From: Spirochaetales bacterium
Lineage (GTDB): Bacteria > Spirochaetota > Spirochaetia > SZUA-6 > RPPD01
NCBI GenBank assembly: GCA_016929065.1
Contig: JAFGJO010000042.1
Span: 16,543 to 80,542 of the forward strand
Direction of reading: 5' to 3'
DNA length: 64,000 bases
Shown here: piece after piece, positions 1 through 64,000 of the stretch
Position numbering within the stretch: position 1 is the stretch's first letter
Layout: each line of letters starts with the position of its first letter
Position numbers and translations under genes: made by a program
Notes under the pieces: generated by a model
What the model was told of the DNA's origin: nothing
Databases searched by the model: none
Seen by the model: only the letters and a program-made list of their open reading frames with translations

Positions 1-1770
1 GGTCCGTTTTTCAAAACTCTTTGGCAGTACAATTTTTTTACCGGTAATACCCGATAAAATTCTGGCAATTTCTTTAGGAGAGTCCCCCTGGACAAGTGCA
101 TCAAGCAGCTGCTTGAGCGGCTCACCGCTTAATTCCTGCTCGCCGATTAATTCTTCTACAATAATTTTTACATTCAAGGGAAGTGAAGCAAGTGTTTCGG
201 TTATCCGGTCGAACTGTGATTGCGAAAATTCAATTGCTGCGCCGGTACCGGATAGTTCCTCAAAGCCCCGTGCACCCTGCTTTTTAACAGCAGGCCGGGG
301 TACACCAGGCATTTCGATTTCAGGTGTTTTGGATTCCCCGGCCTCCGGCAATCCAAAATCCTGACCCATCTCCGGCAGGGCGAATTCATCTATGGAAAAC
401 TGGTCAAGCTGTTCACCGGTATCAGATGGTTCCGCACCTGTTTCTTCAAACGATTCTCCAACATCCGGCATTTCAAATGAGAGTTCCCCTTCAGTCTCTG
501 ATGAAAAAGCCCCTGTTCCAAACCCTTCCCGGTCAAAAGCATCGCCACCGGTAATTTCCGGCTGATTGATGTCTGATTCAAAGGAGCCGCTGTCGATGCC
601 GGAAATATCGGGCATCTCAAAGCCGTCAATATCCGACATTTCAAAACCGGTATCGCCTGAATCATCCATACCTGCATCCATATCAGGAAGCACTGTATCA
701 GCTTCTTCTGTTTCTGGTCCTGCCGGTTCTTCAGCTCCCCCAAAATCTGGAAGATCAAACGAGGCGATGTCAATCGCCTCCCCGCCTTCCTGTGCCGGAC
801 CAGCGGACTCTGTTGAAAATTCCGTATCCTCCCCGGAGGATTCAATACTTCCAAAATCAAAATCGCCAGGCAATTCAATATCGCTGAATGACGTTTCTTC
901 CCCTGCTGCGGATTCTTCGGAAATCCCGGGGGTTTCCGAAAGAAAGTCATCTCCAGCATCCATTGAAAACATCTCTTCCCCGGGGGCATCTCCTTCAGAT
1001 GTCTGTTCACCGGAAATTTCCTCACCTCCCAGAGAAGTCATCTCGGAGATATCCGGCAGATCAAAATCGGAAATCGTATCCATCGACGCAGTATCTGCTT
1101 CGTCAAACCCCTCGCCCAGCAGGGCATTATCGTCTTCAGCCGGGTTATCACCAGGGACAGGTTCATTTCCTGCGGGAAGTTCCATAAAATCGCCGAATGC
1201 AGACAAATCCGGCGATTCTTCTTCGGCGATTTCAGGCATATCCATTTCCAAAGATTCACCGGAAACGGCTTCTTCGTCGGGAACGGTGTCTGCAAGCAGC
1301 GCATCGAGTTCAGAACTGTCGAGTGTCGAAGATTCATCCGGAAACACATCAGAAGAGGGTTCACCTGTATCTTCCCCGACAAGACTGTCCAGATCAAACA
1401 TGTCGGGCGACGGGACATCCCCGGCTCCCTCCCGGGGAGGTCCTGTTTCTTCGAAAATTTCCCCGGCATCGCCGCCGAGCAGAGCATCAAAATCAGGACC
1501 CGATTCAGGCAGCTCTGTTTTTTTACCTCCAGAGAAGTCATCAAGAGAGAACGTATCAAAATCAACAGCACCATCAGACGGGAGTTCTGCTTCCGTTACC
1601 GGTTCATCACCCCCGTCAATGCCAAGCAGATCGGTCAAATCCTGTGTCAGCCCCTGTTCTGGCGGAGTGATCGTTTCAATGGACTCTCCGCGCTCCTGAC
1701 GTATTGCAGGTTCGTCGCCCATTGCGTTGATAATTTCTTTTAGACTGTCGAGATCATCAATTTTTGGCAT
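1..1770 (-). CDS. Highly acidic (D/E/F/P-rich) repeat protein. The start codon is at 1768-1770 and the 3' end runs off the window start
   Basis: My manual reverse-complement translation is stop-free for 590 codons from the ATG at 1768-1770 (MPKIDDLDSLKEIINAMGDEP...). The ORF track does not list it because the reading frame runs off the window edge. It carries degenerate F-[DE]-[LM]-P-[DE] repeats (FDLPDIS, FEMPDIS, DFGLPEAG, etc.). The plus-strand Ser-rich ORF at 566-1699 is its antisense shadow. Confidence 0.6.
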   Translation of the reverse strand, partial: MPKIDDLDSLKEIINAMGDEPAIRQERGESIETITPPEQGLTQDLTDLLGIDGGDEPVTEAELPSDGAVDFDTFSLDDFSGGKKTELPESGPDFDALLGGDAGEIFEETGPPREGAGDVPSPDMFDLDSLVGEDTGEPSSDVFPDESSTLDSSELDALLADTVPDEEAVSGESLEMDMPEIAEEESPDLSAFGDFMELPAGNEPVPGDNPAEDDNALLGEGFDEADTASMDTISDFDLPDISEMTSLGGEEISGEQTSEGDAPGEEMFSMDAGDDFLSETPGISEESAAGEETSFSDIELPGDFDFGSIESSGEDTEFSTESAGPAQEGGEAIDIASFDLPDFGGAEEPAGPETEEADTVLPDMDAGMDDSGDTGFEMSDIDGFEMPDISGIDSGSFESDINQPEITGGDAFDREGFGTGAFSSETEGELSFEMPDVGESFEETGAEPSDTGEQLDQFSIDEFALPEMGQDFGLPEAGESKTPEIEMPGVPRPAVKKQGARGFEELSGTGAAIEFSQSQFDRITETLASLPLNVKIIVEELIGEQELSGEPLKQLLDALVQGDSPKEIARILSGITGKKIVLPKSFEKRT

Positions 1771-1958
1771 GCGCCGTCTGTTTTCTCCATTGGCAAAGCG
1801 TTAAATGTATTCTCTTTATAAATTCGGTAAATTCCGCAAAAAGATGAAGTGCTTCCGGATAATTATCGGTTGCCGAAACAATATACACATACCGCAGCGA
1901 AAATCATCTGTTAAAGTAAAACGGTTCATCATCCGAATCTAAAAGAGTATAGCAGAAA

Positions 1959-2663
1959 ATGATGACACATAAAAAGAGCTTTTTAGTATTTCTTCTCTTC
2001 ATATTTGCACTGTACAGCGGTATTGCAGAATCTCTGGATCTGCTGCTCTACATACAAAAAATCGAGCATGCATCGCAACCGGAAGTATTCGGAGATACAA
2101 TTATATTCACCTATGATTCTCCAAAACACACATTCTTTGTCGGCGCACGATTCAGCCACGAAAACTACGCCGTGATGCATTCATTCCGTATAAACGAGAA
2201 TAATATTTTTGTTCTTGCCATCCCCCTGCCGCCGGCGGATATGACGATAAAATACCGCCTTATGGTTGACGGACTCTGGACCAATGACCCGAAAAATCCC
2301 TTGCAGGAGGTTGACATGCTGGGAAATGTATTATCAGTCATCAATGTTGCCGGTTTGCCTCAAATGCCGTTTTCAACACCCGTCGTGAAAAATGGAAATA
2401 TTGTTGAGTTCAGCCTGCAGACTGAAACGGGGCGCCGGGTATATGTTGCCGGTGATTTTAATTCGTGGGATCCGTTCTCACATCGGCTTGCAGAAATTTC
2501 TCCGGGAATTTACCGTTTACAGCTTCAGCTGTATCCCGGGAAACACAATTATTATTTCCTCGTGGATGGTATCCGGATGATTGATCCCCGAAATGAAAAA
2601 ATAATGACTGATAGTGACGGATTTTTTGTTTCAACGGTAACGGTTACACGGAGCTATCGATAA
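1959..2663 (+). CDS. Secreted protein with two CBM48/AMPK-beta glycogen-binding-like (E-set) domains
   Basis: It has an N-terminal signal peptide and two copies of the motif seen in CBM48/isoamylase-N domains (e.g. VYVAGDFNSWDP and FLVDG). Confidence 0.5.
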   Translation: MMTHKKSFLVFLLFIFALYSGIAESLDLLLYIQKIEHASQPEVFGDTIIFTYDSPKHTFFVGARFSHENYAVMHSFRINENNIFVLAIPLPPADMTIKYRLMVDGLWTNDPKNPLQEVDMLGNVLSVINVAGLPQMPFSTPVVKNGNIVEFSLQTETGRRVYVAGDFNSWDPFSHRLAEISPGIYRLQLQLYPGKHNYYFLVDGIRMIDPRNEKIMTDSDGFFVSTVTVTRSYR

Positions 2664-3618
2664 CACTGTGCAGCCGGCGTACTATCTCCAGAGCGAATGA
2701 ATTGCTGATTGTTTCTGCGGTGGCAGGAACAGCAAGCGTATTGCCCATTTTCCTGTACATCGACAATTCCTGTTCATACAATGACAAAACCGATTTTTCC
2801 TCGCCGTGGACTCTGACAAGTATTTCCCGGACCTTATAGCGTCCTTCAATTGCAAAGCTGATAATGGAGCGGATTCTGGCAATTTCCTTTGACTGACGGG
2901 TAAAAAACGGCACCAGCGTCTTCAGCTCAAGCTGTGACAGGGAAAATTTTGATTCTTCCCGTTTATCCCGGGTTTCATTCTGCTGTTCAATCAACAGCTC
3001 CCCGTAATACTTCTGGATGCTGTCGGTAATTTTCCTGAATGTCTTCTGAAAATTCTCCCTGAATGCGGCTTTTTTTTGCGGCTCGGTGATATTGGGGGCA
3101 AGCTTTTCCATCGTATCCCGCTCTTTTTGATAGATGACAAGCTGTGTCAATATCATTTTTACCGCAGTCTTTTGCTTATACTCCGGATTTTCCTTCACCC
3201 TGGCCATGACATCAGCGAGAATAAACTTGATATCCGGGATTGACTCCCTGGGGATTTCACTTATCCTTCCGTCTTCACCCTGCGAGACAGCTACTTTTTT
3301 GGTGGCAAAGAGCCGCTGGATCAGGGTCAGGAAGAGGACACAATCAATACTGCTTTTCTCGGCATTCAGCGCATCAAAGCTGATCGATTTGAATTTTACA
3401 TCATCAAGAAGCGAAAATATCGGCCGGGTGAGATGTTCCTTGTATTCGACAATTCCCTGGTCTGTTGATGAAGAGAGTCCATCGGCAATAGTAGCCACAC
3501 TGTGTGTTGTCAATGAAAAGTAATCAACAAGACTCGTTATATTCAGCCCTGCCTGACCGATATCAACCCAATCTCCGGTTATTTTTTTTGAAAGTCCTTC
3601 AACCATGATCGTCCCCAC
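2644..3618 (-). CDS. Hypothetical protein
   Basis: A 324 aa ORF lying 5 bp downstream of the next minus-strand gene, consistent with an operon. I recognise no motif. Confidence 0.45.
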   Translation of the reverse strand: MGTIMVEGLSKKITGDWVDIGQAGLNITSLVDYFSLTTHSVATIADGLSSSTDQGIVEYKEHLTRPIFSLLDDVKFKSISFDALNAEKSSIDCVLFLTLIQRLFATKKVAVSQGEDGRISEIPRESIPDIKFILADVMARVKENPEYKQKTAVKMILTQLVIYQKERDTMEKLAPNITEPQKKAAFRENFQKTFRKITDSIQKYYGELLIEQQNETRDKREESKFSLSQLELKTLVPFFTRQSKEIARIRSIISFAIEGRYKVREILVRVHGEEKSVLSLYEQELSMYRKMGNTLAVPATAETISNSFALEIVRRLHSVIDSSV

Positions 3619-3622
3619 AACT

Positions 3623-4492
3623 TCAGCGTGCAGGTTCTGCAGTTGTCACAGTTTTGGTTTCCCGGGTATCATCTCCGAAAAACCACCGAGCTGCATCATC
3701 AAGAATCTGAGACAGGATGAGTGCCTCAACATTTTGTTTTGCTTTTTCACAGAGCTGGTTCCACTTTTCAACCGGTATTTTTTTCCTGTAATCGTCGCGG
3801 ATGGTCTCGACCTTTTCTTTTATGGTGATGTCCCGGGCTGCATATGATTCAATCATGTATAATGTCAAAAAAAGCACAGGAATGTCTTTTGTGGTGTCGA
3901 GAAGCAGAAACAGTTCCCTTTTGGCCTGGTCGATTTTATTCTGCTGCAGAAGACTGAATGCAAAATTCCAGCGGATCCAGTCCCGTTCCCGGATATTCGA
4001 ACGGGTGAGCAGCGCGGCAAAAAAAGATTCTGCTTCCTCCGGTTTTCCCCCAAGCAGATACGGAATACTGAATTGTGTAGCGTATTTTTCCACAAATTCA
4101 GGTTTCTTCTGAAAAAGATATTTTTCCAGCTCCCTTATTTTATCGATCTGCGAAGTGACCACGGCGGAATTCAATAACACTTTTATATAATTCTTCCTGA
4201 GGGACCCTTTTTTATAGATCGCATCCTCAAGAAATGATATCAAAGCGCCCCAATCTTCCCTTTCAAGGTATGAATAAAACTTCCAGTTTGCAAAAAAATA
4301 AATATTGAATAAAAGCAAAAACACAAAAAAAATAACGGCAATATATATGTTTTCTTTCAATAGATAGTAAAAATCAGCAGGATTAAGGATGAATAACGGG
4401 GCAAGAAAGATAAATAGAAAGGCAAATAGAAGAAAAATATTGAAAATGATAAAAATAAATTTAAATTTCACCCAAAACCCCTGTAATCTCAC
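3623..4492 (-). CDS. Hypothetical membrane protein with a TPR-like C-terminal region
   Basis: Hydrophobic N-terminal segments followed by helical repeats. The exact start is uncertain. Confidence 0.45.
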   Translation of the reverse strand: MRLQGFWVKFKFIFIIFNIFLLFAFLFIFLAPLFILNPADFYYLLKENIYIAVIFFVFLLLFNIYFFANWKFYSYLEREDWGALISFLEDAIYKKGSLRKNYIKVLLNSAVVTSQIDKIRELEKYLFQKKPEFVEKYATQFSIPYLLGGKPEEAESFFAALLTRSNIRERDWIRWNFAFSLLQQNKIDQAKRELFLLLDTTKDIPVLFLTLYMIESYAARDITIKEKVETIRDDYRKKIPVEKWNQLCEKAKQNVEALILSQILDDAARWFFGDDTRETKTVTTAEPAR

Positions 4493-4538
4493 TGGATGTT
4501 ATACTATAATATTAATGAGGTCAACACAGGAGTATACC

Positions 4539-5705
4539 ATGAAAAGCATTCGCGCGGATAGCCTGATGCCGGATTCGACATTTACAGAACCCCTTTTCCT
4601 TGATGAAAATTACATCCTGCTTTCCCCGGATACATCCGTTGATGAAGCACTGATAGAACGTCTTAAAAAATGGAATTACGAGAATCTCTTCACCAACGGG
4701 GTTGCGGTCGGAAAAACCGAGATCGCAGACTCATCGGACCATAAAACGATTGAACTCACCCTGGATGAAGATATAAAACAGAAAAGTGACCAGGAACAGA
4801 TCACCAGATTTTATTTCGATTTTTTGAGTTTTACCAAGGATTTTTTCATCAGCTACATGAACCGCAATGAGCTGAACATGGGATCACTCACCGAAAAAGT
4901 AAAAACAGTTATTGAGCAGGTAAAAAAGCATCGGGATTTTATTTTGCGGTTTAATGAAATGAAATATCCGACAGACAACTACCTGTATAACCACAGTGTC
5001 AATTCAACACTTCTTGCACTTGCAATCGGCAGTATTTTAAAACTGCCGCCACATAAATTAATCGAATTGGGAATTGCGGCTGTTTTGCACGACATCGGCA
5101 TGCTCCGGATTCCCCCCAATTTGTACATGACAAACAAACCGCTCACCCCCGTGGAAAAAAAGACGATCATGGCGCATACGATTGCGGGATACAAATCGCT
5201 CAAAACACATGCGGTCCATGAGACACTCGCTCTCCCTGCGCTCGAACACCACGAGCGGCTGGACGGTTCAGGATATCCGCGTGCCATGAAAGGCGAACAA
5301 ATATCACTCTATTCCCGCATTATCGCAATTGCCTGCACATTTGACGGGATTACCGCCGACCGCCCCTACAAGGACTGCATGGACGGACATCACGGTCTGA
5401 TCGATCTGTTGAAAAACCACAAGGGCAGATATGATGAAACAGTACTCAAGGCTTTGATCTTTTCCATTTCCCTGTACCCGGTCGGAACGCACGTCCTGCT
5501 TTCAAATAATGCAAAGGCCATTGTTGTAAAGACAAATCCGCAGAACCCAAAATGTCCAATCGTAAAAATACTGGTCGATAAAACCGGAAAACAGATGTCT
5601 GAACAGGTACTTGTACAAACATCAGAGGAATCGGGGATTACCGTCTTTCGGGCGCTTGAAGAAGCCGAAAAACCAAAAACGGAAACCCAGCATCCGCACG
5701 AATAA
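4539..5705 (+). CDS. HD-GYP domain c-di-GMP phosphodiesterase
   Basis: It has HD (HDIGM) and GYP (DGSGYPR) motifs. The start is refined to the ATG at 4539, with a GGAG RBS 6 nt upstream; the track ORF begins at an upstream alternative start. Confidence 0.8.
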   Translation: MKSIRADSLMPDSTFTEPLFLDENYILLSPDTSVDEALIERLKKWNYENLFTNGVAVGKTEIADSSDHKTIELTLDEDIKQKSDQEQITRFYFDFLSFTKDFFISYMNRNELNMGSLTEKVKTVIEQVKKHRDFILRFNEMKYPTDNYLYNHSVNSTLLALAIGSILKLPPHKLIELGIAAVLHDIGMLRIPPNLYMTNKPLTPVEKKTIMAHTIAGYKSLKTHAVHETLALPALEHHERLDGSGYPRAMKGEQISLYSRIIAIACTFDGITADRPYKDCMDGHHGLIDLLKNHKGRYDETVLKALIFSISLYPVGTHVLLSNNAKAIVVKTNPQNPKCPIVKILVDKTGKQMSEQVLVQTSEESGITVFRALEEAEKPKTETQHPHE

Positions 5706-5759
5706 CCGCCGCAGAATAAACAGCGGCCAGACAAATCCATCACAATCAGGAATAAGAAA

Positions 5760-7418
5760 ATGAATATTACGGTAACATTTCCGGATAATAATAAAAAATC
5801 CTACCCCGTTTCAACTCCCGTTGGTGAAGTCATCAAGGATTTCACACCAGGGGATCCTTCGATTCCGGTTGTCGGAGGATTTGTCAATAATGAAATTACC
5901 TCGCTCTCGTTCCGGCTCGATATCAACTGCTCGGTTCGGCCGGTACTGCTTTCTTCCCGCGATGGTGTGTCCATGTACCGACGCTCATTGTGCTTTCTCG
6001 TTTCCATCGCCTCCAGAATTCTGTTTCCTGAAAAACGCCTGGTAATCGGCCATTCATTGGGAAAAGGCTATTTTTATCACTATGAGCATCAGAAAAACAT
6101 TCCCCAAAAAGACCTGGAGGCTCTGACAGAAAAAATGAATGAACTCATTCGTGAGAATCTTCCCATTGATCAACACCACCTCTCCTACCAGGATGCGGTG
6201 AGTCATTTTGAAAAAACGCGTGAAATTGATACCGCATTACTTCTGAAGTATAAAAATGAAATGAAAATACGTGTCCTTGAATGTGCAGGGTTTCTTGATC
6301 TGTTTCACACACCGCTTGTACCGCAGACAGGCATGCTCAAATATTTCGAGATCTATCCATACACTCCCGGTTTTATTCTGCGGTACCCGCCTTTCAATAA
6401 TCCAACCACCATTGCCCCGTTTATTGACAATCCCCTGCTTTTTTCAATATACAAGGAATACAAACAATGGGGAAAAATTCTCAATATCCATTGCATTGGC
6501 AGCCTGAATGAAAAGATCCAGACAAACCAGATTCAGGAATTTATTGATATTGCCGAGGCGCTTCATCATAAAAAAATCGTTGAAATCGCCAACAGGATTA
6601 CAGAAAACCATGACAAACTGTGTGTGATCCTTATCGCAGGGCCGTCATCATCCGGTAAAACAACCTTTGCAAAAAGACTCTCCATCCAGCTGAAAGTAAA
6701 CGGCCTCTCCCCGGTCCCGGTGTCGATTGACGATTATTTTCTGCCGAGAATACAAACGCCGGTTGATGCTGACGGGAAACCGGATTTCGAGAACATCAGT
6801 GCACTCGATACAAAAAAACTCAACGACCACCTTGTCCGGCTGCAAAACGGGGAACAAGTTGATATTCCGGTGTACGATTTCGTGGCAGGAAAACCGAAGG
6901 AAAAGGGAGTACCGCTGAAACTCACCGATACATCAGTCCTTGTTCTGGAAGGCATCCACGGCCTGAATGATGAACTCACCTGCATGATTCAGCCGGCGGC
7001 AAAATTTAAAATATATGTATCCGCGCTCACCCAGTTGAATCTGGATGACCACAACAGGATCCCCACAACCGACGTCCGGCTTATCCGGCGTATTGTGCGT
7101 GATCACCAGTTCCGGGGCCACAACGCCCTGCAGACCATAAGGATGTGGCCGTCTGTCCGCAGGGGAGAAGACCGCAATATTTTTCCATTCCAGAATCAGG
7201 CTGAAATGGCGTTCAATTCAAGCCTTGACTATGAACTTGCCGTGTTAAAAGTGTATGTGGAGCCGCTGTTAAAAACGATCAAACCGGATGATATGGAATA
7301 CCATGAAGCCCGAAGGCTGCTTGCCTTTCTGGACAATGTCATTCCCGTTCCCCCGACATGGATACCGGGACAGTCATTGCTGAGGGAGTTCATTGGTGAC
7401 AGTACATTTTCGTATTGA
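5760..7418 (+). CDS. TGS-like N-terminal domain fused to a uridine kinase/PRK-family P-loop nucleoside kinase
   Basis: The N-terminus resembles the ThrRS TGS fold. The Walker A motif is GPSSSGKTT, with a PRK-family kinase core downstream. Confidence 0.5.
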   Translation: MNITVTFPDNNKKSYPVSTPVGEVIKDFTPGDPSIPVVGGFVNNEITSLSFRLDINCSVRPVLLSSRDGVSMYRRSLCFLVSIASRILFPEKRLVIGHSLGKGYFYHYEHQKNIPQKDLEALTEKMNELIRENLPIDQHHLSYQDAVSHFEKTREIDTALLLKYKNEMKIRVLECAGFLDLFHTPLVPQTGMLKYFEIYPYTPGFILRYPPFNNPTTIAPFIDNPLLFSIYKEYKQWGKILNIHCIGSLNEKIQTNQIQEFIDIAEALHHKKIVEIANRITENHDKLCVILIAGPSSSGKTTFAKRLSIQLKVNGLSPVPVSIDDYFLPRIQTPVDADGKPDFENISALDTKKLNDHLVRLQNGEQVDIPVYDFVAGKPKEKGVPLKLTDTSVLVLEGIHGLNDELTCMIQPAAKFKIYVSALTQLNLDDHNRIPTTDVRLIRRIVRDHQFRGHNALQTIRMWPSVRRGEDRNIFPFQNQAEMAFNSSLDYELAVLKVYVEPLLKTIKPDDMEYHEARRLLAFLDNVIPVPPTWIPGQSLLREFIGDSTFSY

Positions 7419-7430
7419 GGTGAAGCTGTA

Positions 7431-7841
7431 CTATAAAATGATCTGATTCTGCCTGGCGACAAATTGTCCGACCAATTCCGACAATTCTCCAACAGTATCA
7501 AGGAACATGAGACCATATCCGCTCTCCGCCAGAGAGTTGTCAGGACCGAAAACACGTGCTGAACGGACCACCCGCATTTGCCCTTCATAAAACTGTTTGT
7601 TTTTTTCATTGATCAGCACCGAGACTTCATCGCTTATATCAAACAAAGACAAATCCTCGGTGACAATAAACACACCACCGGCAGAAAGATTGCTTGTCAG
7701 AAATTCCATAATGATCAGGCTTCCATCTGCCTGCTGTTTCCGGATGATTGTTTTTACACGATGTTTAATTCGTTTGTTCTTTCTTCTTTCTGTCATAGAC
7801 TTCTCTCTATTTATTGTACGTAATATTTCAATATAGTTCAA
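7431..7841 (-). CDS. PilZ domain c-di-GMP-binding protein
   Basis: It carries an RxxxR motif (RKNKR) and an NxSxGG motif (NLSAGG). Confidence 0.7.
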   Translation of the reverse strand: MNYIEILRTINREKSMTERRKNKRIKHRVKTIIRKQQADGSLIIMEFLTSNLSAGGVFIVTEDLSLFDISDEVSVLINEKNKQFYEGQMRVVRSARVFGPDNSLAESGYGLMFLDTVGELSELVGQFVARQNQIIL

Positions 7842-7870
7842 TCATATTTTGGGAAATCTGCTTTCATTAA

Positions 7871-10015
7871 ATGTGGAAAATGTTTCCACAATCCATATAC
7901 TCTAACTGTATGAATAAAATCGTAAAAGATTTGTTTCAGGCGCCTGCTGCCTGCTGTTTCCTTGATGAAAAACAAAATATCACCGACTGGAATCCCGCGG
8001 CTGAAATGCTCTTTTCTATTCCGGAGCCGAACACTTCAATACCGCTTGTCCAGGCACTTGAAAACCTGTGCAGGGGAAAATCATTTTTTTTCACCGAAGA
8101 ATCCAAAAGCTGCACTGCCCGGCAGATTGCAGACCGCGTACAACTCCTGATCAGAAGCACTCAAGAAACAACACCCTCCTGCCATTTTATTATCCATAAC
8201 AATGCTCAGGAGTATCTGAAGATATCGGTTGCCACAATGGCCCGGGGACGCACCAGGCTTCTTTCTGTTGATGATATCTCTCCACTGTTACAGAAACAGG
8301 AATGGTGTGAGCTTCGCATGTCTTTTGAGGTTCTCATCAGAGACCTGTCAAAAATACTTATTTCAATTAAATTCAGCGATCTCTCATGGATTGATTCATT
8401 TTTACTGTATATCATGACCTTTCTCAATGCCGACAGGGGGTTTTTATTCATTACAGAGCCTTCAGTAGATATTCCGCACCATATTTTCAAATGCACAATC
8501 CCGGTGATAAATTCGAAACCGGGAAAACCTGTTTTTTCCCACGAAAATTCAAACAGAAAAATAGATGGAATCCTCACCAAAAATTCTGAACCCCTGGTTT
8601 TCACCACGGGCAACGGTTCGGTTGATAACGGTCTTTTCAAGGAACTCGTTTCCATTATCGGGTATAATCCAAATGCTCTGTTTTATCTTCCTGTTGTACT
8701 GGATAATAATTTTTTCGGTTTTTATATTTTTACTGCGCTGTCAAAGAGTTTCAGGTGGTCATCACCGCTCCTTGAAATCTTTTCGCATGTCAGCACGATA
8801 ACCGCTGCCCGTTTTGACCGCGAAGGGTCCATCGCAAAAATAAAGGAAATTGAACAGGCCAATGAAACACTTCAGGACAAGTTTCTGCACTCCCAGCGCA
8901 TGGATGCCATTGGCAGGCTTGCGGGCGGAGTGGCCCACGATTTCAACAATATTCTGAGCTCAATACTTGGACATGCTGAATTAATCCTCGAAGATTATTC
9001 CCATATCGATGGTCTCAATCTTTACACCGATGAAATTATCAAATCAGCCCAGCGTGCCGCATCACTGACCCAGCAGCTTTTGATATTCGGAAAAAAACAG
9101 ACAACTGATCCCCGGCCGATAAATCCCGCCCGCTTAATCGCTGATTTGCAGAAAATGATACTTCGAATTCTTGGCGAAGATATTATTTTTTCTTCTCACA
9201 TCGATGACAAGGCCCCCGACATCATGTTCGACCAGTCCCAATTTGATCAGGTTATCATGAACCTGATCGTCAATGCCCGGGAAGCCATGCCTCAAGGCGG
9301 TTCATTATTTATTTCAGTAACAACCTTGGAGAAAAGCGGAATGATACCTTCTGCAGGATTTACCCACGATGCTGATACATATGTACTGATCACTATAAAG
9401 GACACCGGAGAAGGGATGCACGCAGAAACAAAGCCCTTTCTCTTTGAACCTTTTTTTACAACCAAAAAGGATTCCGGCCATGTCGGACTTGGCCTTTCCA
9501 CTGTCTATGCCATTTGCACCCAGCATGGAGGATACATTGAAATAGAAAGCAAAGAAGGACAAGGGACTACCGTATTCCTGTACATTCCCGCTGCACAACA
9601 CAATAATGCCGAAGCGGAGCTAAAAATACCAGCCAAACAAATCCCCGCGAACAGTGTTATCATGCTTGTCGAGGATGAAGATGCCCTTCGGGCAGTAATC
9701 GCAAAACAGCTGAAAAAAAAGCAGCTTGTTGTCTTTGATGCCGAGTCACCTGAAACAGCAATCAAAAAAAGCAGGGAATATAAAAACACCATAGACCTGC
9801 TGATCACTGACATCATCATGCCGAAGATGAACGGCAAACAGCTCTATGATCTGCTAAAAAAAGAACGCCCCTGCTTAAAGACCCTGTTTATATCAGGGTA
9901 TTCTTATGACGTACTCTCAACGCACGGGATAATTCCGGAAGAAATCAATTTTTTGCCGAAACCTTTTTCACTGGATCAACTGCAAAATAAAATAGCGGAA
10001 ATATTACAGAGTTGA
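7871..10015 (+). CDS. Hybrid sensor histidine kinase with a C-terminal receiver domain
   Basis: It has a HisKA H-box (VAHDFNNIL), an HATPase_c G-box (GHVGLGLS) and a receiver domain (LVEDED...DIIMPKMNG). The N-terminal sensory region is PAS/GAF-like. Confidence 0.85.
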   Translation: MWKMFPQSIYSNCMNKIVKDLFQAPAACCFLDEKQNITDWNPAAEMLFSIPEPNTSIPLVQALENLCRGKSFFFTEESKSCTARQIADRVQLLIRSTQETTPSCHFIIHNNAQEYLKISVATMARGRTRLLSVDDISPLLQKQEWCELRMSFEVLIRDLSKILISIKFSDLSWIDSFLLYIMTFLNADRGFLFITEPSVDIPHHIFKCTIPVINSKPGKPVFSHENSNRKIDGILTKNSEPLVFTTGNGSVDNGLFKELVSIIGYNPNALFYLPVVLDNNFFGFYIFTALSKSFRWSSPLLEIFSHVSTITAARFDREGSIAKIKEIEQANETLQDKFLHSQRMDAIGRLAGGVAHDFNNILSSILGHAELILEDYSHIDGLNLYTDEIIKSAQRAASLTQQLLIFGKKQTTDPRPINPARLIADLQKMILRILGEDIIFSSHIDDKAPDIMFDQSQFDQVIMNLIVNAREAMPQGGSLFISVTTLEKSGMIPSAGFTHDADTYVLITIKDTGEGMHAETKPFLFEPFFTTKKDSGHVGLGLSTVYAICTQHGGYIEIESKEGQGTTVFLYIPAAQHNNAEAELKIPAKQIPANSVIMLVEDEDALRAVIAKQLKKKQLVVFDAESPETAIKKSREYKNTIDLLITDIIMPKMNGKQLYDLLKKERPCLKTLFISGYSYDVLSTHGIIPEEINFLPKPFSLDQLQNKIAEILQS

Positions 10016-10348
10016 TTACGCCTGCGGGATCCGTGCAGTGGGAAACAGCTTGATCCGTCTGTATTTCTCGACATAACCGCAGGTGGCGGGCAATGCCCTG
10101 GAAAAGAGCGCATGAAACATTGTCACTTTTCCGCAGAACCTGCAGACCTGGAATCTGTCTTCATACACAGAGCAGGTACTGGATACGATATCCAGATAAT
10201 CACACGGATATTTTTTGTTTATTCTGATAAATAAAAAGTGAAAATCTTTCTCATAACAGCAGATTCCGCATTTTTTGCATAATGATTCCCAAAGCAGTTT
10301 TCTTTTTTTTCGCCATGCGGTAAATTTTTTGATTGCGGTGGCGATCAA
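10016..10348 (-). CDS. YkgJ/UPF0153-family cysteine-cluster protein
   Basis: It has a CxxCGxCC motif (CKKCGICC) plus additional Cys pairs. Confidence 0.5.
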   Translation of the reverse strand: MIATAIKKFTAWRKKRKLLWESLCKKCGICCYEKDFHFLFIRINKKYPCDYLDIVSSTCSVYEDRFQVCRFCGKVTMFHALFSRALPATCGYVEKYRRIKLFPTARIPQA

Positions 10349-11085
10349 TGTTTTGACACCTTCTCATAAACAAACAATACCAGAGGAAGGGAGATTCCCA
10401 GAAAAACCAGAAGAATTGCCGCAAAAAACTGCAATTCGAACATGGCAACGAACACGAAATAAAACATGTCTGCGGCGATAATGATGGCCCCGGTGATCAG
10501 GGAGAACCTCATTTTTTTCCGCTGGACAGAAAAAACGTAGATAAACAGAAAGGAGATGCCAATCCATAAAATCAGGGCAATGGGATGATATTTTATCTGC
10601 GGTTGGAGCGACCCGTGCAGAATCCACGAGGCCATTCCAAACAATACTCCCCAGGGGAGAATTGCCCACCATGCTGATTTCCGGAAAAAGAAGACAAGGA
10701 GGAATGTTGCACCCATCCCGACACAAAAAAAACTCAATGACAAAAATGAAATTATCTGGTCGAACCCAAGGATGACCGTGGTAATACCCGTGGTGATTGC
10801 AGCACCCGCCGGAATGATAAACCAGAACAGGCCCCCATTGCCTCCCTGAAAGAAGGCGAACACGATACCGGCAATAAAAAAGAGAATTCCGATATAATAA
10901 TTGTTCAGGGAGGCTTCATCAGGCAGAATGAAATTTGTCAGTAAAAAGAAAATGCCCGAAAGAATCAGAATTATTCCCAAAAATCCGGTCTTCCAGTAGA
11001 GAATATTACGCTGAATCGTTTTCTTTTCCATATGAATATACAGTCTATCAAATATCATGGTATTTGGGAATGGGTAGCTTGACAA
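10345..11085 (-). CDS. Polytopic membrane protein, hypothetical
   Basis: It has 6 or more hydrophobic segments. A 4 bp ATGA-type overlap couples it to the downstream YkgJ gene. Confidence 0.5.
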   Translation of the reverse strand: MSSYPFPNTMIFDRLYIHMEKKTIQRNILYWKTGFLGIILILSGIFFLLTNFILPDEASLNNYYIGILFFIAGIVFAFFQGGNGGLFWFIIPAGAAITTGITTVILGFDQIISFLSLSFFCVGMGATFLLVFFFRKSAWWAILPWGVLFGMASWILHGSLQPQIKYHPIALILWIGISFLFIYVFSVQRKKMRFSLITGAIIIAADMFYFVFVAMFELQFFAAILLVFLGISLPLVLFVYEKVSKH

Positions 11086-11162
11086 CTCTCATTGAAAAAT
11101 CTGTTGCTTTTTCAAGACACCTGGAATTGTTACGCTTCTGACACAGGCCTGAAAATGAAAAA

Positions 11163-11196
11163 AGCTGTTTCGGTGATTATCAACCGAAACAGCCGG
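11163..11196 (-). terminator. Rho-independent terminator of tkt
   Basis: An 11 bp perfect stem (gctgtttcggt...accgaaacagc) is followed by a U-tract on the minus strand. Confidence 0.55.
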
Positions 11197-11217
11197 AACT
11201 CAATTCATATATTAAAA

Positions 11218-13209
11218 TTATTTTTTAAAATGTTTTTTTATTTTTCCTGCAATCGCCTTTGCGGTAAAACCGTAATGTTCAGCAAGCACGGGATATGCTC
11301 CGGATTCACCAAACTGATCAATGCAGCACAAAAGTCCGTTCTCGCCCGCAATGACGCCCCAACCAGCTGAAACACCCGCTTCGATAACCACGCGCGGGAC
11401 GCCCGGAGGCAGGAGTTTGTTTTTAAAATCTGCCGGTTGCGCGTTAAATCGTTCCCTGTTCGGCATGGAAATAATCCTGATTGAGTCATCCTGTAACTCC
11501 TTCCGTGTATTCAGGGCAACCTCAACTTCCGAACCTGTTGCAATAATCACCATTGAGGGAGAACCGCCTGCCTCCTGTGCTATATATGCGCCCTTTGCAT
11601 AATCATGCTTCCATGAGGCGCTTTCCTTTTTAAAAACCGGAAGGTTCTGCCGTGTCAGGCCGATCATTGAGGGGCCGGTGGTTTTCCTGATCATCTCTTT
11701 CCATGCTTCGATATTTTCCTGCGCATCAGCCGGCCGCCACACGTCAAGTCCGGGGATAATACGAAGTGCGGCAAACTGTTCAACCGGCTGGTGTGTTGGG
11801 CCGTCTTCACCGACATAAATCGAGTCGTGGGTAAATATATAGATTACCGGCAACCCCATGATCGATGCGAGCCGAATCGGCGGGCGCATATAATCAGAGA
11901 ACACAAAAAATGTTGCGCAGAACGGGCGAAGTCCGCCGTGAAGGGCAATTCCGTTTGAGATTGAACCCATTGCATGTTCCCGCACGCCAAAGTTGATATT
12001 GCGGCCGGCAGGAGTATTTGCCTGAAAGTCACCCATATCTTTAAGATTTGTTTTATTTGAAGCGGCAAGGTCGGCACTGCCGCCGATCAGGTTTTCGATT
12101 GCTTTAGCGGTTGCATTCAATATCTGATGATTGGAAATTCTGGTCGCCACCTTGTCATCCACGTTATATTCCGGGAATACTGCCGAATCTATTGCGTCAG
12201 CTGCATTATTCCAGTACGCATCCCATTTTTTTGCAAGTTCAGGATTTTTTTGTTTCCACTCAGAAAACATTTTTTCCCACTCTGTGGTTTTTGTTTTCCA
12301 TCCCTCATGCTTTTCCTTATAATAGGTCACCGCATCCGGATCAACATAAAAATCCTTGTCTTCGGCAACACCAAGTGCTCTCCGTGTCGCCTTGATTTCT
12401 TCCTCTCCCAGGGGTGCACCGTGTACATTATGCGTTCCCGCCATGTTGGGTGAACCCTTTCCGATGATTGACTTTAAAATGATCAGCGTCGGTTTATCTG
12501 TTTCCTGTTTTGCAGTCTGAATATGTTTTAGAATTCCATCCAGGTCATAGGCATCAGCGTGAAGTACCTGCCAGTGATATGCTTCAAACCGCTTTGCAAC
12601 ATCCTCTGTAAACGCAAGATCGGTCGAACCGTCAATGGTTATTTTATTTGAATCATACATTGCGATCAGCTTCCCCAGTTTCAGGTGGCCCGCGAGTGAA
12701 CACGCTTCACTGGAAACACCTTCCATCATGCAGCCGTCACCGGCAATGACAAAGGTGTGATGATCAACAATGGCATGTTCAGCAGTATTGAACCGTTCGG
12801 CAAGCATTCGTTCCGCCATGGCCATTCCCACTGCATTGGCGATGCCCTGGCCCAACGGCCCGGTGGTTGTCTCGATCCCCGGAAGCCTGCCGTACTCCGG
12901 GTGGCCGGCACATTTTGATCCAAGCTGCCGAAAGTTTTTCAGGTCTTCAAAGGGGACGTCATATCCCGAAAGATAGAGGAGTGAATAAATGAGCATTGAT
13001 CCGTGCCCTGCAGACAAGACAAATCTGTCCCGGTCTTTCCATTGCGGATCAGCCGGATTATGTTTTAACACTTCACCATACAGCAACGCGCCGAATTCAG
13101 CCAATCCCATGGGAAGCCCCGGATGTCCTGATTTTGCTTTCTGTACTGCGTCAACCGCCAGCATTCGAATACTTAACGCGGCTTTTTCAATTCCTTTTCT
13201 CATGTCCAT
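11218..13209 (-). CDS. tkt: Transketolase
   Basis: The full-length 663 aa protein carries canonical transketolase motifs, including GHPG and a TPP-binding region. Confidence 0.95.
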   Translation of the reverse strand: MDMRKGIEKAALSIRMLAVDAVQKAKSGHPGLPMGLAEFGALLYGEVLKHNPADPQWKDRDRFVLSAGHGSMLIYSLLYLSGYDVPFEDLKNFRQLGSKCAGHPEYGRLPGIETTTGPLGQGIANAVGMAMAERMLAERFNTAEHAIVDHHTFVIAGDGCMMEGVSSEACSLAGHLKLGKLIAMYDSNKITIDGSTDLAFTEDVAKRFEAYHWQVLHADAYDLDGILKHIQTAKQETDKPTLIILKSIIGKGSPNMAGTHNVHGAPLGEEEIKATRRALGVAEDKDFYVDPDAVTYYKEKHEGWKTKTTEWEKMFSEWKQKNPELAKKWDAYWNNAADAIDSAVFPEYNVDDKVATRISNHQILNATAKAIENLIGGSADLAASNKTNLKDMGDFQANTPAGRNINFGVREHAMGSISNGIALHGGLRPFCATFFVFSDYMRPPIRLASIMGLPVIYIFTHDSIYVGEDGPTHQPVEQFAALRIIPGLDVWRPADAQENIEAWKEMIRKTTGPSMIGLTRQNLPVFKKESASWKHDYAKGAYIAQEAGGSPSMVIIATGSEVEVALNTRKELQDDSIRIISMPNRERFNAQPADFKNKLLPPGVPRVVIEAGVSAGWGVIAGENGLLCCIDQFGESGAYPVLAEHYGFTAKAIAGKIKKHFKK

Positions 13210-13874
13210 TATACATGCCTCCTGTTCACCGAAAATGTATTATTATTGAATTCTATAATGCAATACGCACCCTGGAGTACTGCACCGATATTTACTGTCA
13301 TTACTCCCTGAACTGTTTGTTCACCGGGAGATTCATGAATATGGCCGCAAAGACAGAGTGAACATTCATTGGTCTGTAGAAATGTCCTTACCGCCTCAGA
13401 CCCCACATGCGCTCCGATTTTTATCCTGTCCAAAGTCGTCCCGCGGGGAGGGGCATGCGACACAATTATTTTATGCTCGGCAGCCGTTATCTGCTTGTAC
13501 CCTCTCTCAAGAACACTCCCCAAATCCTCTTCCAACAATTCAAACGGTGTGTGCATCGGTGTCGGATTACTCCCGCCGACCCCGCAAACCCCGATCGATT
13601 CAAACATTTCGCCCCTGCCATGCAGGGAAATCCTTTGCAGTTCAAGCACGTCCAGCACGGCTGCAGAATCCATATTCCCTGGAACGCCGCGCAAAATAAT
13701 TGTATTGGAATATTGTGTACATATATCAAGAACCTGTTCGGCCTCGGAAGGATCACCACATCGGGAAATATCGCCGCAGAGGAGGATCATCCACAGATCC
13801 TCCTCCTGGCAAATAATTTTCTTTACATTCGAAATATTCCCGTGAATATCTGAAAGAGCAAGAATACGTTTCAT
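13209..13874 (-). CDS. Metallophosphoesterase (calcineurin-like, YfcE-like)
   Basis: It has DIHG, GDxx(R)xGD and GHIHE motifs. Confidence 0.8.
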   Translation of the reverse strand: MKRILALSDIHGNISNVKKIICQEEDLWMILLCGDISRCGDPSEAEQVLDICTQYSNTIILRGVPGNMDSAAVLDVLELQRISLHGRGEMFESIGVCGVGGSNPTPMHTPFELLEEDLGSVLERGYKQITAAEHKIIVSHAPPRGTTLDRIKIGAHVGSEAVRTFLQTNECSLCLCGHIHESPGEQTVQGVMTVNIGAVLQGAYCIIEFNNNTFSVNRRHV

Positions 13875-13883
13875 TGCATTTCG

Positions 13884-15275
13884 TTATTTTTTTCTTTTTT
13901 TCTTTTTGCTGACAACTCTCTGAACGCGGGTAATACCGGCTCCGGATGCTGAATCATTTGACGAGTTGTCGCCCGAAGAGTCTGTACGCTCCTGCTCCTC
14001 ACCGCCAGGTCGACGCCCGAACATCTCAATATCTTTATCAAGCATTTTCCTGTTGATCGTTTTATGCCAGATCATGACAATCGGCGAAGCGATGAATATT
14101 GAAGAATACGTTCCGGCAATAATACCAAAAATCATACAAAATGCAAAATCTTTTACCGGACCTGCGCCGAGAAAATACAGCGGTATTATTGCTATAATTG
14201 TGGTCAGGGCAGTAATTGTCGTTCTGGACAGAGACTGGGTAATACTGGTATCGATCAGTGTTCCGAACTGGGTTCCTTTTAAAAGAGTCATATTTTCGCG
14301 GATTCTGTCATAGACCACGATTGTGTCATTGATTGAGTACCCGATAATCGTCAATATTGCCGCAATGGTGGCTGTATTGATTTCGACTTTCAGGGCGCCG
14401 ACAAGCGCAATGATGAACAATCCGTCATGCACCAGTGCGACAATCGCCGCAATCGCAAAGTGAAACTGAAACCGGATGGTTACCCATAACAGAATAAGGC
14501 CGATCGCGATTACCAATGCAAAAATAGAGCCGGTTGCAAGATACTGTGCAAGTCCTGGCCCCAGTGATTCCTGTGCTTTTTTGATGACCGTTCCTTCACC
14601 ATATTTGCTCTCGAAATGCGTGACAATATTTTTGGACAGCTGATCCAAAACAGAATCATCATCGCCTGCTTTGACGACATCAGCATCAACACGGATGATA
14701 TATTCCTGTGCATCGGGTTTTCCCACTGTCTGCAGGGTTGCCTTGGAATAGATTTCGTCGAGTAATCCCCGGACTTCATCAATTTTTGAAAGCGGTGCGC
14801 TTCCTTCCGGCAACCGGTAATTGAAATACAGTTTCTGGTCTTCAGGCAGCTGTGCCTTGAATCCAATGAGCTGGAGCGGAGACACCGTCGTCTCTGCCAT
14901 TTTCTCTATGGTAAACGGAGCTTTTTGATTCTTCAAAAACGCGATCAGCAGATCTATTGTTTCATAATCGGCCAGTTTCACCGTGGTTTTTTGACCGCCT
15001 GCATAGGTATACGTCAGTGTTTCGTTTGTCTCGGAAACATCGAACGTAATAACGCTGGCAAAGTTTTGGGTTCCTGCATCACCGGAAGCAGATAACGCTT
15101 TTATTGAAAAGGCAACCGGTGCAATCTGAATCTGCTGTGAAAGACCGCCCTTGAAGTCAATGCCAAGATTATATCCATTATTGAGATAGGTCCACACAAA
15201 TCCGCCCGCAATGACAATGATTGACATCGCGAACATGAGAAAACGTACTTTTGTAAAGCCTATAACTGTCTTCAT
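13884..15275 (-). CDS. secF: Protein translocase subunit SecF (long periplasmic domain form)
   Basis: It has a GIDFKGG motif and a SecD/F membrane core, and it overlaps secD by 4 bp. Confidence 0.9.
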   Translation of the reverse strand: MKTVIGFTKVRFLMFAMSIIVIAGGFVWTYLNNGYNLGIDFKGGLSQQIQIAPVAFSIKALSASGDAGTQNFASVITFDVSETNETLTYTYAGGQKTTVKLADYETIDLLIAFLKNQKAPFTIEKMAETTVSPLQLIGFKAQLPEDQKLYFNYRLPEGSAPLSKIDEVRGLLDEIYSKATLQTVGKPDAQEYIIRVDADVVKAGDDDSVLDQLSKNIVTHFESKYGEGTVIKKAQESLGPGLAQYLATGSIFALVIAIGLILLWVTIRFQFHFAIAAIVALVHDGLFIIALVGALKVEINTATIAAILTIIGYSINDTIVVYDRIRENMTLLKGTQFGTLIDTSITQSLSRTTITALTTIIAIIPLYFLGAGPVKDFAFCMIFGIIAGTYSSIFIASPIVMIWHKTINRKMLDKDIEMFGRRPGGEEQERTDSSGDNSSNDSASGAGITRVQRVVSKKKKRKK

Positions 15276-17038
15276 TGTAACCGCCTCCAGCTAATGCTCA
15301 ATTTTGATGAGCGGAGCACATCAGTTGAAAAATCGAATAGAATTCGTGAAACGAAAAGGGCCGTAAAGAACGAGGTGACAATACCCACACAAAGAGTAAA
15401 GGCAAACCCCTGGATGCTTCCCTTTGTAAAAAGGGCAAGCACGATACCGGCGATAAAGGTGGTGACATTCGAGTCAAGGATTGTCCAAAAGGCCCGGGAA
15501 AAACCCGCTTTCACTGCTGCCTTTGGTGTTTTGCCAAGATGATACTCTTCCTTGATGCGTTCATAAATAATGACGTTTGCATCGACAGCCATACCGATCG
15601 TCAGGATGATACCTGCAATACTGGTCAGCGTGAGTGTAAAGTTGGTCACCGACAACAGGGTAAGAAGCAGAAAAATATTTGAAACAAGCGCAATGTTTGC
15701 GATGAAACCTGCACCTTTATAATATACCAGCATAAATGCGAGGACGAGAAGCGCGCCAATGATCATCGCATTCATCCCGTTTACAATAGTGTCTTCTCCA
15801 AGACTTGCACCAACTGCAGATGTATTGCCGATAATCAGCGGTACCGGTAAAGCACCGGTTTTCAGAACCTTTGCAAGGTCTTCTGTATCCTGATATGAAA
15901 AATCTCCCGTTACACGGACCTGTCCATTGGGAATGGTGTCTTTTATATACGGATAGGACATAACCTTCTGGTCCATCACCACCGCAAGGAATTTCCCCTT
16001 GTTTTTCTCGGTCAAATCGCGGAACTGGGCAATACCGTCTTTTGTCTCTCCGTTCGCGTCAATATAGGTATCAATCGTAAATTGAACAATCGGTGTACTT
16101 TCCTGGATGTCAACAGTGGCTCTTGCTTCCTTGATCGCTTCGCCAGGGAGCCCAATTTCATTTGAAATCGCGACAAAATTGAGAAGGTCATCCATCCCAT
16201 AGTCATCTTTCCCGTAATATCCGAGGATTTTTACACCGGATTTCAGTTCAAAATCAGCGGGAGGGATAACTTCGCCGTTTGCATTAAACTTTGGCACATA
16301 GGTTGTATTTTGCGCCAGATATTCCTTGAAGGCATTATGCATTTCATCATCAACAAGATGGAATGCGAGTGTCCCTTTTCCAAGAATAACCTTTCGCACC
16401 CGTTCCACATCTGCTGCGCCAGGAAGTTCAACGATAATATTGTCGGTTCCAATCTGCCGTCGGATAATCGGCTCAACCGTACCAAACTGGTCAAACCGGG
16501 ACAACAGCCGTTCCATGGCATCCTGCAGGATCCTGTCCTTGTCGATCGTCACCGTCTTGTCATCAGCTTTCTTGTCGGCAGATTCATTGGTCTCATTCTT
16601 TGCCTGTTCTTCAAGCTGCTTCTGCACATAATTAAAATCTGCTGAAAGCGAAACATTCAATCCGCCCTGCAGGTCCAAACCTAGCTGCATTGTCAAATCA
16701 CGAAGCTGTTTGACGCTTAAAATATTGTCCCGAACCCGGCCTTCGACAGCCGTTTTATATGCCTCGGGATCCACACTTGCATACAGCTTTTCCAAAAAAA
16801 TCCCCTGGCTTTTTCCATAAGGAGAAAAGCCTTCGGATTCCCTGATAAAATCAAGAAACGCGGCATATTCCGCCGCGGCCTTGGTTGTTGCATCCTGTTT
16901 AATCTGAGGCAGAGAACCCAGGGCCAAATCCTTTGATTCTTCCGGGATGAGAAAATACCACTGTATTGTAGGAGAGATAAACATCGCTCCAACAATGAGT
17001 ATGATGATAAGAATTATTATTCTTCCTCGTAAACTCAT
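15272..17038 (-). CDS. secD: Protein translocase subunit SecD
   Basis: It matches the SecD family throughout. Confidence 0.9.
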   Translation of the reverse strand: MSLRGRIIILIIILIVGAMFISPTIQWYFLIPEESKDLALGSLPQIKQDATTKAAAEYAAFLDFIRESEGFSPYGKSQGIFLEKLYASVDPEAYKTAVEGRVRDNILSVKQLRDLTMQLGLDLQGGLNVSLSADFNYVQKQLEEQAKNETNESADKKADDKTVTIDKDRILQDAMERLLSRFDQFGTVEPIIRRQIGTDNIIVELPGAADVERVRKVILGKGTLAFHLVDDEMHNAFKEYLAQNTTYVPKFNANGEVIPPADFELKSGVKILGYYGKDDYGMDDLLNFVAISNEIGLPGEAIKEARATVDIQESTPIVQFTIDTYIDANGETKDGIAQFRDLTEKNKGKFLAVVMDQKVMSYPYIKDTIPNGQVRVTGDFSYQDTEDLAKVLKTGALPVPLIIGNTSAVGASLGEDTIVNGMNAMIIGALLVLAFMLVYYKGAGFIANIALVSNIFLLLTLLSVTNFTLTLTSIAGIILTIGMAVDANVIIYERIKEEYHLGKTPKAAVKAGFSRAFWTILDSNVTTFIAGIVLALFTKGSIQGFAFTLCVGIVTSFFTALFVSRILFDFSTDVLRSSKLSISWRRLQ

Positions 17039-17093
17039 AACTGTTTCTCCGCTCTATTATTGAAAATGGTAAAAAAATCGGGGAAATCGCTTT

Positions 17094-17462
17094 TTAATTT
17101 GAAGATTTTTTCTTCCCGCTGCTCTTTCCCTCTTCTTTATCTTTATCTGTGAGCACCTGGGATACCGCATTCTTGGTAAATTCCATGGTTGTATCTGTAT
17201 CAACTTTTACAACAACCGACTGTTCTTTCACAGCGGTCACTGTTCCATAAATTCCGCCAATCGTAACAATCTTGTCACCCTTTTTCAGCGCACCAAGCAT
17301 ATTCTGCAGTTCTTTCTGCTTTTTATTCTGCGGCCGGATGATCAAAAAATAAAACACGACGATAATAAGTCCGATAGGAGCAATTGTCCAAATCAGATTA
17401 GTTGTAGAATCGCCCCCTTCTGCTGCCTGCAACACAGGCAAATTGAGCAATAAATCAATCAT
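17094..17462 (-). CDS. yajC: Preprotein translocase subunit YajC
   Basis: It has a single TM segment plus the conserved YajC core (IRPQNKKQKE...GDKIVTIGGIYG). Confidence 0.85.
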   Translation of the reverse strand: MIDLLLNLPVLQAAEGGDSTTNLIWTIAPIGLIIVVFYFLIIRPQNKKQKELQNMLGALKKGDKIVTIGGIYGTVTAVKEQSVVVKVDTDTTMEFTKNAVSQVLTDKDKEEGKSSGKKKSSN

Positions 17463-17644
17463 TATATTCCCTCTGTATGTGAAAATTTCAGCTAAAGTAC
17501 CACATATACTCCGGCAGAGTCAAGATACTACCATAGAATGTAAAATGAGTCCAGAGAACGGGTACCAGCTTTGTGGTTTTTTTTAAATCAACCGTGCAAA
17601 ATATAATATTTTTTTTTTGAGATGTGAATAAAAATAAAAAATAA

Positions 17645-18301
17645 TTAATTATTGTCGCTGCGGGTCAGCTTGAGCACCAGCTTGAGACGTTTTGCGAATA
17701 AAGATTCAACGCGCGAGGTCGCATGCCGGGTTTCTTTCATGCGTTCGATCAGATATTCCAGCCCGGACTGGAGTTTTTCCAGCTCCTGCTGATTCATTTC
17801 CTTTAACGGTTCGTGCGATAATACATCCTTGCCCATCAGTTTCAGGATATTCCCGATTTCAGCAAGTGTATAATTACAGGATTGCAGGTCTTTGATGAAA
17901 TTTACCCGGTCCACGTCCCGGATCTGATAGAGCCGAAATCCGCCGTCGGTCCGCTGAAATGGTTTTATCAGCCCCTTTTCTTCCCAGAATTTGATCGTCC
18001 GGGTGTTCACCCCGCCGGCATCCGCCAGTTCCCCAACCGTAAGCATTCCGGAAATAATGCCCTGTGACTTTATATTTTCCTTTGCCGGCAGCCCGACATC
18101 CTTTTTGATTTTCAGAATTTCTTCCAGCTCATACCCCATCGAAATAAATTTCTTGATGGTCTCGCCTTCGCGGAATGCATCCTCCGTGTAAAGTTCCCCT
18201 TCAGTATCGAAGGAAGAAATCAGCTTCATTACACGCCAGTCTGTCAGAGTATCAAGTGAAATATCAAGTTTTTTAGCAAGATCTTTTGCAGCAAGCTTCA
18301 C
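17645..18301 (-). CDS. MerR-family transcriptional regulator with two tandem MerR-type HTH modules
   Basis: One MerR HTH is at residues ~5-30 (LAKKLDISLDTLTDWRVMKLI) and a second at ~95-125 (LTVGELADAGGVNTRTIKFWEEKGLI), with a C-terminal coiled coil. Confidence 0.7.
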   Translation of the reverse strand: MKLAAKDLAKKLDISLDTLTDWRVMKLISSFDTEGELYTEDAFREGETIKKFISMGYELEEILKIKKDVGLPAKENIKSQGIISGMLTVGELADAGGVNTRTIKFWEEKGLIKPFQRTDGGFRLYQIRDVDRVNFIKDLQSCNYTLAEIGNILKLMGKDVLSHEPLKEMNQQELEKLQSGLEYLIERMKETRHATSRVESLFAKRLKLVLKLTRSDNN

Positions 18302-18361
18302 CGGCGCCCCACCAATCCTTACAATAACAAGCCTTTCCCATACTGTTCGTTTCAGGAACAG

Positions 18362-18658
18362 TTATATATACAGTATCCGGTCGATATCATCCACATTTTC
18401 CAGAAGACCAAAAGTTCTTCTCAATTTTTCAACCGACTCAAGCGGATATTTGTTCCCCTCGTTGTAGCACGCAAGAACTTTTTCCAGGTCTTCTGGGCTC
18501 TCATCGTAATATGCCATAAAGACAGCCGGCTTGAAAAAACCTTTTTCCGCCAGTTCCTGTGCATTCAGTCTTTTAAATCTGTTTGTCATCGATTTGCTGA
18601 CAATTGCCGTATTGCCGCTGAATCCGACTGTAAAAATAAAATCTTCCCGGCTGATCAT
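18362..18658 (-). CDS. Small hypothetical protein
   Basis: The start is refined to the internal ATG, with a GGGAG RBS 6 nt upstream. It sits between groEL and the MerR gene on the same strand. Confidence 0.4.
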   Translation of the reverse strand: MISREDFIFTVGFSGNTAIVSKSMTNRFKRLNAQELAEKGFFKPAVFMAYYDESPEDLEKVLACYNEGNKYPLESVEKLRRTFGLLENVDDIDRILYI

Positions 18659-18926
18659 ATATGCTCCCGATTTCCAAAAATATTTCTGTCTTTTCTGTTT
18701 TTTAGAACAATTACCGTCTCCCGGAGACATACACTCATTGTATCATAAAATCCGGAAAAAGCAAAATCTCTGTGCAGGGCATAAACACTTCTGTTCCTGT
18801 TCATGGACCGTACATGTGGTATTGTGCAAAAAAAAAGTGTTTTCTGCAACAGAAGGCGGAATAAAAAAAGGCTGTCCGGCCCCTTTGCAGGGGAAACCAA
18901 ACAGCCCTGAATTGTTTTCCGCTCTC

Positions 18927-20573
<1,647 letters not shown>

Positions 20574-20614
20574 TTAATTAAAATGTTTAATAAAAATATA
20601 CGATTGGTATGTAC

Positions 20615-20643
20615 ATGCACTCCCGTATAATAAGAGTGTGCAC
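20615..20643 (-). promoter_or_regulatory. Degenerate CIRCE-like inverted repeat in the groEL 5' leader
   Basis: The sequence is GCAC(AC)TC-N9-GAGTGC, lying 57-85 nt upstream of the groEL ATG. This resembles the HrcA operator TTAGCACTC-N9-GAGTGCTAA. Confidence 0.4.
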
Positions 20644-20756
20644 TATTTTTTTATAAAGATACATATTCTTTGCGGTATCATCAATAAAAAAATGGAATTT
20701 TTTTTATATTTTCCTTTCCGCCTATTGACTTTCCCTTCTATTTTCATAATAAGAAG

Positions 20757-22484
20757 ATGATGGGAAAAGGCCACACAACGAACCTTTCGATAGGAATCTC
20801 CTTATTGCACGCAAATAAGGAACAATACAGAAACTCGGCTGAAAAAATATTTGCCCTGTTCCCCGAAATACCGGTCACCTGGTGCATCCCCTCGCATCCG
20901 TTTCTGGAAAACCGTGACAATGACTACGGGTATATCATATCGGAAATAAGAGAACGTGCAAAACAAGTCGGGGATGCTGTCCTGCCGGTGGGTTTCTCCG
21001 GTGCTCCGCACCAGCTTCTCACCGAAAAGGAAGTGAAAAAGGAATTAGCCTGGGGAATAAAAAATCCCTGGAAGTCCGGTGTTGCCGATATTTTCAGCAA
21101 TTCCATGCGGTACTTTGTTCCCGTAGAAACAGATTTCAACCGTCAGCAAATCGTCAAACAGTATGCACAAAAAGGGATCAAGGGGATCATACTTCCCGCA
21201 CCTCCCGATTCTCCGTATATGTTCAGAAGAGAACCGGTGTCGGATATACACATATTCAATGCCTTTTCTTTTCTCCTTATGGAAAAAAGAAAACCTGAAA
21301 AAGAACTGAAATTATATTTTCCCAGACCGATTCAGAATATTTTTGTCATGGTCTCGCCGGAATCCGAAGTGCATATCGATCTGCTCATGCTCCTGAGAAA
21401 ATTCCTTGAAAAACAGGCGACAGTATCCTGCTGCTCATTTCCCGAAATTGTCCAGGCAGTGCCCATCCCGGAAAAAAAAATACCGGCTGCAAAAAAGTTT
21501 TTCCCGGGATTGCCTCTGACCAGCGTCCCCTGTGATGATCCGGTTTCGAGAGCACGGCTTTTAAAATCTGCTGCGATACGGCAAAAGGATCCGGACAGTA
21601 ATGATACGGTCAGGGAAATCCTGAGTAATACGGCAACAGCAACAACGGCCGGCAGGGCCGAAAAGCTGCTCGCACAAAAAAAGACTTTGCTGCTTCCTGC
21701 CAGGATTTACACGGCACACATGCCGGGCGAGATTCTCTTGCCCGGACAAAATTTTGATGTAAAACTGAACAAAGGCAAACTTGTTGATTTTTTTTACAAC
21801 GAACACCGGTATTTGCCGAATTTGCCGTCATCATCATTCATCAGCGACAGGAATGTCAAAAAAGAATTTATCTATGACCGGATGTTTTCCTTTGATACCG
21901 AGGACATCCGCGGCCTTGAATCAATATTGAGTTTTGGCGGCCAGAAAGAATCTGCTGTCTGCTCCATCAGTTATTACTTTCACAGTGAGTGCCCATGGCT
22001 TTTCATTACCAGCGATTTCTCTTTTCGGCAGATCCCTTTATCAGGGGATATCTCGGAAATTGCGCCGATGGAGATCCATATCTGCTCCCTGCCCGGCCAG
22101 GAGACAAAATCAATAATTTCCCTGTATCCCGACGGGACAGAATCAAGAACAGAATTCAGGAATGCAAACAGCCGGTCAATCCTCTTTGGTTCGGTGTTTT
22201 CTATTGAACAGGAAGGGAAATACATTGTATTTGGCTTTCTCCCCAATAAAAGCTCTCCGATCATGCCCATCCCTTGTATTACCAGAAGCAACAGGAAGCA
22301 GGCAGTTGTCTCGATCAATCCATTCGGAACCTACAACTATACCCCTCACTTTCCCTATGCAGGATTTGCAGAACAACTGACTTTTTTCATTGGGCTGAGG
22401 GATGAAGCACCCGATAGAATTCCTTTCTTCCCCAATGCGCTTCTCAAAAGCCTGCCCCAGCCTGCAACCATGAGGGTAAAATAA
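20757..22484 (+). CDS. Hypothetical protein (575 aa)
   Basis: A long ORF with no motif I recognise. A possible TTGACT-N16-TAATAA promoter at 20725-20752 lies very close to the ATG, so the transcript might be leaderless. Confidence 0.5.
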   Translation: MMGKGHTTNLSIGISLLHANKEQYRNSAEKIFALFPEIPVTWCIPSHPFLENRDNDYGYIISEIRERAKQVGDAVLPVGFSGAPHQLLTEKEVKKELAWGIKNPWKSGVADIFSNSMRYFVPVETDFNRQQIVKQYAQKGIKGIILPAPPDSPYMFRREPVSDIHIFNAFSFLLMEKRKPEKELKLYFPRPIQNIFVMVSPESEVHIDLLMLLRKFLEKQATVSCCSFPEIVQAVPIPEKKIPAAKKFFPGLPLTSVPCDDPVSRARLLKSAAIRQKDPDSNDTVREILSNTATATTAGRAEKLLAQKKTLLLPARIYTAHMPGEILLPGQNFDVKLNKGKLVDFFYNEHRYLPNLPSSSFISDRNVKKEFIYDRMFSFDTEDIRGLESILSFGGQKESAVCSISYYFHSECPWLFITSDFSFRQIPLSGDISEIAPMEIHICSLPGQETKSIISLYPDGTESRTEFRNANSRSILFGSVFSIEQEGKYIVFGFLPNKSSPIMPIPCITRSNRKQAVVSINPFGTYNYTPHFPYAGFAEQLTFFIGLRDEAPDRIPFFPNALLKSLPQPATMRVK

Positions 22485-22618
22485 ACTCATCTCTTCCTTC
22501 GAAATACACCACATTTTTTTATTCTCATCTGAAAGCACCATAACACAATGGGGTGTACTATATCTGCGAGAGCACGTGTTATCTTTTACCTTTTTATTTT
22601 TTATTATTGGAGGATACT

Positions 22619-23002
22619 ATGAACAATCTGAATCAAATTTTAATTGAGGGAAATCTGGTGAGAGATCCGCAATTCAAACATACACCCAAGGGGACTGCGG
22701 TGTGCACATTTTCTGTGGCGTCGAACCGGTACCTGAAGCAGGATGATGATTATGAACAGGAAGTGTCTTTTTTTGATATTACCACATGGTCACAACTTGC
22801 AGAGTCATGCAATGAGCAGCTCAAAAAGGGCCGCGGGGTACGAATAATTGGACGGTTAAAACAGGACCGATGGCAGGATCCTGAGGGAAAAACCAGGGCC
22901 AGGGTACACATCATCGCTGATCATGTTGTATTCAAACCGGTTTTCAAAGGAAAAACCAGCTCCCCGAAAAAAGAAGCGTCAATACAGACCGGCGCATTCT
23001 GA
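22619..23002 (+). CDS. ssb: Single-stranded DNA-binding protein
   Basis: It has an OB-fold SSB core (LIEGNLVRDPQFKHTPKGTAVCTFSVASNR), with a GGAGG RBS upstream of the ATG at 22619. Confidence 0.85.
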   Translation: MNNLNQILIEGNLVRDPQFKHTPKGTAVCTFSVASNRYLKQDDDYEQEVSFFDITTWSQLAESCNEQLKKGRGVRIIGRLKQDRWQDPEGKTRARVHIIADHVVFKPVFKGKTSSPKKEASIQTGAF

Positions 23003-23024
23003 ACTGCACACCCGGTACCAAAAC

Positions 23025-23062
23025 AAACGGGTTGCCTGATTTATTCAGACAGCCCGTTTTTG
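23025..23062. terminator. Bidirectional hairpin terminator between ssb (+) and the small peptide/hsp20 unit (-)
   Basis: An imperfect stem aaacggg(ttgcc)tga / tca(gacag)cccgttt is followed by a T-run. Confidence 0.45.
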
Positions 23063-23066
23063 TTAT

Positions 23067-23185
23067 CAGTCTTCCGGTGTGTCTTTCTTTCTGACAAATT
23101 GAATAACCTTTACGATCATGTTTTCAATCTGTGGTTTAAAGAAAAATACAATAACCCCTCCGGCAAGCAAGCCAAGTATAAACAT
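23067..23185 (-). CDS. 39 aa hydrophobic peptide, translationally coupled downstream of hsp20
   Basis: The sequence is MFILGLLAGGVIVFFFKPQIENMIVKVIQFVRKKDTPED. The ATG lies 2 nt after the hsp20 stop with GGAGG 8 nt upstream, and it runs into the bidirectional terminator. Confidence 0.35.
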
Positions 23186-23186
23186 G

Positions 23187-23711
23187 CTATTCCGCCTCCC
23201 TGACAATCTCAACCTTCACCCCTTCTGTTGAGGAATAATTCTCTTTTGGGGGAACAACCACCTTCAGGATTCCATCCTTGAATTTCGCATCAACTTTTTC
23301 GCGGTCGAATTTTTTTTCCGGCACATAGTATTTGTGATTTTTTATCTCTTTGAGTTTGAGTCTGTGCTTGAAATACTTCACGCCGCCCTCTTCTGTCCGG
23401 ACAGATGGCTCGGCAGAAATCACCATGTAATCCCCCTGAAATTCCAGAGAAATGCTTTTCTCGTTGAATCCGGCAAAAGCAAATTCAAAAACAAGCTTCC
23501 TGTCTTCTGTCAAAAAAATATTTGCCGGCGGGTAATGGTACAGGGGATAAAAATCTATATTTTCATCCCAGTCAAACCCCCAGTTCCGGGGTCCGTTTTT
23601 CGGAGAGAATCCATCCTTGAATTCCTCCCTGAATGCATCTTTAAAATTTTGTGCAGTTTCGAAGACTTCATCGAAAATGCGGCCAAGATCAAACCAACCC
23701 TGTTCTTTCAT
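23187..23711 (-). CDS. Hsp20/alpha-crystallin family small heat-shock protein
   Basis: It has the alpha-crystallin-domain layout, including the G-x-L-x-V-x-V-P motif (GILKVVVP). Confidence 0.85.
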   Translation of the reverse strand: MKEQGWFDLGRIFDEVFETAQNFKDAFREEFKDGFSPKNGPRNWGFDWDENIDFYPLYHYPPANIFLTEDRKLVFEFAFAGFNEKSISLEFQGDYMVISAEPSVRTEEGGVKYFKHRLKLKEIKNHKYYVPEKKFDREKVDAKFKDGILKVVVPPKENYSSTEGVKVEIVREAE

Positions 23712-23950
23712 AAAACACCTCGCAAAAGCGTGTATTCAGCCCCTTATACAAGGCGGCTGTTTCGGGGAATATTTCCCCTTATTCCATATATAGAGTTGCA
23801 AGAACCATGCCACAAAGATACCCGTCCGCATTTCAGGCCTCTTGTAGAACTGCATATAGTATAATGAATTACCAATAGCACCCGGAGTAGTATTACAGGG
23901 AATTACGCTGATGAGTCATAATGACCCTATTATTCTGAAATTGGTGTAAT

Positions 23951-24751
23951 ATGGGTCGTCCCTTTACTGATTTTCTTGGAATAATCAGAAAGGTATGCTA
24001 CACTCGGAGGATGAAACAATTACTGAGGTTTTTCATTGTTATCCTTGCTGTCCTCCCTTTTACAACCGGGCTGTTTCATATCTGCCTTCTGGGTGTCACC
24101 GGAAAAGAACTCTTCGCCCTGAAAGAAACGTTTCCGCAGAAAACATCAATTATAAAATTGAGGGGAAATAATTATGCCAAACAGCTGGAAAAAATTGTTC
24201 CGCTGACCGAATTTCCCGCCGACCTGGTGCAGACGGTGCTCTTTGCGGAAGATTTGTATTTCTACCGGCACAGCGGTTTCTCAATCCGTTACATCGAACA
24301 CGCCATAACATTGAACAACAAGTATGGATATACCGTATACGGTGGAAGCACCATTACGCAGCAGCTTGCCCGCACACTTTTTTTGAATATTGATAAAAAT
24401 TATCTGAGGAAATATCTCGAGCTGGTCATTTCGATTGAAATGGAATTTATCCTGGAAAAAAACCGGATTTTGGAATTGTACCTGAACTATATAGAATTGG
24501 GTCCGGAGATATACGGATTCCCCGAAGCAGCAGAATATTATTTCAACAAACGCCTTATGGAGCTGACGACCGAGGAAAAACTGAGCTTGATCTCGATCAT
24601 GCCGAGCCCGTTACACTGGAGTGTGCATACCTTCAAGGAAAATAATATACTGCTTCGCCGCTACTATTTTATCCGGAGTTATTACCAAAACCAGCATACG
24701 CTCCCGCCCCGGATAAAAAGCTCACTAATAGAAAAAAACAAACTAGAATAA
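23951..24751 (+). CDS. mtgA: Monofunctional peptidoglycan glycosyltransferase (GT51)
   Basis: It has GT51 motifs (GGSTITQQLAR, RKxxE). An alternative start is at 24011 (MKQLLRFF). Confidence 0.8.
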   Translation: MGRPFTDFLGIIRKVCYTRRMKQLLRFFIVILAVLPFTTGLFHICLLGVTGKELFALKETFPQKTSIIKLRGNNYAKQLEKIVPLTEFPADLVQTVLFAEDLYFYRHSGFSIRYIEHAITLNNKYGYTVYGGSTITQQLARTLFLNIDKNYLRKYLELVISIEMEFILEKNRILELYLNYIELGPEIYGFPEAAEYYFNKRLMELTTEEKLSLISIMPSPLHWSVHTFKENNILLRRYYFIRSYYQNQHTLPPRIKSSLIEKNKLE

Positions 24752-24760
24752 AAAAAATAA

Positions 24761-24782
24761 AGCCCCCGATAAATCGGGGGAG
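24761..24782. terminator. Bidirectional terminator hairpin between mtgA and the YD-rich protein gene
   Basis: A cccccgat/atcggggg stem is flanked by an A-run on the + strand, which reads as a U-run on the - strand. Confidence 0.55.
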
Positions 24783-24788
24783 GCTTCA

Positions 24789-25346
24789 TCAATAATAGCC
24801 GTATGGACTGTAGTAATACCCGTACGGATCATAGTCATCATAATACCCGTATGGATCATAGTCATCATAATAGCCATACGGATCATAATAGTCATAATAA
24901 TATCCGTAGGGATCATAATAATCATAATAACTGTACGGATCATAATAATCATAGGGATAATAATCAATATTGAGCGGAAAGGACGGCTCCTGTTCTTCTG
25001 CAATAGGCCAGAAGTATTCTTTTCCTTCCCTGAATTCTCCGTTTTTTCTGATTTGAAATGTTTTCCCCTCATGTTTGTACAGAGCAACCAGAGTATGCTT
25101 GCCGGAAGGAATTTGCACCATCACCGCCTCATGCGGTTTTATTCTGGATGATTCAGTGAGGTTATTACTCCAACGCTCCCCTCCGTCGGAATAATAATAC
25201 ACCCCGATCAAATCAAGTGATGTCTCATTCGAGACAGAAACAGAAATTAATCCTGAAGCCGGGCTGTTGTTTTTTTCTGCGACAATCACTGTAGTAAGAA
25301 AAAGCAGCATTCCGCATAACAGTAGCAGACGACGAAATGTTTTCAT
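24789..25346 (-). CDS. Secreted protein with a C-terminal Tyr/Asp/Pro-rich tandem repeat tail
   Basis: It has a signal peptide, then a C-terminal tail of about five 9-10 aa units of the form DPYGYYDDY. Confidence 0.6.
   Translation of the reverse strand: MKTFRRLLLLCGMLLFLTTVIVAEKNNSPASGLISVSVSNETSLDLIGVYYYSDGGERWSNNLTESSRIKPHEAVMVQIPSGKHTLVALYKHEGKTFQIRKNGEFREGKEYFWPIAEEQEPSFPLNIDYYPYDYYDPYSYYDYYDPYGYYYDYYDPYGYYDDYDPYGYYDDYDPYGYYYSPYGYY
24796..24960. repeat. Tandem 27-30 nt coding repeats (the YD-rich tail)
   Basis: Near-identical units such as ataatacccgtatggatcatagtcatc recur head to tail. The overlapping minus-frame ORF at 24743-25087 is an artefact of this repeat. Confidence 0.7.
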
Positions 25347-25772
25347 AAAGGCCTCCCCATTGATGTATTTATTATAGTATAGACAAACCGGAATTTCAAA
25401 AATAAATTAAAAAATTACCGGAATTTATCCCTTCAGGAAGCTGGCGGTCCCGGGATACTGTTGACTGAGCACAGTACACCATTAAAACAACTACTATGAC
25501 TACTATAAAAACCGGTTTTCTGAATTCAATTGCTGTCCTGTGTATTCTTCATTTCATTTCGATGGGGTTTCAACGGCGTAATATAATCTTTTTCATTCGC
25601 TGTTCTACAAAAATTTGTACAATTCGGGTTAACCTTTTTGCATGAGTGTTGTTTTCAAGAAACGACGCCGGTAATCTGTCGAAAAATTGAGGGTATAATG
25701 GGTAGACCGCGTCTTTACAGAGCAATAGATTCTCATTATAATCGCCCCTTACAACCCCGAGGAGGACTGTAC

Positions 25773-26879
25773 ATGCATAAAAGCTTCGTTTTATTCCTGA
25801 TATTAATACTATCTGTTACCGGATTATTTGCCCAGACAAATCCCGAAATACAGGCAATAGAAAAAAACTATAAATACCATGCGTTGTATGATTTTATCGA
25901 AATCATGCAAAAAAGCAAATTAAGCTATTCAATCAATGCCGGAAACGAAAGCGAATTTGCCTACACACAGTTTGTTCTGCCGATCCAGGAAGGACAGCAT
26001 ATTCCCTCCATTTATGACCGGCGGGTGACCAATGCCGACGGCAGTGTAAAAGTAATCGAAGATCTGCCGAAAGGTGATATCAGCCGGTTGTTTGACGAAG
26101 CAGCCCAGTATATTGAAAAAGAAGACTGGGGAACAGCAAGAAAATTGGTTGAAAGGGCAACGCAAATTGATCCCAACTACTTTGTCGCCTGGTCGTATCT
26201 CGCGCAAACGTTTTTGTTTAACGACAACCCATTGCAGGCGATCGGGTATCTTAAAAAGGCGATATCGCTGAATCCAATCGCCTACCATGAGCATTATCTG
26301 CTCGCGATGGCGCTGTATCAGCTTGGTGATTTTGAAAACGCACTGGAATCCATTACCCAGGCTTTTATCTACAACCGGTACGACCCCAAAGTTATTGAAG
26401 GACTTCAAGCGGTCCTCAAAGCGAAAAACATGAAGCTGTATGAAAATCACATGATATTCCCGTTTCACATAAAAAAGGTATCAGATACCAAATGCGATAT
26501 TTACCTGATCGGCGAACACGGTGAATCGTGGACTGCCATGGCAGTTTCAACCGCCGTTTGGATGATGGAACCGGAATTTAAAGAGATTGACGAAAAATAT
26601 TCAAAAGCCGGGATTTTCAACAGTATCAAATTCTATGAAATCTTTTACGGGCAGTTTGGCGAAATCGCTCTCCGCCTCAACAATAAGGAAACAGTGACAC
26701 CCCTTGAAAAACGTTTTTTCAACATCGTAAATGACGGATATCTGCTGCAGGTAATCTCCTGGGACCTCCTTGGCCAGGCATTTCCCGAGGTGATATACCT
26801 GATGAAAGATGAAGAAATGCAAAAACTGAAAAAATATGTACAGAAGTATGTTTTTGTACAGCAGGAAAAAAGCGAATAA
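25773..26879 (+). CDS. Secreted TPR-repeat protein
   Basis: A GAGGAGG RBS lies 7 nt before the ATG at 25773. It has a signal peptide and TPR-like helices (WSYLAQTFLFNDNPLQAIGYLKKAISLNP). Confidence 0.7.
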   Translation: MHKSFVLFLILILSVTGLFAQTNPEIQAIEKNYKYHALYDFIEIMQKSKLSYSINAGNESEFAYTQFVLPIQEGQHIPSIYDRRVTNADGSVKVIEDLPKGDISRLFDEAAQYIEKEDWGTARKLVERATQIDPNYFVAWSYLAQTFLFNDNPLQAIGYLKKAISLNPIAYHEHYLLAMALYQLGDFENALESITQAFIYNRYDPKVIEGLQAVLKAKNMKLYENHMIFPFHIKKVSDTKCDIYLIGEHGESWTAMAVSTAVWMMEPEFKEIDEKYSKAGIFNSIKFYEIFYGQFGEIALRLNNKETVTPLEKRFFNIVNDGYLLQVISWDLLGQAFPEVIYLMKDEEMQKLKKYVQKYVFVQQEKSE

Positions 26880-26918
26880 AATAATTCAGACTTACCAATA
26901 AATTGAAAGGAAATTACA

Positions 26919-27491
26919 TTGAAGGGAAAAAATATTGTATTGTTCGGCCCCCCGGGTGCCGGCAAAGGAACCCAGGCGGCAAAACTCATCGGTTTTTTAC
27001 AGGTACCACACATCTCAACCGGCGATATGTTTCGCCACAACCTGAAAAACCAGACCGAATTGGGAAAAAAAGCACAGGAATACATGAGCAGGGGCGCCCT
27101 TGTTCCTGACGAAATAACCATTGCGATGGTCGCCGACCGGCTGTCCCAGCCCGATGTCAAAGAGGGATTTTTACTCGACGGATTTCCCCGAAGCACGCCC
27201 CAAGCGGCGGAACTGGACAATATTTTGTCCAGCCTGTCCATTCAACTCGATTATGTAATAAACATCGCTGTTTCGGATGAAGAAGTCCGTGCCAGACTCT
27301 CAAAACGGGCAGAAATCGAAGGCCGTGCCGATGACCGTGATCCTGCCGTGATTCAAAACAGAATCGACACCTACAAAAGCCAGAGCGAACCGTGCCTTGA
27401 GTACTATCGCCCCAAAAATATTCTCGTTGATATTAACGGTACAGGCACTATTGAAGAGATTTTCGAAAGAATTAAAAAAGCATTACAATAA
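26919..27491 (+). CDS. adk: Adenylate kinase (short form, TTG start)
   Basis: It has the GPPGAGKGTQA P-loop and NMP-binding motifs. Confidence 0.95.
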   Translation: MKGKNIVLFGPPGAGKGTQAAKLIGFLQVPHISTGDMFRHNLKNQTELGKKAQEYMSRGALVPDEITIAMVADRLSQPDVKEGFLLDGFPRSTPQAAELDNILSSLSIQLDYVINIAVSDEEVRARLSKRAEIEGRADDRDPAVIQNRIDTYKSQSEPCLEYYRPKNILVDINGTGTIEEIFERIKKALQ

Positions 27492-27497
27492 ACTGAA

Positions 27498-27547
27498 AAC
27501 GAAAGCCTTCTTGACACAGGAAGGCTTTCGTTATATAAATTTTTTCC
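27498..27547 (+). terminator. Rho-independent terminator of adk
   Basis: A 13 bp stem (aacgaaagccttc / gaaggctttcgtt) is followed by a U-rich tract. Confidence 0.7.
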
Positions 27548-27665
27548 TATTCCAAAGGATATTTTCAGAAACGCAGATTTTTGCTGCAAGGACGCTGAAA
27601 AATCCTGAGGAAGATATGACACGAAGTTTCGATATTACAAGGCTTCTGCCTTTTAAATAGTAAAT

Positions 27666-27714
27666 GGAGTTTTATTATTCTCCTTAAAAACTTTTTCGAG
27701 AATAATAAAACTCC
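27666..27714. repeat. Perfect 17 bp inverted repeat with a 15 nt loop (ggagttttattattctc ... gagaataataaaactcc)
   Basis: I read this directly from the sequence. It lies 60 nt upstream of the tRNA gene. Confidence 0.8.
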
Positions 27715-27773
27715 AAGGTTTGTCGGTAATGTACCTTTCTTGTCGGGAAGATCGTACATTATTGACAAACACC

Positions 27774-27847
27774 GGGCCTATAGCTCAGTTGGTTAGAGCA
27801 ACGGACTCATAATCCGTGGGTCCCAGGTTCAAGTCCTGGTGGGCCCA
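27774..27847 (+). tRNA. tRNA with a CAU anticodon (elongator Met, or lysidine-modified tRNA-Ile2). CCA is not encoded
   Basis: It folds as a cloverleaf with acceptor GGGCCTA/TGGGCCC, D-arm AGCTCAGTTGGTTAGAGC, anticodon loop CTCATAA and T-arm GGTTCAAGTCC. Confidence 0.85.
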
Positions 27848-27882
27848 TTCTTTCCACTGTGCATCCTGCACAGTGGAAAGAA
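27848..27882 (+). terminator. Perfect 16 bp palindrome hairpin immediately 3' of the tRNA (putative terminator/processing structure, no U-tract)
   Basis: The arms are ttctttccactgtgca and tgcacagtggaaagaa, separated by a tcc loop. Confidence 0.5.
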
Positions 27883-27897
27883 TGCAGAAATCGAGAA
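27858..27897. repeat. 40 bp direct repeat, copy 1 (tgtgcatcctgcacagtggaaagaatgcagaaatcgagaa)
   Basis: It is 39/40 identical to copy 2 at 28174-28213. Confidence 0.85.
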
Positions 27898-28081
27898 TTG
27901 CAATTCCAGACTCTTTGCAAAATTAACAGCATTTTATTTCAACTATTCGTATTTCTGCACGAGATTTCTGTGGCTGGCCATCCATGGCCAGAAACTATCA
28001 ATCCATTTCCTGGAATTCAATCAAAATAATACTGTTTCATTCTAAATCTCTTGGTTTCTCCACAATTACTATACCGTTCCG

Positions 28082-28122
28082 TGGAGTTTTGTACTAAAAC
28101 CCTGTTTTGGTACAAAACTCCA
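28082..28122. repeat. Perfect 13 bp inverted repeat with a 15 nt loop (tggagttttgtac ... gtacaaaactcca)
   Basis: It shares the ggagtttt/aaaactcc arm ends and the 15 nt loop size with the IR at 27666-27714. Confidence 0.8.
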
Positions 28123-28173
28123 AATTTACTCCATGCGAAGCAAGGAGTAAAACGAACATCCTGTTCAGAGAAA

Positions 28174-28213
28174 TGTGCATCCTGCACAGTGGAAAGGATG
28201 CAGAAATCGAGAA
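28174..28213. repeat. 40 bp direct repeat, copy 2
   Basis: It matches copy 1 with a single a/g difference. The spurious ORFs in this tract share the translation CILHSGK(N/D)AEIEN. Confidence 0.85.
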
Positions 28214-28331
28214 CTTGGTTTGCCCTCCTTTTACCACTTTTGTAAAAAAGCTGACTCTTTTTGTTTTCCTGCCATTTCCACAAAGAACAACATATTGTAT
28301 AAAGAGTGAACATGAATTCTATGGAGGAACA

Positions 28332-28778
28332 ATGCGAAATATCACTTGTATTAAACTTTTAACATTCCTGGCAGTTGCGTTTTTCATATCATCGGGGTGT
28401 ACAAGCGTGAACAATGCAAGGCATTCAATTGATCAGAAAGAAGCGGAAGCAATTACCAAAGCATGTTTTGATTATGTTGAAGGTTTTTTTGAGGGGAGCG
28501 TGGAACGTGTATCCAATGGATGCCATCAGGAACTTCAAAAACGCCGGATTCGTGATAATGCACTCTATACAACTACCCGCGAAAAACTTCTTGAAGGTGT
28601 GGCAAAAAACAAAAAGAAACCCGATAATCTTGAAATAACCGTTGATATCTATGATGTCTACGGTACCATTGCATCTGCTGTAATCTACTCTTTTTATGTC
28701 GATTATGTTCAGCTTGCGAAGATAGAAGGTCGCTGGCAGGTTGTCAATGTTTTGTGGGACTATAAAAGCATCAAGTAG
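28332..28778 (+). CDS. Small lipoprotein, hypothetical
   Basis: A GGAGG RBS precedes it and the signal peptide ends in an SSGC lipobox. The ORF-track start at 28107 lies inside the repeat tract and I reject it. Confidence 0.65.
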   Translation: MRNITCIKLLTFLAVAFFISSGCTSVNNARHSIDQKEAEAITKACFDYVEGFFEGSVERVSNGCHQELQKRRIRDNALYTTTREKLLEGVAKNKKKPDNLEITVDIYDVYGTIASAVIYSFYVDYVQLAKIEGRWQVVNVLWDYKSIK

Positions 28779-28832
28779 CTGACTAATATTCAATGGAATA
28801 AGCTGACTATTTTATCGTTTCTTCTATAATCA

Positions 28833-28859
28833 AAGAGCTGCCTTTTTTCGGCAGCTCTT
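28833..28859. terminator. Bidirectional terminator between the lipoprotein gene (+) and hsp20 (-)
   Basis: A perfect 10 bp stem (aagagctgcc / ggcagctctt) with a T-rich loop and T-rich flanks. Confidence 0.65.
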
Positions 28860-28882
28860 CTTTGTTGTTTTCCGAAGAGTAA

Positions 28883-29314
28883 TTATTCACTCTTTACCTG
28901 TATTGTTTTCGGTTGGGCTTCGGGAGACTTCGCAATAGTCAGTGTCAAAACCCCGTTTTTAAAAGAAGCATTAATCTTTTCGCGGTCAACATCTTCCGGG
29001 AGCACAAAACTCCGGGTAAATGAATACCCCTTTCTCTCACGGATAAGGTATCCGTTTTTTTCCGCCTCTTTTTCCTCATTCTTTTCCGATGAAATGGAAA
29101 GAAGATTGTTTTCAATCTTGACAGCAATATCCTTGTCGGTCAAACCGGGAAGATCTGCTTCCAGTATATACTGTTCTTTTTCTTCCCGAACATCAACCCG
29201 GGGATGTGACCCGTTTGTGTTCCACAATTTGTTGTCAAAGACCTCATCAAAAAAACGGTCCAGGTCAGTTCCGAAAATACTCTTCGAAACAGGATTGTAT
29301 TTTACCAGATTCAT
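28883..29314 (-). CDS. Hsp20/alpha-crystallin family small heat-shock protein (second copy)
   Basis: It has an alpha-crystallin domain (SFKNGVLTLTI). Confidence 0.9.
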   Translation of the reverse strand: MNLVKYNPVSKSIFGTDLDRFFDEVFDNKLWNTNGSHPRVDVREEKEQYILEADLPGLTDKDIAVKIENNLLSISSEKNEEKEAEKNGYLIRERKGYSFTRSFVLPEDVDREKINASFKNGVLTLTIAKSPEAQPKTIQVKSE

Positions 29315-29683
29315 AGGAAACCTCCTTGGGTTTTATTTTCTATTTACTATATTGCAATAAATGTGCCAAGTCGCCTGAACTTGTTGCCTCTATTTAATTT
29401 CAAGCTGTATATAGAATTAACAAGTCATCACTAATTCTTGATACTTTTGCTCTATTGATAATGGGTATTTTTGACATACTGTATCATATTATTTAATTCT
29501 GCGTATCAATTTGACACACTCGCCGTTATCGCCTTTGTTTTGAATGTGAAAAAATGATCCACTGGCCTTTTTTTAGCGAAAATTCCTTTAATGCTTTTCC
29601 AAAAAAATATGGTAGAGTATCTTCTGTAAAATCATGATACTATTCATTTTTCAATTATTGAAATTATCATATCCGGGGTTTAT

Positions 29684-30463
29684 GTGAACAGTTATCATAC
29701 CCATACATTTCGATGCAAACATGCCACAGGGGAAGTACACGAATATGTGGCTGAGGCCATGAAGAAAAATTCAACCCACGTTGGCATAACCGACCATACT
29801 CCGCTCCCGGATAATCGCTGGCACAGTGTCCGAATGCGCATGGATGAACTTGAAGGATATCTGCTGGCGATTGAGACGGCAAAGGCGATGTATCCCGGCA
29901 TAACGGTCTACGCCGGGCTTGAATGCGAATACGCCAATGAATATGCTTCCTTTTATCAGGATCATCTTATTGGTAAATGCCGCTTGAACTATCTCATCGG
30001 CGGAGCCCACTTTTTTCCTTTTCACAAAGAATGGGCAAATGTTTATGAAGGAATACAAACTCCAAAACAACTCACTGCCTATGCAGATTATGTTATTTCC
30101 TCTATTAGATCCGGCTTGTTTGCATTCATTGCTCATCCTGATCTGTTTGCAAACTCATATCTCCGATGGGATGCGGATGCAAAGGCAGCATCAATGGATA
30201 TACTTTCGGCTGCAGAGTCGTGCAGGATACCGCTTGAACTCAACTGTTATGGTTTTAGAAAACCGTTCGTCAGCAGCAGCAGCGGGAAGAGGCCTGCGTA
30301 CCCGCTCGAAGAATTCTGGGCGCTTGCGTCCGGATATCAAATAATGGTTGTTGTCAATGCTGATGCTCACAAACCCGATGATATTATCGCCAATATGGAC
30401 CAGGGTTTAAAGCTGGCACAAAAGTATAATTTGAATGTCATTGATCTTTCTTCATTTTTATAA
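29684..30463 (+). CDS. PHP-domain histidinol-phosphatase family protein (HisJ-like)
   Basis: It has the N-terminal HTHTxxxxHA metal-binding motif and the PHP fold pattern. Confidence 0.75.
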   Translation: MNSYHTHTFRCKHATGEVHEYVAEAMKKNSTHVGITDHTPLPDNRWHSVRMRMDELEGYLLAIETAKAMYPGITVYAGLECEYANEYASFYQDHLIGKCRLNYLIGGAHFFPFHKEWANVYEGIQTPKQLTAYADYVISSIRSGLFAFIAHPDLFANSYLRWDADAKAASMDILSAAESCRIPLELNCYGFRKPFVSSSSGKRPAYPLEEFWALASGYQIMVVVNADAHKPDDIIANMDQGLKLAQKYNLNVIDLSSFL

Positions 30464-30530
30464 ACTTTTCGTTGATTTCTCCGGATGCATGGAGTACAAT
30501 ATAAATATATCTCACCTCTGGGAGGGGACC

Positions 30531-30731
30531 ATGAGAGAACACGCCCGTTTTACACACATGCAAAAAAAAGACATCAACAACATTATGCAGCTGATCAGAA
30601 TGTACAAGATTCTGTCACCGCATGCATACAGACGTCTGCACTCATATATTCTTTCACTCGAAAAGGAAAACAGACGGATGAGTAAAAACGAAGAAAGCCT
30701 CGCAAGCGAGGAAGTAATCTACCTCAATTAA
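30531..30731 (+). CDS. Small basic hypothetical protein (66 aa)
   Basis: A GGGAGGGG RBS precedes the ATG at 30531. Confidence 0.4.
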   Translation: MREHARFTHMQKKDINNIMQLIRMYKILSPHAYRRLHSYILSLEKENRRMSKNEESLASEEVIYLN

Positions 30732-30972
30732 AAAAAAGTATTTCACCGCTCTTGCAGGGGTTGTTTTAAAAGAATTCCTTTTTGGGGAGGGGCTTTTTCA
30801 ACAATCCCTTGCACCCCTTTTTTTCATAAATTTCACACAAGGATCACAAAAAGTAGATTTTTGAATTAATTACTAAAAAATAATAAAAATTGTGAACTGT
30901 GTATTGCTGACAGAGTGACTTTTTCCTCCCCTTTGTGAATTCTGCGAGAGATTCTTCTCTTAAAATATTTTC

Positions 30973-31001
30973 TTGACAATAGTGTCTCAATGTACTAAAT
31001 T
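30973..31001 (+). promoter_or_regulatory. Putative sigma70-type promoter (TTGACA-N17-TAAATT) for the GntR operon
   Basis: A consensus -35 hexamer is present, and a gtacta...tagtac palindrome downstream may be the operator. Confidence 0.3.
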
Positions 31002-31041
31002 ATTATTGTATTACTACACTAGTACAATTACGAGGTGATAT

Positions 31042-31461
31042 GTGTACGGTCAAATTGAGTTTACGCTGGATCCAAAAAGCGGTGTTCCCTTCTACAAACA
31101 AATAATACTTCAAATCGAAATGGCGATTGCAGATGGCCGGCTGAAAACCGGTGATCAGGTTCCAACGGTCAGAGGACTTGCGGTTGATCTGTCGATTAAC
31201 CCGAACACTGTTGCCAGAGCATACAGCGAACTGGAAATCAGGGGAATTGTGACTACTCAGCACGGGACAGGCACCTTTATCGGAGATAAAAAAATCGATA
31301 TCTCTGATGTTGAGAGAGAACGCATACTGGCCGAAATGGCGCGTGCTTTCATCGTCAATGCCAATTCCTATGGTTTTACAATCCGCGAGTTGATAACGTA
31401 TCTTGAAGAACTTGACAATGAAGAATCACAGACAAAGGAGACGACACATGAAGTTCTCTGA
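31042..31461 (+). CDS. GntR-family transcriptional regulator (short YtrA-like subtype)
   Basis: It has a GntR winged HTH (VPTVRGLAVDLSINPNTVARAYSELE), is ~139 aa long and is followed by ABC transporter genes. Confidence 0.8.
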   Translation: MYGQIEFTLDPKSGVPFYKQIILQIEMAIADGRLKTGDQVPTVRGLAVDLSINPNTVARAYSELEIRGIVTTQHGTGTFIGDKKIDISDVERERILAEMARAFIVNANSYGFTIRELITYLEELDNEESQTKETTHEVL

Positions 31462-32554
31462 ACAGACAAAAAAACTGATTAAAAATCTGATTATGCTGCA
31501 AAATACCCATGATTTCAAAATTCAGCCTTTTTCTTTTTTCCTGCTCTGCCTTGTTTTGGTGGGAGGGTATTTTCTTCAGATGTATTTCCACCCATACACA
31601 CCATTTATTAATTTTCTATATATTTCTGCGGGTTCATTGGCGGGAATGATCATGTTTTCATTCAGCCCGACCTGGTGGTCTGGGTTAAAACTGATTGCCT
31701 CAGGCTGGATTGCTGTACTCATCCTGCTTGATATTACCTATATTCCGCTCCTGGGAACTATATCCCTCGGCATCCTTGTTTCTCCCTGTATCCAGCTGGA
31801 TCATCAGTGGGAAAAAGCGATTGTTTTACGATTCGGGAAATTCCGCAGAATCAAAGGTCCGGGTATTTTCTGGATTTTTCCGCTTGTTGAACGAATTGCC
31901 GAATTTGTTGACACCCGTATCCGCGCAACTGATTTTTCAGCAGAGACCACACTCACCCGCGACACAGTTCCTGTCAATGTTGATGCAATTGCATTCTGGA
32001 TGATCTGGGATCCCAAAAAAGCAATCCTGGAACTCGAGAATTTCATGGACGCGGTCATTCTCTCTGCACAGACCGCACTCCGTGACGCAATTGGAAAACA
32101 TGAACTGGCGAGTCTGCTATCGGAACGCGATCAGCTGGGAAAAGAAATCCAGAAAATCCTCGAGGGAAAAACAAACGCGTGGGGAATTACAATCCTTTCC
32201 ATTGAAATACGGGATGTCATTATTCCCAAGGGGCTCGAAGACGCCATGTCAAAACGGGCGCAGGCCGAGCGTGAGCGCCAGGCGCGGGTAATTCTTGGAA
32301 CCGCAGAAGTTGAAATCTCGGAAAAATTTGAAAAGGCGGCAGAACGGTATAAGGATAATCCTACCGCGCTTCATTTGAGGGCGATGAACATGATTTATGA
32401 GGGCCTTCGAAAAAACGGCTCAATTGTTCTGCTGCCCTCAAACGCACTTGAGTCCATGTCCCTGGGGACCATGATGGGAACGCATCAGGCTATGGAACAA
32501 ATAAAAAAAGTAACAGAACCGGAAAAAGGTACGAAGGAGGAAAACAATGGTTAA
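31448..32554 (+). CDS. SPFH/Band-7 (stomatin/HflC-like) membrane protein
   Basis: It has N-terminal TM helices and the SPFH core. The start is refined to the ATG at 31448, with an AAGGAG RBS. Confidence 0.8.
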   Translation: MKFSEQTKKLIKNLIMLQNTHDFKIQPFSFFLLCLVLVGGYFLQMYFHPYTPFINFLYISAGSLAGMIMFSFSPTWWSGLKLIASGWIAVLILLDITYIPLLGTISLGILVSPCIQLDHQWEKAIVLRFGKFRRIKGPGIFWIFPLVERIAEFVDTRIRATDFSAETTLTRDTVPVNVDAIAFWMIWDPKKAILELENFMDAVILSAQTALRDAIGKHELASLLSERDQLGKEIQKILEGKTNAWGITILSIEIRDVIIPKGLEDAMSKRAQAERERQARVILGTAEVEISEKFEKAAERYKDNPTALHLRAMNMIYEGLRKNGSIVLLPSNALESMSLGTMMGTHQAMEQIKKVTEPEKGTKEENNG

Positions 32555-33227
32555 TGTACAAAAAACAGTAAAAGATTATATCGCTGGAAAAGTTGTTGTC
32601 CATGCCCTTCGCGGGGTTGATCTGACTATCAATGGCGGTGAATTTATGTCGATCGCCGGCCCTTCGGGCTCAGGCAAGACCACTCTTTTAAACCTCATCG
32701 GTTGCTTGGACATCCCCACGAGCGGTGAAATATTCATTGATAATGAGCCAATCAGCAATAAATCCAAAACTGCACGGGCCCTGTTGCGCAGGAAAAAAAT
32801 CGGCTTTGTATTTCAATCCTTCAATCTTATTCCGGTACTCACCGCATTCGAGAATGTTGCCTTTTCCCTTTCTCTCCTAAGCCTTCCCCAGAAAGAAATA
32901 TACGACCGCACCATGAACATACTCGATGAAGTGGGCCTGGGCGGTCTTGAAAAACGCTTTCCAAAAGAGATGTCCGGCGGCCAGCAACAGCGCGTGGCGA
33001 TTGCACGGGCACTGGTCAAACAACCGGCACTGATACTCGCGGATGAACCAACAGCAAATCTTGATTCAAACACCGGTAAAGAGATTTTAAAGCTCATGGA
33101 AAAACTGAACAAATCCCACAAGTCCACTTTTGTTTTTTCAACTCATGATGCAATGGTTATGGATTTCGCGCATCGTCTGGTTATGCTCCATGACGGCCGG
33201 ATTGTCAATGGAAAAAAGTCTTCATAA
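32547..33227 (+). CDS. ABC transporter ATP-binding protein (MacB/LolD-like)
   Basis: It has Walker A (GPSGSGKTT), the ABC signature (LSGGQQQR) and Walker B motifs. Confidence 0.9.
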   Translation: MVNVQKTVKDYIAGKVVVHALRGVDLTINGGEFMSIAGPSGSGKTTLLNLIGCLDIPTSGEIFIDNEPISNKSKTARALLRRKKIGFVFQSFNLIPVLTAFENVAFSLSLLSLPQKEIYDRTMNILDEVGLGGLEKRFPKEMSGGQQQRVAIARALVKQPALILADEPTANLDSNTGKEILKLMEKLNKSHKSTFVFSTHDAMVMDFAHRLVMLHDGRIVNGKKSS

Positions 33228-33239
33228 AGGGGGATCACT

Positions 33240-34553
33240 ATGGGATTTATCCTTTCATTATCAATAAAAAATCTGATGCGGTATAAACGGCGGACCTTTA
33301 TTACGGCCATCGCTATTGCGGTGGGCATCGGAGCGTTTATTTTCATGGACGGCATGCTTCTGGGAATAGAGCTTGAATCAGAACGGAATCTTGTCAAATT
33401 CGAAACCGGCTCCGCCCGGATTATGAACAAGACCTACTGGGACGATCACGATTACCTCATTCCGAAATACAATATCCCGGACAGAAATACAGTGATGAAA
33501 GCAGTCACTGAAGCAGGGATTCCGGCAACACCCAGAATCACCGTATGGGGCAAGGTACGAAAATTGATCCCGACTAATTATGAAGAGTCCAATGATTATT
33601 ATCCGGCGACTGTAACCGGTATTGACCAGAAAACAGAAGGCGATGTCTTTCTCCTCAATGAATCAGTTATAATAAATTCAAAAACAGAAAAGGAGAATGG
33701 GCGGTATTTTAATGCTGTTGAAGAAGTTTCGTTAACCGGAAGTGTTGCTCTTGTTGGAAAAGATCTGGCAAAAAATCTTAAAGTCAGTGTCGGAGATGAA
33801 ATTCAGGTTCTTGAAACGAAAACCGCCGACGGACAAAATACAACGCTGAACGCAACAATTGTCGGATTACTCAATACGCCGGATCCGATTATCAATAAAC
33901 AGATGGTGTTTTTGCCTTTAGCATACATTGAACAAGCCTTGTTGATGAAAGGAGCAGCAACCGATATTGTCCTCCTTTATCCCGAATACACAGACATAAA
34001 TGATCAAGTCGCAAAAACAAAAAACGCGATAGCCGGAGTTCCGGGTTCAGAAAAACTGGTTACCAAAAGCTTTCTTGATATAGCCTCTACATATCTTTCA
34101 ATCAGCCGGGGGAAACGCGGAGGATCTGCCTTTCTCCTGATCGTCGTTTTTCTCATTGCCGTAATCGGTGTGTCAAATACTATGCTGATCGCAGTTTTTG
34201 AACGACGACGGGAAATTGCCATGATGCGGGCACTCGGCATGCGCGAAGGATCCATCCTTGTATCATTTATTTTGGAAGCAAGCGGTATTGGATTTATCGG
34301 TGGTATCGGTGGTTTGATCATCGGAATACTCGGCAATCTTTACATGGTTAATATCGGAATGGATTTCCGTGAAATGATGGATGAAATGGGAGACATAGGA
34401 TATAGAAGCCTGGGGATTTTCAAATCCGCCTGGAACTTCCAGACCATGATTACTGCCTTTATCTGCGGACTGATTTTTACCGGGATTATGGCCCTGCTGC
34501 CGGCGATCATGGCGTTGCGCAAGGACATCACCAAAAATCTGAATCCCAAATAG
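33240..34553 (+). CDS. ABC transporter permease, FtsX/MacB family
   Basis: It has an N-terminal TM helix, a large periplasmic domain and a C-terminal FtsX four-helix bundle. Confidence 0.85.
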   Translation: MGFILSLSIKNLMRYKRRTFITAIAIAVGIGAFIFMDGMLLGIELESERNLVKFETGSARIMNKTYWDDHDYLIPKYNIPDRNTVMKAVTEAGIPATPRITVWGKVRKLIPTNYEESNDYYPATVTGIDQKTEGDVFLLNESVIINSKTEKENGRYFNAVEEVSLTGSVALVGKDLAKNLKVSVGDEIQVLETKTADGQNTTLNATIVGLLNTPDPIINKQMVFLPLAYIEQALLMKGAATDIVLLYPEYTDINDQVAKTKNAIAGVPGSEKLVTKSFLDIASTYLSISRGKRGGSAFLLIVVFLIAVIGVSNTMLIAVFERRREIAMMRALGMREGSILVSFILEASGIGFIGGIGGLIIGILGNLYMVNIGMDFREMMDEMGDIGYRSLGIFKSAWNFQTMITAFICGLIFTGIMALLPAIMALRKDITKNLNPK

Positions 34554-34563
34554 GAGGAAAGCA

Positions 34564-35853
34564 ATGAAACTTTCAGTTATAGCATTCCGGAATATTCGGA
34601 GAAACAAAGTGCGTACTGCGCTGACATTAATCGCGATTGCATTTGTTACGATGCTGATTGTCGTACTCTTTTCTTTTATTCAGGGAATGAAGGCGGATGT
34701 CATGCATACAATGGTTAATTTTACAAACGGCCATATCCGCATACAGCAAAAGGATTATGAAGAGAAAGCTGTGCTGTATCCCCTCGACATGCTAGTAGAT
34801 AATTATCACAAACTCTGTACCGCGCTTGAAAAGATAGATGGTGTTGAAACAGCGACACCGCGCATTCAGTTTGGATTGGAAATCGGAATTAATCCGAAAA
34901 AAAGACCCGGAATCGCGGATGAATATTCAGACCGTATCAGGGGAATAGGATACGGCGTTGATTTCAAACGCGAAAAATATCTGAGCAATCTCGGACTTTA
35001 TCTTCAGGAAGGATCTGATAACCGACTTCCTGAGGGAGACGGGGTTGTGCTCGGCAGCGAACTCGCCCAGCAATTGGGAGTAAAAGCCAATGATACCATC
35101 GTTGTTTTTCATCCAACTCGAGAAAACCTGACACAAATACCGATGCGTATCAAAGTAACCGGTGTCATGAACCTGCCGATCGCCCAGCTCAATGCAAGGG
35201 CGATTTATTTTCCGGTAGAACTGGCTGCATCAAAACTGGGTATTGAGGGCAGCACAACACAGATTCTTTTGGCGATCAAAGATGGCCGGGATCCTGCCCA
35301 AATGATCAAAAAAATAAATACCGAACTACCGAAGACATTTGATAAGAATTATCTGGATAAACTTCAGATTCAGCCCTGGACAGAGATAGGGTTTATGGTT
35401 GAATGGATTGCGATCGCAGAAAACTCGTATAACTTTATCGCTGTATTCTTTTTTCTGATGGCTGGAACTGTTATTGCGGTGACAACAATGATGGTCATTT
35501 TTGAACGAATGAAAGAAATCGGCACAATGGCTGCCATGGGAATGACCGGCTCACAGATGGTGGGACTTTTTTTCCTTGAGGCCTTTTTTATGAGTCTGGT
35601 TGCCTCGATCATCGGTGTCATATTGGGAATTGTACTCGTTATTCCGCTGACACAATCAGGAATAAATTTCAATGCCTTCATGAATTTTGAAGATTCGGGA
35701 TTTATTATCTCCAACTACATTTACCCGCAGCTGAATGTCAATTCAACGATCTTTGTCTTTTTCTTCTCCATATTTATCGCCTCGGGAATATCCGCGATTT
35801 TTGCCCGGCGCGCCGGAAAAATCGAACCGATAGAAGCGTTAAATTCGCTGTAA
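34564..35853 (+). CDS. ABC transporter permease, FtsX/MacB family (second copy)
   Basis: Same architecture as the preceding gene, giving a LolC/LolE-like pair. Confidence 0.85.
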   Translation: MKLSVIAFRNIRRNKVRTALTLIAIAFVTMLIVVLFSFIQGMKADVMHTMVNFTNGHIRIQQKDYEEKAVLYPLDMLVDNYHKLCTALEKIDGVETATPRIQFGLEIGINPKKRPGIADEYSDRIRGIGYGVDFKREKYLSNLGLYLQEGSDNRLPEGDGVVLGSELAQQLGVKANDTIVVFHPTRENLTQIPMRIKVTGVMNLPIAQLNARAIYFPVELAASKLGIEGSTTQILLAIKDGRDPAQMIKKINTELPKTFDKNYLDKLQIQPWTEIGFMVEWIAIAENSYNFIAVFFFLMAGTVIAVTTMMVIFERMKEIGTMAAMGMTGSQMVGLFFLEAFFMSLVASIIGVILGIVLVIPLTQSGINFNAFMNFEDSGFIISNYIYPQLNVNSTIFVFFFSIFIASGISAIFARRAGKIEPIEALNSL

Positions 35854-35893
35854 TCATTTTGTTACTTGAAGGATTTTATTTTTGGAGGATGTT

Positions 35894-36637
35894 ATGAAAA
35901 GAATTATAATATTATTGATAATTTTTCTGATGGCCGGTACAGTCCCGGTTGTTGCGCAGTTGACCGCAGAGCAGGTTGTACAAAAAATGGAAGCCAACCA
36001 GGTGCATGAGACATCAAAAAGTACCGGCAGCATGATTATCACAAACCAGTTCGGGACACGGACCAAAACCTTTACTACTATCGCAGAGGGTGAAGATAAA
36101 ATGCTTCTGGAATTCACCAATAAAACAGAGAACGGACAGAAAATCCTGCGTGTAAAGGATGAAATATACCTGTATTATCCTGAGGAGGAAGTCATCCTGC
36201 GGCTTCAGGGTGGGGCATTGAAGGAATCAATATTTGGTTCAAATTTTTCTTATGAAGACCTGACCGGAGAAAAAGGCATTTTATCTTCCTATTCTGCGAC
36301 ATTCTCAACACAGGGGACTGTCATAATAGACGGAATAGCATGCTATCATATCAGTCTATCCGGAAAAAAAAGTGTTTCATACCCTTATCAGGAAATATGG
36401 GTTGAAGCAAACCGGTTTGTTCTGAAAAAAGCTTCATACTATTCATTAACCAAAGTAAAACTGAAAGAGCTCACTGTTCTGGGAGTAACCCAGCTTGCCG
36501 GAAAATATATTCCATCACATTTTCTTATGATAGATGTAAACAGGAAAGACTCAAAAACAGAGTTCAAACTTGAAAATATGCAGGTGAATGTAAAACTTCC
36601 CGCAAATCAGTTTTCACTTGAAAGGCTGTCGTTTTGA
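35894..36637 (+). CDS. LolA-like outer-membrane lipoprotein-sorting protein family
   Basis: It has a signal peptide, is ~250 aa with a beta-rich fold typical of LolA-like proteins, and sits in the expected position after the FtsX pair. Confidence 0.55.
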   Translation: MKRIIILLIIFLMAGTVPVVAQLTAEQVVQKMEANQVHETSKSTGSMIITNQFGTRTKTFTTIAEGEDKMLLEFTNKTENGQKILRVKDEIYLYYPEEEVILRLQGGALKESIFGSNFSYEDLTGEKGILSSYSATFSTQGTVIIDGIACYHISLSGKKSVSYPYQEIWVEANRFVLKKASYYSLTKVKLKELTVLGVTQLAGKYIPSHFLMIDVNRKDSKTEFKLENMQVNVKLPANQFSLERLSF

Positions 36638-37740
36638 AGAAGACACTGTGTGCTTTTTTTATTCTGATTATGTCTCCTGTCGTTCTCCTTGCAGATCTGC
36701 AGACAAGCGTTGATCTTACCCTGCTCGTCTCGTTTCTGCGGGATGCCGCGGGAAATCCTGCCATGACATTTCTGGCACAGGGTGATGTCGGCTTCAAAGC
36801 AGTTATGGTCCCCGATGTGAAAGCTGAAGTGGTCTTTACTGCAGCGTTCATGGATACACTCGTCACACCGCCCGAGGACATACTCAAAAAAGCATATATC
36901 AAAACGAAATTCGAAAGTCTGCGCCTCACCGCCGGAAAAACCCGTGTCAGCTGGGGCGACGGATTTGTTTTTAATGCCGGTGATGTAATTTTCGGGAGCA
37001 TGACCCCGGTTGCTGACCTCTCGGCATCCCTCCTCCGTGATTCAACCGACTGGATGATCGACCTTTATTACCCTCTTGGCGATTTTTCATTTATCGAAAC
37101 GATTCTTCTGCCCTATTCACCCCTCAGAACTCCCGGAGACCTGCTTGTCTCGGCATATGAACTGCGGTACGGCGGCCGAATCGTGACAAAGGTTTTTGAT
37201 ATGAAACTTGAAACCGGATATCTGTTCCGCAATGATACTGCTGCACACATTCCGTACATTGGTGTTCAGGGAAACCTGTTTTTCGATGTTTTTCTCAACG
37301 CCTCGATGGATATCCCTGCGATAAATCCTTCACAGGCTGATATTCAAAACGGCCTTGCTGTCGCTGCGGGGCTGTTCCGCATGTTCTCGTTTGAAGACGG
37401 ATCGAGTCTTGTTATCAGGTGCGAAGCAGCAAGTTATCCGTTTGGCATCTGGAATGAAACCGATGCAGCAGGTGATCCCCTGACTGACAGGTTTGGACTG
37501 CTTTTGTATCCTGAAATTGCGTATGCCCCAATGGATATATTGTCGTTTCAGCTCCGCGGCATGATCAATCCCATCGACAGCTCCGGGATGGTGATGGTTG
37601 GAACCACATTCAGTATTTACCAGGGATTTGATATTCTGGCCTATACATGGGTAATGTACGGGGATACAGATGATTCGTTCTTTGGCTGGGACCGCCAGGG
37701 GGATATCGGAATCGCTGTTGGAATTCAGTATATTTACTAA
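36634..37740 (+). CDS. Secreted beta-rich protein, putative outer-membrane beta-barrel
   Basis: It has a signal peptide, alternating hydrophobic strands and a C-terminal aromatic residue (…GIQYIY). Confidence 0.5.
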   Translation: MKKTLCAFFILIMSPVVLLADLQTSVDLTLLVSFLRDAAGNPAMTFLAQGDVGFKAVMVPDVKAEVVFTAAFMDTLVTPPEDILKKAYIKTKFESLRLTAGKTRVSWGDGFVFNAGDVIFGSMTPVADLSASLLRDSTDWMIDLYYPLGDFSFIETILLPYSPLRTPGDLLVSAYELRYGGRIVTKVFDMKLETGYLFRNDTAAHIPYIGVQGNLFFDVFLNASMDIPAINPSQADIQNGLAVAAGLFRMFSFEDGSSLVIRCEAASYPFGIWNETDAAGDPLTDRFGLLLYPEIAYAPMDILSFQLRGMINPIDSSGMVMVGTTFSIYQGFDILAYTWVMYGDTDDSFFGWDRQGDIGIAVGIQYIY

Positions 37741-38294
37741 TGAACATGTTTTATTCCGCCACCTGTCAATCCCCTGTCGGAACACTTTTTATTGTTGTTG
37801 ACGGGGACGGAGGACTGCAAAATCTTTCTTTTTCATCAAAAAAAGCCGGGATTGCTTCCTCTGTCCCCGCGACAACCGAGTGCGACCACATAAAAACCGG
37901 GCTTGCTGCCTATTTTTCCGGAAAAACTGCGAAATTCGGCATAAACCTCCGTCCCCGCGGCACTGAATTTCAGAAACTGATATGGAAAACACTATCCTCC
38001 GTCCCCGCAGGAACGACCATTTCCTACAAAGAACTTGCAGCCAGGGCAGGCAAACCGCAAGCGATCCGGGCAACAGCAAACGCAGTAGCAGCAAATCCAA
38101 TAGCCATTTTCATTCCCTGCCACCGGGTCCTTGCATCTGACGGGACTCTTGGCGGTTACAGCGCCGGGAAGGGGGACGGAGGTCCAAAAAACAGGGAAAA
38201 TTTGAAAATAAAAAGCTATTTACTTGATTTGGAAAAGCAGATAGAAAAAAGCCGAAAATCAGACCAAAAAAATAAGAATGTCAGTTCACATTAG
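37740..38294 (+). CDS. ogt: Methylated-DNA--protein-cysteine methyltransferase
   Basis: It has the PCHRV active-site motif. Confidence 0.85.
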   Translation: MNMFYSATCQSPVGTLFIVVDGDGGLQNLSFSSKKAGIASSVPATTECDHIKTGLAAYFSGKTAKFGINLRPRGTEFQKLIWKTLSSVPAGTTISYKELAARAGKPQAIRATANAVAANPIAIFIPCHRVLASDGTLGGYSAGKGDGGPKNRENLKIKSYLLDLEKQIEKSRKSDQKNKNVSSH

Positions 38295-38378
38295 CGGATT
38301 ATTATATTTTAATCACAATTATACACCATACTGCCTTTCGGAAGGGTAGCTACTGGTGCACGGCGTTTTAAAATCTAT

Positions 38379-39176
38379 TTATACAACTCCCTGTATCCCC
38401 GCATTCAACAATAGTTCCCTGAACTTTTTGGCGTTCGAGACTGCCTGGGCCCGTGCATGGTTGTTAAAGGTAATATACAACACCCGTGCCTTTTGAACGA
38501 TCACCCGAACCCGTTCAATCCATCCAGCCAGTTCATCCTCATTATAAAGATAATCATAGCGGCTGACATTTGTCCCGCTCCACCAGTTTTCCTTGTTTCT
38601 TCCATGAAAGCGTATATAAGCGATATCTGCGGTAACTGTTTCAGAGGGACGGAGGAGCTTTGGCAGTTGCGGCTCATCAACATTCACAAATGCAATATTT
38701 CTTTTTTCAAGCTCTGCAACCATGGAATCCTGCATCCATTCGGATGCACGGAACTCAAGCGCAAGCGGAATGTCCTTTAGCGAATCGCATAATCCGGCTA
38801 AGTACCTTCGGTTATCGGGTGTATAATGAAAACTGTAGGGGAACTGCGCGAGTACACACGAAAGCCTTTTCTGCTCAATCAGCGGTGATATTCCTGAACA
38901 GAAATCAGAGAATATTTTTTGTTCATACACATTTGTATCGTGGGTCATGCTTTGATGTGCTTTGATTGCAAACCGAAAATGCTTTGGTGTTTTTTCCACA
39001 AGCCGCTCCAACAGATGTGCCTCAGGCATTTTATAATAGGAAAAATTGAGTTCAACAAATGGAAAATTATTTGTATAAAACTGCAGAAAATCAGCATCAG
39101 CCATATCCTCAGGGTAAAAAGGCCCCTTCCAGTCCTTGTAGGAGTACCCGCTTGTCCCGATATAAATTTCTGCCAT
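38379..39176 (-). CDS. DUF72 family protein (YecE-like)
   Basis: It has the GTSGYSYKDW motif characteristic of DUF72. Confidence 0.8.
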   Translation of the reverse strand: MAEIYIGTSGYSYKDWKGPFYPEDMADADFLQFYTNNFPFVELNFSYYKMPEAHLLERLVEKTPKHFRFAIKAHQSMTHDTNVYEQKIFSDFCSGISPLIEQKRLSCVLAQFPYSFHYTPDNRRYLAGLCDSLKDIPLALEFRASEWMQDSMVAELEKRNIAFVNVDEPQLPKLLRPSETVTADIAYIRFHGRNKENWWSGTNVSRYDYLYNEDELAGWIERVRVIVQKARVLYITFNNHARAQAVSNAKKFRELLLNAGIQGVV

Positions 39177-39311
39177 AAAGGCATTGTACAGCAGAATACT
39201 AATTCGTCAATCTGTTTTCATTTTTTAAAACTATGAAATACCATGAACTCCGGCTTGTTTTTTGGACAAATTGGATATACACTATACTGTAGACTATACA
39301 AGGAGGTTTGT

Positions 39312-40343
39312 ATGCGTTTACGAATATTGTTCATTTCATTTTGCTTATTTTTGATATTGGGAGTCTCAGCCTTTGGACAATTCGCAACTGATGTTGCTGC
39401 CATCGAAGATGCTTTTCAGACATTCACCAATGACTTTGCAACGACCCTGCCGGCATTGAGTACCGTCGGATTGAACTGGTCAGATGCCTACATCGGCGGA
39501 TTTCCCCATTTTGGAGCAGGAGCAACCCTTGGGGTGGCAATGATTCCCTATACCTCAATGACGGATGCCGCTGCAATTTTTGGGGTAAGTTTGGATGAAT
39601 TAATACCCCCGGAACTCCGGGGATACGGGTTACCACTCCCAATGTGGTGTGTTGACGGCCGTCTTGGCGGTTTTGTCCTTCCCTTTGATGTGGGATTCAA
39701 GATTGGATTCCTTCCACCGGACGTCGATCTCCCGGCCAATTTGACATTTGATTTTATGCTTGTCGGAGCGGATTTCAGGTACGGAATTCTGGAAGACCTC
39801 GGCCCGATACCCGACCTTTCTGTGGGAATCGGAATTAACTGGCTGAGCGGTGCGATAGGCTTTAAAGATGCAATCCCTGACGGCACAATTGATATTACCG
39901 ATTATGGTGCAAATGCACAGTTGGTTTTGGATGCGGGTGACTTTAATTACAACTGGCAGGCTTTGACCGTTGACCTGAAAGCTCAGGTGAGTAAAAATCT
40001 GGTATTTATCACGCTCTCTGCAGGTTTCGGAGCGACCTACAGCCTGTATGCCGAAGCAGGCGGGGGAATTGAAGCGGCAGTCCTGATTGATGAGGATTCA
40101 ACAGACGGAAATCCCCCAGTAGCGTTAACCCCCGCACAGATAGCGCAGATTCAGTCATACTACTCCGGCCTTGACCTTTCAGGTGCACAATTTATTATTA
40201 CCGGTTCAGCAAACGGCTGGTCATTCCGGGCATTCGGCGGACTGCAGTTCGACCTTCTTATTTTCAAAATTGACCTTAACCTGAACTATAACTTTATTTC
40301 CAGTTCATGGGGCGGAACACTGAACCTTCGCGCACAGTTATAG
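39312..40343 (+). CDS. Secreted hypothetical protein (beta-rich, possibly outer membrane)
   Basis: An AAGGAGG RBS precedes the ATG at 39312 and a signal peptide is present. Confidence 0.5.
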   Translation: MRLRILFISFCLFLILGVSAFGQFATDVAAIEDAFQTFTNDFATTLPALSTVGLNWSDAYIGGFPHFGAGATLGVAMIPYTSMTDAAAIFGVSLDELIPPELRGYGLPLPMWCVDGRLGGFVLPFDVGFKIGFLPPDVDLPANLTFDFMLVGADFRYGILEDLGPIPDLSVGIGINWLSGAIGFKDAIPDGTIDITDYGANAQLVLDAGDFNYNWQALTVDLKAQVSKNLVFITLSAGFGATYSLYAEAGGGIEAAVLIDEDSTDGNPPVALTPAQIAQIQSYYSGLDLSGAQFIITGSANGWSFRAFGGLQFDLLIFKIDLNLNYNFISSSWGGTLNLRAQL

Positions 40344-40362
40344 TTATCATTATATTTTTTGG

Positions 40363-40388
40363 GCCGGCAGCGATGCCGGCTTTTTTTC
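40363..40388 (+). terminator. Rho-independent terminator
   Basis: A gccggca(gcga)tgccggc stem is followed by T8. Confidence 0.75.
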
Positions 40389-40620
40389 AAGAGTTCGACT
40401 CCCGTAAAGAATGATTCGTTTCCCTATTAATCGTACTAACACGATCACTTTACAATTTCAACAGAAATCGATACAGTAACAAAACAGTGAACTATTTTTA
40501 GTGCTGGGGGCGCGGCAGCCGGGCATGGGAGCCTTTGGTTTTCAAATTCGGTTGTCTGGGGTATGCAAATGTCCAGTAATTTTTAACAGATACATTTGCA
40601 GACATCCACGGCTTTTTTTT

Positions 40621-40697
40621 CAAGAATGCCGGCTGAGAAAGGCGAGTGCCTGACCCTTGGAACCTGATGCAGGTAATACTGACGAAGGGAAGCATGT
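40621..40697 (+). ncRNA. TPP (THI-box) riboswitch
   Basis: It contains the conserved CTGAGA, ACCCTTGGAACCTGAT, GGTAATAC and CGAAGGGA elements, and lies directly upstream of thiS. Confidence 0.8.
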
Positions 40698-40712
40698 TGT
40701 GAAAACCATACA

Positions 40713-40742
40713 GCTTGCCTCACCGGGCAGGCTTTTTTTTTG
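40713..40742 (+). terminator. Riboswitch expression-platform terminator
   Basis: A 7 bp stem (gcttgcc/ggcaggc, with one G-U pair) is followed by T10 and ends 11 nt before the thiS ATG. Confidence 0.6.
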
Positions 40743-40752
40743 GGGATATACC

Positions 40753-40953
40753 ATGACGATTGTTTTAAACGGAAAAACGGAAGAACTCGGCGAAGACAGA
40801 ACACTGATGGATGTCCTGTCTTTAAAACATCTTGCCGAACACCGCGTTGTGGTTGAATATAACGGGAAAATTATTCCAAAAAACACTTTTTCATGCATCA
40901 CACTTAAAAACAATGATGTACTGGAAATCCTTCATTTTGTCGGAGGCGGCTGA
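40753..40953 (+). CDS. thiS: Sulfur-carrier protein ThiS
   Basis: It is 66 aa and ends in the C-terminal Gly-Gly. Confidence 0.8.
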   Translation: MTIVLNGKTEELGEDRTLMDVLSLKHLAEHRVVVEYNGKIIPKNTFSCITLKNNDVLEILHFVGGG

Positions 40954-41736
40954 TTGAACACACATGATTATCTTGAGATTGGCGGACGAAAACTCATTAG
41001 CAGACTGTTTACCGGATCGGGCAAGTATTCTATTGACAGCATCATTCCCCAGATTGTCGAGGCGAGCGGCTGCGAGGTCGTCACCGTTGCGTTGCGCCGG
41101 GTAGATTTTGACCGTGCCGGCAGCAACATCCTCTCCCATATCCCCGGGAGCGTGCAGCTTTTACCAAACACCTCCGGTGCGCGCAATGCAGATGAGGCGG
41201 TCAGAATTGCCAGAATCGCACGCGCAGCCGGCTGCGGCAACTGGATAAAAATCGAGGTGATCTCGGACAATAAATACCTGCTTCCTGACGGTTACGAAAC
41301 AGCAAAGACCACGGAAATACTGGCAGATGAAGGGTTTGTGGTGCTGCCGTACATAAGCCCTGACCTGATGGTGGCAAAATCTCTCGTTGATGCCGGTGCT
41401 TCTGCGGTGATGCCGCTGGGCGCACCCATCGGAACCAACAAGGGTTTAAAGACCAAAGAACTCATTAAAATCCTGATTAATGAAATATCACTCCCGGTTA
41501 TTGTGGATGCCGGAATCGGCGCACCAAGTCACGCCTGTGAAGCGATGGAGATGGGTGCGGCTGCCTGTTTGCTGAACACAGCGATTGCATCGTCAGATGA
41601 TCCGGTCGCAATGGCCCGCGCCTTTAAACTCGCTATCCAGGCAGGACGCGCTGCGTTCTGTGCCGGAACAGGCGCTCAGCGGGAGTATGCCGCGGCATCA
41701 TCACCCCTCACCGGATTTCTTTTCCCCAATGAATAA
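40954..41736 (+). CDS. thiG: Thiazole synthase ThiG
   Basis: It has the LFTGSGKY family signature and a TIM-barrel pattern. Confidence 0.9.
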
Positions 41737-42850
41737 TATTCCCGGCCGCTTCAGGACCATCCTTGATTCCGCTGCATGCTTCCCCTTTGATGATTTTTTC
41801 GCTGCAATCACACCGCAGAAAGTCCGGCATATTATTCACAAAGATAATTTGACTAAAAGCGATTTTCTCGCGCTGCTTTCGCCAGTCGCTGAACCATTTC
41901 TTGAAGAAATGGCGCAAAAAGCACATCAGGTGACCGTGCAGCAGTTCGGCAAAGTTGTTTTTTTATATACCCCGTTGTATCTTGGCAATTTTTGCAATAA
42001 CCAATGCGTCTACTGCGGGTTCAACACCGTAAATCCTGTTCCCAGGAACAAGTTGAGTGTTGAAGAAATAGAAAAAGAAGCGATCGCAATCGCGGAGTCC
42101 GGCCACCGACACATACTCATTCTCACCGGCGAAGACCGTGTGCAGACAAGTGTTGAGTATATCCGGCAGAGTATTGAAATATTAAAAAAATATTTTTCAT
42201 CCATTTCCATTGAGATTTATCCGCTTTCCAGGGAAGAATATTCACAACTCATCGAATCCGGTGTTGATAATCTGACCATCTATCAGGAAACCTACAACCG
42301 GAAATTATATGCCGCGCTTCATCCGCACGGACCAAAAAAAGATTTTTATTACCGACTCGACACACCACAACGGGCACTCGATGCAGCAATGCGCACAGTA
42401 AACATTGGCGCGCTTTTGGGACTTGATGATTTTCGAAAAGAGTGTTTTTTCGGCGGCCTGCATGCGCGCTTTCTGCAAGATACATACCCGGCCTCTGAAA
42501 TCGGTTATTCCCTGCCCCGGATGCAGTCACATGCGGGAAGTTTTCCTGTTCCCCATCCGGTGGCCGATGCCCATCTGGTCCAGATGATTACCGCGCTTCG
42601 ACTGTTTATGCCCCGCCTGGGCATCAGTATTTCAACCCGGGAACCTGCCCGGCTCCGGGACAAACTGATTCCTCTCGGCGTGACAAGGATGTCATCGGGA
42701 TCAAAAACCAGTGTCGGCGGGTATGCCGCCGAGCACCATGCGGGATCAAAACAGTTTGAAATTTCCGACAGCCGCAGCGTCAAGGAAATTGAAGAAACGC
42801 TGTTTTCCATGGGATACCAGCCTGTCTACAAAGACTGGGAGAGAATATGA
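41729..42850 (+). CDS. thiH: 2-iminoacetate synthase ThiH (radical SAM)
   Basis: It has the [10 protein letters not shown] radical-SAM cysteine motif. The start is refined to the ATG overlapping the thiG stop by 8 bp. Confidence 0.85.
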
Positions 42851-44100
42851 GAGAAAATTTATTTGTACAGGCGCTTGAAGACTTTTTTTCCAAAGAACAG
42901 ATTGCCGTCATTCAAAAAAAGAAAGTCGGCATCTGCGGTGCCGGAGGCCTGGGCTCCAATGCTGCGGTTAATCTTGTACGGTCGGGATTCTGCCATTTTG
43001 TCATCGCCGATTTCGATAATGTCTCGCCCGGCAACCTCAACCGCCAGTTCTTTTTTTACAACCAGATTGGAGAAAAAAAAGTCGAAGCATTGCGTGAAAA
43101 TCTTTTTACCATAAATCCAGATCTCGATATTTCGGTCTTTGATGGAAAAATAACGAAAGACAATATCAACGATGTATTCGACAGCTGCGATGTTGTCATT
43201 GAAGCGTGCGATTCTGTGGACTCAAAACAGCTTATTGCAGAGACATTCCTGAATAAAGACAAAATACTCGTAAGCGTGTCGGGGATCGCCGGAACCGGAA
43301 ACGCGGATGACATTATCATCCAGCGTCTTCGGGAAAACTTTTTTTTAATCGGTGACGGAAAATCAGAGGCAGGCATTCTGCCGCCGCTCTCCCCCCGGGT
43401 TCAGGTTGCCGCGGCAAAACAGGCCGACATTGTTCTCGAGCAGACCCTGTACCCCAAAAGGGCTGTGAACAATTTCGACTGGGGATTATACGGCATCACT
43501 GCAGAAAAATTTTCAGGCGGGAGAAACAATCTCAGCGTTGTACAGGAAATGATCGATGCGGGCATCAGAGTAATTCAGTACCGGGAAAAAGAAAAAAGCC
43601 AGCAGGAAAAATACAGAGAATGCATACAGATCCGCAACCTCTGCAAAAAGGCCGGTGTCTGCTTTATTGTCAACGACGATCCGGCCATCGCCCGGCTCGT
43701 CGATGCAGACGGTGTGCACGTGGGACAGGATGACCTGCCGGTTGCCGAAGTGCGTAAAATCATTGGGTACAATAAAATTGTGGGACTCTCCACGCATTCG
43801 CCCGAACAGGCCCGGCAGGCACTTTCCCAGCGGCCCGACTACATTGGTGCGGGGCCTTTGTTCCAGACATCGACCAAAGACGATGTCTGCGATCCGGTTG
43901 GACTGGAGTATCTTGAGTATGTGGTGAGAAACATTCCCCTGCCCTTTGTCGCGATCGGCGGAATCAAAAAACACAATATTCACGAAGTCGTACAGCGGGG
44001 GGCGAAAAATATCAGTCTGGTCACAGAAATTACCGGTGCTGTTAATATAAAAATGATGATAAAAGAATTAAAGATGATCATTGATTCTGTGAAGAAATAA
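42847..44100 (+). CDS. Fusion protein: ThiF-like E1 adenylyltransferase (N-terminal) plus thiamine-phosphate synthase ThiE (C-terminal)
   Basis: The N-terminal half has the GICGAGGLGS Rossmann motif of ThiF/MoeB. The C-terminal half has ThiE motifs (ADGVHVGQDD, IGAGPLFQTSTK, VAIGGI). Confidence 0.8.
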   Translation: MRENLFVQALEDFFSKEQIAVIQKKKVGICGAGGLGSNAAVNLVRSGFCHFVIADFDNVSPGNLNRQFFFYNQIGEKKVEALRENLFTINPDLDISVFDGKITKDNINDVFDSCDVVIEACDSVDSKQLIAETFLNKDKILVSVSGIAGTGNADDIIIQRLRENFFLIGDGKSEAGILPPLSPRVQVAAAKQADIVLEQTLYPKRAVNNFDWGLYGITAEKFSGGRNNLSVVQEMIDAGIRVIQYREKEKSQQEKYRECIQIRNLCKKAGVCFIVNDDPAIARLVDADGVHVGQDDLPVAEVRKIIGYNKIVGLSTHSPEQARQALSQRPDYIGAGPLFQTSTKDDVCDPVGLEYLEYVVRNIPLPFVAIGGIKKHNIHEVVQRGAKNISLVTEITGAVNIKMMIKELKMIIDSVKK

Positions 44101-44141
44101 TTCAGGCATTGTCAGGAGGATTACCGGAGCGGCATTTCTGT

Positions 44142-44639
44142 TTATTTAAAAATGTCTATTAACAATCGCTTTTTATGGTCATTAAAGAGAGATACAATTG
44201 CTGTCACTTCTTCATTTGTAAAATTTCCGGTTACCTGCAATTTGCCTCCCGGAATTGTATCAACAATCTTTGCGACAACCACCAGCTCACCGTTGATGAT
44301 CAGCGCCGCAGAATCTCCTATATGGGCTGCAGTAAAATCAAACAGCTTTACAGCACCCGCATCAGAAAAATTAATCAGAATTATCGGCTGACGCGTCCTT
44401 CTATCACGATCTTTTTTTATGGAGACAATATCCGAGTCCTCCAGCACGATTTCAGAAGCAAGCCAGATTTCTTCACCGGTTCCTTTTTGCAGAAAGGGTT
44501 CTGCTTTCGGAGTATTTTTTTCCACCACAAGCCGCATCTGGAAAACAGGCACTGCTTCGATTTGTTCTGCGTTTTCCTGCGCGAACAATACTGCATGAAC
44601 ACCAAGAACAAAAACAAAACCTGCCAATAATCTTTTCAT
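44142..44639 (-). CDS. Secreted hypothetical protein
   Basis: It has a signal peptide but no motif I recognise. Confidence 0.5.
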   Translation of the reverse strand: MKRLLAGFVFVLGVHAVLFAQENAEQIEAVPVFQMRLVVEKNTPKAEPFLQKGTGEEIWLASEIVLEDSDIVSIKKDRDRRTRQPIILINFSDAGAVKLFDFTAAHIGDSAALIINGELVVVAKIVDTIPGGKLQVTGNFTNEEVTAIVSLFNDHKKRLLIDIFK

Positions 44640-44728
44640 ACCATCACCTTGCGGATATACACTTTTAATAGTGTACTCTCTATTTTTTTTATTTCAAACG
44701 CGCTGTACCCCTGTGTATTGTTTCCGGT

Positions 44729-44986
44729 TCACGCCTTCTTTAAAAGCACAGCTGCCCGATAGACTTCATTAGGATACAAATCGTCCGGGACATGTTCTTT
44801 CCCCAGAACCTTGAAAACCATAAAACGCCCGCATTCCCAATGCTCGCCTTTACAGTATTTCATTTTCATCAAATCGGATACCAGCTGCATATCAGCCATT
44901 TTGTCATTAAAAAAAGAACATTTTTTCAGGCATTCACAGCTGTTTGAATTCTGTTGCTCCATACAGTCAGTTTCTCCGCTCCACAA
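44729..44986 (-). CDS. Small cysteine-rich protein (paralog A)
   Basis: It has four Cys in a C-x-C...C-x6-C pattern and a conserved C-terminus (PDDLYPNEVYRAAVLLKKA). Confidence 0.45.
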   Translation of the reverse strand: MWSGETDCMEQQNSNSCECLKKCSFFNDKMADMQLVSDLMKMKYCKGEHWECGRFMVFKVLGKEHVPDDLYPNEVYRAAVLLKKA

Positions 44987-45045
44987 ACCAAAATGTTTCC
45001 AAATACTCTACTACATTCCGGACAACTAATCAATAAATTCAGACA

Positions 45046-45303
45046 TTATGCCTTGTCAAGAAATTGTTTTGCACGGTACATCTGGTTCGGAAAAAGATCC
45101 GGAATCACCTCTGAAAAACCGAATACCCTGTATAATACATATCTGGCACACGCAGTCTTGTTCTGCCTGCAGAAAGTATCCTGCATAATATGCTGCAGCA
45201 GCGGAATATCCTTTACCTGTTTGTGTAAAAAAAGGCACCTGCACATCAACTCGCAGTTTTTCATGAAAAACTCCTTGTAACTCCCGAAGTGTGGATCAAA
45301 CAC
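45046..45303 (-). CDS. Small cysteine-rich protein (paralog B, tandem duplicate of A)
   Basis: It is the same length with the same Cys spacing and C-terminal motif (PDLFPNQMYRAKQFLDKA). Confidence 0.45.
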   Translation of the reverse strand: MFDPHFGSYKEFFMKNCELMCRCLFLHKQVKDIPLLQHIMQDTFCRQNKTACARYVLYRVFGFSEVIPDLFPNQMYRAKQFLDKA

Positions 45304-45451
45304 TCAGCTTTAATACACACTTCCCTGCCTCTTCTCCTGTATATAAAACACCTCAAATCCAAAAAAGCTACACTGAATTTTGGCCTCTGCTTGCCTTAAC
45401 TGATGTTTACCATTATTATTGAAACATCATTTTCAAAACCAGGAAAACTCT

Positions 45452-48331
45452 ATGAACAAAATCATTATACAAGGCGCCCGTGAGCACAACCTTAAAAATA
45501 TCGACATTACTCTGCCGAGAGACAAATTTATTGTGATCTCGGGACTTTCCGGTTCCGGGAAATCATCTCTCGCATTCGATACAATTTTCGCAGAAGGCCA
45601 GCGGAGGTATGTCGAATCGCTTTCCGCGTATGCACGGCAATTTCTGGGCAGGCTCGACAAGCCCGATGTCGACTATATCGAGGGGCTTTCCCCTGCCATT
45701 TCGATTGAGCAAAAAACCACCCATAAAAATCCCCGTTCGACGGTTGGAACGGTCACCGAGATTTATGATTACCTCCGGTTATTATTCGCACGGATCGGTA
45801 CGCCCCATTGCCCCACGTGCGGCAAGGAAATCAAAGAGCAGTCAATCGACCAGATCATCGATACCATTCTGGCGTATCCACAGAACAGTAAAATAATCAT
45901 CTGCGCCCCAATCGTCCGGGGCAGAAAGGGCGAGCACCAGAAGATTTTCGAGGATGCAAAAAAAGGCGGATTCGCACGGGTGCGGGTAAACGGGGAAATT
46001 CGATCGCTCGAAGAACAAATACCCCTGGAAAAAAACAAAAAGCACTCAATCGAAATTGTTGTCGACCGTCTCACCGTACATGGCGAAAACCGTCAACGGC
46101 TCGCGGAATCGGTTGAAACCGCATTGGAACTCGCCGGCGGCAAGCTGACTGTCATCACCATTGACGGAACAAAAGAGACCGAGGAGTTTTTCTCGCAGCT
46201 TTTTTCCTGTTCAGAATGCGGAGTGAGCATCCCTGAACTTCAGCCGAGGCTTTTTTCGTTCAATAACCCCTACGGTGCCTGCGAGACCTGCTCCGGGCTG
46301 GGAGTTACCCTGGAGTTCGATCCCGGCCTGGTCATTCCCGATCCCTCGCTTTCATTTAATGAGGGAGGGATTGCGCCGTATAATCCCGAAGCAGCCTGGT
46401 ATAAAAGCCGGGTGGGTTCGCTGGCAAAGCATTACGGATTCACCCTTGATACCCCGTTTGATCAGCTGCCGAAACAGGTTCTGAAAAACATTCTGCACGG
46501 CACCAAAGATGCAATTGATTTTACCTATACCAACCGCGACAAACGGGGGAAGTGGGAATATACCTCATCGTTTATCGGGATCCTCCCCGATTTAAAACGC
46601 CGGTATTTCGAGTCTACCTCGGAGGGAGTCAAGGAATGGCTGGAGCAATACATGCGTCAGGCCGAATGTCCGGCGTGTTCCGGCAAGCGCCTGCGGCCCG
46701 AAAGCCTGGGTGTCACAGTATCCAATAAAAACATCTGGGATGTGACGGTGCAGTCAGTGGGTGACGCAGCTCGTTTTTTCGATACACTCAAACTGAGCGA
46801 AACCCAGGCCAAAATTGCCTCTCAAATTCTCAAGGAAATTAAAGCGCGGCTCACTTTCATGATCAACGTGGGGCTCGATTACCTCACCCTTGAACGAAAA
46901 GCGGCAACACTCTCCGGGGGCGAGGCGCAGCGGATCCGGCTTGCAACGCAGATCGGTTCACAGCTGGTCGGAGTGCTGTATATTCTGGATGAGCCGACAA
47001 TCGGGCTGCATCAGAGGGACAACCAGCGGCTCATTGACACGCTCAAACACTTGAGAGATATCGGGAACACACTCATTGTTGTGGAACATGATGAACAGAC
47101 ACTCCGCACGGCGGACTATATTGTGGACCTGGGACCCGGCGCCGGCGTGCATGGCGGGCATGTAGTCGCCGCCGGCACCTATAATGAAATACTTGCGAAC
47201 AAGAAATCGGTCACTGGCCAGTATTTGTCCGGCGCGATTGCCATTGAACAGCGGCCGCAGCGGCGCCCGGTTGATGACAATAAAAAAATCATGCTCCTCG
47301 GCGCAAAGGAACATAATCTTAAAAATATCGATGTCGGGTTTCCACTTGGTGTGTTCACGGTGATTACCGGGGTGTCGGGATCGGGGAAGTCGACCCTGCT
47401 CTCGGACCTGTTGTACCCGGCGCTTTCAAACAAAATCATGCGCTCCCATCACCGCGAGGGCAGTTACGGGAAAATTACCGGGACAAAACATGTCGACAAG
47501 GTGATCAATATCGACCAGAGCCCCATCGGAAGAACCCCGCGCTCAAACCCCGCGACCTACGTGGGGCTGTTCACGCCCATTCGTGAACTGTTTGCAAAAC
47601 TGCCGGAATCACGGGCGCGCGGCTACAAGGCCGGCCGATTCTCGTTTAATGTACGCGGCGGACGGTGCGAACACTGTGAAGGCGACGGTACACTCCGCAT
47701 CGAAATGCACTTTTTATCGGATGTGCATATTACCTGCGACAATTGCAAAGGCAAACGCTATAACCGTGAAACACTTGAAATCCGGTACAAAGGAAAGAAC
47801 ATTCACGATGTGCTGGAAATGACCGTCGAGGAAGCGCATGGCTTTTTTGATAAAATACCAATGATCGAACGCAAACTCCGGGTGCTCCGCGATGTTGGAC
47901 TGGATTATGTCAAACTCGGCCAGTCAGCGCTCACCTTATCGGGCGGGGAAGCACAAAGGGTAAAACTGGCTCTTGAACTGTCCAAGAGGAGCACCGGCCA
48001 GACGCTCTACATACTGGACGAGCCGACTACCGGGCTTCATTTTGCCGACGTTAAAAAACTGATTGAGGTACTGCAGCTCCTGGTAAACCAGGGGAACACC
48101 ATTATCCTTATCGAACACAACCTGGACGTGATCATGCAGGCAGACTATATCATTGACCTGGGGCCGGAAGGCGGCGACCGCGGCGGGCAGGTTATCTGTG
48201 CCGGCACTCCCGAGCAGGTGATGGAATGTAAAGACTCATACACCGGGCATTATCTGAAAGAGGCTTTGGCACAGAACGGGAATAAAAAACCGGCTACGAA
48301 AAAAGCAAAGAAAATGCAAAAGAGAAAATAG
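45452..48331 (+). CDS. uvrA: Excinuclease ABC subunit A
   Basis: It has two ABC ATPase modules with zinc-finger insertions ([15 protein letters not shown] ... LSGGEAQRI). Confidence 0.95.
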
Positions 48332-48410
48332 ATACATTTTTATATAAACCCTACCCGCTCTTTGTCAATGGTGATACCCTATAATTGATGCGAAATTCAC
48401 AAAAATGTGG

Positions 48411-48439
48411 TTGATACAGGTCAGGGTATGTTTTACAAT
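48411..48439 (+). promoter_or_regulatory. Putative sigma70-type promoter (TTGATA-N17-TACAAT) for the island operon
   Basis: It lies ~95 nt upstream of the ATPase gene ATG. Confidence 0.3.
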
Positions 48440-48533
48440 TGTCATGGCATAATGTAAAGTATAAAACCTTCTATATATAACATTTTCCAGGCTGGAAATA
48501 GTCGGTAAGAATATATCGTTGCAAGGGGTTATT

Positions 48534-51500
48534 ATGAATACAGTCTTACAAGCCCTTCATGATTCCTGTGTTCCGCGAAAGAGCGTCTTTGACAAATCCC
48601 GTAAGGACGTAGTCCTTCACCTGGGAGACCTCCTAACAGGAAAACTCAAGGAAAAAGATGCGGAGCTTTTCTTTGATGAGAACTTTGTCACCAAGGGCAT
48701 GAAGTCGTTGATTGAGAAGACTTTCCAGCGCCTTTGCGGGAAGAAAGACCAGGCTGCGACGTTTCTGCTCTCACAGGCCATGGGCGGCGGCAAGACACAC
48801 TCAATGCTCGCCCTGGGATTGCTTGCAAAATATCCGGCTGCGAGGGCGAAATTATGGAAAGAATCAAAGCTCGACGACATGGCGATCCGGGTGATCGGCT
48901 TTGACGGCAGGGAATCAGACTACCCATTCGGGATCTGGGGCTCTATTGCCGAGCAGTTGGGAAAAAAGGATCTGTTCAAGAACCTCTACACTCCCCTTCA
49001 GGCGCCCGGGATCACCTCATGGATCAATCTCCTTCAAGGCGAGCCGACGGTGATCCTGCTCGATGAGCTTCCGCCATACTTTATGAGCGCCATGTCCAAA
49101 TCCGTGGGCGACAGCAACCTGGCCGCGGTGACAACGACCGCAATTTCCAACCTGATGGTCGCAGCCAACAAAACGGAACTTAATAACATCGTTATTGTCA
49201 TTTCAGACCTGTCGGCAACTGCATATTCCAACCTGGGCACCGGGGTCATGGCGGCCCTGGATAACCTGGAAAAAGAAACAAACCGGAGCGCTCTTGTCAT
49301 TGAACCGGTGGCGACACAGGGCGACGAGGTTTTTCACATTCTGAAGACACGGCTTTTTGAAAAATTGCCGGAAGAAAAGATAAAAACCGATGTTGCGGCC
49401 GCGTACGCGGACGCGGTGAAGAAGGCAAAACAGATGGAGCTCACCGCTGCGACGCCGGAAAGTTTTGCAGCCGAGATTAAAGATTCATATCCCTTTCATT
49501 TTTCCCTGCGCGATTTATACGGCCGCTTCAAGGAAAATCCCAATTTTCAGCAGACGCGCGGGCTTTTGCGCATGATGCGCTCGATTATTGCCAATATATG
49601 GGAAAGCGGCAAGGCAAAAAAACTGTATCTAGTACATCCGTATGACATCGATTTGAATGACGGCGACATTTTTACGGAGTTCGACCGCATCAATTCAAGT
49701 CTCTCGGAAGGAGTACGCACCGACATCGCGAACAGCGGCCATTCGCACGCCGAGGAGCGCGACGCGGAATTGAAGACCACAGACGCAACGGACGCGGCAA
49801 AACTCATCTATGTGTCCTCGCTTTCCACAGCACAGAAGGCGGTTATCGGCCTGCGGGATACGGAGATTATTGCCTGGTTGTGCGCGCCCGGCCGCAGTAT
49901 GGAGCGGGTGTTGAGCGACGTGCTTGAGGTCCTGCCAAATCGGGCATGGTATCTGCATCTGTCGCTTGACGGAAGGTTGTACTTTAAAAACATCCAGAAC
50001 CTGGCGGCCAGGCTTTTCGGGATGGTGAGCACTTCCACCAAGGAAAACAAGATCCAGGAATTGCGCAAATACCTGCAATCCCTTTTTGAGCCCAAAATGA
50101 AGGATTTGTATCAGGATATCAAGGTGCTATCGCCGATAGACGACATCACCATCACGCAAGAGAAAACCACGCTCATTGTTACTGACCCTTGGCCTGACGC
50201 GAAATCCGACCAGCCGCTTAATCCGGAGTGGGTCAAGTTCCACAACGATCAGACCTGTCAGAACCGGATGTTTTTTTTGACCGGCGACCGCAACACCATG
50301 GACGAGGTGCTCAAGAACGCCGCGTACCTCAAGGCCGTGGAGGTCGTACTTGCAGAGCAGGAGCAGGAGGGCGTGTCGCCCAAGGACCCGCAGGCGAGCG
50401 AGGCCCGGCGGAGCAAGGATAAATACCAGGTACAGCTGCGCAGCGCGGTCCAGCAGACCTTTTCCACTATCGTATACCCTGCGCGCGGAAAACTGCGGCA
50501 TGAACACATCAATTTTAATTTTGACAACAACCAGTATGACGCGGAGGCACAGATCAGGCGCACACTGGCTGACAACCAGAAGTTCTCGCTGGATGCTGCC
50601 AATGAGACCTGGATCAAAAAGGCGGAGGAACGCCTGTTCGACAACCAGAATCCGGTGCCCTGGAACGAGGTGAAAAAACGCGCGGCGGTGAAGCCGGAAT
50701 GGCAATTCCACCACCCGGGCCTTTTGGAGGACATCCGGGAATACGCAATAAAAACCGGGCGCTGGCGGGCGGAAGGCAACATGGTGCGCCGGGGGCCGTT
50801 TGAAAAGGAACCGACCGGCGTGAAGGTCGCGCTGAAAAGTTTTGATTCTGATACCGGCGATGCGATTCTGCAGATAATCCCTGAAAACGGCAACAAAGTG
50901 TATTACGAAATCGGCGATGCAAAGCCGACCACATCGTCACTGATCGTTACTGATTTTTCAAGTTTTCGCACCAAAGAGCTCAAGTTAACCTTTCTCTGCG
51001 TGGACGAGGGACCGGACCCGCGGCCAACGGGGAATCCTTACGTATGGAAAAATACAATTCAAATCAAATACCGGATTTACTCCCAAGGCAAGGAATATTA
51101 TGCACAGGTTGTCGCAAATCCGCCGGTACCGCTCCGCTATACTACGGAAGGCCGTGATCCGCTGGAACACGGCGTACCCTATGCCGGGGACATTCTCCTG
51201 CCGCCGGAGTGCACCATGCTTCAGGTTGTGGGCGAAAAAGACGGGGTGATGAGCAGAGTAGAGACGTTCAGGATAGACCGCAAGCCTGGCGGGGAAATAG
51301 ATCCGGACAAGCCCGCGGTCTGGTACTGCGGCAGGCATTTCCAGCACAAGCCGGGGGCGGAGGCGTTTCAGCTCCTGGACCGCGCAAAGGAACTTCGGGC
51401 AAACCTTTCATACGTGCTCGTCAATTCGGTCTCTTCGGATACGGAAGAGGCGCTCATGTACACACTACCCAAAAATCATCTGCGATCTGCTGAGGAAGTT

Positions 51501-51653
51501 GGCAATATTTGCAACAATCTGCAGGAGATGATCCCGGACGCGCATCTGACATTGAGCATCCATGAGATACACTTCACGCGAGGCCAGGACCTGCTGGACT
51601 GGATGCAAAAGGACCGGCTTTCCATTGACGTTGCCAAAGAGGTGAAACAGTGA
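48534..51653 (+). CDS. Large P-loop ATPase of the DUF499/BrxC-PglY-like type (phage-defence associated)
   Basis: It has a Walker A motif (MGGGKTHS) near residue 90 and a DE(L) Walker B motif (ILLDELPPYF), and is ~1040 aa. It is GC-rich relative to the flanks. Confidence 0.65.
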   Translation: MNTVLQALHDSCVPRKSVFDKSRKDVVLHLGDLLTGKLKEKDAELFFDENFVTKGMKSLIEKTFQRLCGKKDQAATFLLSQAMGGGKTHSMLALGLLAKYPAARAKLWKESKLDDMAIRVIGFDGRESDYPFGIWGSIAEQLGKKDLFKNLYTPLQAPGITSWINLLQGEPTVILLDELPPYFMSAMSKSVGDSNLAAVTTTAISNLMVAANKTELNNIVIVISDLSATAYSNLGTGVMAALDNLEKETNRSALVIEPVATQGDEVFHILKTRLFEKLPEEKIKTDVAAAYADAVKKAKQMELTAATPESFAAEIKDSYPFHFSLRDLYGRFKENPNFQQTRGLLRMMRSIIANIWESGKAKKLYLVHPYDIDLNDGDIFTEFDRINSSLSEGVRTDIANSGHSHAEERDAELKTTDATDAAKLIYVSSLSTAQKAVIGLRDTEIIAWLCAPGRSMERVLSDVLEVLPNRAWYLHLSLDGRLYFKNIQNLAARLFGMVSTSTKENKIQELRKYLQSLFEPKMKDLYQDIKVLSPIDDITITQEKTTLIVTDPWPDAKSDQPLNPEWVKFHNDQTCQNRMFFLTGDRNTMDEVLKNAAYLKAVEVVLAEQEQEGVSPKDPQASEARRSKDKYQVQLRSAVQQTFSTIVYPARGKLRHEHINFNFDNNQYDAEAQIRRTLADNQKFSLDAANETWIKKAEERLFDNQNPVPWNEVKKRAAVKPEWQFHHPGLLEDIREYAIKTGRWRAEGNMVRRGPFEKEPTGVKVALKSFDSDTGDAILQIIPENGNKVYYEIGDAKPTTSSLIVTDFSSFRTKELKLTFLCVDEGPDPRPTGNPYVWKNTIQIKYRIYSQGKEYYAQVVANPPVPLRYTTEGRDPLEHGVPYAGDILLPPECTMLQVVGEKDGVMSRVETFRIDRKPGGEIDPDKPAVWYCGRHFQHKPGAEAFQLLDRAKELRANLSYVLVNSVSSDTEEALMYTLPKNHLRSAEEVGNICNNLQEMIPDAHLTLSIHEIHFTRGQDLLDWMQKDRLSIDVAKEVKQ

Positions 51654-52219
51654 GCGAAGTGCTGGGATTCGGCTTTTTCCCGGAGCGCACAACGCACTGC
51701 TTTGTCGTGCACCTGCCGAATACGGCAAAGGGAGAAATCGCCATTACAGAAGAGTTTAAGTGGGCGCTTGAACAGGAATCGTTTGAAAAACATGGTCTGC
51801 AAAATCCCGACCTGAAAGTACTTCTTTCCATGGAACTCTGGAAAGAGATCGCGGACGAGGCCAAGGCCGAGTTTAACCGCAGGCTCATCCGGCATGGCGT
51901 AAAGTCCGGCAAGTGGCCGGCGAAAGGCAAGGTGCCGGTTGACCGCAACCTTGGAAAGGAACTGGTACTCCTGGCCTGGGCCGTGGAGGACGCGGACCCC
52001 GTGCTCATCCCCAATGCGGTACGCAACTGGTTGGGCTTGAGCCCGGAGGAGCGCTGGTGGCTTTTCACCATGACCAACGCGGCCACGGGCCAGGCTTTGG
52101 GCGGCCGCAACAAGGGCTGGCGTAAAGCCGTACGCTTTGCGCTCACGGAAAACCCCATCGCCGATTCAGTCATAAAAAAACGCGTGAGCGATTTTGAATT
52201 GCCGCTTTTTCGGGAGTAA
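51650..52219 (+). CDS. Small conserved protein, translationally coupled (GTGA overlap) between the ATPase and the MTase
   Basis: It is 189 aa with no catalytic motif I can see. Confidence 0.5.
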   Translation: MSEVLGFGFFPERTTHCFVVHLPNTAKGEIAITEEFKWALEQESFEKHGLQNPDLKVLLSMELWKEIADEAKAEFNRRLIRHGVKSGKWPAKGKVPVDRNLGKELVLLAWAVEDADPVLIPNAVRNWLGLSPEERWWLFTMTNAATGQALGGRNKGWRKAVRFALTENPIADSVIKKRVSDFELPLFRE

Positions 52220-52224
52220 TAACT

Positions 52225-55101
52225 TTGCCGCATAAACCACTCATTGAAACACAATTCCCCCTGGCGATCTTGAGCGCCGAAAGCTACAAGGAGCGCAAGG
52301 CCAATTTGGGACAGACGCTCACAGGTCTTGGAAAATGGTGGGGCAGAAAGCCGCTCATACTAGTACGCGCGGTCATCCTGGGTCTTCTCATGCCCGCATC
52401 CGACAATCCGGAAAAGGACCGCGAGGTATTCCTGCGCGTGCTCACCATGGACGAGGACGGTCTGTGGAAACGCAAGAGCAAAAAAATGAGCGCGGCCCAA
52501 GTTGCCGGACAATTGAGCCCGCAGGAGAGCACAGGAATTATTGAAATAAACGGCGACAAGCCCGCCTGGAAACGCGGTCTGGACGCAACGGACAAACTGC
52601 GGCTTGAGAAACTCGCCTTTAACCGCCTGGATTATGAGGAAAAGCTTACGCTTTGCGACCGGCCGGAGCAGATTGACGGGCCCAGTGAAGAAAGCTGGCA
52701 GGAAATAAACCGGCATTTGGGTACTTGCGCCGCAACCCTGCAGGAACTCTTCGCCGAGCTTTCCCGGAAAGCATTTGGCCGACTCGCGCGAGTTGGTGAT
52801 GTGTTTTGCGGGGGCGGCTCCATTCCGTTTGAAGCCGCCCGGCTGGGGCTTGAAGCCTACGGAAGCGACTTGAATCCCGTGGCCGCGCTGTTAACCTGGG
52901 CCGCAATCAATTTGATCGGCGGTGGGAAAGAGGTACAGGAGCAGGTGCGCAGTGCGCAGAAGGAAGCTTGGGAAGCGGCGGACAAACAAATCACGGAATG
53001 GGGGATCGAACACGACAGTGCGGGGAATCGTTCAGACGCCTATCTCTATTGCATAGAAGTAAAAAGTCCGGCCACTGGTCTGTGGGTGCCTTTGGCGCCT
53101 AGTTGGGTAATTGGAGAGAGAAGCAAAGTCATCGCGGTTTTGAAAAAAAATGAAAAGCGGCACGGATATGATATCAATATTGTAACCGGGGCAACAGACA
53201 AGCAGATGAAGGAAGCCAAAACCGGTACGGTGCAGGACGGTGAACTGGTCTGCCCGGAAACAGGCAAGCGCTACAGCATTGCCAGCCTGCGCGGGGATCG
53301 CCGGGATGAAGGGGAATCCGTTTACGGCCTGCGGCTTTGGGAAAACGAGGACCTTGTCCCGCGGCCTGAAGACACATTTCAGGAACGGCTTTACTGTGTG
53401 CGCTGGGTCACTCCGGAAGGAGAGCGGCTCTATAAAAGTGTGACGCAGGAGGATGAGGCGCGGGAACAAAAGGTGCTTGCGCTTTTGAAAGAACGGTTTT
53501 CCGAATGGCAGGAGAAGGGGTATATTCCGTCAAAACCAATTACACGCGGTGGCGACAAAACAGAAGAACCGATCCGGACACGCGGCTGGACGCACTGGCA
53601 CCATTTGTTTAATCCAAGGCAATTGTTGGTACATGGGTTGATATCAAGTATTAATACTTCAAGAGATAAAATAAATAGGGTATTCCTTCTGTTGTGGATT
53701 GGTAGCCTATCAAATCGTGATTCAAGAATTGTTGGCTGGGTTCCTTCATATGGAGTTGAGACTACTGATCAAGTATTTACAAACCAGGCATTAAATACAA
53801 AATTTAACTGGGCGGCAAGAGGTTTACTAGGATATAAAACAGTCACTAATATTAGGGCCAATTATAATGTAAACATTAACTCCAGTAAAATTGAACCACA
53901 AGATGCTCGAGTAGCTCAAAGTGATAATCACTTATGGATAACAGACCCACCATATGCTGATGCTATAAATTATCATGAGATTCTCGATTTTTTCCTCGCC
54001 TGGTATGAAAAACACCTACCCAAGTTATTTCCTGACTGGTATACGGACAGCCGTCCGGCTTTGGCAGTCAAGGGTACAGATGAGGATTTTAAGCACAGTA
54101 TGGTTGGAATTTACGCCAATCTCGCGGCTCACATGCCTGACGACGGCCTGCAGGTTGTTATGTTCACCCACCAAGATGCGGGCGTCTGGGCGGACCTGGG
54201 CATGATCCTCTGGGCCGCTGGACTTAAAGTGACTACTGCTTGGACGGTTGTTACAGAAACAGTATCTGCATCTGATTCCGGCAACTTTGTCCAAGGCACT
54301 GTACTTATGGTTTTACGCAAGCGCTTGGAAAGTAAAACCGTGTTTCTGGACGAGCTCTACCCGCTTGTGGACGACGAGGTGAAAAAACAGCTTGACCACA
54401 TGCACCGTGTGGACGACCAAATTCGCTCCCAGTTCGGAGACACGGACTTCCAGCTCGGCGCCTATGCCGCTGCCCTCCGTGTGCTCACAAGCTACGCGGA
54501 TATCGAAGGCCAGGATATCAAGCATGAGCTTTTCCGCACACGGACCAAGAATGAAAAATCCCCCTTTGAAAATATTATTGACCGCGCTGTCTCCATCGCC
54601 GCCGGCTACCTTATTCCGCGCGGTATTAGCCAGCAGGTTTGGCGCAATCTTGACAACATGGAGCGGCTGTATCTGCGTGGCCTGGAACTGGAACGCCATG
54701 GCGAATTGCGGCAAGGCGCTTACCAGGAACTCGCGCGCGGGTTCGGCGTGCAGGAATACACCTTTATGCTTGCAGACAAGGTAGCCAACCAGGCGAGATT
54801 CAAGACGGCAATCGAGTTCAAGCGGACGCAAATGGGCGAGGGCGACTGGGGCGGCACCCTGTTGCGCCATGTTTTATTCGCCATTCATGAGGCCGTGCGT
54901 GCGGAAAACCCGCGTGAGGGTTTTAATTACCTCAAGAACGCGCGGACGGACTATTGGGCCAGGCGAGAGGACATTCAGGAAATATTCAAGTATTTGGAGC
55001 AGGCAGCCACGCATAGTCACCTTGCGCATTGGAAACAGGACAGCGCGGCGGCGCAATTGGTACGCGGACTCGTCGCGAACGATTATGGCGGGAGCGGGTA
55101 A
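52225..55101 (+). CDS. N6-adenine DNA methyltransferase, 958 aa, DUF1156-like architecture
   Basis: It has an N-terminal KWWGRKP-type region, an AdoMet motif I (VFCGGGSIPFEA...DLNPVA) and the catalytic motif IV DPPY at about residue 570. Confidence 0.75.
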   Translation: MPHKPLIETQFPLAILSAESYKERKANLGQTLTGLGKWWGRKPLILVRAVILGLLMPASDNPEKDREVFLRVLTMDEDGLWKRKSKKMSAAQVAGQLSPQESTGIIEINGDKPAWKRGLDATDKLRLEKLAFNRLDYEEKLTLCDRPEQIDGPSEESWQEINRHLGTCAATLQELFAELSRKAFGRLARVGDVFCGGGSIPFEAARLGLEAYGSDLNPVAALLTWAAINLIGGGKEVQEQVRSAQKEAWEAADKQITEWGIEHDSAGNRSDAYLYCIEVKSPATGLWVPLAPSWVIGERSKVIAVLKKNEKRHGYDINIVTGATDKQMKEAKTGTVQDGELVCPETGKRYSIASLRGDRRDEGESVYGLRLWENEDLVPRPEDTFQERLYCVRWVTPEGERLYKSVTQEDEAREQKVLALLKERFSEWQEKGYIPSKPITRGGDKTEEPIRTRGWTHWHHLFNPRQLLVHGLISSINTSRDKINRVFLLLWIGSLSNRDSRIVGWVPSYGVETTDQVFTNQALNTKFNWAARGLLGYKTVTNIRANYNVNINSSKIEPQDARVAQSDNHLWITDPPYADAINYHEILDFFLAWYEKHLPKLFPDWYTDSRPALAVKGTDEDFKHSMVGIYANLAAHMPDDGLQVVMFTHQDAGVWADLGMILWAAGLKVTTAWTVVTETVSASDSGNFVQGTVLMVLRKRLESKTVFLDELYPLVDDEVKKQLDHMHRVDDQIRSQFGDTDFQLGAYAAALRVLTSYADIEGQDIKHELFRTRTKNEKSPFENIIDRAVSIAAGYLIPRGISQQVWRNLDNMERLYLRGLELERHGELRQGAYQELARGFGVQEYTFMLADKVANQARFKTAIEFKRTQMGEGDWGGTLLRHVLFAIHEAVRAENPREGFNYLKNARTDYWARREDIQEIFKYLEQAATHSHLAHWKQDSAAAQLVRGLVANDYGGSG

Positions 55102-55115
55102 AAGCCGAGCTTTGA

Positions 55116-55171
55116 CCAAAATCAAATTATTGGCAATAATTGCCTAAAATTGCCGATAATTTGATTTTAGG
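55116..55171. promoter_or_regulatory. 22 bp inverted repeat (2 mismatches) spanning the abiEi start codon; putative AbiEi autoregulatory operator
   Basis: The arms are ccaaaatcaaattattggcaat and attgccgataatttgattttagg, separated by an 11 nt spacer that contains the ATG. Confidence 0.5.
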
Positions 55172-55910
55172 AGAAACGACCATAAAGGACTATAGGAAAA
55201 AGATAGCGCTTTACCTCAATTCCCATAAGACGCTTAGTACTGCGGAGGCCGCCCATATTTTCCGGCAGGACGAGGTGGATTTACCAGATGCGACGATCAA
55301 TTGGCGGCTCCATGAAATGGAACAGAACGGAAGCCTTCAGCGAATCGGCCGTGGTAAATACCGTCTTCCGGACAAGCCGGTGTTTAACCCGGAAACAAAG
55401 TCATTTCAAGAAATGGCCGCTTTTATTCGCGGGCAATTCCCGCTGGTGAAGTATTGCCTTTGGGATACTGAGATAGTGCGTGCGCTTGCGCACCATATTC
55501 CCTCGCGCGCGTTTGTGATCGTGGAAGTGGAAAAAGACCCGCTTGAGGAGGTGTACGACAAGCTCAAAGACAAGTATGATTATGTGTTCCTGGCCAAAGA
55601 CTATAATCAGGCATCCGGTTTTCTCAAGAAAGATGTGTCCGCTATTTTTATAAAGCCGCTATTATCAGAAGCTCCCGTACGGATTCTCAATGGCGTCCCC
55701 GTACCAGAACTGGAAAAAATACTTGTGGACACCCATCGCGACATGGACCTGTTCAGCTTCCTGGAGGGAAAAGAATGGAACAACCTCTGGGAAAACGCAT
55801 TGGCGCGGTACACGGTCAATACGACGAGGCTCCTGCGCTACGCCGCGCGGCGTGGGCAACGAAAGTTTTTCTACAGTCTGTTTCATCCTGGAACGGTAAA
55901 AAATGATTGA
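55140..55910 (+). CDS. AbiEi-like antitoxin/transcriptional regulator (type IV TA, COG5340-like)
   Basis: It has an N-terminal winged HTH (LSTAEAAHIF...LQRIGRGKYRL), is ~250 aa, and overlaps the downstream gene by 8 bp. Confidence 0.6.
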   Translation: MPKIADNLILGETTIKDYRKKIALYLNSHKTLSTAEAAHIFRQDEVDLPDATINWRLHEMEQNGSLQRIGRGKYRLPDKPVFNPETKSFQEMAAFIRGQFPLVKYCLWDTEIVRALAHHIPSRAFVIVEVEKDPLEEVYDKLKDKYDYVFLAKDYNQASGFLKKDVSAIFIKPLLSEAPVRILNGVPVPELEKILVDTHRDMDLFSFLEGKEWNNLWENALARYTVNTTRLLRYAARRGQRKFFYSLFHPGTVKND

Positions 55911-56973
55911 TGTAAAAAAGCTAGATCAACAATGGTTTTCCTTAACAAGCAGAGAAATACATGGCGACCCGCTATTGCTTGAAAAGGTGACGAAAGCACT
56001 TTTGCTGGTTGAAAAACTCGCACATCTGGGTCTCAAATTCATCTTCAAGGGCGGCAGCGCGCTCATGTTGCTTTTGGAAAAGACCGCCAGGTTTTCGATT
56101 GATGTGGACATACTCCTGCCGCAAAAGGCGGTCAATATGGTCCTGTCCCCGGTCTTTGACGGCATTGTTTCATCAGGAATCTTTACCCGCTACGAGCCGA
56201 GCCCACGAAAAAAGACCGGAGTACTTAAAAAGGAGCATTTTCGGTTTTTTTATAATTCCTTGGTGCTGGCGGGCGGTGCTGAAGACAACATTATACTTGA
56301 TATCGTTTACGAAGACGGCCTTTACAATACAATCATTTCTCTCCCCGTGACCCTCCCGTTTCTTCCGGTTTCCGGCAAACCAGTGACCGTGTCAGTGCCC
56401 GATCTGGAAAATCTTCTTGGCGACAAACTCACCGCGTTTGCCCCGAATACGGCGGGCATTGCCTATAGAAGAAACAACGTCAGCATGTCCCTGGAAATCA
56501 TCAAGCAGTTGTATGACATCGGGATTTTGTTTAAATTTGTCAACAAACCTGAACATGTCCGTGATGCCTTTGAAAATTTTGCGCGCAAACAGATACAATA
56601 CCGGGGAAGACAATTTTCCGTTGATGATATTTATGAGGACATTTTTCAGACTGCTTTGTGTTTTTCCACAAAGGGTGAATTCGGAATCGGAAACTATGGC
56701 GAACTGCAAGATGGGATAAAAAGGGTCAAAAGCTATATATTTTCAGAGAATTTCAGCATACCCAAGGGTGTAACGAATGCAAGCATTGCCGCCTACCTGG
56801 CGATGATCCTGCGCCGGAAGACCGGGAAAATTGAAAAATATGGCGAACCCGGGTCTGTCACCAGTCTGGAAATCTCTGAAAAAGAATTCAAGATGCTCAA
56901 CAAGCTAAAGAAAGGCAATCCCGAAGCATTTTATTATTGGTACAGGGCGATAGAAGCAAGGAGCAGCCGATGA
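55903..56973 (+). CDS. AbiEii-like nucleotidyltransferase toxin (DUF1814 family)
   Basis: It has the NTase-fold signature FKGGSALMLL...RFSIDVDIL. Confidence 0.7.
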   Translation: MIDVKKLDQQWFSLTSREIHGDPLLLEKVTKALLLVEKLAHLGLKFIFKGGSALMLLLEKTARFSIDVDILLPQKAVNMVLSPVFDGIVSSGIFTRYEPSPRKKTGVLKKEHFRFFYNSLVLAGGAEDNIILDIVYEDGLYNTIISLPVTLPFLPVSGKPVTVSVPDLENLLGDKLTAFAPNTAGIAYRRNNVSMSLEIIKQLYDIGILFKFVNKPEHVRDAFENFARKQIQYRGRQFSVDDIYEDIFQTALCFSTKGEFGIGNYGELQDGIKRVKSYIFSENFSIPKGVTNASIAAYLAMILRRKTGKIEKYGEPGSVTSLEISEKEFKMLNKLKKGNPEAFYYWYRAIEARSSR

Positions 56974-59738
56974 TCAACCGTTTCAGTTTTCATAAAGGTA
57001 AAAAGGGGACGCGCTTTCTTGCAGACCGGCTTCAGAACGCGCGCTCCTATGACCGAATCGCGGGATTTTTCAATAGCTCACTTTTGGAATTTGCGGGCGA
57101 GGCGTTGGAAACAGTGAGTGGTAAAATCCGCATCATATGCAACTCGGAATTGCGGCCGGAAGATGTTGCCGAAGCCCAGAAAGCGGAGCAGGCCCAGAAA
57201 ACCAGTTTCTTCAAGCTCGATCCGGAGCAAGTGAGCAAGAACGCCAGGGACAGACTCACACGCCTGCATCGCCTGCTCTCTAATACGGAAAAAGCGATGT
57301 TGGAAATACGAGTTTTACCGAACGAGGCTTTCGGTCTCATCCACGGCAAAGCCGGAGTCATCTGCTTCAAGGACGGCAGTCGGACGAGCTTTCTTGGATC
57401 AGCCAATGAAACCTTCGCCGCCTGGAATCTCAACTATGAACTCGTCTGGGAGGATGACACTGTGGAGGCATGCGACTGGGTGCAGTCGGAGTTCGACCGG
57501 CTCTGGACGCACCCGCAGGCAGTGCCGCTTGCGCAGGCGGTCGTGAAGGAAATCGAGCGGCTGGTGGATCGCCGCGAACTGAATCTTGATAACTGGAAAA
57601 AACAGGCAGCGCCCGCGGGTGTGCTCGTGGAAGCACCGGTGTACCGGGAAGAGTTTGGGTTGTGGCCGCATCAGCGTTATTTTATTGACCTCGCCTGGAA
57701 AACGCATCTGGCTTTTGGAGCGCGCTATGTGCTCGCGGACCAGGTTGGCCTGGGGAAAACCGTTCAACTCGGTATGGTGGCGCAGCTTGTCGCGCTTGCC
57801 GGTAATCTGCCCGTGCTGGTGCTGTTGCCAAAGACGCTCATGGAACAGTGGCAGACCGAGTTGTGGGATTTACTGGAGGTCCCTTCTGCGCGTTGGGCGG
57901 GCAGACACTGGATAGATGAAACAGGTTATGAGCACTCCCCCGAAGGGCAGAATCCACTTCTGCATTGCCCGTGCAAGATCGGTCTTGTATCACAGGGGCT
58001 TGTCACCCGGGGGAGCGCGCAGGTAAAGGCGCTTTTAGCCCGAGAGTGGGAATGTGTCCTTGTTGACGAGGCGCACCGCGCCCGCAGGAAAAAGCTGCCC
58101 AAACCGGATGAACGCGGTCCGGCGATCGGCAATGTTGATGCGGACTGCAATAAACTGTACGGATTTCTTTTCAAGATTGCATCACGGACGCGTTCAATGC
58201 TTTTGTCTACTGCCACACCCGTGCAGATGCATCCGATTGAGGCTTGGGATATGTTACGTATGCTTGCGGAGGCAAACGATCATGTATTGGGGAGCACAGG
58301 GAGTAATTGGCGGAAACCTGAACTGGCGCTTCCATATTTATTACAAGAACAGGAAATACCGGAAGATGTACAGACGCTCTGGGAGTGGCTGCGGAATCCA
58401 TTCCCTCCAAAGTGGGAAGAGATGAATTTTGCATATCTAAGGCTGCAGCTCGGTGTGGATGATGCCCAGGCGGTTATCGCAGAGCAGTTCAGGGACTATA
58501 ACAAGCTTACGCCGGACTTGAAGACAAGAATGGATCAAAGCATGAAAAATCTATTCGGGGATCATCATCCGTTTTTGCGGTTTATCGTGCGGCGTACCCG
58601 GAAATATCTGGAAGACACAATTGATCCCGCCACCAATGAACCGTATTTAAACCGGATTGAAGTAGAGCTCATTGATGACCAGCCCGTGATTCTGGGCAGT
58701 TATTTGAAGCAGGGCTATCAGGCCGCGGAGAAGTTCTGTAAACTGCTCGCCCGCAGGGTGCGGGCCGCCGGCTTTTTTAAAACACTCCTGTTGCGACGAA
58801 TCGGAAGTTCCATAAAGGCGGGTCTTAATACCGTGAATATGATGCTGTCAAGCTGGGATATTGCAGAGCCCGGAGAGGATGAAGAGGATATCGAAGATTT
58901 ATTTGAAGATGATGACACCTCGGATGAACGGTTCTCGGAAAATACACGTTCCGAGCTCAAACAGCTTACCCGCGAGGAAACGGATATCCTTCGCGATTGT
59001 CAGCGAGCCCTTGAACAAGGCCTAAGCCAGCGTGAAGGTGCAGATCCCAAGCGGGATGTCGTCATCGAGTTTCTAAAAAACAAACGATGGGCTGAAGACG
59101 GTTGTATACTGTTTTCACAATATTTTGATACCGCGAAATGGATTGGTGAGGAGACAGTCCGACTGTTCCCGGATTCACCGGTTGGACTCTATGCAGGAGG
59201 CGGAAAATCAGGGATCTGGGAGAATGGCCAGTTTCTGAAAAAGTCCCGCGAGGAAATAAAAGCCAAGGTTAGAAGCGGAGAAATCAAAATTCTTGCGGGA
59301 ACAGATGCCGCGAGCGAAGGTTTGAACCTGCAGGCTTTGGGAACGCTCATCAACGTGGACTTACCATGGAATCCGACGCGACTTGAGCAGCGCAAGGGGC
59401 GAATACAGCGTATTGGACAATTTCGCGATAAAATAAAAGTGCTTAACTTGCGGTATAAAGATTCAGTCGAGGACAAGGTACATCAGGTTCTGTCGGGACG
59501 TCTGCAGGACATCCATGAATTGTTCGGTCAGATTCCGGACGTGCTCAAGGATGTCTGGGTGGAAATCGCGCTTGATGATGTTGAAGCCGCTAAAAAGCTT
59601 ATCGAGGATCTGCCCAAAATGAATCCGTTCGACAACCGTTATTCAAAACTGGAAATGATTTCCGGCTGGGACACCTGGAACAAAGTGCTTAATAAACAGG
59701 ATAAGTTATACAAACTAAGGGAAGGTTGGGGGCAATAA
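56970..59738 (+). CDS. PLD-family nuclease domain fused to a SNF2/SWI2-type helicase
   Basis: The N-terminus has an HKD motif (HGKAGVICFKDGSRTSFLGSANET). The helicase has motif I (GLGKTVQ), a DEAH box (LVDEAHRAR) and C-terminal motif VI (QRKGRIQRIGQ). Confidence 0.8.
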   Translation: MINRFSFHKGKKGTRFLADRLQNARSYDRIAGFFNSSLLEFAGEALETVSGKIRIICNSELRPEDVAEAQKAEQAQKTSFFKLDPEQVSKNARDRLTRLHRLLSNTEKAMLEIRVLPNEAFGLIHGKAGVICFKDGSRTSFLGSANETFAAWNLNYELVWEDDTVEACDWVQSEFDRLWTHPQAVPLAQAVVKEIERLVDRRELNLDNWKKQAAPAGVLVEAPVYREEFGLWPHQRYFIDLAWKTHLAFGARYVLADQVGLGKTVQLGMVAQLVALAGNLPVLVLLPKTLMEQWQTELWDLLEVPSARWAGRHWIDETGYEHSPEGQNPLLHCPCKIGLVSQGLVTRGSAQVKALLAREWECVLVDEAHRARRKKLPKPDERGPAIGNVDADCNKLYGFLFKIASRTRSMLLSTATPVQMHPIEAWDMLRMLAEANDHVLGSTGSNWRKPELALPYLLQEQEIPEDVQTLWEWLRNPFPPKWEEMNFAYLRLQLGVDDAQAVIAEQFRDYNKLTPDLKTRMDQSMKNLFGDHHPFLRFIVRRTRKYLEDTIDPATNEPYLNRIEVELIDDQPVILGSYLKQGYQAAEKFCKLLARRVRAAGFFKTLLLRRIGSSIKAGLNTVNMMLSSWDIAEPGEDEEDIEDLFEDDDTSDERFSENTRSELKQLTREETDILRDCQRALEQGLSQREGADPKRDVVIEFLKNKRWAEDGCILFSQYFDTAKWIGEETVRLFPDSPVGLYAGGGKSGIWENGQFLKKSREEIKAKVRSGEIKILAGTDAASEGLNLQALGTLINVDLPWNPTRLEQRKGRIQRIGQFRDKIKVLNLRYKDSVEDKVHQVLSGRLQDIHELFGQIPDVLKDVWVEIALDDVEAAKKLIEDLPKMNPFDNRYSKLEMISGWDTWNKVLNKQDKLYKLREGWGQ

Positions 59739-60003
59739 ACCCGGGTATTCACACGCATGAAATCACTTGCCGCTCTGGTTGCCGTACTGATAATTACCAT
59801 TCTGCTCGCATTCACTGTTGCCGTTCTTATATCAGGGTGCTGACAGACAACCAGTTTGTCAGCACCCTGCTAATTCTATAGACCGCACAGCAGTATATAC
59901 CAGCGAAAATACTCCTCAATAATAATGCTTGCCTGCAATTTTTTGTAAATAACCTGATTTCTTTCACATTATTTGATATATTTATCCTAAAAAGGACAAT
60001 GAC

Positions 60004-60651
60004 ATGTTCGCAGGATTGTCAAACACAGGAGTCTCAGCGTTTTCTTCCGGGCTGTCACCGCGTAGTAATTACCTTCAGGGAATTGACGGCGCAGTAAAGG
60101 CGCATGAGAAGGCGCATCTGCTCGCACTCGGCGGGTTTGCGAAGGGCGGTATTTCCTATGACTACCTGCTCACCTCAGACGGCCACAAATACGCAGTCGG
60201 CGGCTCGGTGGGGGTTGATATTTCACCGGTCCCTGACGACCCCAAGGCAACCATCCGGAAAATGCGGACCGTGCGGGCCGCAGCCTTAAGCCCCACGCAC
60301 CCCTCCGCCGCTGATACCGGGATTGCCTCAAAGACCCTGCAGATTGAGATGCAGGCCCATCAGCAGCTGAAAAAGGAACAGCTGGACAGCAGCGCATCAA
60401 TTGGTATTGCAGCGGCCACATCAGCTGATATACCGGCAAATTCAAAGAAGGCCTCAACTCCAGCCAGTTTCGCGGGATCACCCGAAACAATTATCGACAA
60501 GGCAAACGCAGTCCAGACTGAAATTCTGATTTCCGGCGACCGTTCGGCGAGAGCAATGCAGCGGCTCTTTCAGTCGTATATCATGGAAATGAAGGCGCAG
60601 AAAAAACTAAGAGCTGAGGACTCCCTGCCGCAAACCGATATTTTAATCTGA
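60004..60651 (+). CDS. Hypothetical protein with an HExxH metalloprotease-like motif
   Basis: It contains an AHEKAH motif. The coding sequence is GC-rich and lies at the distal edge of the island. Confidence 0.45.
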   Translation: MFAGLSNTGVSAFSSGLSPRSNYLQGIDGAVKAHEKAHLLALGGFAKGGISYDYLLTSDGHKYAVGGSVGVDISPVPDDPKATIRKMRTVRAAALSPTHPSAADTGIASKTLQIEMQAHQQLKKEQLDSSASIGIAAATSADIPANSKKASTPASFAGSPETIIDKANAVQTEILISGDRSARAMQRLFQSYIMEMKAQKKLRAEDSLPQTDILI

Positions 60652-60995
60652 ACTCAAATTTCTGTCTTCCATCTTACTTATTCAGAATTTTATCCAGTTC
60701 AAAGTGCGCTTTTTCCGATAATTTTTCATGCACTGAGGACCGCTTCGGTATCAGTACTGCCCGCAATTTCAATATTCTTTTTTTGTGTCTTTCGTGATTT
60801 TAGTGGTATTTTTTTTAAAATCCGCATCAGCCATAACGGATATTCTACAGAAAAGAAAATAATGGTCAAACCACAATGAATAGTTTATAAGACAGTACTT
60901 ATAGAATACCCTTGATTTTTTAAAACTATGGAATACATTGATAGGAGAGCCTGACAATCCATAAAGCATGGATACAGCTGTAAAAGGAGCAGACA

Positions 60996-61802
60996 ATGAC
61001 AATTTTACCCTGTACAACCGTTCAAATAATTAATAGAACGGGAAATTTCATTCTTAAAATATTTTTATTGTTATCGGTATTCATTTTTTTTACCGGCTGT
61101 CTGAATGTGTCAGCGCAGCCCGGCCAGCCGGTTCCGGTGAAAAACAACAGCAAAATTTGGGAAGAAAAAGATTATGCACGTGTCTCACTTTCAAATTTCA
61201 GAAAGGAACCCCTGTTTCTGGAAACAATCAATTTTACCAGTATTGATTACCCCCGGCTCCATGCGTCGATTTTTTATGCGACCAATGAAATCCGTGTCAG
61301 CCACAAACTGAAAGAACTCGGCTATAACGCCAATCTTGAAATTGCTGCATACAATCACTCAAAACGGATGGTAGAAAAAAACTTTTTCAGCCATCAGGAT
61401 TCAACCGACCGCACACGCTACAATCCCGGCGACCGGGCGAAACTCGCGGGGGTAACCAATCCTTCGATCGCTGAAAATATCGCAGAGACATTTGCCATTC
61501 AGTACAAGGCAGGCACATCGGTATATCCGCTCTCCACCCCTGGAGAGTTCAGCTACACGAACAGGGGCAAACCCATTCCCCCGCATACCTACTTGAGTTT
61601 TGCTGATGAAGTGCTGACCATGTGGATGAACTCAAGCGGACACCGCGCGAATATTTTATCCACAAACGGGCTTGAGCTGGGTTGCGGTGCATATTTTTAC
61701 CAGGACAAATCCTTTTACCAGATGGCGAAATTCAAGGCAACACAAAATTTTCAGTGGTACAAAAAGGTGATTCCCGGGGAAGTATCCGACCCCACACCAT
61801 AG
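60996..61802 (+). CDS. CAP/SCP/PR1-domain lipoprotein (YkwD-like)
   Basis: It has a lipobox (FFTGC) and CAP motifs (HSKRMVEKNFFSH, GENIA, HRANIL). Confidence 0.7.
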   Translation: MTILPCTTVQIINRTGNFILKIFLLLSVFIFFTGCLNVSAQPGQPVPVKNNSKIWEEKDYARVSLSNFRKEPLFLETINFTSIDYPRLHASIFYATNEIRVSHKLKELGYNANLEIAAYNHSKRMVEKNFFSHQDSTDRTRYNPGDRAKLAGVTNPSIAENIAETFAIQYKAGTSVYPLSTPGEFSYTNRGKPIPPHTYLSFADEVLTMWMNSSGHRANILSTNGLELGCGAYFYQDKSFYQMAKFKATQNFQWYKKVIPGEVSDPTP

Positions 61803-61833
61803 GCATCGCATGACAATTTTTTTGGGTCTTTTT

Positions 61834-62502
61834 TCACGCAGCTCTTCTGTGTGAAAAAAGTTTTCCCAATTGCAAAGCAACCAGATAGAAAAAAGGCCCC
61901 CAAAACACCGGGTATCCGGCTTTGACAAGATCCGGCAGTTCCTGGTGATAGTTGACATAGGGGATGACAGAGAAACAGAACCAGGACAAATACCAGGCAC
62001 CGACAAATCCCATCGGAATAAATAAAATTGTAAACCATGATATTTTTACCAGCATTATTCGGATCAGGAGCACAGTGATCACGGTCGAGCCGATGAGAGG
62101 AACCAATATCACACAGACAAGCCCTCCGCAGAAGTCAAGAAGATGATAGCTCACAAAACCGGTCACACCGGTCCAGTAAAATAATGCGGAAATATCGAAC
62201 ATGGCACAGTCATAATACACAGCGAATAACACAGAATTACAGACAAGAAAAACAAGTACCTTCACCCAATGTTTTTTAATACCCTCAAACGGGACCAGAA
62301 AAAAAATAACCGCGATATTGAAAAGGATAACAATTACAACACCAAAGGAATACGACCAGGAAAGCCATGCCAACCCCTTCCAGCCGGAAATAAACCCAAT
62401 CATGAAAGCCCAGGCTATAAACAGGAAAAATGAGACCGCAAGAATAAATACAGGTTTCATCCAATTATTTTTCAACACCGGTAAAAGTTGATCAGTCTTC
62501 AT
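61834..62502 (-). CDS. Polytopic membrane protein, hypothetical
   Basis: It has six or more TM segments. Confidence 0.5.
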   Translation of the reverse strand: MKTDQLLPVLKNNWMKPVFILAVSFFLFIAWAFMIGFISGWKGLAWLSWSYSFGVVIVILFNIAVIFFLVPFEGIKKHWVKVLVFLVCNSVLFAVYYDCAMFDISALFYWTGVTGFVSYHLLDFCGGLVCVILVPLIGSTVITVLLIRIMLVKISWFTILFIPMGFVGAWYLSWFCFSVIPYVNYHQELPDLVKAGYPVFWGPFFYLVALQLGKLFSHRRAA

Positions 62503-62641
62503 TGTTTTTCCTGGCGGTGAGCATCACAAAGCTGGTTGGGACAATTTTTTTTGAGATCGCGTCAAAAGCCGCTTCGGCGCGCCGGTTGTGTTCGGGGTTG
62601 AGGTCCCATGTTTTGGCCGCAGTATCAAAAGACCTCATTGT

Positions 62642-63280
62642 TCAATTACCGTCATAGGTAATATTGGGGGACGGAGGACTGCTTTTTATCCCGTCTTTCG
62701 GCTTTTTTTCACGGGCAAAGAGCAGCCCGAACATTCCGCCGAAAAATCCGCCGATTAAATGGGCTTCTTCGTTTACATTATTCGTTTCAAACAGCATGCT
62801 GAATATTTCTTTTGTTACGAAAATAAGAATAACGGCAATCAGTGTGAGCGGAATTTCGCCTTTTTTGACATTTGTAATGGAAATAAGAAGGATAAGCATG
62901 AAGACAATACCGCTTGCTCCAAGCGAGGATGATGACAGAAAAAAAACGTTCACCAGGCCGGATGCAACAGCGGTAAGGATCATCATCAGCAGGATTCGTG
63001 CTGATCCGTATTTTTCCTCAAGAATGGGACCGATCAACAGCATAAACGAGATATTTCCAAACAAATGCTCCCAGCCGCCGTGTCCCACAGTATAGGAAAC
63101 AAGCCGGAGGACATCAAGTGAAAAGAAATTAAACGGATACGTATTGCCCGGAACAACAAAATTTCCCATAAATTCCGGAATGATCGATGCAACACCCATA
63201 ATAGCGGTACTTGCTATAGAGAATGTCAAAATGACCGGTGCATTATAACGAATTTTCATAGAAATACCTCTTGAAATCAC
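62642..63280 (-). CDS. Rhomboid-family intramembrane serine protease
   Basis: It has a GASG catalytic serine motif and a downstream His within TM helices. Confidence 0.8.
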   Translation of the reverse strand: MISRGISMKIRYNAPVILTFSIASTAIMGVASIIPEFMGNFVVPGNTYPFNFFSLDVLRLVSYTVGHGGWEHLFGNISFMLLIGPILEEKYGSARILLMMILTAVASGLVNVFFLSSSSLGASGIVFMLILLISITNVKKGEIPLTLIAVILIFVTKEIFSMLFETNNVNEEAHLIGGFFGGMFGLLFAREKKPKDGIKSSPPSPNITYDGN

Positions 63281-63427
63281 AAATTGAAAGTATCTCTCCC
63301 AAAGAACGCAACGTACACAAAAAAAAACAATTTAATTATTATCTTTGTACGCCCGTGAACTTTGTGAATAATTTTCTTCTTAAACAAGCTTACTCCGGAT
63401 AGAGTTTTCCGGTCAAGATATGAAATA

Positions 63428-64000
63428 CTACGGGAGTCTTCCAAGTACCTTCAGTTTTGAATCAGCATGGGCGGGCGTTTCCTCTTCCTGTTTGCTTTTT
63501 CGGTACACATCGAGCTCGCGGATAAATACTGACGGGATCACTCCCAGCTCAAAAATAACCTTCGAGCATCCCCGGCCGACATAGCGGAAATGCCAGGGCT
63601 CATGGATATAGCCGGTAATCGCCTCGGAGTTTTCAGGATAAGACATGACAAAACCGTATTTCCAGGCATTCTCTGCCAGCCAGATGCCCGCTGGAGATTT
63701 ATCGAACCCGTCAAATACATCCCCCTTGTAATCGGTCGCTGACATATCGAATGTTGTACCCAGCTGGTGTTCGCTGTGTCCGGGACGGGCCGATGAACGG
63801 TCTGCTTCGGCTTTTCCAAGCTGCTGCACCCAGTAATTATAGGTTTCTTTCTGCGTTTCATAGGACCGGTACGAGGAAAATACATAGAAAAAATGGCTGT
63901 CTTTTTTTGCTTCCTCAAACATCGAAAGAAGGTCATAAATGGCAACAATACGGCCCTGAAGATGCGCATGCCGTGTCTTGACACCATGCGATTCCAGATT
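63428..64000 (-). CDS. M15-family D-Ala-D-Ala carboxypeptidase (VanY-like), partial, N-terminus beyond the window
   Basis: It has the SEHQLGTTFD motif (SxHxxGxAxD), and I confirmed the frame stays open to the window end. Confidence 0.7.
   Translation of the reverse strand, partial: NLESHGVKTRHAHLQGRIVAIYDLLSMFEEAKKDSHFFYVFSSYRSYETQKETYNYWVQQLGKAEADRSSARPGHSEHQLGTTFDMSATDYKGDVFDGFDKSPAGIWLAENAWKYGFVMSYPENSEAITGYIHEPWHFRYVGRGCSKVIFELGVIPSVFIRELDVYRKSKQEEETPAHADSKLKVLGRLP

What the first reader, a model, noticed from the sequence alone, without database searches (positions are those of the whole stretch)
27660..28320. Hairpin-dense ~650 bp noncoding tract around tRNA-Met(CAU), with a 40 bp direct repeat (39/40 identical) and two related 13-17 bp perfect inverted repeats with 15 nt loops
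Long perfect palindromes bracket the tRNA: a 17 bp IR upstream and a 16 bp perfect palindrome that begins at the first base after the discriminator. Downstream, a 40 bp segment (tgtgcatcctgcacagtggaaag[a/g]atgcagaaatcgagaa) recurs 316 bp later. Between the copies lie a 13 bp perfect IR whose arms (ggagttttgtac) resemble the upstream IR (ggagttttattattctc), plus further hairpins (tttactcc/ggagtaaa and ctggccat/atggccag). No plausible CDS fits; the candidate ORFs simply translate the repeats. Several explanations are possible. It could be an attL/attR-like scar of a tRNA-targeted integration with the cargo lost. It could be a small structured RNA or several. It could be a family of REP-like hairpin elements, or operator pairs for a dimeric regulator with fixed 15 nt spacing.
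Basis: seen in the sequence. Interest (0 to 1): 0.55.

Follow-up and report, generated by a model that had tools for sequence, protein, structure and literature searches.

The report
Hairpin-module array flanking a tRNA gene
An 840-base gap between two genes holds one tRNA gene packed tightly between unusually long, perfect RNA/DNA hairpins that belong to two small, locally duplicated families; it is real and lineage-specific, but most likely ordinary tRNA-transcript processing/stability structure rather than a mobile-element scar.

Summary
New findings: the hairpins form two families. A and D share only the stem base. C, H, F and G share CTGnnCATCC(A)TGn'n'CAG, with compensatory stem changes. 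The 40-mer is the youngest copy of the second module, with sharp ends. The repeat lies wholly outside the tRNA. No integrase is nearby, no other copy exists in the window, and public collections give no match. The att-scar, REP-family and operator readings are therefore not supported. The organism is a Fibrobacterota/Chitinivibrionia-like MAG that uses sigma-70-type promoters and canonical GC-rich terminators, and these AU-rich 18-23 bp stems are neither. A strong promoter lies 235 nt upstream of the tRNA. Best reading (about 0.42): plus-strand RNA hairpins of a tRNA transcription unit, serving as processing, stability or insulation elements, possibly reading through into the lipoprotein gene. 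Most novel surviving reading (about 0.12): on the minus strand the four module loops read C[A(N)GGAU]G, the CsrA-binding motif, so the tract could be a CsrB-like decoy RNA. Strand and function remain untested.

The parts
27498..27532 (+). adk terminator hairpin (16-bp stem, one G.U on +, followed by a T-rich run). Context only; it overlaps the promoter-like site below.
27511..27539 (+). Sigma-70-like promoter TTGACA-17-TATAAA (11 of 12), the best in the tract. Predicted start is near 27546, which would give the tRNA a leader of about 228 nt containing hairpins A and B.
   Evidence: Sites of the same quality sit correctly upstream of other genes in the window (25399-25371, 25714-25742, 30973-31001, 39210-39183, 48411-48439).
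27665..27715 (+). Hairpin A: 18-bp perfect AU-rich stem, 15-nt loop, -22.8 kcal/mol. Family 1, with stem base TGGAGTTTT...AAAACTCCAA.
27718..27770 (+). Hairpin B: 17-bp IR with two G.U on +. It extends to 23 pairs as + strand RNA (-25.7 against -18.0 kcal/mol on the - strand) and ends 3 nt before the tRNA.
27774..27847 (+). tRNA with anticodon CAU and no encoded CCA. ARAGORN calls it Met, but it is probably tRNA-Ile2 (lysidine type).
27846..27884 (+). Hairpin C: 18-bp perfect stem, loop TCC, flush with the discriminator, -29.2 kcal/mol, no U tract. Its top is the founding copy of family 2.
27858..27897 (+). Direct repeat copy 1: the loop and 3' arm of hairpin C plus 13 nt.
27951..27969 (+). 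ATTTCTGC-ACGAG-ATTTCTG: two short inverted copies of the repeat's tail GCAGAAAT. They pair with 27884-27895 in the predicted fold.
27974..27991 (+). Hairpin H: CTGGCC ATCCAT GGCCAG. Family 2 member; against C it has 2 compensated pairs and a 1-nt loop insertion.
28082..28122 (+). Hairpin D: 19-bp stem with one U.G on +, loop CCT. -25.5 kcal/mol on + against -21.1 on -. Family 1.
28125..28151 (+). Hairpin E: 12-bp stem with one A.A mismatch, loop GAA. It carries the ACTCC/GGAGT motif in inverse order.
28153..28167 (+). Hairpin F: GAACA TCC TGTTC. Family 2. It forms a 21-nt tandem unit with G (28150-28170 against 28171-28191, 71% identical, 2 compensated pairs). Its outermost pair is C.A on + and U.G on -.
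   Evidence: (D4)
28174..28213 (+). Direct repeat copy 2 (39/40). It contains hairpin G (TGTGCA TCC TGCACA, 28174-28188) but lacks the 5' arm of hairpin C.
28275..28303 (+). Weaker promoter-like site TTTCCA-17-TATAAA (9 of 12) ahead of the lipoprotein gene.
28332..28778 (+). Downstream gene: 148-aa lipoprotein (signal peptide with SSGC lipobox, PF12893 Lumazine_bd_2). RBS GGAGGA at 28323-28328. The first canonical terminator on the + strand after the tRNA is at 28833-28859.

Best explanation
The tract is the non-coding leader and trailer of a tRNA(CAU) transcription unit on the + strand. It is built from two small families of RNA hairpins that arose by local duplication and have been kept paired by selection.

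Transcription probably starts at the sigma-70-type promoter at 27511-27539. The roughly 228-nt leader folds into hairpins A and B, and B ends 3 nt before the RNase P site. The tRNA has no encoded CCA. Hairpin C starts flush with the discriminator.

Inferred step: an endonucleolytic cut at the discriminator (RNase Z type, as used for CCA-less tRNAs) would release the tRNA. The downstream RNA would then begin with a blunt 5' stem-loop, which is the classic protection against 5'-end-dependent decay.

None of the long AU-rich stems carries the U tract of this genome's real terminators. Some transcription therefore probably runs on through H, D, E, F and G towards the lipoprotein gene. On that path the 18-23-bp perfect helices would serve as double-strand-specific (RNase III-type) processing sites, as stability elements, or as folding insulators.

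The 40-bp direct repeat is not an att site. It is the most recent duplication of the hairpin-C module (apex, 3' arm and 13 nt). Older copies of the same module are H and F.

Shown: the anatomy, the family relationships, the compensatory changes, the + strand bias of B and D, and the promoter and terminator context. Inferred: transcription, read-through, and which nucleases act.
For: - Extreme, locus-specific structure: z -11.8, and z -12.7 against +1.0 to -3.5 for the other 17 intergenic regions.
- Family 2 (C-top, H, F, G) aligns as CTGnnCATCC(A)TGn'n'CAG. There are 11 invariant columns, two pairs changed on both sides in both F and H, and 95.8% of cells paired against 14-48% when the partners are slid.
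- Family 1 (A, D) shares TGGAGTTTT...AAAACTCCAA. The interiors are unrelated yet still perfectly complementary.
- B and D are 7.7 and 4.4 kcal/mol more stable as + strand RNA, because all three transition mismatches are G.U on +.
- The organism uses -35/-10 promoters at the right places. The best site in the tract is on +, upstream of the tRNA (11 of 12), and nothing reaches 10 of 12 on the - strand inside the tract.
- Canonical GC-rich terminators with U tracts exist in this genome (28833-28859, 24780-24763). Hairpins A-D are not of that type, and the first canonical terminator downstream of the tRNA on + lies after the lipoprotein gene.
- In other bacteria the same tRNA is followed by CCA and a canonical terminator within about 10-25 nt. 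Hairpin C therefore occupies the terminator or processing position but is built differently.
- The repeat has sharp ends, and neither its flanks nor the tRNA show residual similarity to the interior. This fits a small module copy rather than a decayed tandem tRNA unit.
- No coding potential and no Rfam family.
Against: - No expression data: neither the strand nor read-through is demonstrated.
- No related genome is close enough to test conservation. The best relatives have adk at 64-77% aa identity, no synteny, and no tRNA after adk.
- Perfect Watson-Crick stems of 18 bp are more typical of young DNA palindromes than of long-selected RNA helices.
- The + strand loops (AUCCU) have no known function. 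Their - strand complement matches a well-known protein-binding motif.
- The one non-Watson-Crick position in family 2 (hairpin F) is a wobble on the - strand, not the + strand.
- The predicted promoter lies 235 nt from the tRNA, which is a long leader.
- Sharp 40-bp repeats next to a tRNA are classically att sites.
Confidence: 0.42

Rival explanations
1. A CsrA/RsmA-titrating decoy RNA on the minus strand. In this reading a transcript running from about 28.2-28.3 kb down to hairpin C, convergent with the tRNA, displays GGA motifs in hairpin loops and sequesters CsrA as CsrB and RsmZ do.
For: - On the - strand the four family-2 apices read C[AGGAU]G three times and C[AUGGAU]G once. This is the CsrB repeat CAGGA(U/A/C)G and the core of the SELEX consensus RUACARGGAUGU, with GGA in a hairpin loop (motif as stated in PMC7652899).
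- This is the only cluster of at least 3 such hairpins within 400 nt in 2.45 Mb scanned. The background is 0.045 per kb, and 1.1 are expected per 128 kb of random sequence.
- The - strand has 15 GGA in 27848-28331 against 8 on +; the fold of 27846-28310 finds 15 (6 unpaired) against 6 (1 unpaired). P is about 0.012 against a Markov model.
- Hairpins G, F and E have U-rich 3' flanks on the - strand.
- Hairpin F's extra pair is a wobble on the - strand.
- Chitinivibrionia are flagellated (PMC4704652), the kind of lineage that usually carries CsrA.
Against: - Only about 2-3 of the four sites are independent, since G is the repeat copy of C and F is a tandem copy of G.
- No - strand promoter reaches 10 of 12 in or just upstream of the tract, and there is no intrinsic terminator with a U tract at its 3' end.
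- Hairpins D and B favour the + strand.
- Hairpin C's 18-bp stem is far more stable than typical CsrA ligands, which have at most 4 contiguous pairs (PMC7652899).
- No Rfam Csr/Rsm hit even at E<=10.
- CsrA was not found in the window or any fetched locus, and its presence in this organism is unknown.
- Such decoys are known only in Gammaproteobacteria (PMC4682653).
Confidence: 0.12
2. A remnant of site-specific integration: attL/attR around a decayed or miniature, integrase-less element (CIME-like) inserted just downstream of the tRNA.
For: - The repeat is 40 bp, 97.5% identical, next to a tRNA, with sharp ends and unrelated sequence on both outer and inner sides.
- The repeat contains a small inverted repeat (TGTGCA-TCC-TGCACA).
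- Removing one repeat and the 276-bp interior restores a plausible simple site: tRNA, complete hairpin C, then about 120 nt to the gene.
Against: - The repeat begins 10 nt after the tRNA and includes none of it. tRNA-targeting integrases duplicate the tRNA's 3' part.
- The interior is only 276 bp, has no ORF or Pfam hit, and has no match in phage, plasmid or viral collections.
- No integrase or mobile gene is called in the neighbourhood.
- The 26-mer core is absent from all three public collections.
- The interior itself holds older diverged copies of the repeat's hairpin (H, and F abutting copy 2). This points to local amplification.
Confidence: 0.1
3. Low-copy selfish or structural DNA palindromes (REP/BIME-like or MITE-like) that have accumulated in a permissive gap.
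For: - Two families of 15-50-bp palindromes are clustered in one intergenic region.
- Family 1 has conserved termini with variable interiors.
- Hairpin D is preceded by GTGG, resembling the GT[A/G]G head of REPs.
- The perfect arms suggest young DNA-level palindromes.
Against: - No other copy of either family in the remaining 63 kb of the window, nor in 202 other loci. Viral-contig hits are at the chance level, mostly with only the 9-bp seed paired.
- No target-site duplications or terminal inverted repeats bound the 316-bp unit.
- All four family-2 copies share one orientation, unlike BIMEs.
- No RAYT or IS200-type gene was seen.
Confidence: 0.13
4. Functionless by-product. In this reading slippage and duplication, plus quasi-palindrome 'correction' by template switching, acted in a relaxed intergenic region. 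Only hairpin C would serve as a terminator or processing signal.
For: - There is no conservation to appeal to.
- The perfect arms are what template-switch correction produces.
- F and G form a simple 21-nt tandem duplication.
- Loop conservation between F and G is not significant by itself at 29% divergence (my estimate, P about 0.09).
Against: - Compensated double changes occur in two families.
- The directional G.U bias of B and D.
- The tract is an extreme outlier relative to every other intergenic region of the same genome.
- The hairpins abut both tRNA ends precisely.
Confidence: 0.15
5. Operator sites for a dimeric DNA-binding regulator, with half-sites TGGAGTTTT / AAAACTCCA.
For: The 9-mer inverted pair occurs twice, with none expected by chance.
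Against: - The half-sites are 33 and 23 nt apart, not a fixed distance.
- The whole interval between them is itself self-complementary, which operators do not need.
- The 'fixed 15 nt spacing' came from ignoring a G.U pair.
- No regulator gene is adjacent; the nearest is a GntR gene about 3 kb away.
Confidence: 0.03

Closest known systems
Structured tRNA leaders/trailers and tRNA-mRNA co-transcripts processed at long hairpins (e.g. E. coli metY-rimP-nusA-infB, where RNase III cuts a hairpin between the tRNA and the first ORF; 3' external transcribed spacers). Cited from my own knowledge.
   Same: - A CAU-anticodon tRNA lies upstream of a protein gene on the same strand.
- Long double-stranded stems sit between them.
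- There is no canonical terminator directly after the tRNA.
   Different: - Here there are eight hairpins in two repeated families, 18-23 perfect AU-rich pairs each.
- One hairpin is flush with the discriminator.
- A 40-bp duplication is present.
- Co-transcription and RNase III cleavage are not shown.
CsrB/CsrC/RsmX/Y/Z decoy RNAs of Gammaproteobacteria
   Same: - Repeated short hairpin modules display CAGGAUG / A(N)GGAX in the loop, closed by C-G.
- Additional unpaired GGA motifs are present.
- The array evolved by module duplication (motif per PMC7652899).
   Different: - The motif is on the strand opposite the tRNA and the flanking genes.
- No promoter or terminator was found for that strand.
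- There are only 4-6 exposed sites in about 450 nt.
- One site sits on an 18-bp stem.
- There is no Rfam similarity.
- The lineage is outside the Gammaproteobacteria, and its CsrA status is unknown.
tRNA-associated genomic-island att sites and integrase-less CIME remnants (own knowledge: Williams 2002; Pavlovic 2004)
   Same: A near-identical, sharply bounded direct repeat of tens of bp lies beside a tRNA gene.
   Different: - The repeat excludes the tRNA.
- The cargo is 276 bp with no gene.
- No integrase is present.
- The interior carries diverged copies of the repeat's own hairpin.
REP/BIME and other small palindromic repeats
   Same: Palindromes of 15-50 bp are clustered in an intergenic region, with stems kept complementary.
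   Different: - They are not dispersed: there is no other copy in 64 kb.
- All copies share one orientation.
- No RAYT gene is present.
rrA/rrB/rrF small RNAs between the dual terminators of E. coli rRNA operons (PMC8144298, abstract seen)
   Same: Short non-coding sequence follows a stable-RNA gene, is bracketed by repeated terminator-like hairpin sequence, and would be made by read-through. Those RNAs bind Hfq and CsrA in vitro.
   Different: - The second 'terminator' here is only half a hairpin.
- There are no U tracts.
- There is no sequence similarity.

Membership tests
tRNA-targeted integrative element (attL/attR) | The direct repeat includes the 3' part of the tRNA gene, so that integration rebuilds the tRNA | tested here: not met
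   The repeat starts at 27858, 10 nt after the tRNA end at 27847. There is no similarity between the tRNA 3' half and the sequence before copy 2.
tRNA-targeted integrative element (attL/attR) | An integrase or recombinase gene, or other cargo, lies between or beside the repeats | tested here: not met
   The 276-bp interior has no ORF with a Pfam hit. The neighbouring genes are adk, a TPR protein, a lipoprotein, Hsp20, PHP and GntR.
tRNA-targeted integrative element (attL/attR) | The same core sequence is found on a phage, ICE or plasmid (attP), or empty and occupied sites are found in relatives | tested here: inconclusive
   0 hits for the 26-mer core in viral, genome and metagenome collections, and no blastn hit in phages or plasmids. 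However, no close relative of this organism is available.
REP/BIME-like dispersed palindromes | Many copies are dispersed through the genome's intergenic regions | tested here: inconclusive
   No further copy in the other 63 kb of the window or in 202 loci. The rest of the source genome is not in any searchable collection.
REP/BIME-like dispersed palindromes | An associated RAYT or IS200-type transposase | not testable with these tools
   None was noticed in the window, but the genome outside the window is unavailable.
MITE | Terminal inverted repeats plus a short target-site duplication bounding the unit | tested here: not met
   The ends of the 316-bp unit are not inverted repeats, and hairpins A and D have no flanking duplications.
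Csr/Rsm decoy sRNA | Multiple GGA motifs exposed in hairpin loops or single strands (A(N)GGAX) | tested here: met
   On the - strand there are 4 apical C[A(N)GGAU]G loops plus 2 further unpaired GGA, out of 15 GGA in total.
Csr/Rsm decoy sRNA | An independent transcription unit with its own promoter and intrinsic terminator on that strand | tested here: not met
   The best - strand promoter-like site is 9 of 12 (28345-28316). No stem plus U-tract terminator lies at the 3' end. These are consensus scans only.
Csr/Rsm decoy sRNA | The organism encodes CsrA/RsmA | not testable with these tools
   tblastn with E. coli and B. subtilis CsrA found nothing in the window or the fetched loci. The genome is unavailable, and the papers checked do not report on Fibrobacterota.
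Csr/Rsm decoy sRNA | Similarity to a curated Csr/Rsm covariance model | tested here: not met
   There was no CsrB, CsrC, RsmX, RsmY or RsmZ hit at E<=10 on either strand.
Canonical intrinsic terminator | A GC-rich stem of about 5-12 bp, a short loop, and a U tract | tested here: not met
   Hairpins A-D are 28-44% GC, 17-19 bp, and lack a T run. True examples in the same genome are at 28833-28859 and 24780-24763.
Integron attC | R''/R' core sites RYYYAAC...GTTRRRY at the stem base, extrahelical bases, and IntI nearby | tested here: not met
   The stem bases read TGGAGTTTT/AAAACTCCA and CATTC/GAATG. The stems are perfect, and no integrase is present.
Any Rfam family other than tRNA | A match at the gathering score | tested here: not met
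   Only RF00005 reached the gathering score in the whole window. The sub-threshold hits are generic hairpin and miRNA models.

The most novel reading that the evidence does not exclude
The minus strand of 28.3-27.85 kb may encode a CsrB-like decoy RNA. It would consist of four duplicated hairpin modules with C[A(N)GGAU]G apices plus further exposed GGA motifs, and would titrate CsrA in a flagellated, presumably FliW-type, non-gammaproteobacterial lineage (Fibrobacterota/Chitinivibrionia). It would share the palindromic hairpin C with the convergent tRNA as a two-way 3' end. This would be the first CsrA-sequestering RNA outside the Gammaproteobacteria. It would also speak to the question, stated as open in the literature, of whether FliW and decoy RNAs ever coexist (PMC7652899, PMC4682653).
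Probability: 0.12. Interest if true: 0.75.

Novelty: new member of a known kind. Interest (0 to 1): 0.36.

Why it matters
If the best reading holds, this is a tidy but lineage-specific example of how a tRNA gene can be packaged. Long helices abut both ends, replace a canonical terminator, and probably define processing and stability of a tRNA-mRNA transcript. The example comes from a barely studied phylum. It is useful for annotation, because it is not an island scar, a REP or a gene, but it is not surprising.

Its value would rise sharply if the minus-strand GGA-loop modules turn out to bind CsrA. No decoy RNA for CsrA is known outside the Gammaproteobacteria.

Independently of function, the locus gives two clean small cases of hairpins that diverged in sequence while staying perfectly paired.

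Tried and rejected
- Dispersed repeat. I searched for the 40-mer (up to 16 mismatches), its halves, the 9/10-mers and CAGAAATC in the window. I searched the 26-mer core in genome, viral and metagenome collections, with 0 hits. I searched the hairpin pattern in 202 loci and in viral contigs, giving 51 hits at about the chance level, nearly all with only the 9-bp seed paired.
- Comparative flank analysis. 80 adk loci were fetched. The 23 Fibrobacterota-like ones share no neighbour gene and have no tRNA after adk. A further 120 metagenome loci carry the same tRNA 3' half, but their flanks are unrelated.
- Decayed tandem tRNA unit. Local alignments of the tRNA, leader and post-repeat flanks against the interior are no better than shuffles. 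There is no second tRNA-like hit at E<=10.
- Coding. The 22 small ORFs were listed and the four longest have no Pfam match. No SD-plus-start pair fits.
- Phage or plasmid origin. blastn in distant mode hits only the tRNA and nothing for the downstream 484 bp.
- Known RNA families. None were found.
- Integron attC, DGR TR/VR, retron, CRISPR, N4-type hairpin promoter, HAIR/CIRCE heat-shock operators. All were considered from sequence and dropped, because the motif, spacing or partner gene is wrong.
- CsrA in the lineage. tblastn and four papers or supplements gave no answer. I did not spend a 5.8-billion-protein search on it, because a top-120 list was unlikely to include this clade.
- Assembly artefact. 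Rejected, because independent Logan contigs are identical.
Full report
**What is there**

The window carries adk (26919-27491, +) and a 148-aa lipoprotein gene whose real start is ATG 28332, behind GGAGGA. The 840-bp gap between them holds a single tRNA with anticodon CAU at 27774-27847.
- The upstream inverted repeat is 18 bp perfect.
- The post-tRNA palindrome is 18 bp if the discriminator and C72 are counted.
- The '13 bp IR with a 15-nt loop' is in fact a 19-bp stem with one G.U and a 3-nt loop. The supposed common 15-nt spacing therefore disappears.

A further hairpin was overlooked. Hairpin B (27718-27770) ends 3 nt before the tRNA.

The 40-mer at 27858-27897 recurs at 28174-28213 with 39/40 identity. 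There is no third copy in the window, even at 16 mismatches.

**Is it more than chance, and is it real?**

The region folds 11-12 standard deviations better than dinucleotide shuffles on either strand. I cut the window into 18 crude intergenic regions. This one scored z -12.7, and all the others fell between +1.0 and -3.5. Four of the seven near-perfect inverted repeats of at least 16 bp in 64 kb lie here, and a fifth is the adk terminator next door. Two contigs from an independent Logan assembly of SRR13394437 match the window base for base across the tract; they break inside the tRNA.

**Organism and comparators**

The adk protein is 99% identical to one labelled 'Spirochaetales bacterium' (a MAG). 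The next relatives, at 64-77%, are Chitinivibrionales, Chitinispirillaceae and Fibrobacterota MAGs. None of 23 such adk loci shares a neighbouring gene or has a tRNA after adk, so no informative comparison of the tract is possible.

The 26-mer core of the repeat has no exact match in the genome, viral or metagenome collections. The non-tRNA part has no blastn match in phages or plasmids. A further 120 metagenome loci carrying the same tRNA 3' half have unrelated flanks. Many of them show CCA followed by a canonical terminator within about 10-25 nt.

**New anatomy: two hairpin families**

Family 1: hairpins A (27665-27715) and D (28082-28122) share only the base of the stem, TGGAGTTTT...AAAACTCCAA. 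None is expected by chance. Their interiors differ in sequence and length but remain fully complementary.

Family 2: the top of hairpin C, hairpin H (27974-27991), hairpin F (28153-28167) and hairpin G (inside repeat copy 2) align as CTGnnCATCC(A)TGn'n'CAG.
- Eleven columns are invariant.
- The two variable pairs are changed on both sides in F and in H (UA to AU or GC; GC to AU or CG).
- 95.8% of cells are paired, against 14-48% when partners are slid.
- F and G are a 21-nt tandem pair (D4).

The 40-mer is thus the youngest copy of a module that has been copied at least three times within 340 bp. Its ends are sharp. Neither its flanks, nor the tRNA, nor the leader show residual similarity to the interior. 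This argues against a decayed tandem tRNA unit.

**Which strand?**

For the + strand:
- Hairpins B and D are 7.7 and 4.4 kcal/mol better as + strand RNA, because all three of their transition mismatches are G.U on +.
- The organism clearly uses -35/-10 promoters. Sites scoring 10-11 of 12 sit just upstream of several genes.
- The best site in the tract is TTGACA-17-TATAAA at 27511-27539 on +, overlapping the adk terminator. Nothing on the - strand inside the tract reaches 10 of 12.
- Hairpin C abuts the tRNA.

For the - strand:
- The family-2 loops read C[AGGAU]G three times and C[AUGGAU]G once.
- GGA is about twice as frequent as on the + strand. Over 27848-28331 the counts are 15 and 8. In the fold of 27846-28310 they are 15 (six unpaired) and 6 (one unpaired).
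- G, F and E have U-rich 3' flanks on that strand.
- Hairpin F's only non-Watson-Crick pair is a wobble on -.

The evidence is mixed, with the weight on +.

**Terminators**

The genome has canonical terminators, namely GC-rich stems of 7-10 bp plus a U tract, at 28833-28859 and 24780-24763. Hairpins A-D are 17-19 bp, 28-44% GC and lack U tracts, so they are not of that kind. On the + strand, the first canonical terminator after the tRNA lies beyond the lipoprotein gene.

**Best explanation (confidence 0.42)**

The tract is the leader and trailer of a + strand tRNA transcription unit made of locally amplified, structure-selected RNA hairpins.

Shown: the anatomy, the family relationships, the compensation, and the promoter and terminator context.

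Inferred:
- Transcription from about 27546.
- RNase P cleavage 3 nt after hairpin B.
- An RNase Z-type cut at the discriminator. The tRNA has no encoded CCA, and a hairpin flush with the discriminator would block exonucleolytic trimming. This cut would leave the downstream RNA with a blunt 5' stem-loop.
- Partial read-through towards the lipoprotein gene.
- The 18-23-bp helices acting as RNase III-type processing sites, stabilisers or folding insulators.

The closest architectural precedent I know is the E. coli metY-nusA-infB operon. This comparison rests on my own knowledge and was not tested here.

**Rivals**

1. CsrA decoy on the - strand (0.12).
   - The motif match is specific. CAGGA(U/A/C)G in hairpin loops is the CsrB repeat (PMC7652899), and no comparable cluster occurs in 2.45 Mb of other sequence.
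   - Against it: only 2-3 sites are independent; the strand lacks promoter and terminator signals; one site sits on an 18-bp stem; there is no Rfam similarity; CsrA could not be shown for this organism; and such decoys are known only in Gammaproteobacteria (PMC4682653).
2. att/CIME remnant (0.10). The sharp 40-bp repeat fits. However, it excludes the tRNA, encloses 276 bp of nothing, has no integrase and no attP anywhere searchable, and its interior carries older copies of its own hairpin.
3. REP/MITE-like palindromes (0.13). There is no dispersal in the sequence that could be searched, and all copies share one orientation. The rest of the genome is unseen.
4. Neutral duplication plus palindrome correction (0.15). 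This is hard to square with the compensated changes, the strand bias and the outlier status.
5. Operators (0.03). The spacing is not fixed.

**Verdict**

It has one low-probability, high-value alternative, a CsrA-binding RNA, which a single strand-specific transcriptome or a gel shift would settle.

Noticed in passing
window 27774-27847: ARAGORN calls the tRNA Met from its CAU anticodon, but it is probably tRNA-Ile2 (lysidine type). Its best full-length E. coli match is annotated tRNA-Ile (79.7%). It has G1-C72 (so it is not an initiator) and C4-G69/C5-G68, which I recall as TilS determinants. Its reverse strand hits the plastid ycf2 5'UTR model (RF04354) at 45.7 bits, below the 65.7 gathering score; I recall that model lying beside plastid trnI-CAU. 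No CCA is encoded.
   Followed up: partly
window 45419-59738: A higher-GC block (about 50-55% against about 44%) holds a defence island. It comprises a UvrA-like ATPase (mad3-like), then DUF499, DUF3780, a DUF1156 methyltransferase and a PLD-SNF2 helicase, with an AbiEi/AbiEii toxin-antitoxin pair inserted between the methyltransferase and the helicase.
   Followed up: partly
window 55118-55168: A 20-bp, 95% inverted repeat with an 11-nt loop overlaps a promoter-like site (TTGACC-17-AATAAT, 55112-55140) directly upstream of the AbiEi antitoxin gene. It may be the AbiEi autoregulatory operator.
   Followed up: no
window 24789-25346 (-): A 185-aa secreted-looking protein has a C-terminal run of Tyr-rich repeats (DPYGYY/DYYDPY), encoded by a 27/57-nt tandem DNA repeat at 24793-24964. 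It has no Pfam family.
   Followed up: no
window 27511-27539 with 27498-27532: The strongest promoter-like site of the region has its -35 hexamer in the loop of the adk terminator hairpin and its spacer in the terminator's 3' arm. Terminator and next promoter therefore share the same 30 bp.
   Followed up: partly
L001 end / L002 start (window 27801 / 27819): Both Logan contigs of SRR13394437 stop inside the tRNA, leaving the 17-nt anticodon arm unassembled. This suggests that the sample contains other sequences sharing the tRNA's halves, from other strains or species. It could hide alternative junctions at this locus.
   Followed up: no
whole window /: The source MAG is labelled 'Spirochaetales bacterium' in NCBI. 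Its adk, however, groups with Chitinivibrionales, Chitinispirillaceae and Fibrobacterota MAGs (64-77% aa), several of which are themselves labelled Spirochaetaceae or Elusimicrobia. The taxonomic label is doubtful.
   Followed up: partly
window 23187-23711 (-) and 28883-29314 (-): Two Hsp20-family genes lie within 6 kb, one on each side of the tract. A canonical bidirectional terminator at 28833-28859 is shared by the lipoprotein gene and the second hsp20.
   Followed up: no
window 28196 (repeat copy 2) vs 27880 (copy 1): The single difference between the two 40-mers (A in copy 1, G in copy 2) creates AAGGAUG on the + strand of copy 2. This is the only predicted unpaired GGA on that strand. 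The change would also still wobble-pair with the 5' arm of hairpin C.
   Followed up: no

Follow-up and report, generated by a model that had tools for sequence, protein, structure and literature searches.

The mechanism of the four-protein system MANTIS (MtsABCD) has been dissected in Pseudomonas aeruginosa AZPAE15024 (bioRxiv 10.64898/2026.09.23.753747, September 2026). Loaded by MtsA and MtsB, MtsC hemimethylates a 6-bp site that is asymmetric, and DNA lacking the modification is restricted by a dimer of MtsD. Adenine hemimethylation requiring MtsA, MtsB and MtsC was reported for P. aeruginosa and for REBASE examples. Restriction of phages and plasmids by the model system needs all four proteins and both ATPases, and even there, the nuclease activity of MtsD is still to be reconstituted in vitro. 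According to the same preprint, the quartet is Gao_RL/Gao_29, the phage restriction of which was tested by Gao et al. 2020 (Science). It has also been classed as a Type-2, DUF499-centred BREX-related system, found in 1120 taxa (Rakesh & Krishnan, NAR 2026, PMC12839542). In this survey, a stand-alone DUF3780 protein (MtsB) is the component specific to Type-2 BREX-related/MANTIS systems, and nuclease and RNase 'backup' effectors are listed in and beside BREX-related loci.

A stretch of 64,000 nucleotides from the metagenome-assembled genome (MAG) of a Spirochaetales bacterium (GCA_016929065.1 JAFGJO010000042.1:16543-80542), hereafter the window, was analysed. A preliminary description had placed a defence island in it and held that such a set of ATPase, methyltransferase and helicase had only been predicted computationally, with an open mechanism. 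This is outdated, as the quartet is the phage-tested and mechanistically dissected system known as Gao_RL, Type-2 BREX-related or MANTIS MtsABCD. The locus is very probably a complete and intact MANTIS operon, with an AbiE toxin-antitoxin pair nested between mtsC and mtsD and a mechanism proposed by homology. The type of anti-phage system is already known and has entries in PADLOC and NCBIfam; this is an ordinary intact copy in an uncultured spirochaete.

Organization of the locus

The announced row of co-directional genes does follow uvrA (45419–48331) directly (Table 1). The ORF sizes given earlier (about 1040, 189, 958 and 922 aa) were correct, two of them depending on the start codon: mtsA begins at TTG 48519 (1044 aa) or at ATG 48534 (1039 aa), the latter being the gene call of an identical Logan contig, and mtsD at TTG 56937 (933 aa) or ATG 56970 (922 aa). 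The order mtsA-mtsB-mtsC-mtsD is split only by the AbiE pair. The four large genes of the supposed four-gene operon are real and intact, but the AbiEi and AbiEii ORFs between the methyltransferase and helicase genes had been overlooked. None of the six ORFs is truncated, and their catalytic motifs are intact. mtsB, between mtsA and mtsC, overlaps the stop of mtsA by 4 bp; abiEi and abiEii share 8 bp, and the abiEii stop overlaps the ATG of mtsD (ATGA).

The spacer of 187 bp between uvrA and mtsA is AT-rich and contains a putative promoter, with the first base of which the start formerly ascribed to the island (48411) coincides. There is no MtsR/CopG-like gene upstream of mtsA, no plus-strand ORF of at least 20 aa being found in 48332–48518. 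About 90 bp past the mtsD stop, a strong hairpin is a possible operon terminator, though it is not followed by a T-tract; the terminator scan did not flag it. The island had been extended to 60651, but its final ORF is unrelated to the operon: it is SprA-related, has no PADLOC match and was not found adjoining related systems.

Table 1. Features of the MANTIS locus and its surroundings, numbered from the first base of the window
Feature	Position	Strand	Size	Basis and remarks
Promoter-like site TTGATA-17-TACAAT	48411..48439	+		Consensus scan, 10/12 matches; putative promoter
mtsA, DUF499 AAA+ ATPase	48534..51653	+	1039 aa	Pfam, PADLOC, NCBIfam, motifs
mtsB, DUF3780 protein	51650..52219	+	189 aa	Pfam DUF3780 E=6e-48; PADLOC PDLC02191 E=2e-45
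mtsC, DUF1156 N6-adenine DNA methyltransferase	52225..55101	+	958 aa	NCBIfam, PADLOC, motifs
Hypervariable low-GC segment of mtsC	53620..53934	+	aa about 466-570	Identity, GC, column conservation
Internal promoter-like site TTGACC-17-AATAAT	55112..55140	+		Consensus scan; putative
Inverted repeat overlapping the internal promoter-like site	55118..55168	+	20-nt arms	Arms 55118-55137 and 55149-55168, 95% complementary
abiEi, DUF6577-type AbiEi antitoxin/regulator	55140..55910	+	256 aa	Pfam, PADLOC; start possibly TTG 55161
abiEii, AbiEii/DUF1814 nucleotidyltransferase toxin	55903..56973	+	356 aa	Pfam, PADLOC, motifs
mtsD, N-terminal HKD/PLD nuclease and Swi2/Snf2-type SF2 ATPase	56970..59738	+	922 aa	NCBIfam, PADLOC, Pfam, motifs
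Strong hairpin	59830..59872	+	19-nt arms, 5-nt loop	Inverted-repeat finding; arms 89% complementary
SprA-related ORF	60004..60651		215 aa	Unrelated to the operon

The Mts proteins

In profile searches, the NCBIfam 'anti-phage' models NF042961-4 and the PADLOC models PDLC02189-93 align with the four Mts proteins from end to end. The domain families proposed from a first reading (DUF499, DUF1156, and PLDc_2 with an SNF2 domain and Helicase_C) were all recovered by Pfam, SNF2 as SNF2-rel_dom, and DUF3780 was added; gathering thresholds were exceeded for DUF499, DUF3780 and DUF1156. The 189-aa 'coupled protein' had been rightly recognized as an ORF, but not as the type-defining DUF3780 protein MtsB. 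MtsC (1333.9 bits with NF042963, cut-off 1000, positions 1–960 of 960) and MtsD (1182.4 bits with NF042964, cut-off 1100, positions 2–895 of 895) lie above the NCBIfam equivalog cut-offs, whereas MtsA (757.6 bits with NF042962, cut-off 1200, positions 3–1019 of 1025) and MtsB (158.8 bits with NF042961, cut-off 200) lie below them, with full-length alignments. The PADLOC E-values are 6e-180 for MtsA (PDLC02192, profile positions 30–1015 of 1022; Pfam DUF499 scores 85 bits), 7e-286 for MtsC (DUF1156_MTase) and 5e-232 for MtsD (PLD_Helicase). The Escherichia coli UMNK88 locus consists of CopG and the same four genes, with 30–43% identity over the full length; MtsA is 30% identical to its homologue there, end to end, and MtsB shares 43% identity with the first half of its own. 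Because MtsA and MtsB score below the cut-offs and the identity to E. coli is only 30–43%, the length of the site, hemimethylation, the preferred orientation and other details of MANTIS may be different here.

MtsA contains a Walker A motif (GGGK87T-H89), a Walker B motif (ILLDE178) and an FnIII-like signal near its C-terminus. In MtsC, motif I (FCGGG 194-198) and motif IV (DPPY 574-577) enclose a target-recognition insert. MtsD consists of PLDc_2 (residues 30-190) followed by SNF2-rel_dom and Helicase_C, with a single HxK (H125, K127) accompanied by GSAN, then GLGK263T, DEAH 366-369 and motif VI QRKGRIQR 807-814. The residues mutated in P. aeruginosa (MtsA K80 and E174; MtsC D621/Y624 and FxGxG 241-245; MtsD H122 and K260; bioRxiv 10.64898/2026.09.23.753747) have as counterparts K87 and E178, DPPY 574-577 and FCGGG 194-198, and H125 and K263, respectively. 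Motifs I and IV are spaced 380 aa apart in both methyltransferases. The locus shares with that of P. aeruginosa the four proteins, their order, catalytic motifs at near-identical residue numbers, the central target-recognition insert of the methyltransferase, and a lone HKD in each MtsD chain, implying that the active site is dimeric. It differs by the lack of the MtsR (CopG/Arc) repressor upstream, the insertion of AbiEi/AbiEii and the distant host.

Searches of PDB sequences gave no match with MtsA, MtsB or MtsC, and generic SNF2/RapA cores only with MtsD, SauUSI not being among the best 60 of 80 matches. SauUSI, a type IV PLD-helicase restriction enzyme, shares with MtsD the dimeric architecture of PLD and SF2 motor (bioRxiv 10.64898/2026.09.23.753747), but it recognizes its targets with domains of its own and is directed against modified DNA.

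Comparison with other methylation-based systems

The module had been considered methylation-discriminating and BREX-related, in agreement with the dedicated DUF499/DUF3780/DUF1156_MTase/PLD_Helicase models being the best scoring. Assignment to another family, namely class 1 DISARM, Type-3 BREX, Hma or type III/ISP restriction-modification, would draw on partial PADLOC and NCBIfam matches: DrmD, BrxHI/II and HmaA for the helicase, HmaC for the ATPase, and HmaB and PglXI for the methyltransferase. These matches span only the shared helicase and methyltransferase cores, with E-values of 1e-30 to 1e-53, whereas the dedicated models reach 1e-180 to 1e-286, and the DrmD equivalog scores of 141.5 (NF038317) and 115.8 bits are far from the cut-offs of 610 and 950. 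In addition, DUF3780 and an HKD at the N-terminus count as synapomorphies of the Type-2 BREX-related system (PMC12839542). Such an assignment is extremely unlikely.

The exclusions made previously hold. No PglZ, DrmA, DrmB/DUF1998, HsdS or Res was found among 20 ORFs scanned outside the island, the largest included. Within the island, PglZ, DrmA and DrmB/DUF1998 are likewise missing, MtsD matching DrmD/DrmA only partially over the helicase core; no HsdS or Res/Mod family was matched, ResIII reaching 18.8 bits on MtsD with a cut-off of 22.5. Membership in BREX, DISARM, Hma and type I/III restriction-modification was rejected on these profile searches of the island and flanking ORFs. With Type-3/Type-1 BREX, the locus has in common a BrxC-like AAA+ ATPase, an N6-adenine methyltransferase of the kind that hemimethylates a 6-bp site and a RapA-like helicase (BrxHII), but it lacks PglZ, BrxA, BrxB and BrxL, and its effector is an HKD-helicase nuclease. 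With the Type-2 BREX-related systems (PMC12839542), it shares the DUF499 ATPase with the FnIII-like C-terminal signal, the stand-alone DUF3780 protein, the DUF1156 N6-methyltransferase and, at the N-terminus of the Swi2/Snf2 helicase, an HKD in place of a TUDOR domain.

Related loci and integrity of the operon

As the preliminary description had suggested, gene neighbourhoods were surveyed. The order mtsA-B-C-D is constant: of 80 related loci, taken from archaea and many bacterial phyla, all those with at least two of these genes show it. Compared with the closest related locus (L001), the mts genes display 76–86% identity, no frameshift and dN values of 0.09–0.18, with saturated dS; dS being saturated or undefined, dN/dS can only serve as an indication.

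Alternatively, the locus could have been inactivated or be in decay, for example as an orphan methyltransferase module left after mtsD was uncoupled by the insertion. mtsD is indeed parted from mtsABC, MtsA and MtsB are under the NCBIfam cut-offs, and MtsR is missing. However, the six ORFs are full length with their catalytic motifs, NF042964 is matched from end to end above its cut-off, and mtsD is 79–80% identical to its closest counterpart, with a dN of 0.15 and no frameshifts. Decay is very improbable, and the locus is taken as an intact MANTIS operon in the following.

The presumed specificity segment of MtsC

Homologues of MtsC are numerous (7955 at E<=1e-20). A central segment of the protein has only 36% identity to the closest relative, compared to 81% across the remainder, and contains the least conserved columns among 12 homologues. 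The GC content of mtsC drops to 0.367 at 53725–54024, compared to 0.52–0.58 elsewhere. This segment is presumed to be the specificity-determining part of the target-recognition domain, by analogy with P. aeruginosa MANTIS, in which swapping such a methyltransferase segment changed the specificity (bioRxiv 10.64898/2026.09.23.753747). It looks as if the segment had been exchanged. Since it is sharply unlike that of the nearest relative, the target sequence of MtsC is probably different here.

The AbiE pair between mtsC and mtsD

AbiEi matches Pfam DUF6577 (E=2.5e-56), weakly AbiEi_4, and PADLOC PDLC02235 (E=2e-67, positions 4–230 of 240). AbiEii matches Pfam AbiEii (E=3e-21, 76.8 bits for a cut-off of 22.5) and PADLOC PDLC02299 (E=2e-112, positions 1–342 of 344); its motifs are intact, with the pol-beta nucleotidyltransferase signature GGS50-52...D67-V-D69 and GDKLTA 173-178. 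AbiEi thus adjoins an AbiEii (DUF1814) with a pol-beta motif. As in AbiE type IV toxin-antitoxin systems, the genes overlap, a DUF6577/AbiEi protein is paired with a DUF1814 nucleotidyltransferase, and an inverted repeat is present at the putative promoter; in contrast to these systems, the pair sits within another defence operon, its stop overlapping the start of the MANTIS nuclease gene.

In AbiE systems, AbiEi autoregulates by binding inverted repeats in the promoter. By analogy, the palindrome at 55118–55168 is a candidate AbiEi operator. An inverted repeat also stands at this position in the closest locus, and its right arm agrees with that of the window over a run of 19 bases, ATTGCCGATAATTTGATTT; the AbiEi of that locus is only 54% identical to that of the window.

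The AbiE pair might be a functional part of one layered system with MANTIS, as a backup abortive effector or as a regulator of mtsD. The overlap of the abiEii stop with the mtsD start occurs alike in the window and in the closest locus, the arrangement having been retained while the mts genes diverged to the extent given above. In a search of 5.8 billion proteins, the AbiEii of this other MANTIS locus came out nearest, and backup effectors within BREX-related loci have been proposed (PMC12839542). Against this, the next-closest AbiEii belongs to a stand-alone pair, a form in which this AbiE subfamily is also seen elsewhere. AbiE occupies the mtsC-mtsD junction in only 1 of 75 related loci; mtsC and mtsD are adjacent in about half of them, and the junction hosts other, unrelated cargo in about half (Fic, Schlafen, PIN, RloB/AAA_21, Mrr, GmrSD). 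Furthermore, the AbiE genes have a background GC content and dN values 3–4 times those of the mts genes. Integration into a layered system is on balance unlikely. Most likely, the pair is an autonomous abortive-infection/addiction module at a cargo-prone junction. The insertion of 1.8 kb separating mtsD from mtsABC could nevertheless change stoichiometry or regulation. AbiE or Fic cargo is not mentioned in the MANTIS preprint, nor in PMC12839542 by text search.

Base composition and borders of the island

The GC content is 0.533 for mtsA, 0.568 for mtsB, 0.525 for mtsC and 0.517 for mtsD, and averages 0.453 ± 0.033 over the remaining window ORFs of at least 150 aa, a background set that includes uvrA and the SprA-related ORF. 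The reported GC shift is real, but begins inside uvrA (0.518) and not right after it, and the AbiE genes are at the background level (0.486 for abiEi, 0.453 for abiEii). ORF scans revealed housekeeping genes around the island. Flanking direct repeats were searched around it and none was found; no integrase was present among the flanking ORFs scanned. In the closest true relatives of the UvrA, which are 80% and 76% identical, uvrA is not followed by MANTIS. The exact borders cannot be drawn, because the genes downstream of uvrA in these relatives differ from those of the window. An apparent very close UvrA relative was rejected, as it is a double-UvrA paralogue of 1548 aa, encoded on an unrelated contig.

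Discussion

By homology to P. aeruginosa, MtsC would recognize a short asymmetric site through the target-recognition insert in its centre. MtsA, the AAA+ ATPase, would load MtsC on the DNA and MtsB would stimulate methylation, so that one adenine on one strand is methylated and self DNA is marked. On unmodified incoming DNA, the site-bound MtsABC would recruit or activate the dimeric MtsD, in which two HKD halves may form one nuclease site while the SF2 motors consume ATP. Cleavage would be strongest where sites stand in inverted orientation. AbiEi is expected to act as autorepressor and antitoxin and AbiEii as nucleotidyltransferase toxin, the pair providing a second, internal putative promoter upstream of mtsD.

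Fic, Schlafen, PIN, RloB/AAA_21, GmrSD and OLD-like ATPases occur elsewhere at the mtsB-mtsC and mtsC-mtsD junctions. One may speculate, though this is rather unlikely, that both junctions are dedicated docking sites for exchangeable second-line modules and that AbiE has been wired in, its AbiEi-controlled promoter and translational coupling setting the dose of MtsD, and AbiEii providing an abortive backup should MANTIS be inhibited.

The locus is a clean spirochaete example of MANTIS without the MtsR repressor, of modest value and adding little as a discovery. Unrelated defence or toxin-antitoxin genes are common cargo at two junctions of the MANTIS operon, and here AbiE is translationally coupled to the nuclease gene. 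The mtsC segment, with its trough in GC content and its drop in identity, illustrates how MANTIS specificities may diversify.

Locus organization and assignment to the MANTIS family

The locus that follows uvrA in this Spirochaetales MAG is a new, uncharacterised copy of the known and mechanistically described MANTIS family. Six closely packed co-directional ORFs lie 3' of the spacer that separates uvrA from mtsA (table). The preliminary description of a four-gene island had the four mts genes with the right sizes, and had overlooked abiEi and abiEii between mtsC and mtsD. No MtsR gene was found in the window, and the uvrA-mtsA spacer contains no ORF of at least 20 aa on the + strand.

Coordinates, product length and base composition of the locus and of other features of the window
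Feature	Position	Product (aa)	GC	Remarks
secD/secF	13884-17038			full genes
SecDF P1-head ORF	44142-44639 (- strand)	165		stand-alone
uvrA	45419-48331		0.518	Pfam UvrA_inter, UvrA_DNA-bind
uvrA-mtsA spacer				187 bp, AT-rich
Promoter-like site	48411-48439			TTGATA-17-TACAAT, in uvrA-mtsA spacer
mtsA	48519/48534-51653	1044/1039	0.533	DUF499
mtsB	51650-52219	189	0.568	DUF3780
mtsC	52225-55101	958	0.525	DUF1156
mtsC variable segment	53620-53934			aa about 466-570
Promoter-like site	from 55112			TTGACC-17-AATAAT, within 38 bp after mtsC stop
Inverted repeat	55118-55137/55149-55168			20 nt, 95% complementary
abiEi	55140-55910	256	0.486	DUF6577-type AbiEi
abiEii	55903-56973	356	0.453	AbiEii nucleotidyltransferase
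mtsD	56937/56970-59738	933/922	0.517	PLDc_2, SNF2-rel_dom, Helicase_C
Short ORF MKSLAALVAVLIITILLAFTVAVLISGC	within 59757-59872	28		between mtsD and SprA-related ORF
SprA-related ORF	60004-60651	215	0.545	

Besides the Pfam matches of the four Mts proteins, PADLOC holds models dedicated to exactly this quartet, all of which were matched almost end to end (DUF499, E=6e-180; DUF3780, E=2e-45; DUF1156_MTase, E=7e-286; PLD_Helicase, E=5e-232). The NCBIfam "anti-phage" equivalogs for the quartet (NF042961-NF042964) each have their own bit cut-off. MtsC (1333.9 bits, cut-off 1000) and MtsD (1182.4 bits, cut-off 1100) score above it; MtsA (757.6 bits, cut-off 1200) and MtsB (158.8 bits, cut-off 200) score below, though their alignments are full length. 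BrxH, DrmD, DrmA, DpdE, HmaA/B/C and PglXI were discarded as identities, the PADLOC and NCBIfam matches being far weaker and restricted to shared cores. Neither PglZ, DrmA/DrmB, HsdS nor Res was found in the island or in 20 ORFs scanned outside it, which comprise a histidine kinase, transketolase, SecDF, GroEL, MacB-type permeases, thiamine biosynthesis genes, a CAP protein, a rhomboid, VanY and four ORFs without Pfam match. With dedicated models matched and these hallmark proteins missing from the ORFs scanned, the system is BREX-related and is not BREX, DISARM or type I/III restriction-modification, as had been proposed.

The accompanying claim of novelty has to be dropped, as the family was already known and its mechanism is now described. 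DUF499-centred BREX-related systems were defined by Rakesh & Krishnan (NAR 2026, PMC12839542). Their Type-2 comprises a DUF1156 methyltransferase, a DUF3780 protein encoded by a stand-alone gene (98% of 1120 taxa) and a Swi2/Snf2 helicase that begins with HKD in place of TUDOR, and the DUF499 tail often carries two FnIII-like domains (PMC12839542). MtsA of the window gives weak Pfam Fn3_assoc and CHB_HEX_C_1 signals at residues 866-917. MANTIS is the new name given to Gao_RL/Gao_29 of Gao et al. 2020 (preprint 10.64898/2026.09.23.753747).

Collinearity with characterised proteins

In Pseudomonas aeruginosa, MtsC hemimethylates the asymmetric 6-bp site CAACAC, and methylation depends on MtsB and on ATP binding and hydrolysis by MtsA (10.64898/2026.09.23.753747). 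Restriction depends on the four Mts proteins, including the HKD histidine and the Walker A motif of MtsD, and inverted site pairs are the best-restricted substrate; MtsD is a SauUSI-like dimer forming one PLD site, the cleavage activity of which still awaits reconstitution in vitro (10.64898/2026.09.23.753747). The corresponding motifs are collinear here. MtsA has a Walker A motif GGGK87-T-H89 (K80 and H82 in P. aeruginosa) and the Walker B residue E178 (E174). Motifs I (FCGGG, 194-198) and IV (DPPY, 574-577) of MtsC are at 241-245 and 621-624 in P. aeruginosa, with the same spacing of 380 aa. MtsD has the HKD histidine H125 (H122) and the Walker A motif GLGK263T (K260), followed by DEAH 366-369 and motif VI at 807-814. 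The single HxK motif per MtsD chain is consistent with a dimeric active site.

The locus of E. coli UMNK88 (NC_017641.1 3548647-3566907) bears the same four NCBIfam names behind a CopG gene, and its proteins are 30, 43, 40 and 36% identical to MtsA-D over the full length. Its DUF3780 protein, with 366 aa, is about twice as long as that of the window, and a restriction-endonuclease gene overlaps the end of its PLD-helicase gene. Of 5426 complete E. coli genomes, 47 contain DNA matching the DUF1156 gene.

Distribution, selection and borders

A total of 7955 methyltransferase homologues was retrieved at E<=1e-20, and 80 related loci, spread over archaea and many bacterial phyla, came from a scan of GTDB species genomes. 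Gene order is constant, being mtsA-B-C-D in every one of these loci that holds at least two of the genes. The nearest, L001/L006, is from another Spirochaetales MAG, with identities of 83, 86, 76 and 79% for MtsA, B, C and D. The low dN of mtsA-D against it (0.09-0.18), with dS saturated so that dN/dS is only indicative, indicates that purifying selection probably acts on all four genes, including mtsD 3' of the insertion.

In the nearest relatives found for UvrA, at 80% and 76% identity, no MANTIS follows uvrA, and the module is therefore accessory. A further high-scoring UvrA match (1874-6520 of a JGI metagenome contig) was set aside as unrelated; this UvrA-like protein of 1548 aa contains both UvrA_inter and UvrA_DNA-bind in duplicate. 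The borders of the island are not exactly definable, since no repeats were found flanking it and synteny is not kept on the downstream side.

The end originally proposed, 60651, was set by the SprA-related ORF, which is unrelated and has no PADLOC match. It matches only the middle of its family (profile positions 192-295 of 335), is absent from the closest related locus and was not seen beside related MANTIS loci; its GC is on par with that of the MANTIS genes. The 28-aa ORF preceding it has a signal-peptide-like hydrophobic stretch and a terminal lipobox-like LISGC, and its end is overlapped by a strong hairpin with 19-nt arms. Elsewhere in the window, the stand-alone ORF upstream of uvrA consists of the SecDF P1-head subdomain only.

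The reference ORFs, that is the other ORFs of the window of at least 150 aa, including uvrA and the SprA-related ORF, have a mean GC of 0.453 +/- 0.033. The elevated GC reported for the island is real, but its boundary was misplaced behind uvrA. This core gene, with a GC3 of 0.60, itself exceeds the reference mean by about 2 SD, so that the high-GC block opens within it; the AbiE pair is at background. The lowest GC of any kilobase of the window is 0.372, at 4001-5000.

Cargo at the operon junctions and the nested AbiE pair

The mtsB-mtsC and mtsC-mtsD junctions often carry unrelated defence or toxin-antitoxin genes. At mtsC-mtsD, the gap exceeds 400 bp in 39 and 1 kb in 26 of the 75 loci with both genes; at mtsB-mtsC, the figures are 25 and 17 of 73. 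The mtsA-mtsB junction is hardly ever interrupted (4 of 72 gaps above 400 bp, one above 1 kb). ORFs at mtsC-mtsD include Fic (8 of 52), Schlafen with HATPase_c_4 (6), PIN (5) and RloB/AAA_21 (3), as well as Mrr, GmrSD and Abi_C. Those at mtsB-mtsC include AAA_15/AAA_21 ATPases (7 of 50), GmrSD, Uma2, YoeB, PIN and an OLD-like TOPRIM protein. By these counts the junctions commonly hold cargo, of which AbiE is a rare example, found among the related loci at the mtsC-mtsD junction of L006 only. Nuclease and RNase backup effectors have been catalogued in such loci (PMC12839542), a text search of that article giving no mention of AbiE or Fic, and inserted genes are undiscussed in the MANTIS preprint (10.64898/2026.09.23.753747).

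AbiEi was identified by Pfam DUF6577 (E=2.5e-56) and PADLOC (E=2e-67), and AbiEii by PADLOC (E=2e-112) and the motifs GGS50-52...D67VD69 and GDKLTA. abiEi and abiEii share 8 bp, and the mtsD ATG overlaps the abiEii stop (ATGA). The nearest locus has the same DUF6577-AbiEii-mtsD arrangement, with an extra Abi_C gene. Its AbiEii is the nearest in the protein database (52%); the second-nearest (50%) belongs to a stand-alone DUF6577-AbiEii pair. The pair is read as probably a single old insertion that has evolved faster than the mts genes, with a dN of 0.38-0.46 between the AbiE genes of the two loci.

AbiE is known to be autoregulated. The inverted repeat before abiEi overlaps the promoter-like site, and an inverted repeat lies at the equivalent place in L001 (9715-9760). 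The right arms of the two repeats have an uninterrupted stretch of 19 bases in common, despite an AbiEi identity of only 54%. By analogy with that autoregulation, the repeat, at 55112-55168 with the promoter-like site, would fit a candidate AbiEi operator.

Divergence of the presumed MtsC recognition segment

Among 12 homologues, conservation of MtsC is lowest directly before the DPPY motif. This variable segment is 36% identical to its counterpart in the nearest relative, compared with 81% in the remainder of MtsC, and coincides with a GC trough of 0.367 (53725-54024), against 0.52-0.58 elsewhere. Together, the identities and the trough suggest that the presumed recognition segment was exchanged by recombination. 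Such an exchange would imply a target site unlike that of the nearest relative. As minor variant features, this member of the MANTIS family lacks MtsR, has an AbiE pair nested in its operon and shows the suggested exchange of its recognition segment.

Follow-up and report, generated by a model that had tools for sequence, protein, structure and literature searches.

A DUF6577-type AbiE cassette with a predicted operator at the methylase-helicase junction of a Type-2 BREX-related operon

The anticodon nuclease PrrC is encoded within the EcoprrI Type Ic restriction-modification (R-M) operon and is silenced by the R-M proteins, without a dedicated antitoxin. AbiE systems pair a nucleotidyltransferase toxin, AbiEii, with the antitoxin AbiEi, and the closest described examples are those of Streptococcus agalactiae and the Mycobacterium tuberculosis pair Rv2827c-Rv2826c/MenAT. 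The experimentally shown operators of AbiEi and Rv2827c are pairs of 23-bp inverted repeats that lie 3 or 13 bp apart and span 49-59 bp (PMC7319586). A 2026 preprint argued that AbiE is a type VII rather than a type IV system and placed the phosphoacceptor of S. agalactiae AbiEii at T65, beside the catalytic aspartates. The embedding of defence genes has been documented as a general pattern (bioRxiv 10.1101/2024.01.29.577857), and Type-2 BREX-related (BR) systems are defined by a DUF499 AAA+ ATPase, a stand-alone DUF3780 protein, a DUF1156 N6-methyltransferase and an HKD(PLD)-SF2 helicase (PMC12839542). AbiE is unmentioned in the texts of these two papers, the supplements of the BREX paper do not contain the terms AbiE, DUF1814 or DUF6577, and a full-text literature search for 'DUF6577' returned no paper.

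Here, we analyzed a 64,000-nucleotide stretch of DNA from a Spirochaetales bacterium, hereafter called the window. We consider it probable that the window carries an AbiE toxin-antitoxin or abortive-infection cassette that is equipped with a promoter and operator of its own and is embedded as cargo in the methylase-helicase junction of a Type-2 BR operon. The in silico support consists of the gene identities, the gene overlaps, a conserved palindrome lying over promoter-like hexamers and a cargo junction with variable contents.

Gene content of the operon

The forward strand of the window carries a co-directional operon in the following order: a DUF499 ATPase gene (48519-51653), a DUF3780 gene (51650-52219), a DUF1156 N6-methyltransferase gene (52225-55101), abiEi-abiEii, and the effector gene of the host system, which encodes a PLD/HKD-SNF2 helicase (56970-59738). 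The host genes were identified by Pfam (PF04465, PF12635, PF06634, and PLDc_2 with SNF2 and Helicase_C), by the PADLOC models DUF499, DUF3780, DUF1156_MTase and PLD_Helicase, and by NCBIfam NF042961-NF042964, for which the methyltransferase and helicase scored above the cut-offs and DUF499 and DUF3780 below them. In particular, the helicase matched NF042964 with 1182 bits (cut-off 1100) and PLD_Helicase with an E-value of 4.6e-232, the latter match beginning at residue 12 of the long ORF. With all four defining genes in one locus, the host operon is a Type-2 BR system. Membership in Hma (helicase-methylase-ATPase) was considered and rejected; the matches to HmaC (4e-53), HmaB (1e-30) and HmaA (5e-33) were weak compared with those to the PADLOC DUF499, DUF1156_MTase and PLD_Helicase models (6e-180 to 7e-286), and the operon is a relative of Hma that lies outside its membership. 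The initial annotation had placed an AbiEi/AbiEii pair between the methyltransferase and helicase genes, which the profile matches and the gene order bore out; the coordinate at which it opened the feature, 55101, still belongs to the methyltransferase gene, as the final base of its stop codon.

The maximal ORF of the first gene of the pair, abiEi, spans 55140-55910 on the forward strand, and its product matched PADLOC AbiEi (2e-67) and Pfam DUF6577 (2.5e-56). Matches to the families AbiEi_4 and DUF1814/AbiEii had been anticipated; the second was found above its cut-off in the neighboring gene, whereas AbiEi_4 reached 19.8 bits, below the gathering cut-off of 25, despite the strong PADLOC match. 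The AF2 model of AbiEi was confident (pLDDT 88.6, with residues 1-15 disordered) and contained the N-terminal winged helix-turn-helix (wHTH) proposed at the outset (helices 18-28, 34-42 and 50-62 and a β hairpin at 67-75), followed by an α/β C-terminal domain. Foldseek searches of the PDB with this model returned S. agalactiae AbiEi (6y8q) as the best match (E-value 4.4e-6, probability 1.0) and M. tuberculosis Rv2827c (1zel) as the second (1.5e-4), each over ~244 columns. The global TM-scores against these structures were modest (0.36-0.45), as would be expected if the domain orientation differs. Sequence searches of the AbiEi and AbiEii proteins against the PDB gave nothing significant. The profile matches and the predicted fold thus support the assignment of the first gene product as an AbiEi-like antitoxin and repressor.

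The second gene, abiEii (55903-56973, forward strand), overlaps the end of abiEi by 8 bp (ATGATTGA), as originally described. Its product matched Pfam PF08843 (E-value 3.3e-21, 76.8 bits against a cut-off of 22.5, residues 35-232) and, over its full length, PADLOC AbiEii PDLC02299 (2.2e-112). The GG...S.DxD signature reported earlier was located at K49-G50-G51-S52 and R63-F64-S65-I66-D67-V68-D69, which correspond to the Pol-β-type nucleotidyltransferase motifs hG[GS] and [DE]x[DE]. In an alignment of 30 family members, G50, G51, R63, S65, D67 and D69 were invariant, with the motifs KGG[ST] and RxSIDxD. The invariant S65 in R63-x-S65-x-D67-x-D69 coincides with the R63/T65 of the preprint in position number, a likeness by residue number alone. 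A single-sequence AF2 model of AbiEii had a pLDDT of 36. These profile and motif data support membership in the AbiEii nucleotidyltransferase toxin family. The type IV label given initially is disputed by the preprint.

The antitoxin-first order was kept wherever both genes were present among 80 genome loci, and approximately 13 loci carried abiEi alone, mostly on contigs that end early. Downstream, the abiEii stop codon and the helicase ATG overlap as ATGA, and the helicase has its own AAGGAG at 56958-56963, 6 nt 5' of its ATG. Because of this overlap, the BR effector would be expressed both by read-through from the BR promoter and from the AbiEi-controlled promoter.

Contents of the methylase-helicase slot

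Methylase and helicase genes were direct neighbors in ~80% of related systems (10 of the 13 on plasmids and 28 of the 34 from metagenomes). We found other occupants of this slot to be a Schlafen-ATPase, AAA ATPases, VapBC/PIN, a YhcG nuclease, ParA-like ATPases and a TPR protein; on contigs without a captured methylase, GmrSD and NERD-UvrD genes lay directly upstream of the helicase. In a related BR locus (L001), the slot held an AbiJ-like gene together with AbiE. Related AbiE cassettes were also embedded between HsdM and HsdS (L018 and L053) and between BrxC and PglX (L049 and probably L017). These comparisons support the stacking of defence cargo in the methylase-helicase slot as the explanation of the nesting. 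The initial annotation had offered defence-island stacking and addiction side by side, and the varied defence cargo favors the former. The AbiE cassette in the window is a fresh instance of a known pattern.

Addiction, in which post-segregational killing that stabilizes the defence operon or island would be the main role of the cassette, is compatible with cargo stacking, and we regard it as doubtful. AbiE is reported to stabilize an integrative conjugative element in S. suis (PMC11062541), and the slots of two loci (L082 and L086) contained classic type II toxin-antitoxin pairs, Phd/VapC; however, most slot occupants were nucleases, ATPases and Abi proteins without addiction logic. Moreover, the operon, in which no mobility genes were seen, adjoins uvrA on a contig of 164 kb, and nothing in the sequence distinguishes addiction from abortive infection.

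It is quite unlikely that AbiE has instead become a functional component of the BR system in this Spirochaetales lineage, with AbiEi gating the HKD-helicase and AbiEii serving as a tRNA-directed backup upon BR inhibition, like PrrC in EcoprrI. Such a role would fit the window and L001, two metagenome-assembled genomes with BR genes 75-86% identical, which share the AbiE position and, at the abiEii-helicase boundary, the ATGA coupling. It would also fit the predicted AbiEi-controlled promoter directly 5' of the effector gene and the ATGA coupling to the downstream host gene that was seen in the two Type I R-M embeddings (L018 and L053). However, this AbiE or its operator occurred in 0 of 93 other BR loci, and the window showed no second copy of the operator, be it at the BR promoter or elsewhere. 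Across the 80 genome loci, the pair lay mostly outside recognized defence operons, with BR genes within 10 kb in L001 alone. The AbiE cassettes of the window, L001 and a stand-alone relative (L094) were all ~50-54% identical to each other, and abiEii of the window and abiEii of L001 were 14 points apart in GC content, compared with 1-5 points for the flanks. This pattern of identity and GC content suggests that the cassettes were acquired separately or exchanged, not that they co-evolved with their hosts.

The inverted repeat, the promoter and the start of abiEi

Upstream of abiEi, we found an inverted repeat at 55118-55168 with 20-nt arms (55118-55137 and 55149-55168), of which 19 of 20 positions were complementary, and an 11-nt spacer. 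The near-perfect repeat first reported is therefore real, but its 22-bp arm length is not; the arms reach ~22/23 nt only if the RNA fold is allowed a 1-nt bulge. Its score of 17 was the third best in the window, and none of 20 Markov-simulated windows gave a score above 12. The nested palindrome described within it, GGCAAT-A-ATTGCC, is present at 55132-55144 and supplies a third ATTGCC-type half-site in 10-nt phase (direct-repeat spacing 10, 10); it is not conserved, as the spacers of L001, L094 and a further locus (L095) differ. A promoter scan predicted an abiE promoter on the forward strand with a -35-like hexamer, TTGACC (55112-55117), and a -10-like hexamer, AATAAT (55135-55140), the latter within the palindrome spacer; this TTGACC-17-AATAAT combination had 10/12 matches, which are consensus matches alone. 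L094, the closest stand-alone relative, carries TTGACA at the corresponding site, 6 nt 5' of the left arm; L094 and L095 have AAAAAT at the -10-like position, and the Syntrophia loci have TTGAC within the palindrome spacer.

The conserved 41-bp core of the repeat (55123-55163) reads CAAATTATTGGCA-N15-TGCCGATAATTTG and agrees fully with the pattern found across abiEi relatives, CAAATT-N3-GGCA-N15-TGCC-N3-AATTTG. Among 80 homologous loci, the best match between 120 nt upstream of the predicted abiEi start and a point just beyond it scored 20/20 in 17, at least 18 in 27 and at least 14 in 57. The same palindrome precedes abiEi in L001, in L094 and in dozens of further loci, across many phyla. The core, at 20/20, was the sole match of at least 16 in the window, and there were zero such matches in 0.97 Mb of AbiE-free BR control loci. 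The operator also varied with the recognition helix: the GT[LF]GWRIYDLKNK clade had a flipped core (..TTGCCA...TGGCR..) and the TVNWRIYELV clade had ..CGGCA...TGCCG.., a co-variation that amounts to essentially one phylogenetic event. Because it recurs family-wide upstream of abiEi, is absent from the controls, overlaps the promoter and co-varies with the recognition helix, the repeat is very probably the AbiEi operator, in keeping with its earlier description as operator-like.

The repeat had been reported to bracket the abiEi ATG, and this did not hold. Reading the in-frame codons showed that abiEi does not begin with ATG. Three other codons in frame are candidates: TTG 55140, which lies in the spacer; TTG 55161, which falls within the right arm; and ATA 55182, 14 nt beyond the repeat. 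A Shine-Dalgarno-like AGGAG (55169-55173, forward strand) lies 8 nt 5' of ATA 55182 as read from the sequence, and L001 and L094 have GAGGG or GAGGTG 8-9 nt ahead of the aligned ATA/ATT. Comparison of homologue N-termini and start codons also favored ATA 55182, and AUH start codons were found in ~42% of homologues. Additionally, transcription is predicted to start near 55147, which would leave TTG 55140 off the abiE transcript. ATA 55182 is therefore more likely to be the start than either TTG, and from this start the repeat would lie wholly upstream rather than around it. The NCBI annotation begins abiEi at GTG, codon 46 (P0001, 211 aa), which truncates the wHTH.

It is highly unlikely that the repeat acts chiefly at the RNA level, folding into a hairpin within the polycistronic BR transcript and serving as attenuator, RNase processing site or translational mask that uncouples the methyltransferase from the genes behind it. 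In favor of such a role, the predicted hairpin has a folding energy of -27.3 kcal/mol (z = -5.7 relative to shuffled sequences), pairs 55116-55171 and covers both TTG candidates, and palindrome positions 14/28 and 15/27 co-vary symmetrically. Against it, the bases of CAAATT and GGCA/TGCC are themselves kept across phyla beyond mere pairing, with mirror positions 8/34 and 9/33 complementary in just 50-61% of sites; the AT-rich stem is followed by AGGAGAAACG without a U tract, and the terminator scan made no call; the palindrome overlaps promoter elements in stand-alone loci, where transcription predicted to start inside or after it would leave the full hairpin untranscribed; and Rfam gave no family match, its sole hit being a spurious mir-15 (21 bits against a cut-off of 57).

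For the AbiE cassette as embedded cargo, a course of events may be proposed from what is known of AbiE in S. agalactiae and Rv2827c/MenAT in M. tuberculosis. The winged helices at the N-termini of two AbiEi molecules would contact the two arms, and the TTGACC-17-AATAAT promoter would thereby be repressed. The abiEi gene would be weakly translated, probably from ATA 55182 behind AGGAG, and abiEii from its overlapping ATG. AbiEii may then modify tRNA 3' ends as a nucleotidyltransferase and thereby block translation, while AbiEi would keep AbiEii inactive until infection or loss of the locus upsets the balance.

A more speculative reading, to which we give little weight, is that DUF6577-type AbiE is a self-contained cassette, throttled at two levels, that has settled time and again in methylation-based defence operons (BR type 2, BREX type 1 and Type I R-M). 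The 41-bp operator would limit transcription, AUH (Ile-codon) initiation would limit translation of the antitoxin/repressor, and the cassette would take over the ATGA translational coupling to the downstream host gene. If so, the AbiEi operator would be a control point for the HKD-helicase effector in the window, and AbiEii a PrrC-like, tRNA-directed fail-safe, freed when infection perturbs transcription or translation initiation.

Comparison with known systems

As in PrrC/EcoprrI, a predicted tRNA-directed suicide effector is nested in a methylation-based system in the window, with the modification gene on one side and the restriction gene on the other; unlike PrrC, this toxin has a cognate antitoxin, AbiEi, and there is no sign of cross-talk between it and the BR proteins. 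BREX-related systems with embedded cargo are similar in their Hma-related DUF499/DUF1156/helicase host, in the co-oriented cargo between core genes and in the varied defence genes of the slot, but the cargo in the window carries its own conserved, predicted operator.

The M. tuberculosis pair Rv2827c-Rv2826c/MenAT shares an AbiEi-like fold, a DUF1814 nucleotidyltransferase toxin and promoter-overlapping inverted repeats, Rv2827c being autoregulated through repeats with a 13-bp gap (PMC7319586). It differs in having four repeats, negative cooperativity and a larger C-terminal domain, compared with one palindrome and one extra half-site in the window.

The overall organization of S. agalactiae AbiE is similar to that in the window: both are bicistronic with the antitoxin first, overlapping genes and a DUF1814 nucleotidyltransferase toxin; both antitoxins have a wHTH and a C-terminal domain (6Y8Q was the top Foldseek match); and both have a long two-arm promoter repeat (49 bp there and 51 bp here). 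In contrast, the antitoxins are only ~12% identical, that of the window being DUF6577 with a sub-threshold AbiEi_4 score, and the S. agalactiae operator has two 23-bp repeats 3 bp apart, whereas here the arms are 13-20 nt with a spacer of 11-15 nt. The window system also likely uses a non-AUG start, is embedded in a defence operon and is known from sequence alone. What is new lies at the family level, namely the consensus operator and the frequent AUH starts; the system itself is of an ordinary kind.

The abiEi/abiEii pair and its host operon

Six plus-strand ORFs of the window, whose source is a Spirochaetales metagenome-assembled genome, form a single close-packed block (48519-59738). The block encodes a DUF499 ATPase (48519-51653), a DUF3780 protein (51650-52219) and a DUF1156 N6-methyltransferase (52225-55101), followed by abiEi (55140-55910; 256 codons), abiEii (55903-56973; 356 codons) and a PLD/HKD-SNF2 helicase (56970-59738), the effector of the host operon. 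The host genes matched the NCBIfam anti-phage DUF499/DUF3780/DUF1156/phospholipase-D set and fit the "Type-2 BREX-related system" of Rakesh and Krishnan (PMC12839542); the BREX-related (BR) gene set on both sides confirmed that the pair lies inside a larger defence operon, as the initial annotation had stated. Signals of translational coupling were present: the abiEi and abiEii ORFs overlap by 8 bp (ATGATTGA), exactly as first described, and the helicase ATG at 56970 shares an ATGA with the abiEii stop codon and is preceded by AAGGAG (56958-56963). The sole real intergenic gap of the block lies 3' of the methyltransferase stop codon, measures 38-80 nt depending on the abiEi start, and holds an inverted repeat. 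Within the methyltransferase gene, the GC content falls to 39-44% at 53500-54250 compared with 53-57% in the rest of the gene, and this stretch may be an exchanged target-recognition region.

The abiEii ORF matched Pfam AbiEii (PF08843) with an E-value of 3.3e-21 and 76.8 bits (cut-off, 22.5), and the PADLOC AbiEii model over its full length (2.2e-112). The nucleotidyltransferase signature GG...S.DxD noticed initially was found in the motifs K49-G50-G51-S52 and R63-F64-S65-I66-D67-V68-D69, where G50, G51, R63, S65, D67 and D69 were invariant in 30 homologues. The abiEi ORF, part of which is 100% identical to NCBI protein JW904_09340 (164-kb contig), matched Pfam DUF6577 (2.5e-56) and the PADLOC AbiEi model (2e-67). 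Of the two Pfam families proposed for the pair, DUF1814/AbiEii was thus recovered, whereas AbiEi_4 covered only the wing region of the abiEi product and stayed under the cut-off.

The AF2 model of AbiEi, built with 27 homologues, was confident (pLDDT 88.6, pTM 0.81) and revealed a winged helix-turn-helix at the N-terminus, in agreement with the initial description, followed by an alpha/beta domain. Its best PDB matches were S. agalactiae AbiEi (6y8q; E 4.4e-6) and M. tuberculosis Rv2827c (1zel; E 1.5e-4), both of which covered the two domains. Sequence searches of the PDB with the AbiEi and AbiEii profiles and the single AbiEii sequence gave nothing significant (top matches: ArgR, E 0.08; an NTase-like protein, E 0.62). 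A single-sequence AF2 model of AbiEii was discarded (pLDDT 36). Based on the profile matches, the motifs and the fold matches, we identify the pair, as was first proposed, as an AbiE module whose antitoxin belongs to a divergent subfamily, known here from sequence and predicted structure. A full-text literature search for "DUF6577" found no paper; structure and genomic context now allow this Pfam domain of unknown function to be assigned to AbiEi-like antitoxin/repressors.

The inverted repeat upstream of abiEi

The repeat has arms of 20 nt (55118-55137 and 55149-55168) that are complementary at 19 of 20 positions and separated by an 11-nt spacer. It contains three ATTGSC-type units at 10-nt spacing and the nested palindrome GGCAAT-A-ATTGCC (55132-55144), and a putative sigma-70-like promoter, TTGACC-17-AATAAT (55112-55140), overlaps its left arm and spacer. 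Among the inverted repeats of the window it ranks third in strength, scoring 17, whereas none in 20 simulated windows exceeded 12. The strongest hairpins flank a tRNA-Met gene (27774-27847) within 27665-28213, and comprise perfect repeats with 18-nt arms (27665-27715 and 27846-27884) and a repeat with 19-nt arms (28082-28122). Two of the flanking hairpins have TGGAGTTTT ends in common, and a 40-nt direct repeat, 98% identical, is present at 27858-27897 and 28174-28213; these repeats might represent either terminator copies or an att-like duplicated segment at the 3' end of the tRNA gene.

One genome per species was scanned for DUF6577 homologues, which yielded 80 loci. The 27-sequence AbiEi alignment was too diverse as a seed, a subset of 10 sequences worked, and a scan of genome contigs with AbiEii alone gave 86 pattern matches, none of which was confirmed. 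A blind inverted-repeat search upstream of abiEi in the 80 loci revealed one recurring palindrome, CAAATT-N3-GGCA-N15-TGCC-N3-AATTTG (41 bp, 20 specified bases). With the best match taken in a region that begins 120 nt 5' of the predicted abiEi start and ends shortly after it, the pattern reached 20/20 in 17 loci, at least 18 in 27 and at least 14 in 57, and many of the lower scorers were 1-nt spacing variants. Only 58 positions in the 1.1 Mb of these loci scored at least 16, and the high scorers whose positions were checked lay directly 5' of one of the two genes, abiEii in about seven loci and otherwise abiEi. The core in the window (55123-55163) scored 20/20 and was the only site scoring at least 16 in the 64 kb, while no such site occurred in 93 AbiE-free BR loci (0.97 Mb). 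No further operator copy was found in the window, the BR promoter included; the remaining matches were non-palindromic and differed from a single half-site at 2-3 or more positions. Carriers belong to Spirochaetota, Bacteroidota, Syntrophia/Desulfobacterota, Calditrichia, Fibrobacterota, Balneolaceae and others, and include the cultured species Perlabentimonas gracilis, Chryseolinea serpens and Algoriphagus confluentis. One further locus, L095, was set aside because in-frame stops mark it as a pseudogene and it lacks abiEii.

In a minority of loci, a second operator-like palindrome was observed in the short abiEi-abiEii gap, directly before the abiEii ATG (L008, ~10727; L009, ~1256; L030, ~2660; L035, ~10674; L045, ~4881; L060, ~3975; L064, ~10671), which suggests separate control of the toxin gene by AbiEi in these sequences. 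The window lacks it because abiEi and abiEii overlap.

The conservation pattern strongly supports the palindrome as the predicted AbiEi operator. Most positions of the outer CAAATT/AATTTG and inner GGCA/TGCC blocks show 92-100% sequence conservation. In every lineage, promoter elements overlap the palindrome, but the register varies. For the window and the loci most closely related to it, the -35 element lies just 5' of the left arm and the -10 element in the spacer; the Syntrophia loci have TTGAC in the spacer and a TATAnT-like box after the right arm, and Bacteroidota have a TAnnTTTG-like box after the right arm. The clade with the recognition helix GT[LF]GWRIYDLKNK, as opposed to TVNWRIYELV, has a flipped core, ..TTGCCA...TGGCR.. 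This co-variation of helix and core fits the expectation from protein-DNA contact, but is a single phylogenetic event. The published operators of AbiEi and Rv2827c are paired 23-bp repeats, 3 or 13 bp apart, over a promoter (PMC7319586); the S. agalactiae AbiEi and Rv2827c operators span 49-59 bp, compared with 51 bp for the window repeat (PMC7319586).

A role of the repeat at the RNA level is possible but secondary to the operator reading. The transcript is predicted to fold into a hairpin of -27.3 kcal/mol, yet no U tract follows the stem and no Rfam family was found at the repeat, where the sole match was a sub-threshold mir-15 hit of the kind usual for any hairpin. Moreover, the blocks are kept as sequence, while complementarity at the mid-arm mirror positions 8/34 and 9/33 is limited to 50-61% of sites. 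An integron attC-like site or insertion scar was considered and judged improbable, because the palindrome also stands 5' of stand-alone abiEi genes, overlaps promoter elements and lacks attC core motifs.

The abiEi start codon

The in-frame start candidates 3' of the TAA at 55137 are TTG at 55140, TTG at 55161 and ATA at 55182, of which the last is the likeliest start. Homologues start near residue 12-15 of the long ORF, and residues 1-15 were disordered in the model. The ATA lies 8 nt after AGGAG; the equivalent in L001, another Spirochaetales locus with BR and AbiE genes, is GAGGG-N9-ATA. In the closest stand-alone relative, L094, the sequence is GAGGTG-N8-ATT, a TGA lies in frame just 5', and canonical starts are absent before codon 26. 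The aligned start codon in the 80 loci was ATG in 43, ATC in 20, ATA in 8, ATT in 6, TTG in 2 and GTG in 1. In 17 of the 80 loci, the stretch from the in-frame stop on the 5' side to profile position 10 contains no ATG, GTG or TTG. Loci with an apparent non-canonical start include L003, L009, L015, L021, L026-L028, L032, L033, L035 (a Bacteroidota homologue of the ATC type), L045, L046, L050, L059, L071, L078 and L094. Many DUF6577 abiEi genes thus appear to use AUC, AUA or AUU starts.

Such AUH starts shorten gene calls in databases, as in the NCBI product of the window abiEi (P0001, 211 aa) and in P0003 (214 aa). The ATA start would account for the NCBI call at an internal GTG, codon 46, whose product lacks most of the DNA-binding domain; this truncated call is corrected here. 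Starting at ATA, the gene would have the repeat wholly upstream, adjoining the ribosome-binding site. The initial annotation was essentially right in observation and interpretation, with minor errors: the near-perfect repeat is real, but its arms are 20 nt rather than 22 bp; no ATG is present for it to bracket; and the nested palindrome exists but has no conserved counterpart in L001, L094 or L095, from which homologue P0004 comes.

The cargo slot and comparison with known systems

The junction between methylase and helicase in Type-2 BR systems is a recurrent cargo slot, filled in about 20% of sampled loci. The helicase directly follows the methyltransferase in 10 of 13 plasmid examples; the other three slots contain a Schlafen-ATPase, an AAA ATPase with an unknown protein (with Phd/VapC elsewhere in the operon), and a Phd-like/PIN pair. 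Among 34 metagenome loci with both gene ends, 28 were adjacent and six carried 0.7-3.2 kb of cargo, including a YhcG nuclease, ParA-like and AAA ATPases (twice), a TPR protein and unknowns. On contigs without a captured methylase, GmrSD and NERD-UvrD genes were found directly 5' of the helicase. A Deinococcus psychrotolerans plasmid (L082, 7211-7947) carries Phd/VapC between DUF3780 and the methyltransferase, so more than one BR junction can take cargo.

AbiE was absent from 93 other BR loci, and elsewhere occupied this slot only in L001. There, an AbiJ-like gene (8900-9703; GC 41%; Pfam Abi_C 5.2e-20, PADLOC AbiJ 5.8e-36) lies between the methyltransferase stop and the AbiE operator, so that two Abi modules are stacked in one slot. 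Together with the varied cargo, this supports defence-island stacking, one of the two initial readings of the nesting. Identity between the window and L001 is 75-86% for the BR proteins but 54% for AbiEi and 52% for AbiEii, and the GC content of abiEii differs (45% in the window, 59% in L001). These differences suggest that the cassette was replaced at a fixed slot instead of being inherited together with the BR genes. The two cassettes are no more similar to each other than either is to stand-alone L094, the three closest cassettes being equidistant.

AbiE with its operator was also found between hsdM and hsdS (L018, 7897-13057; L053, 8350-13057) and between brxC and pglX (L049, 6366-15230), the latter arrangement probably recurring in L017 (6367-11763); in L023 (7536-9757), a methylase lies directly 3' of AbiE. 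The hsdS ATG overlaps the abiEii stop as ATGA in L018 and L053, as does the helicase ATG in the window and L001.

By analogy with characterised AbiE and MenAT systems, AbiEi would repress its own promoter through both arms, AbiEii would be a tRNA-modifying nucleotidyltransferase that stops translation, and AbiEi would neutralise it, possibly via induced autophosphorylation. The invariant Ser65 of AbiEii lies in an R-x-S-x-D-x-D context and is a tentative counterpart of T65 in S. agalactiae. The helicase effector would lie downstream of the predicted AbiEi-controlled promoter and operator, and the data give no sign that the BR system depends on this arrangement.

In the literature that was searched, neither the consensus operator nor the frequent use of AUH starts in the DUF6577 antitoxin family is described. 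Both are testable family predictions: the consensus is common from Spirochaetota to Bacteroidota, and AUH codons are expected to be frequent in the antitoxin gene. They leave the understanding of AbiE or BREX-like systems unchanged; their practical value lies in annotation, regulator-operator prediction and cloning constructs with the native start and operator.

The host operon is a relative of Hma. That defence genes lie within Hma, BREX, DISARM and Type I R-M systems is documented as a general pattern: embedded genes occur in 62.7% of Hma systems, and 96.7% of all embedded genes share the orientation of their host (bioRxiv 10.1101/2024.01.29.577857). AbiE is not named in the text of that study, nor in the text and examined supplements of PMC12839542. 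The locus is an AbiE module and embedded defence cargo, both of already-known kinds, and AbiE joins the list of systems embedded in BREX-related operons.
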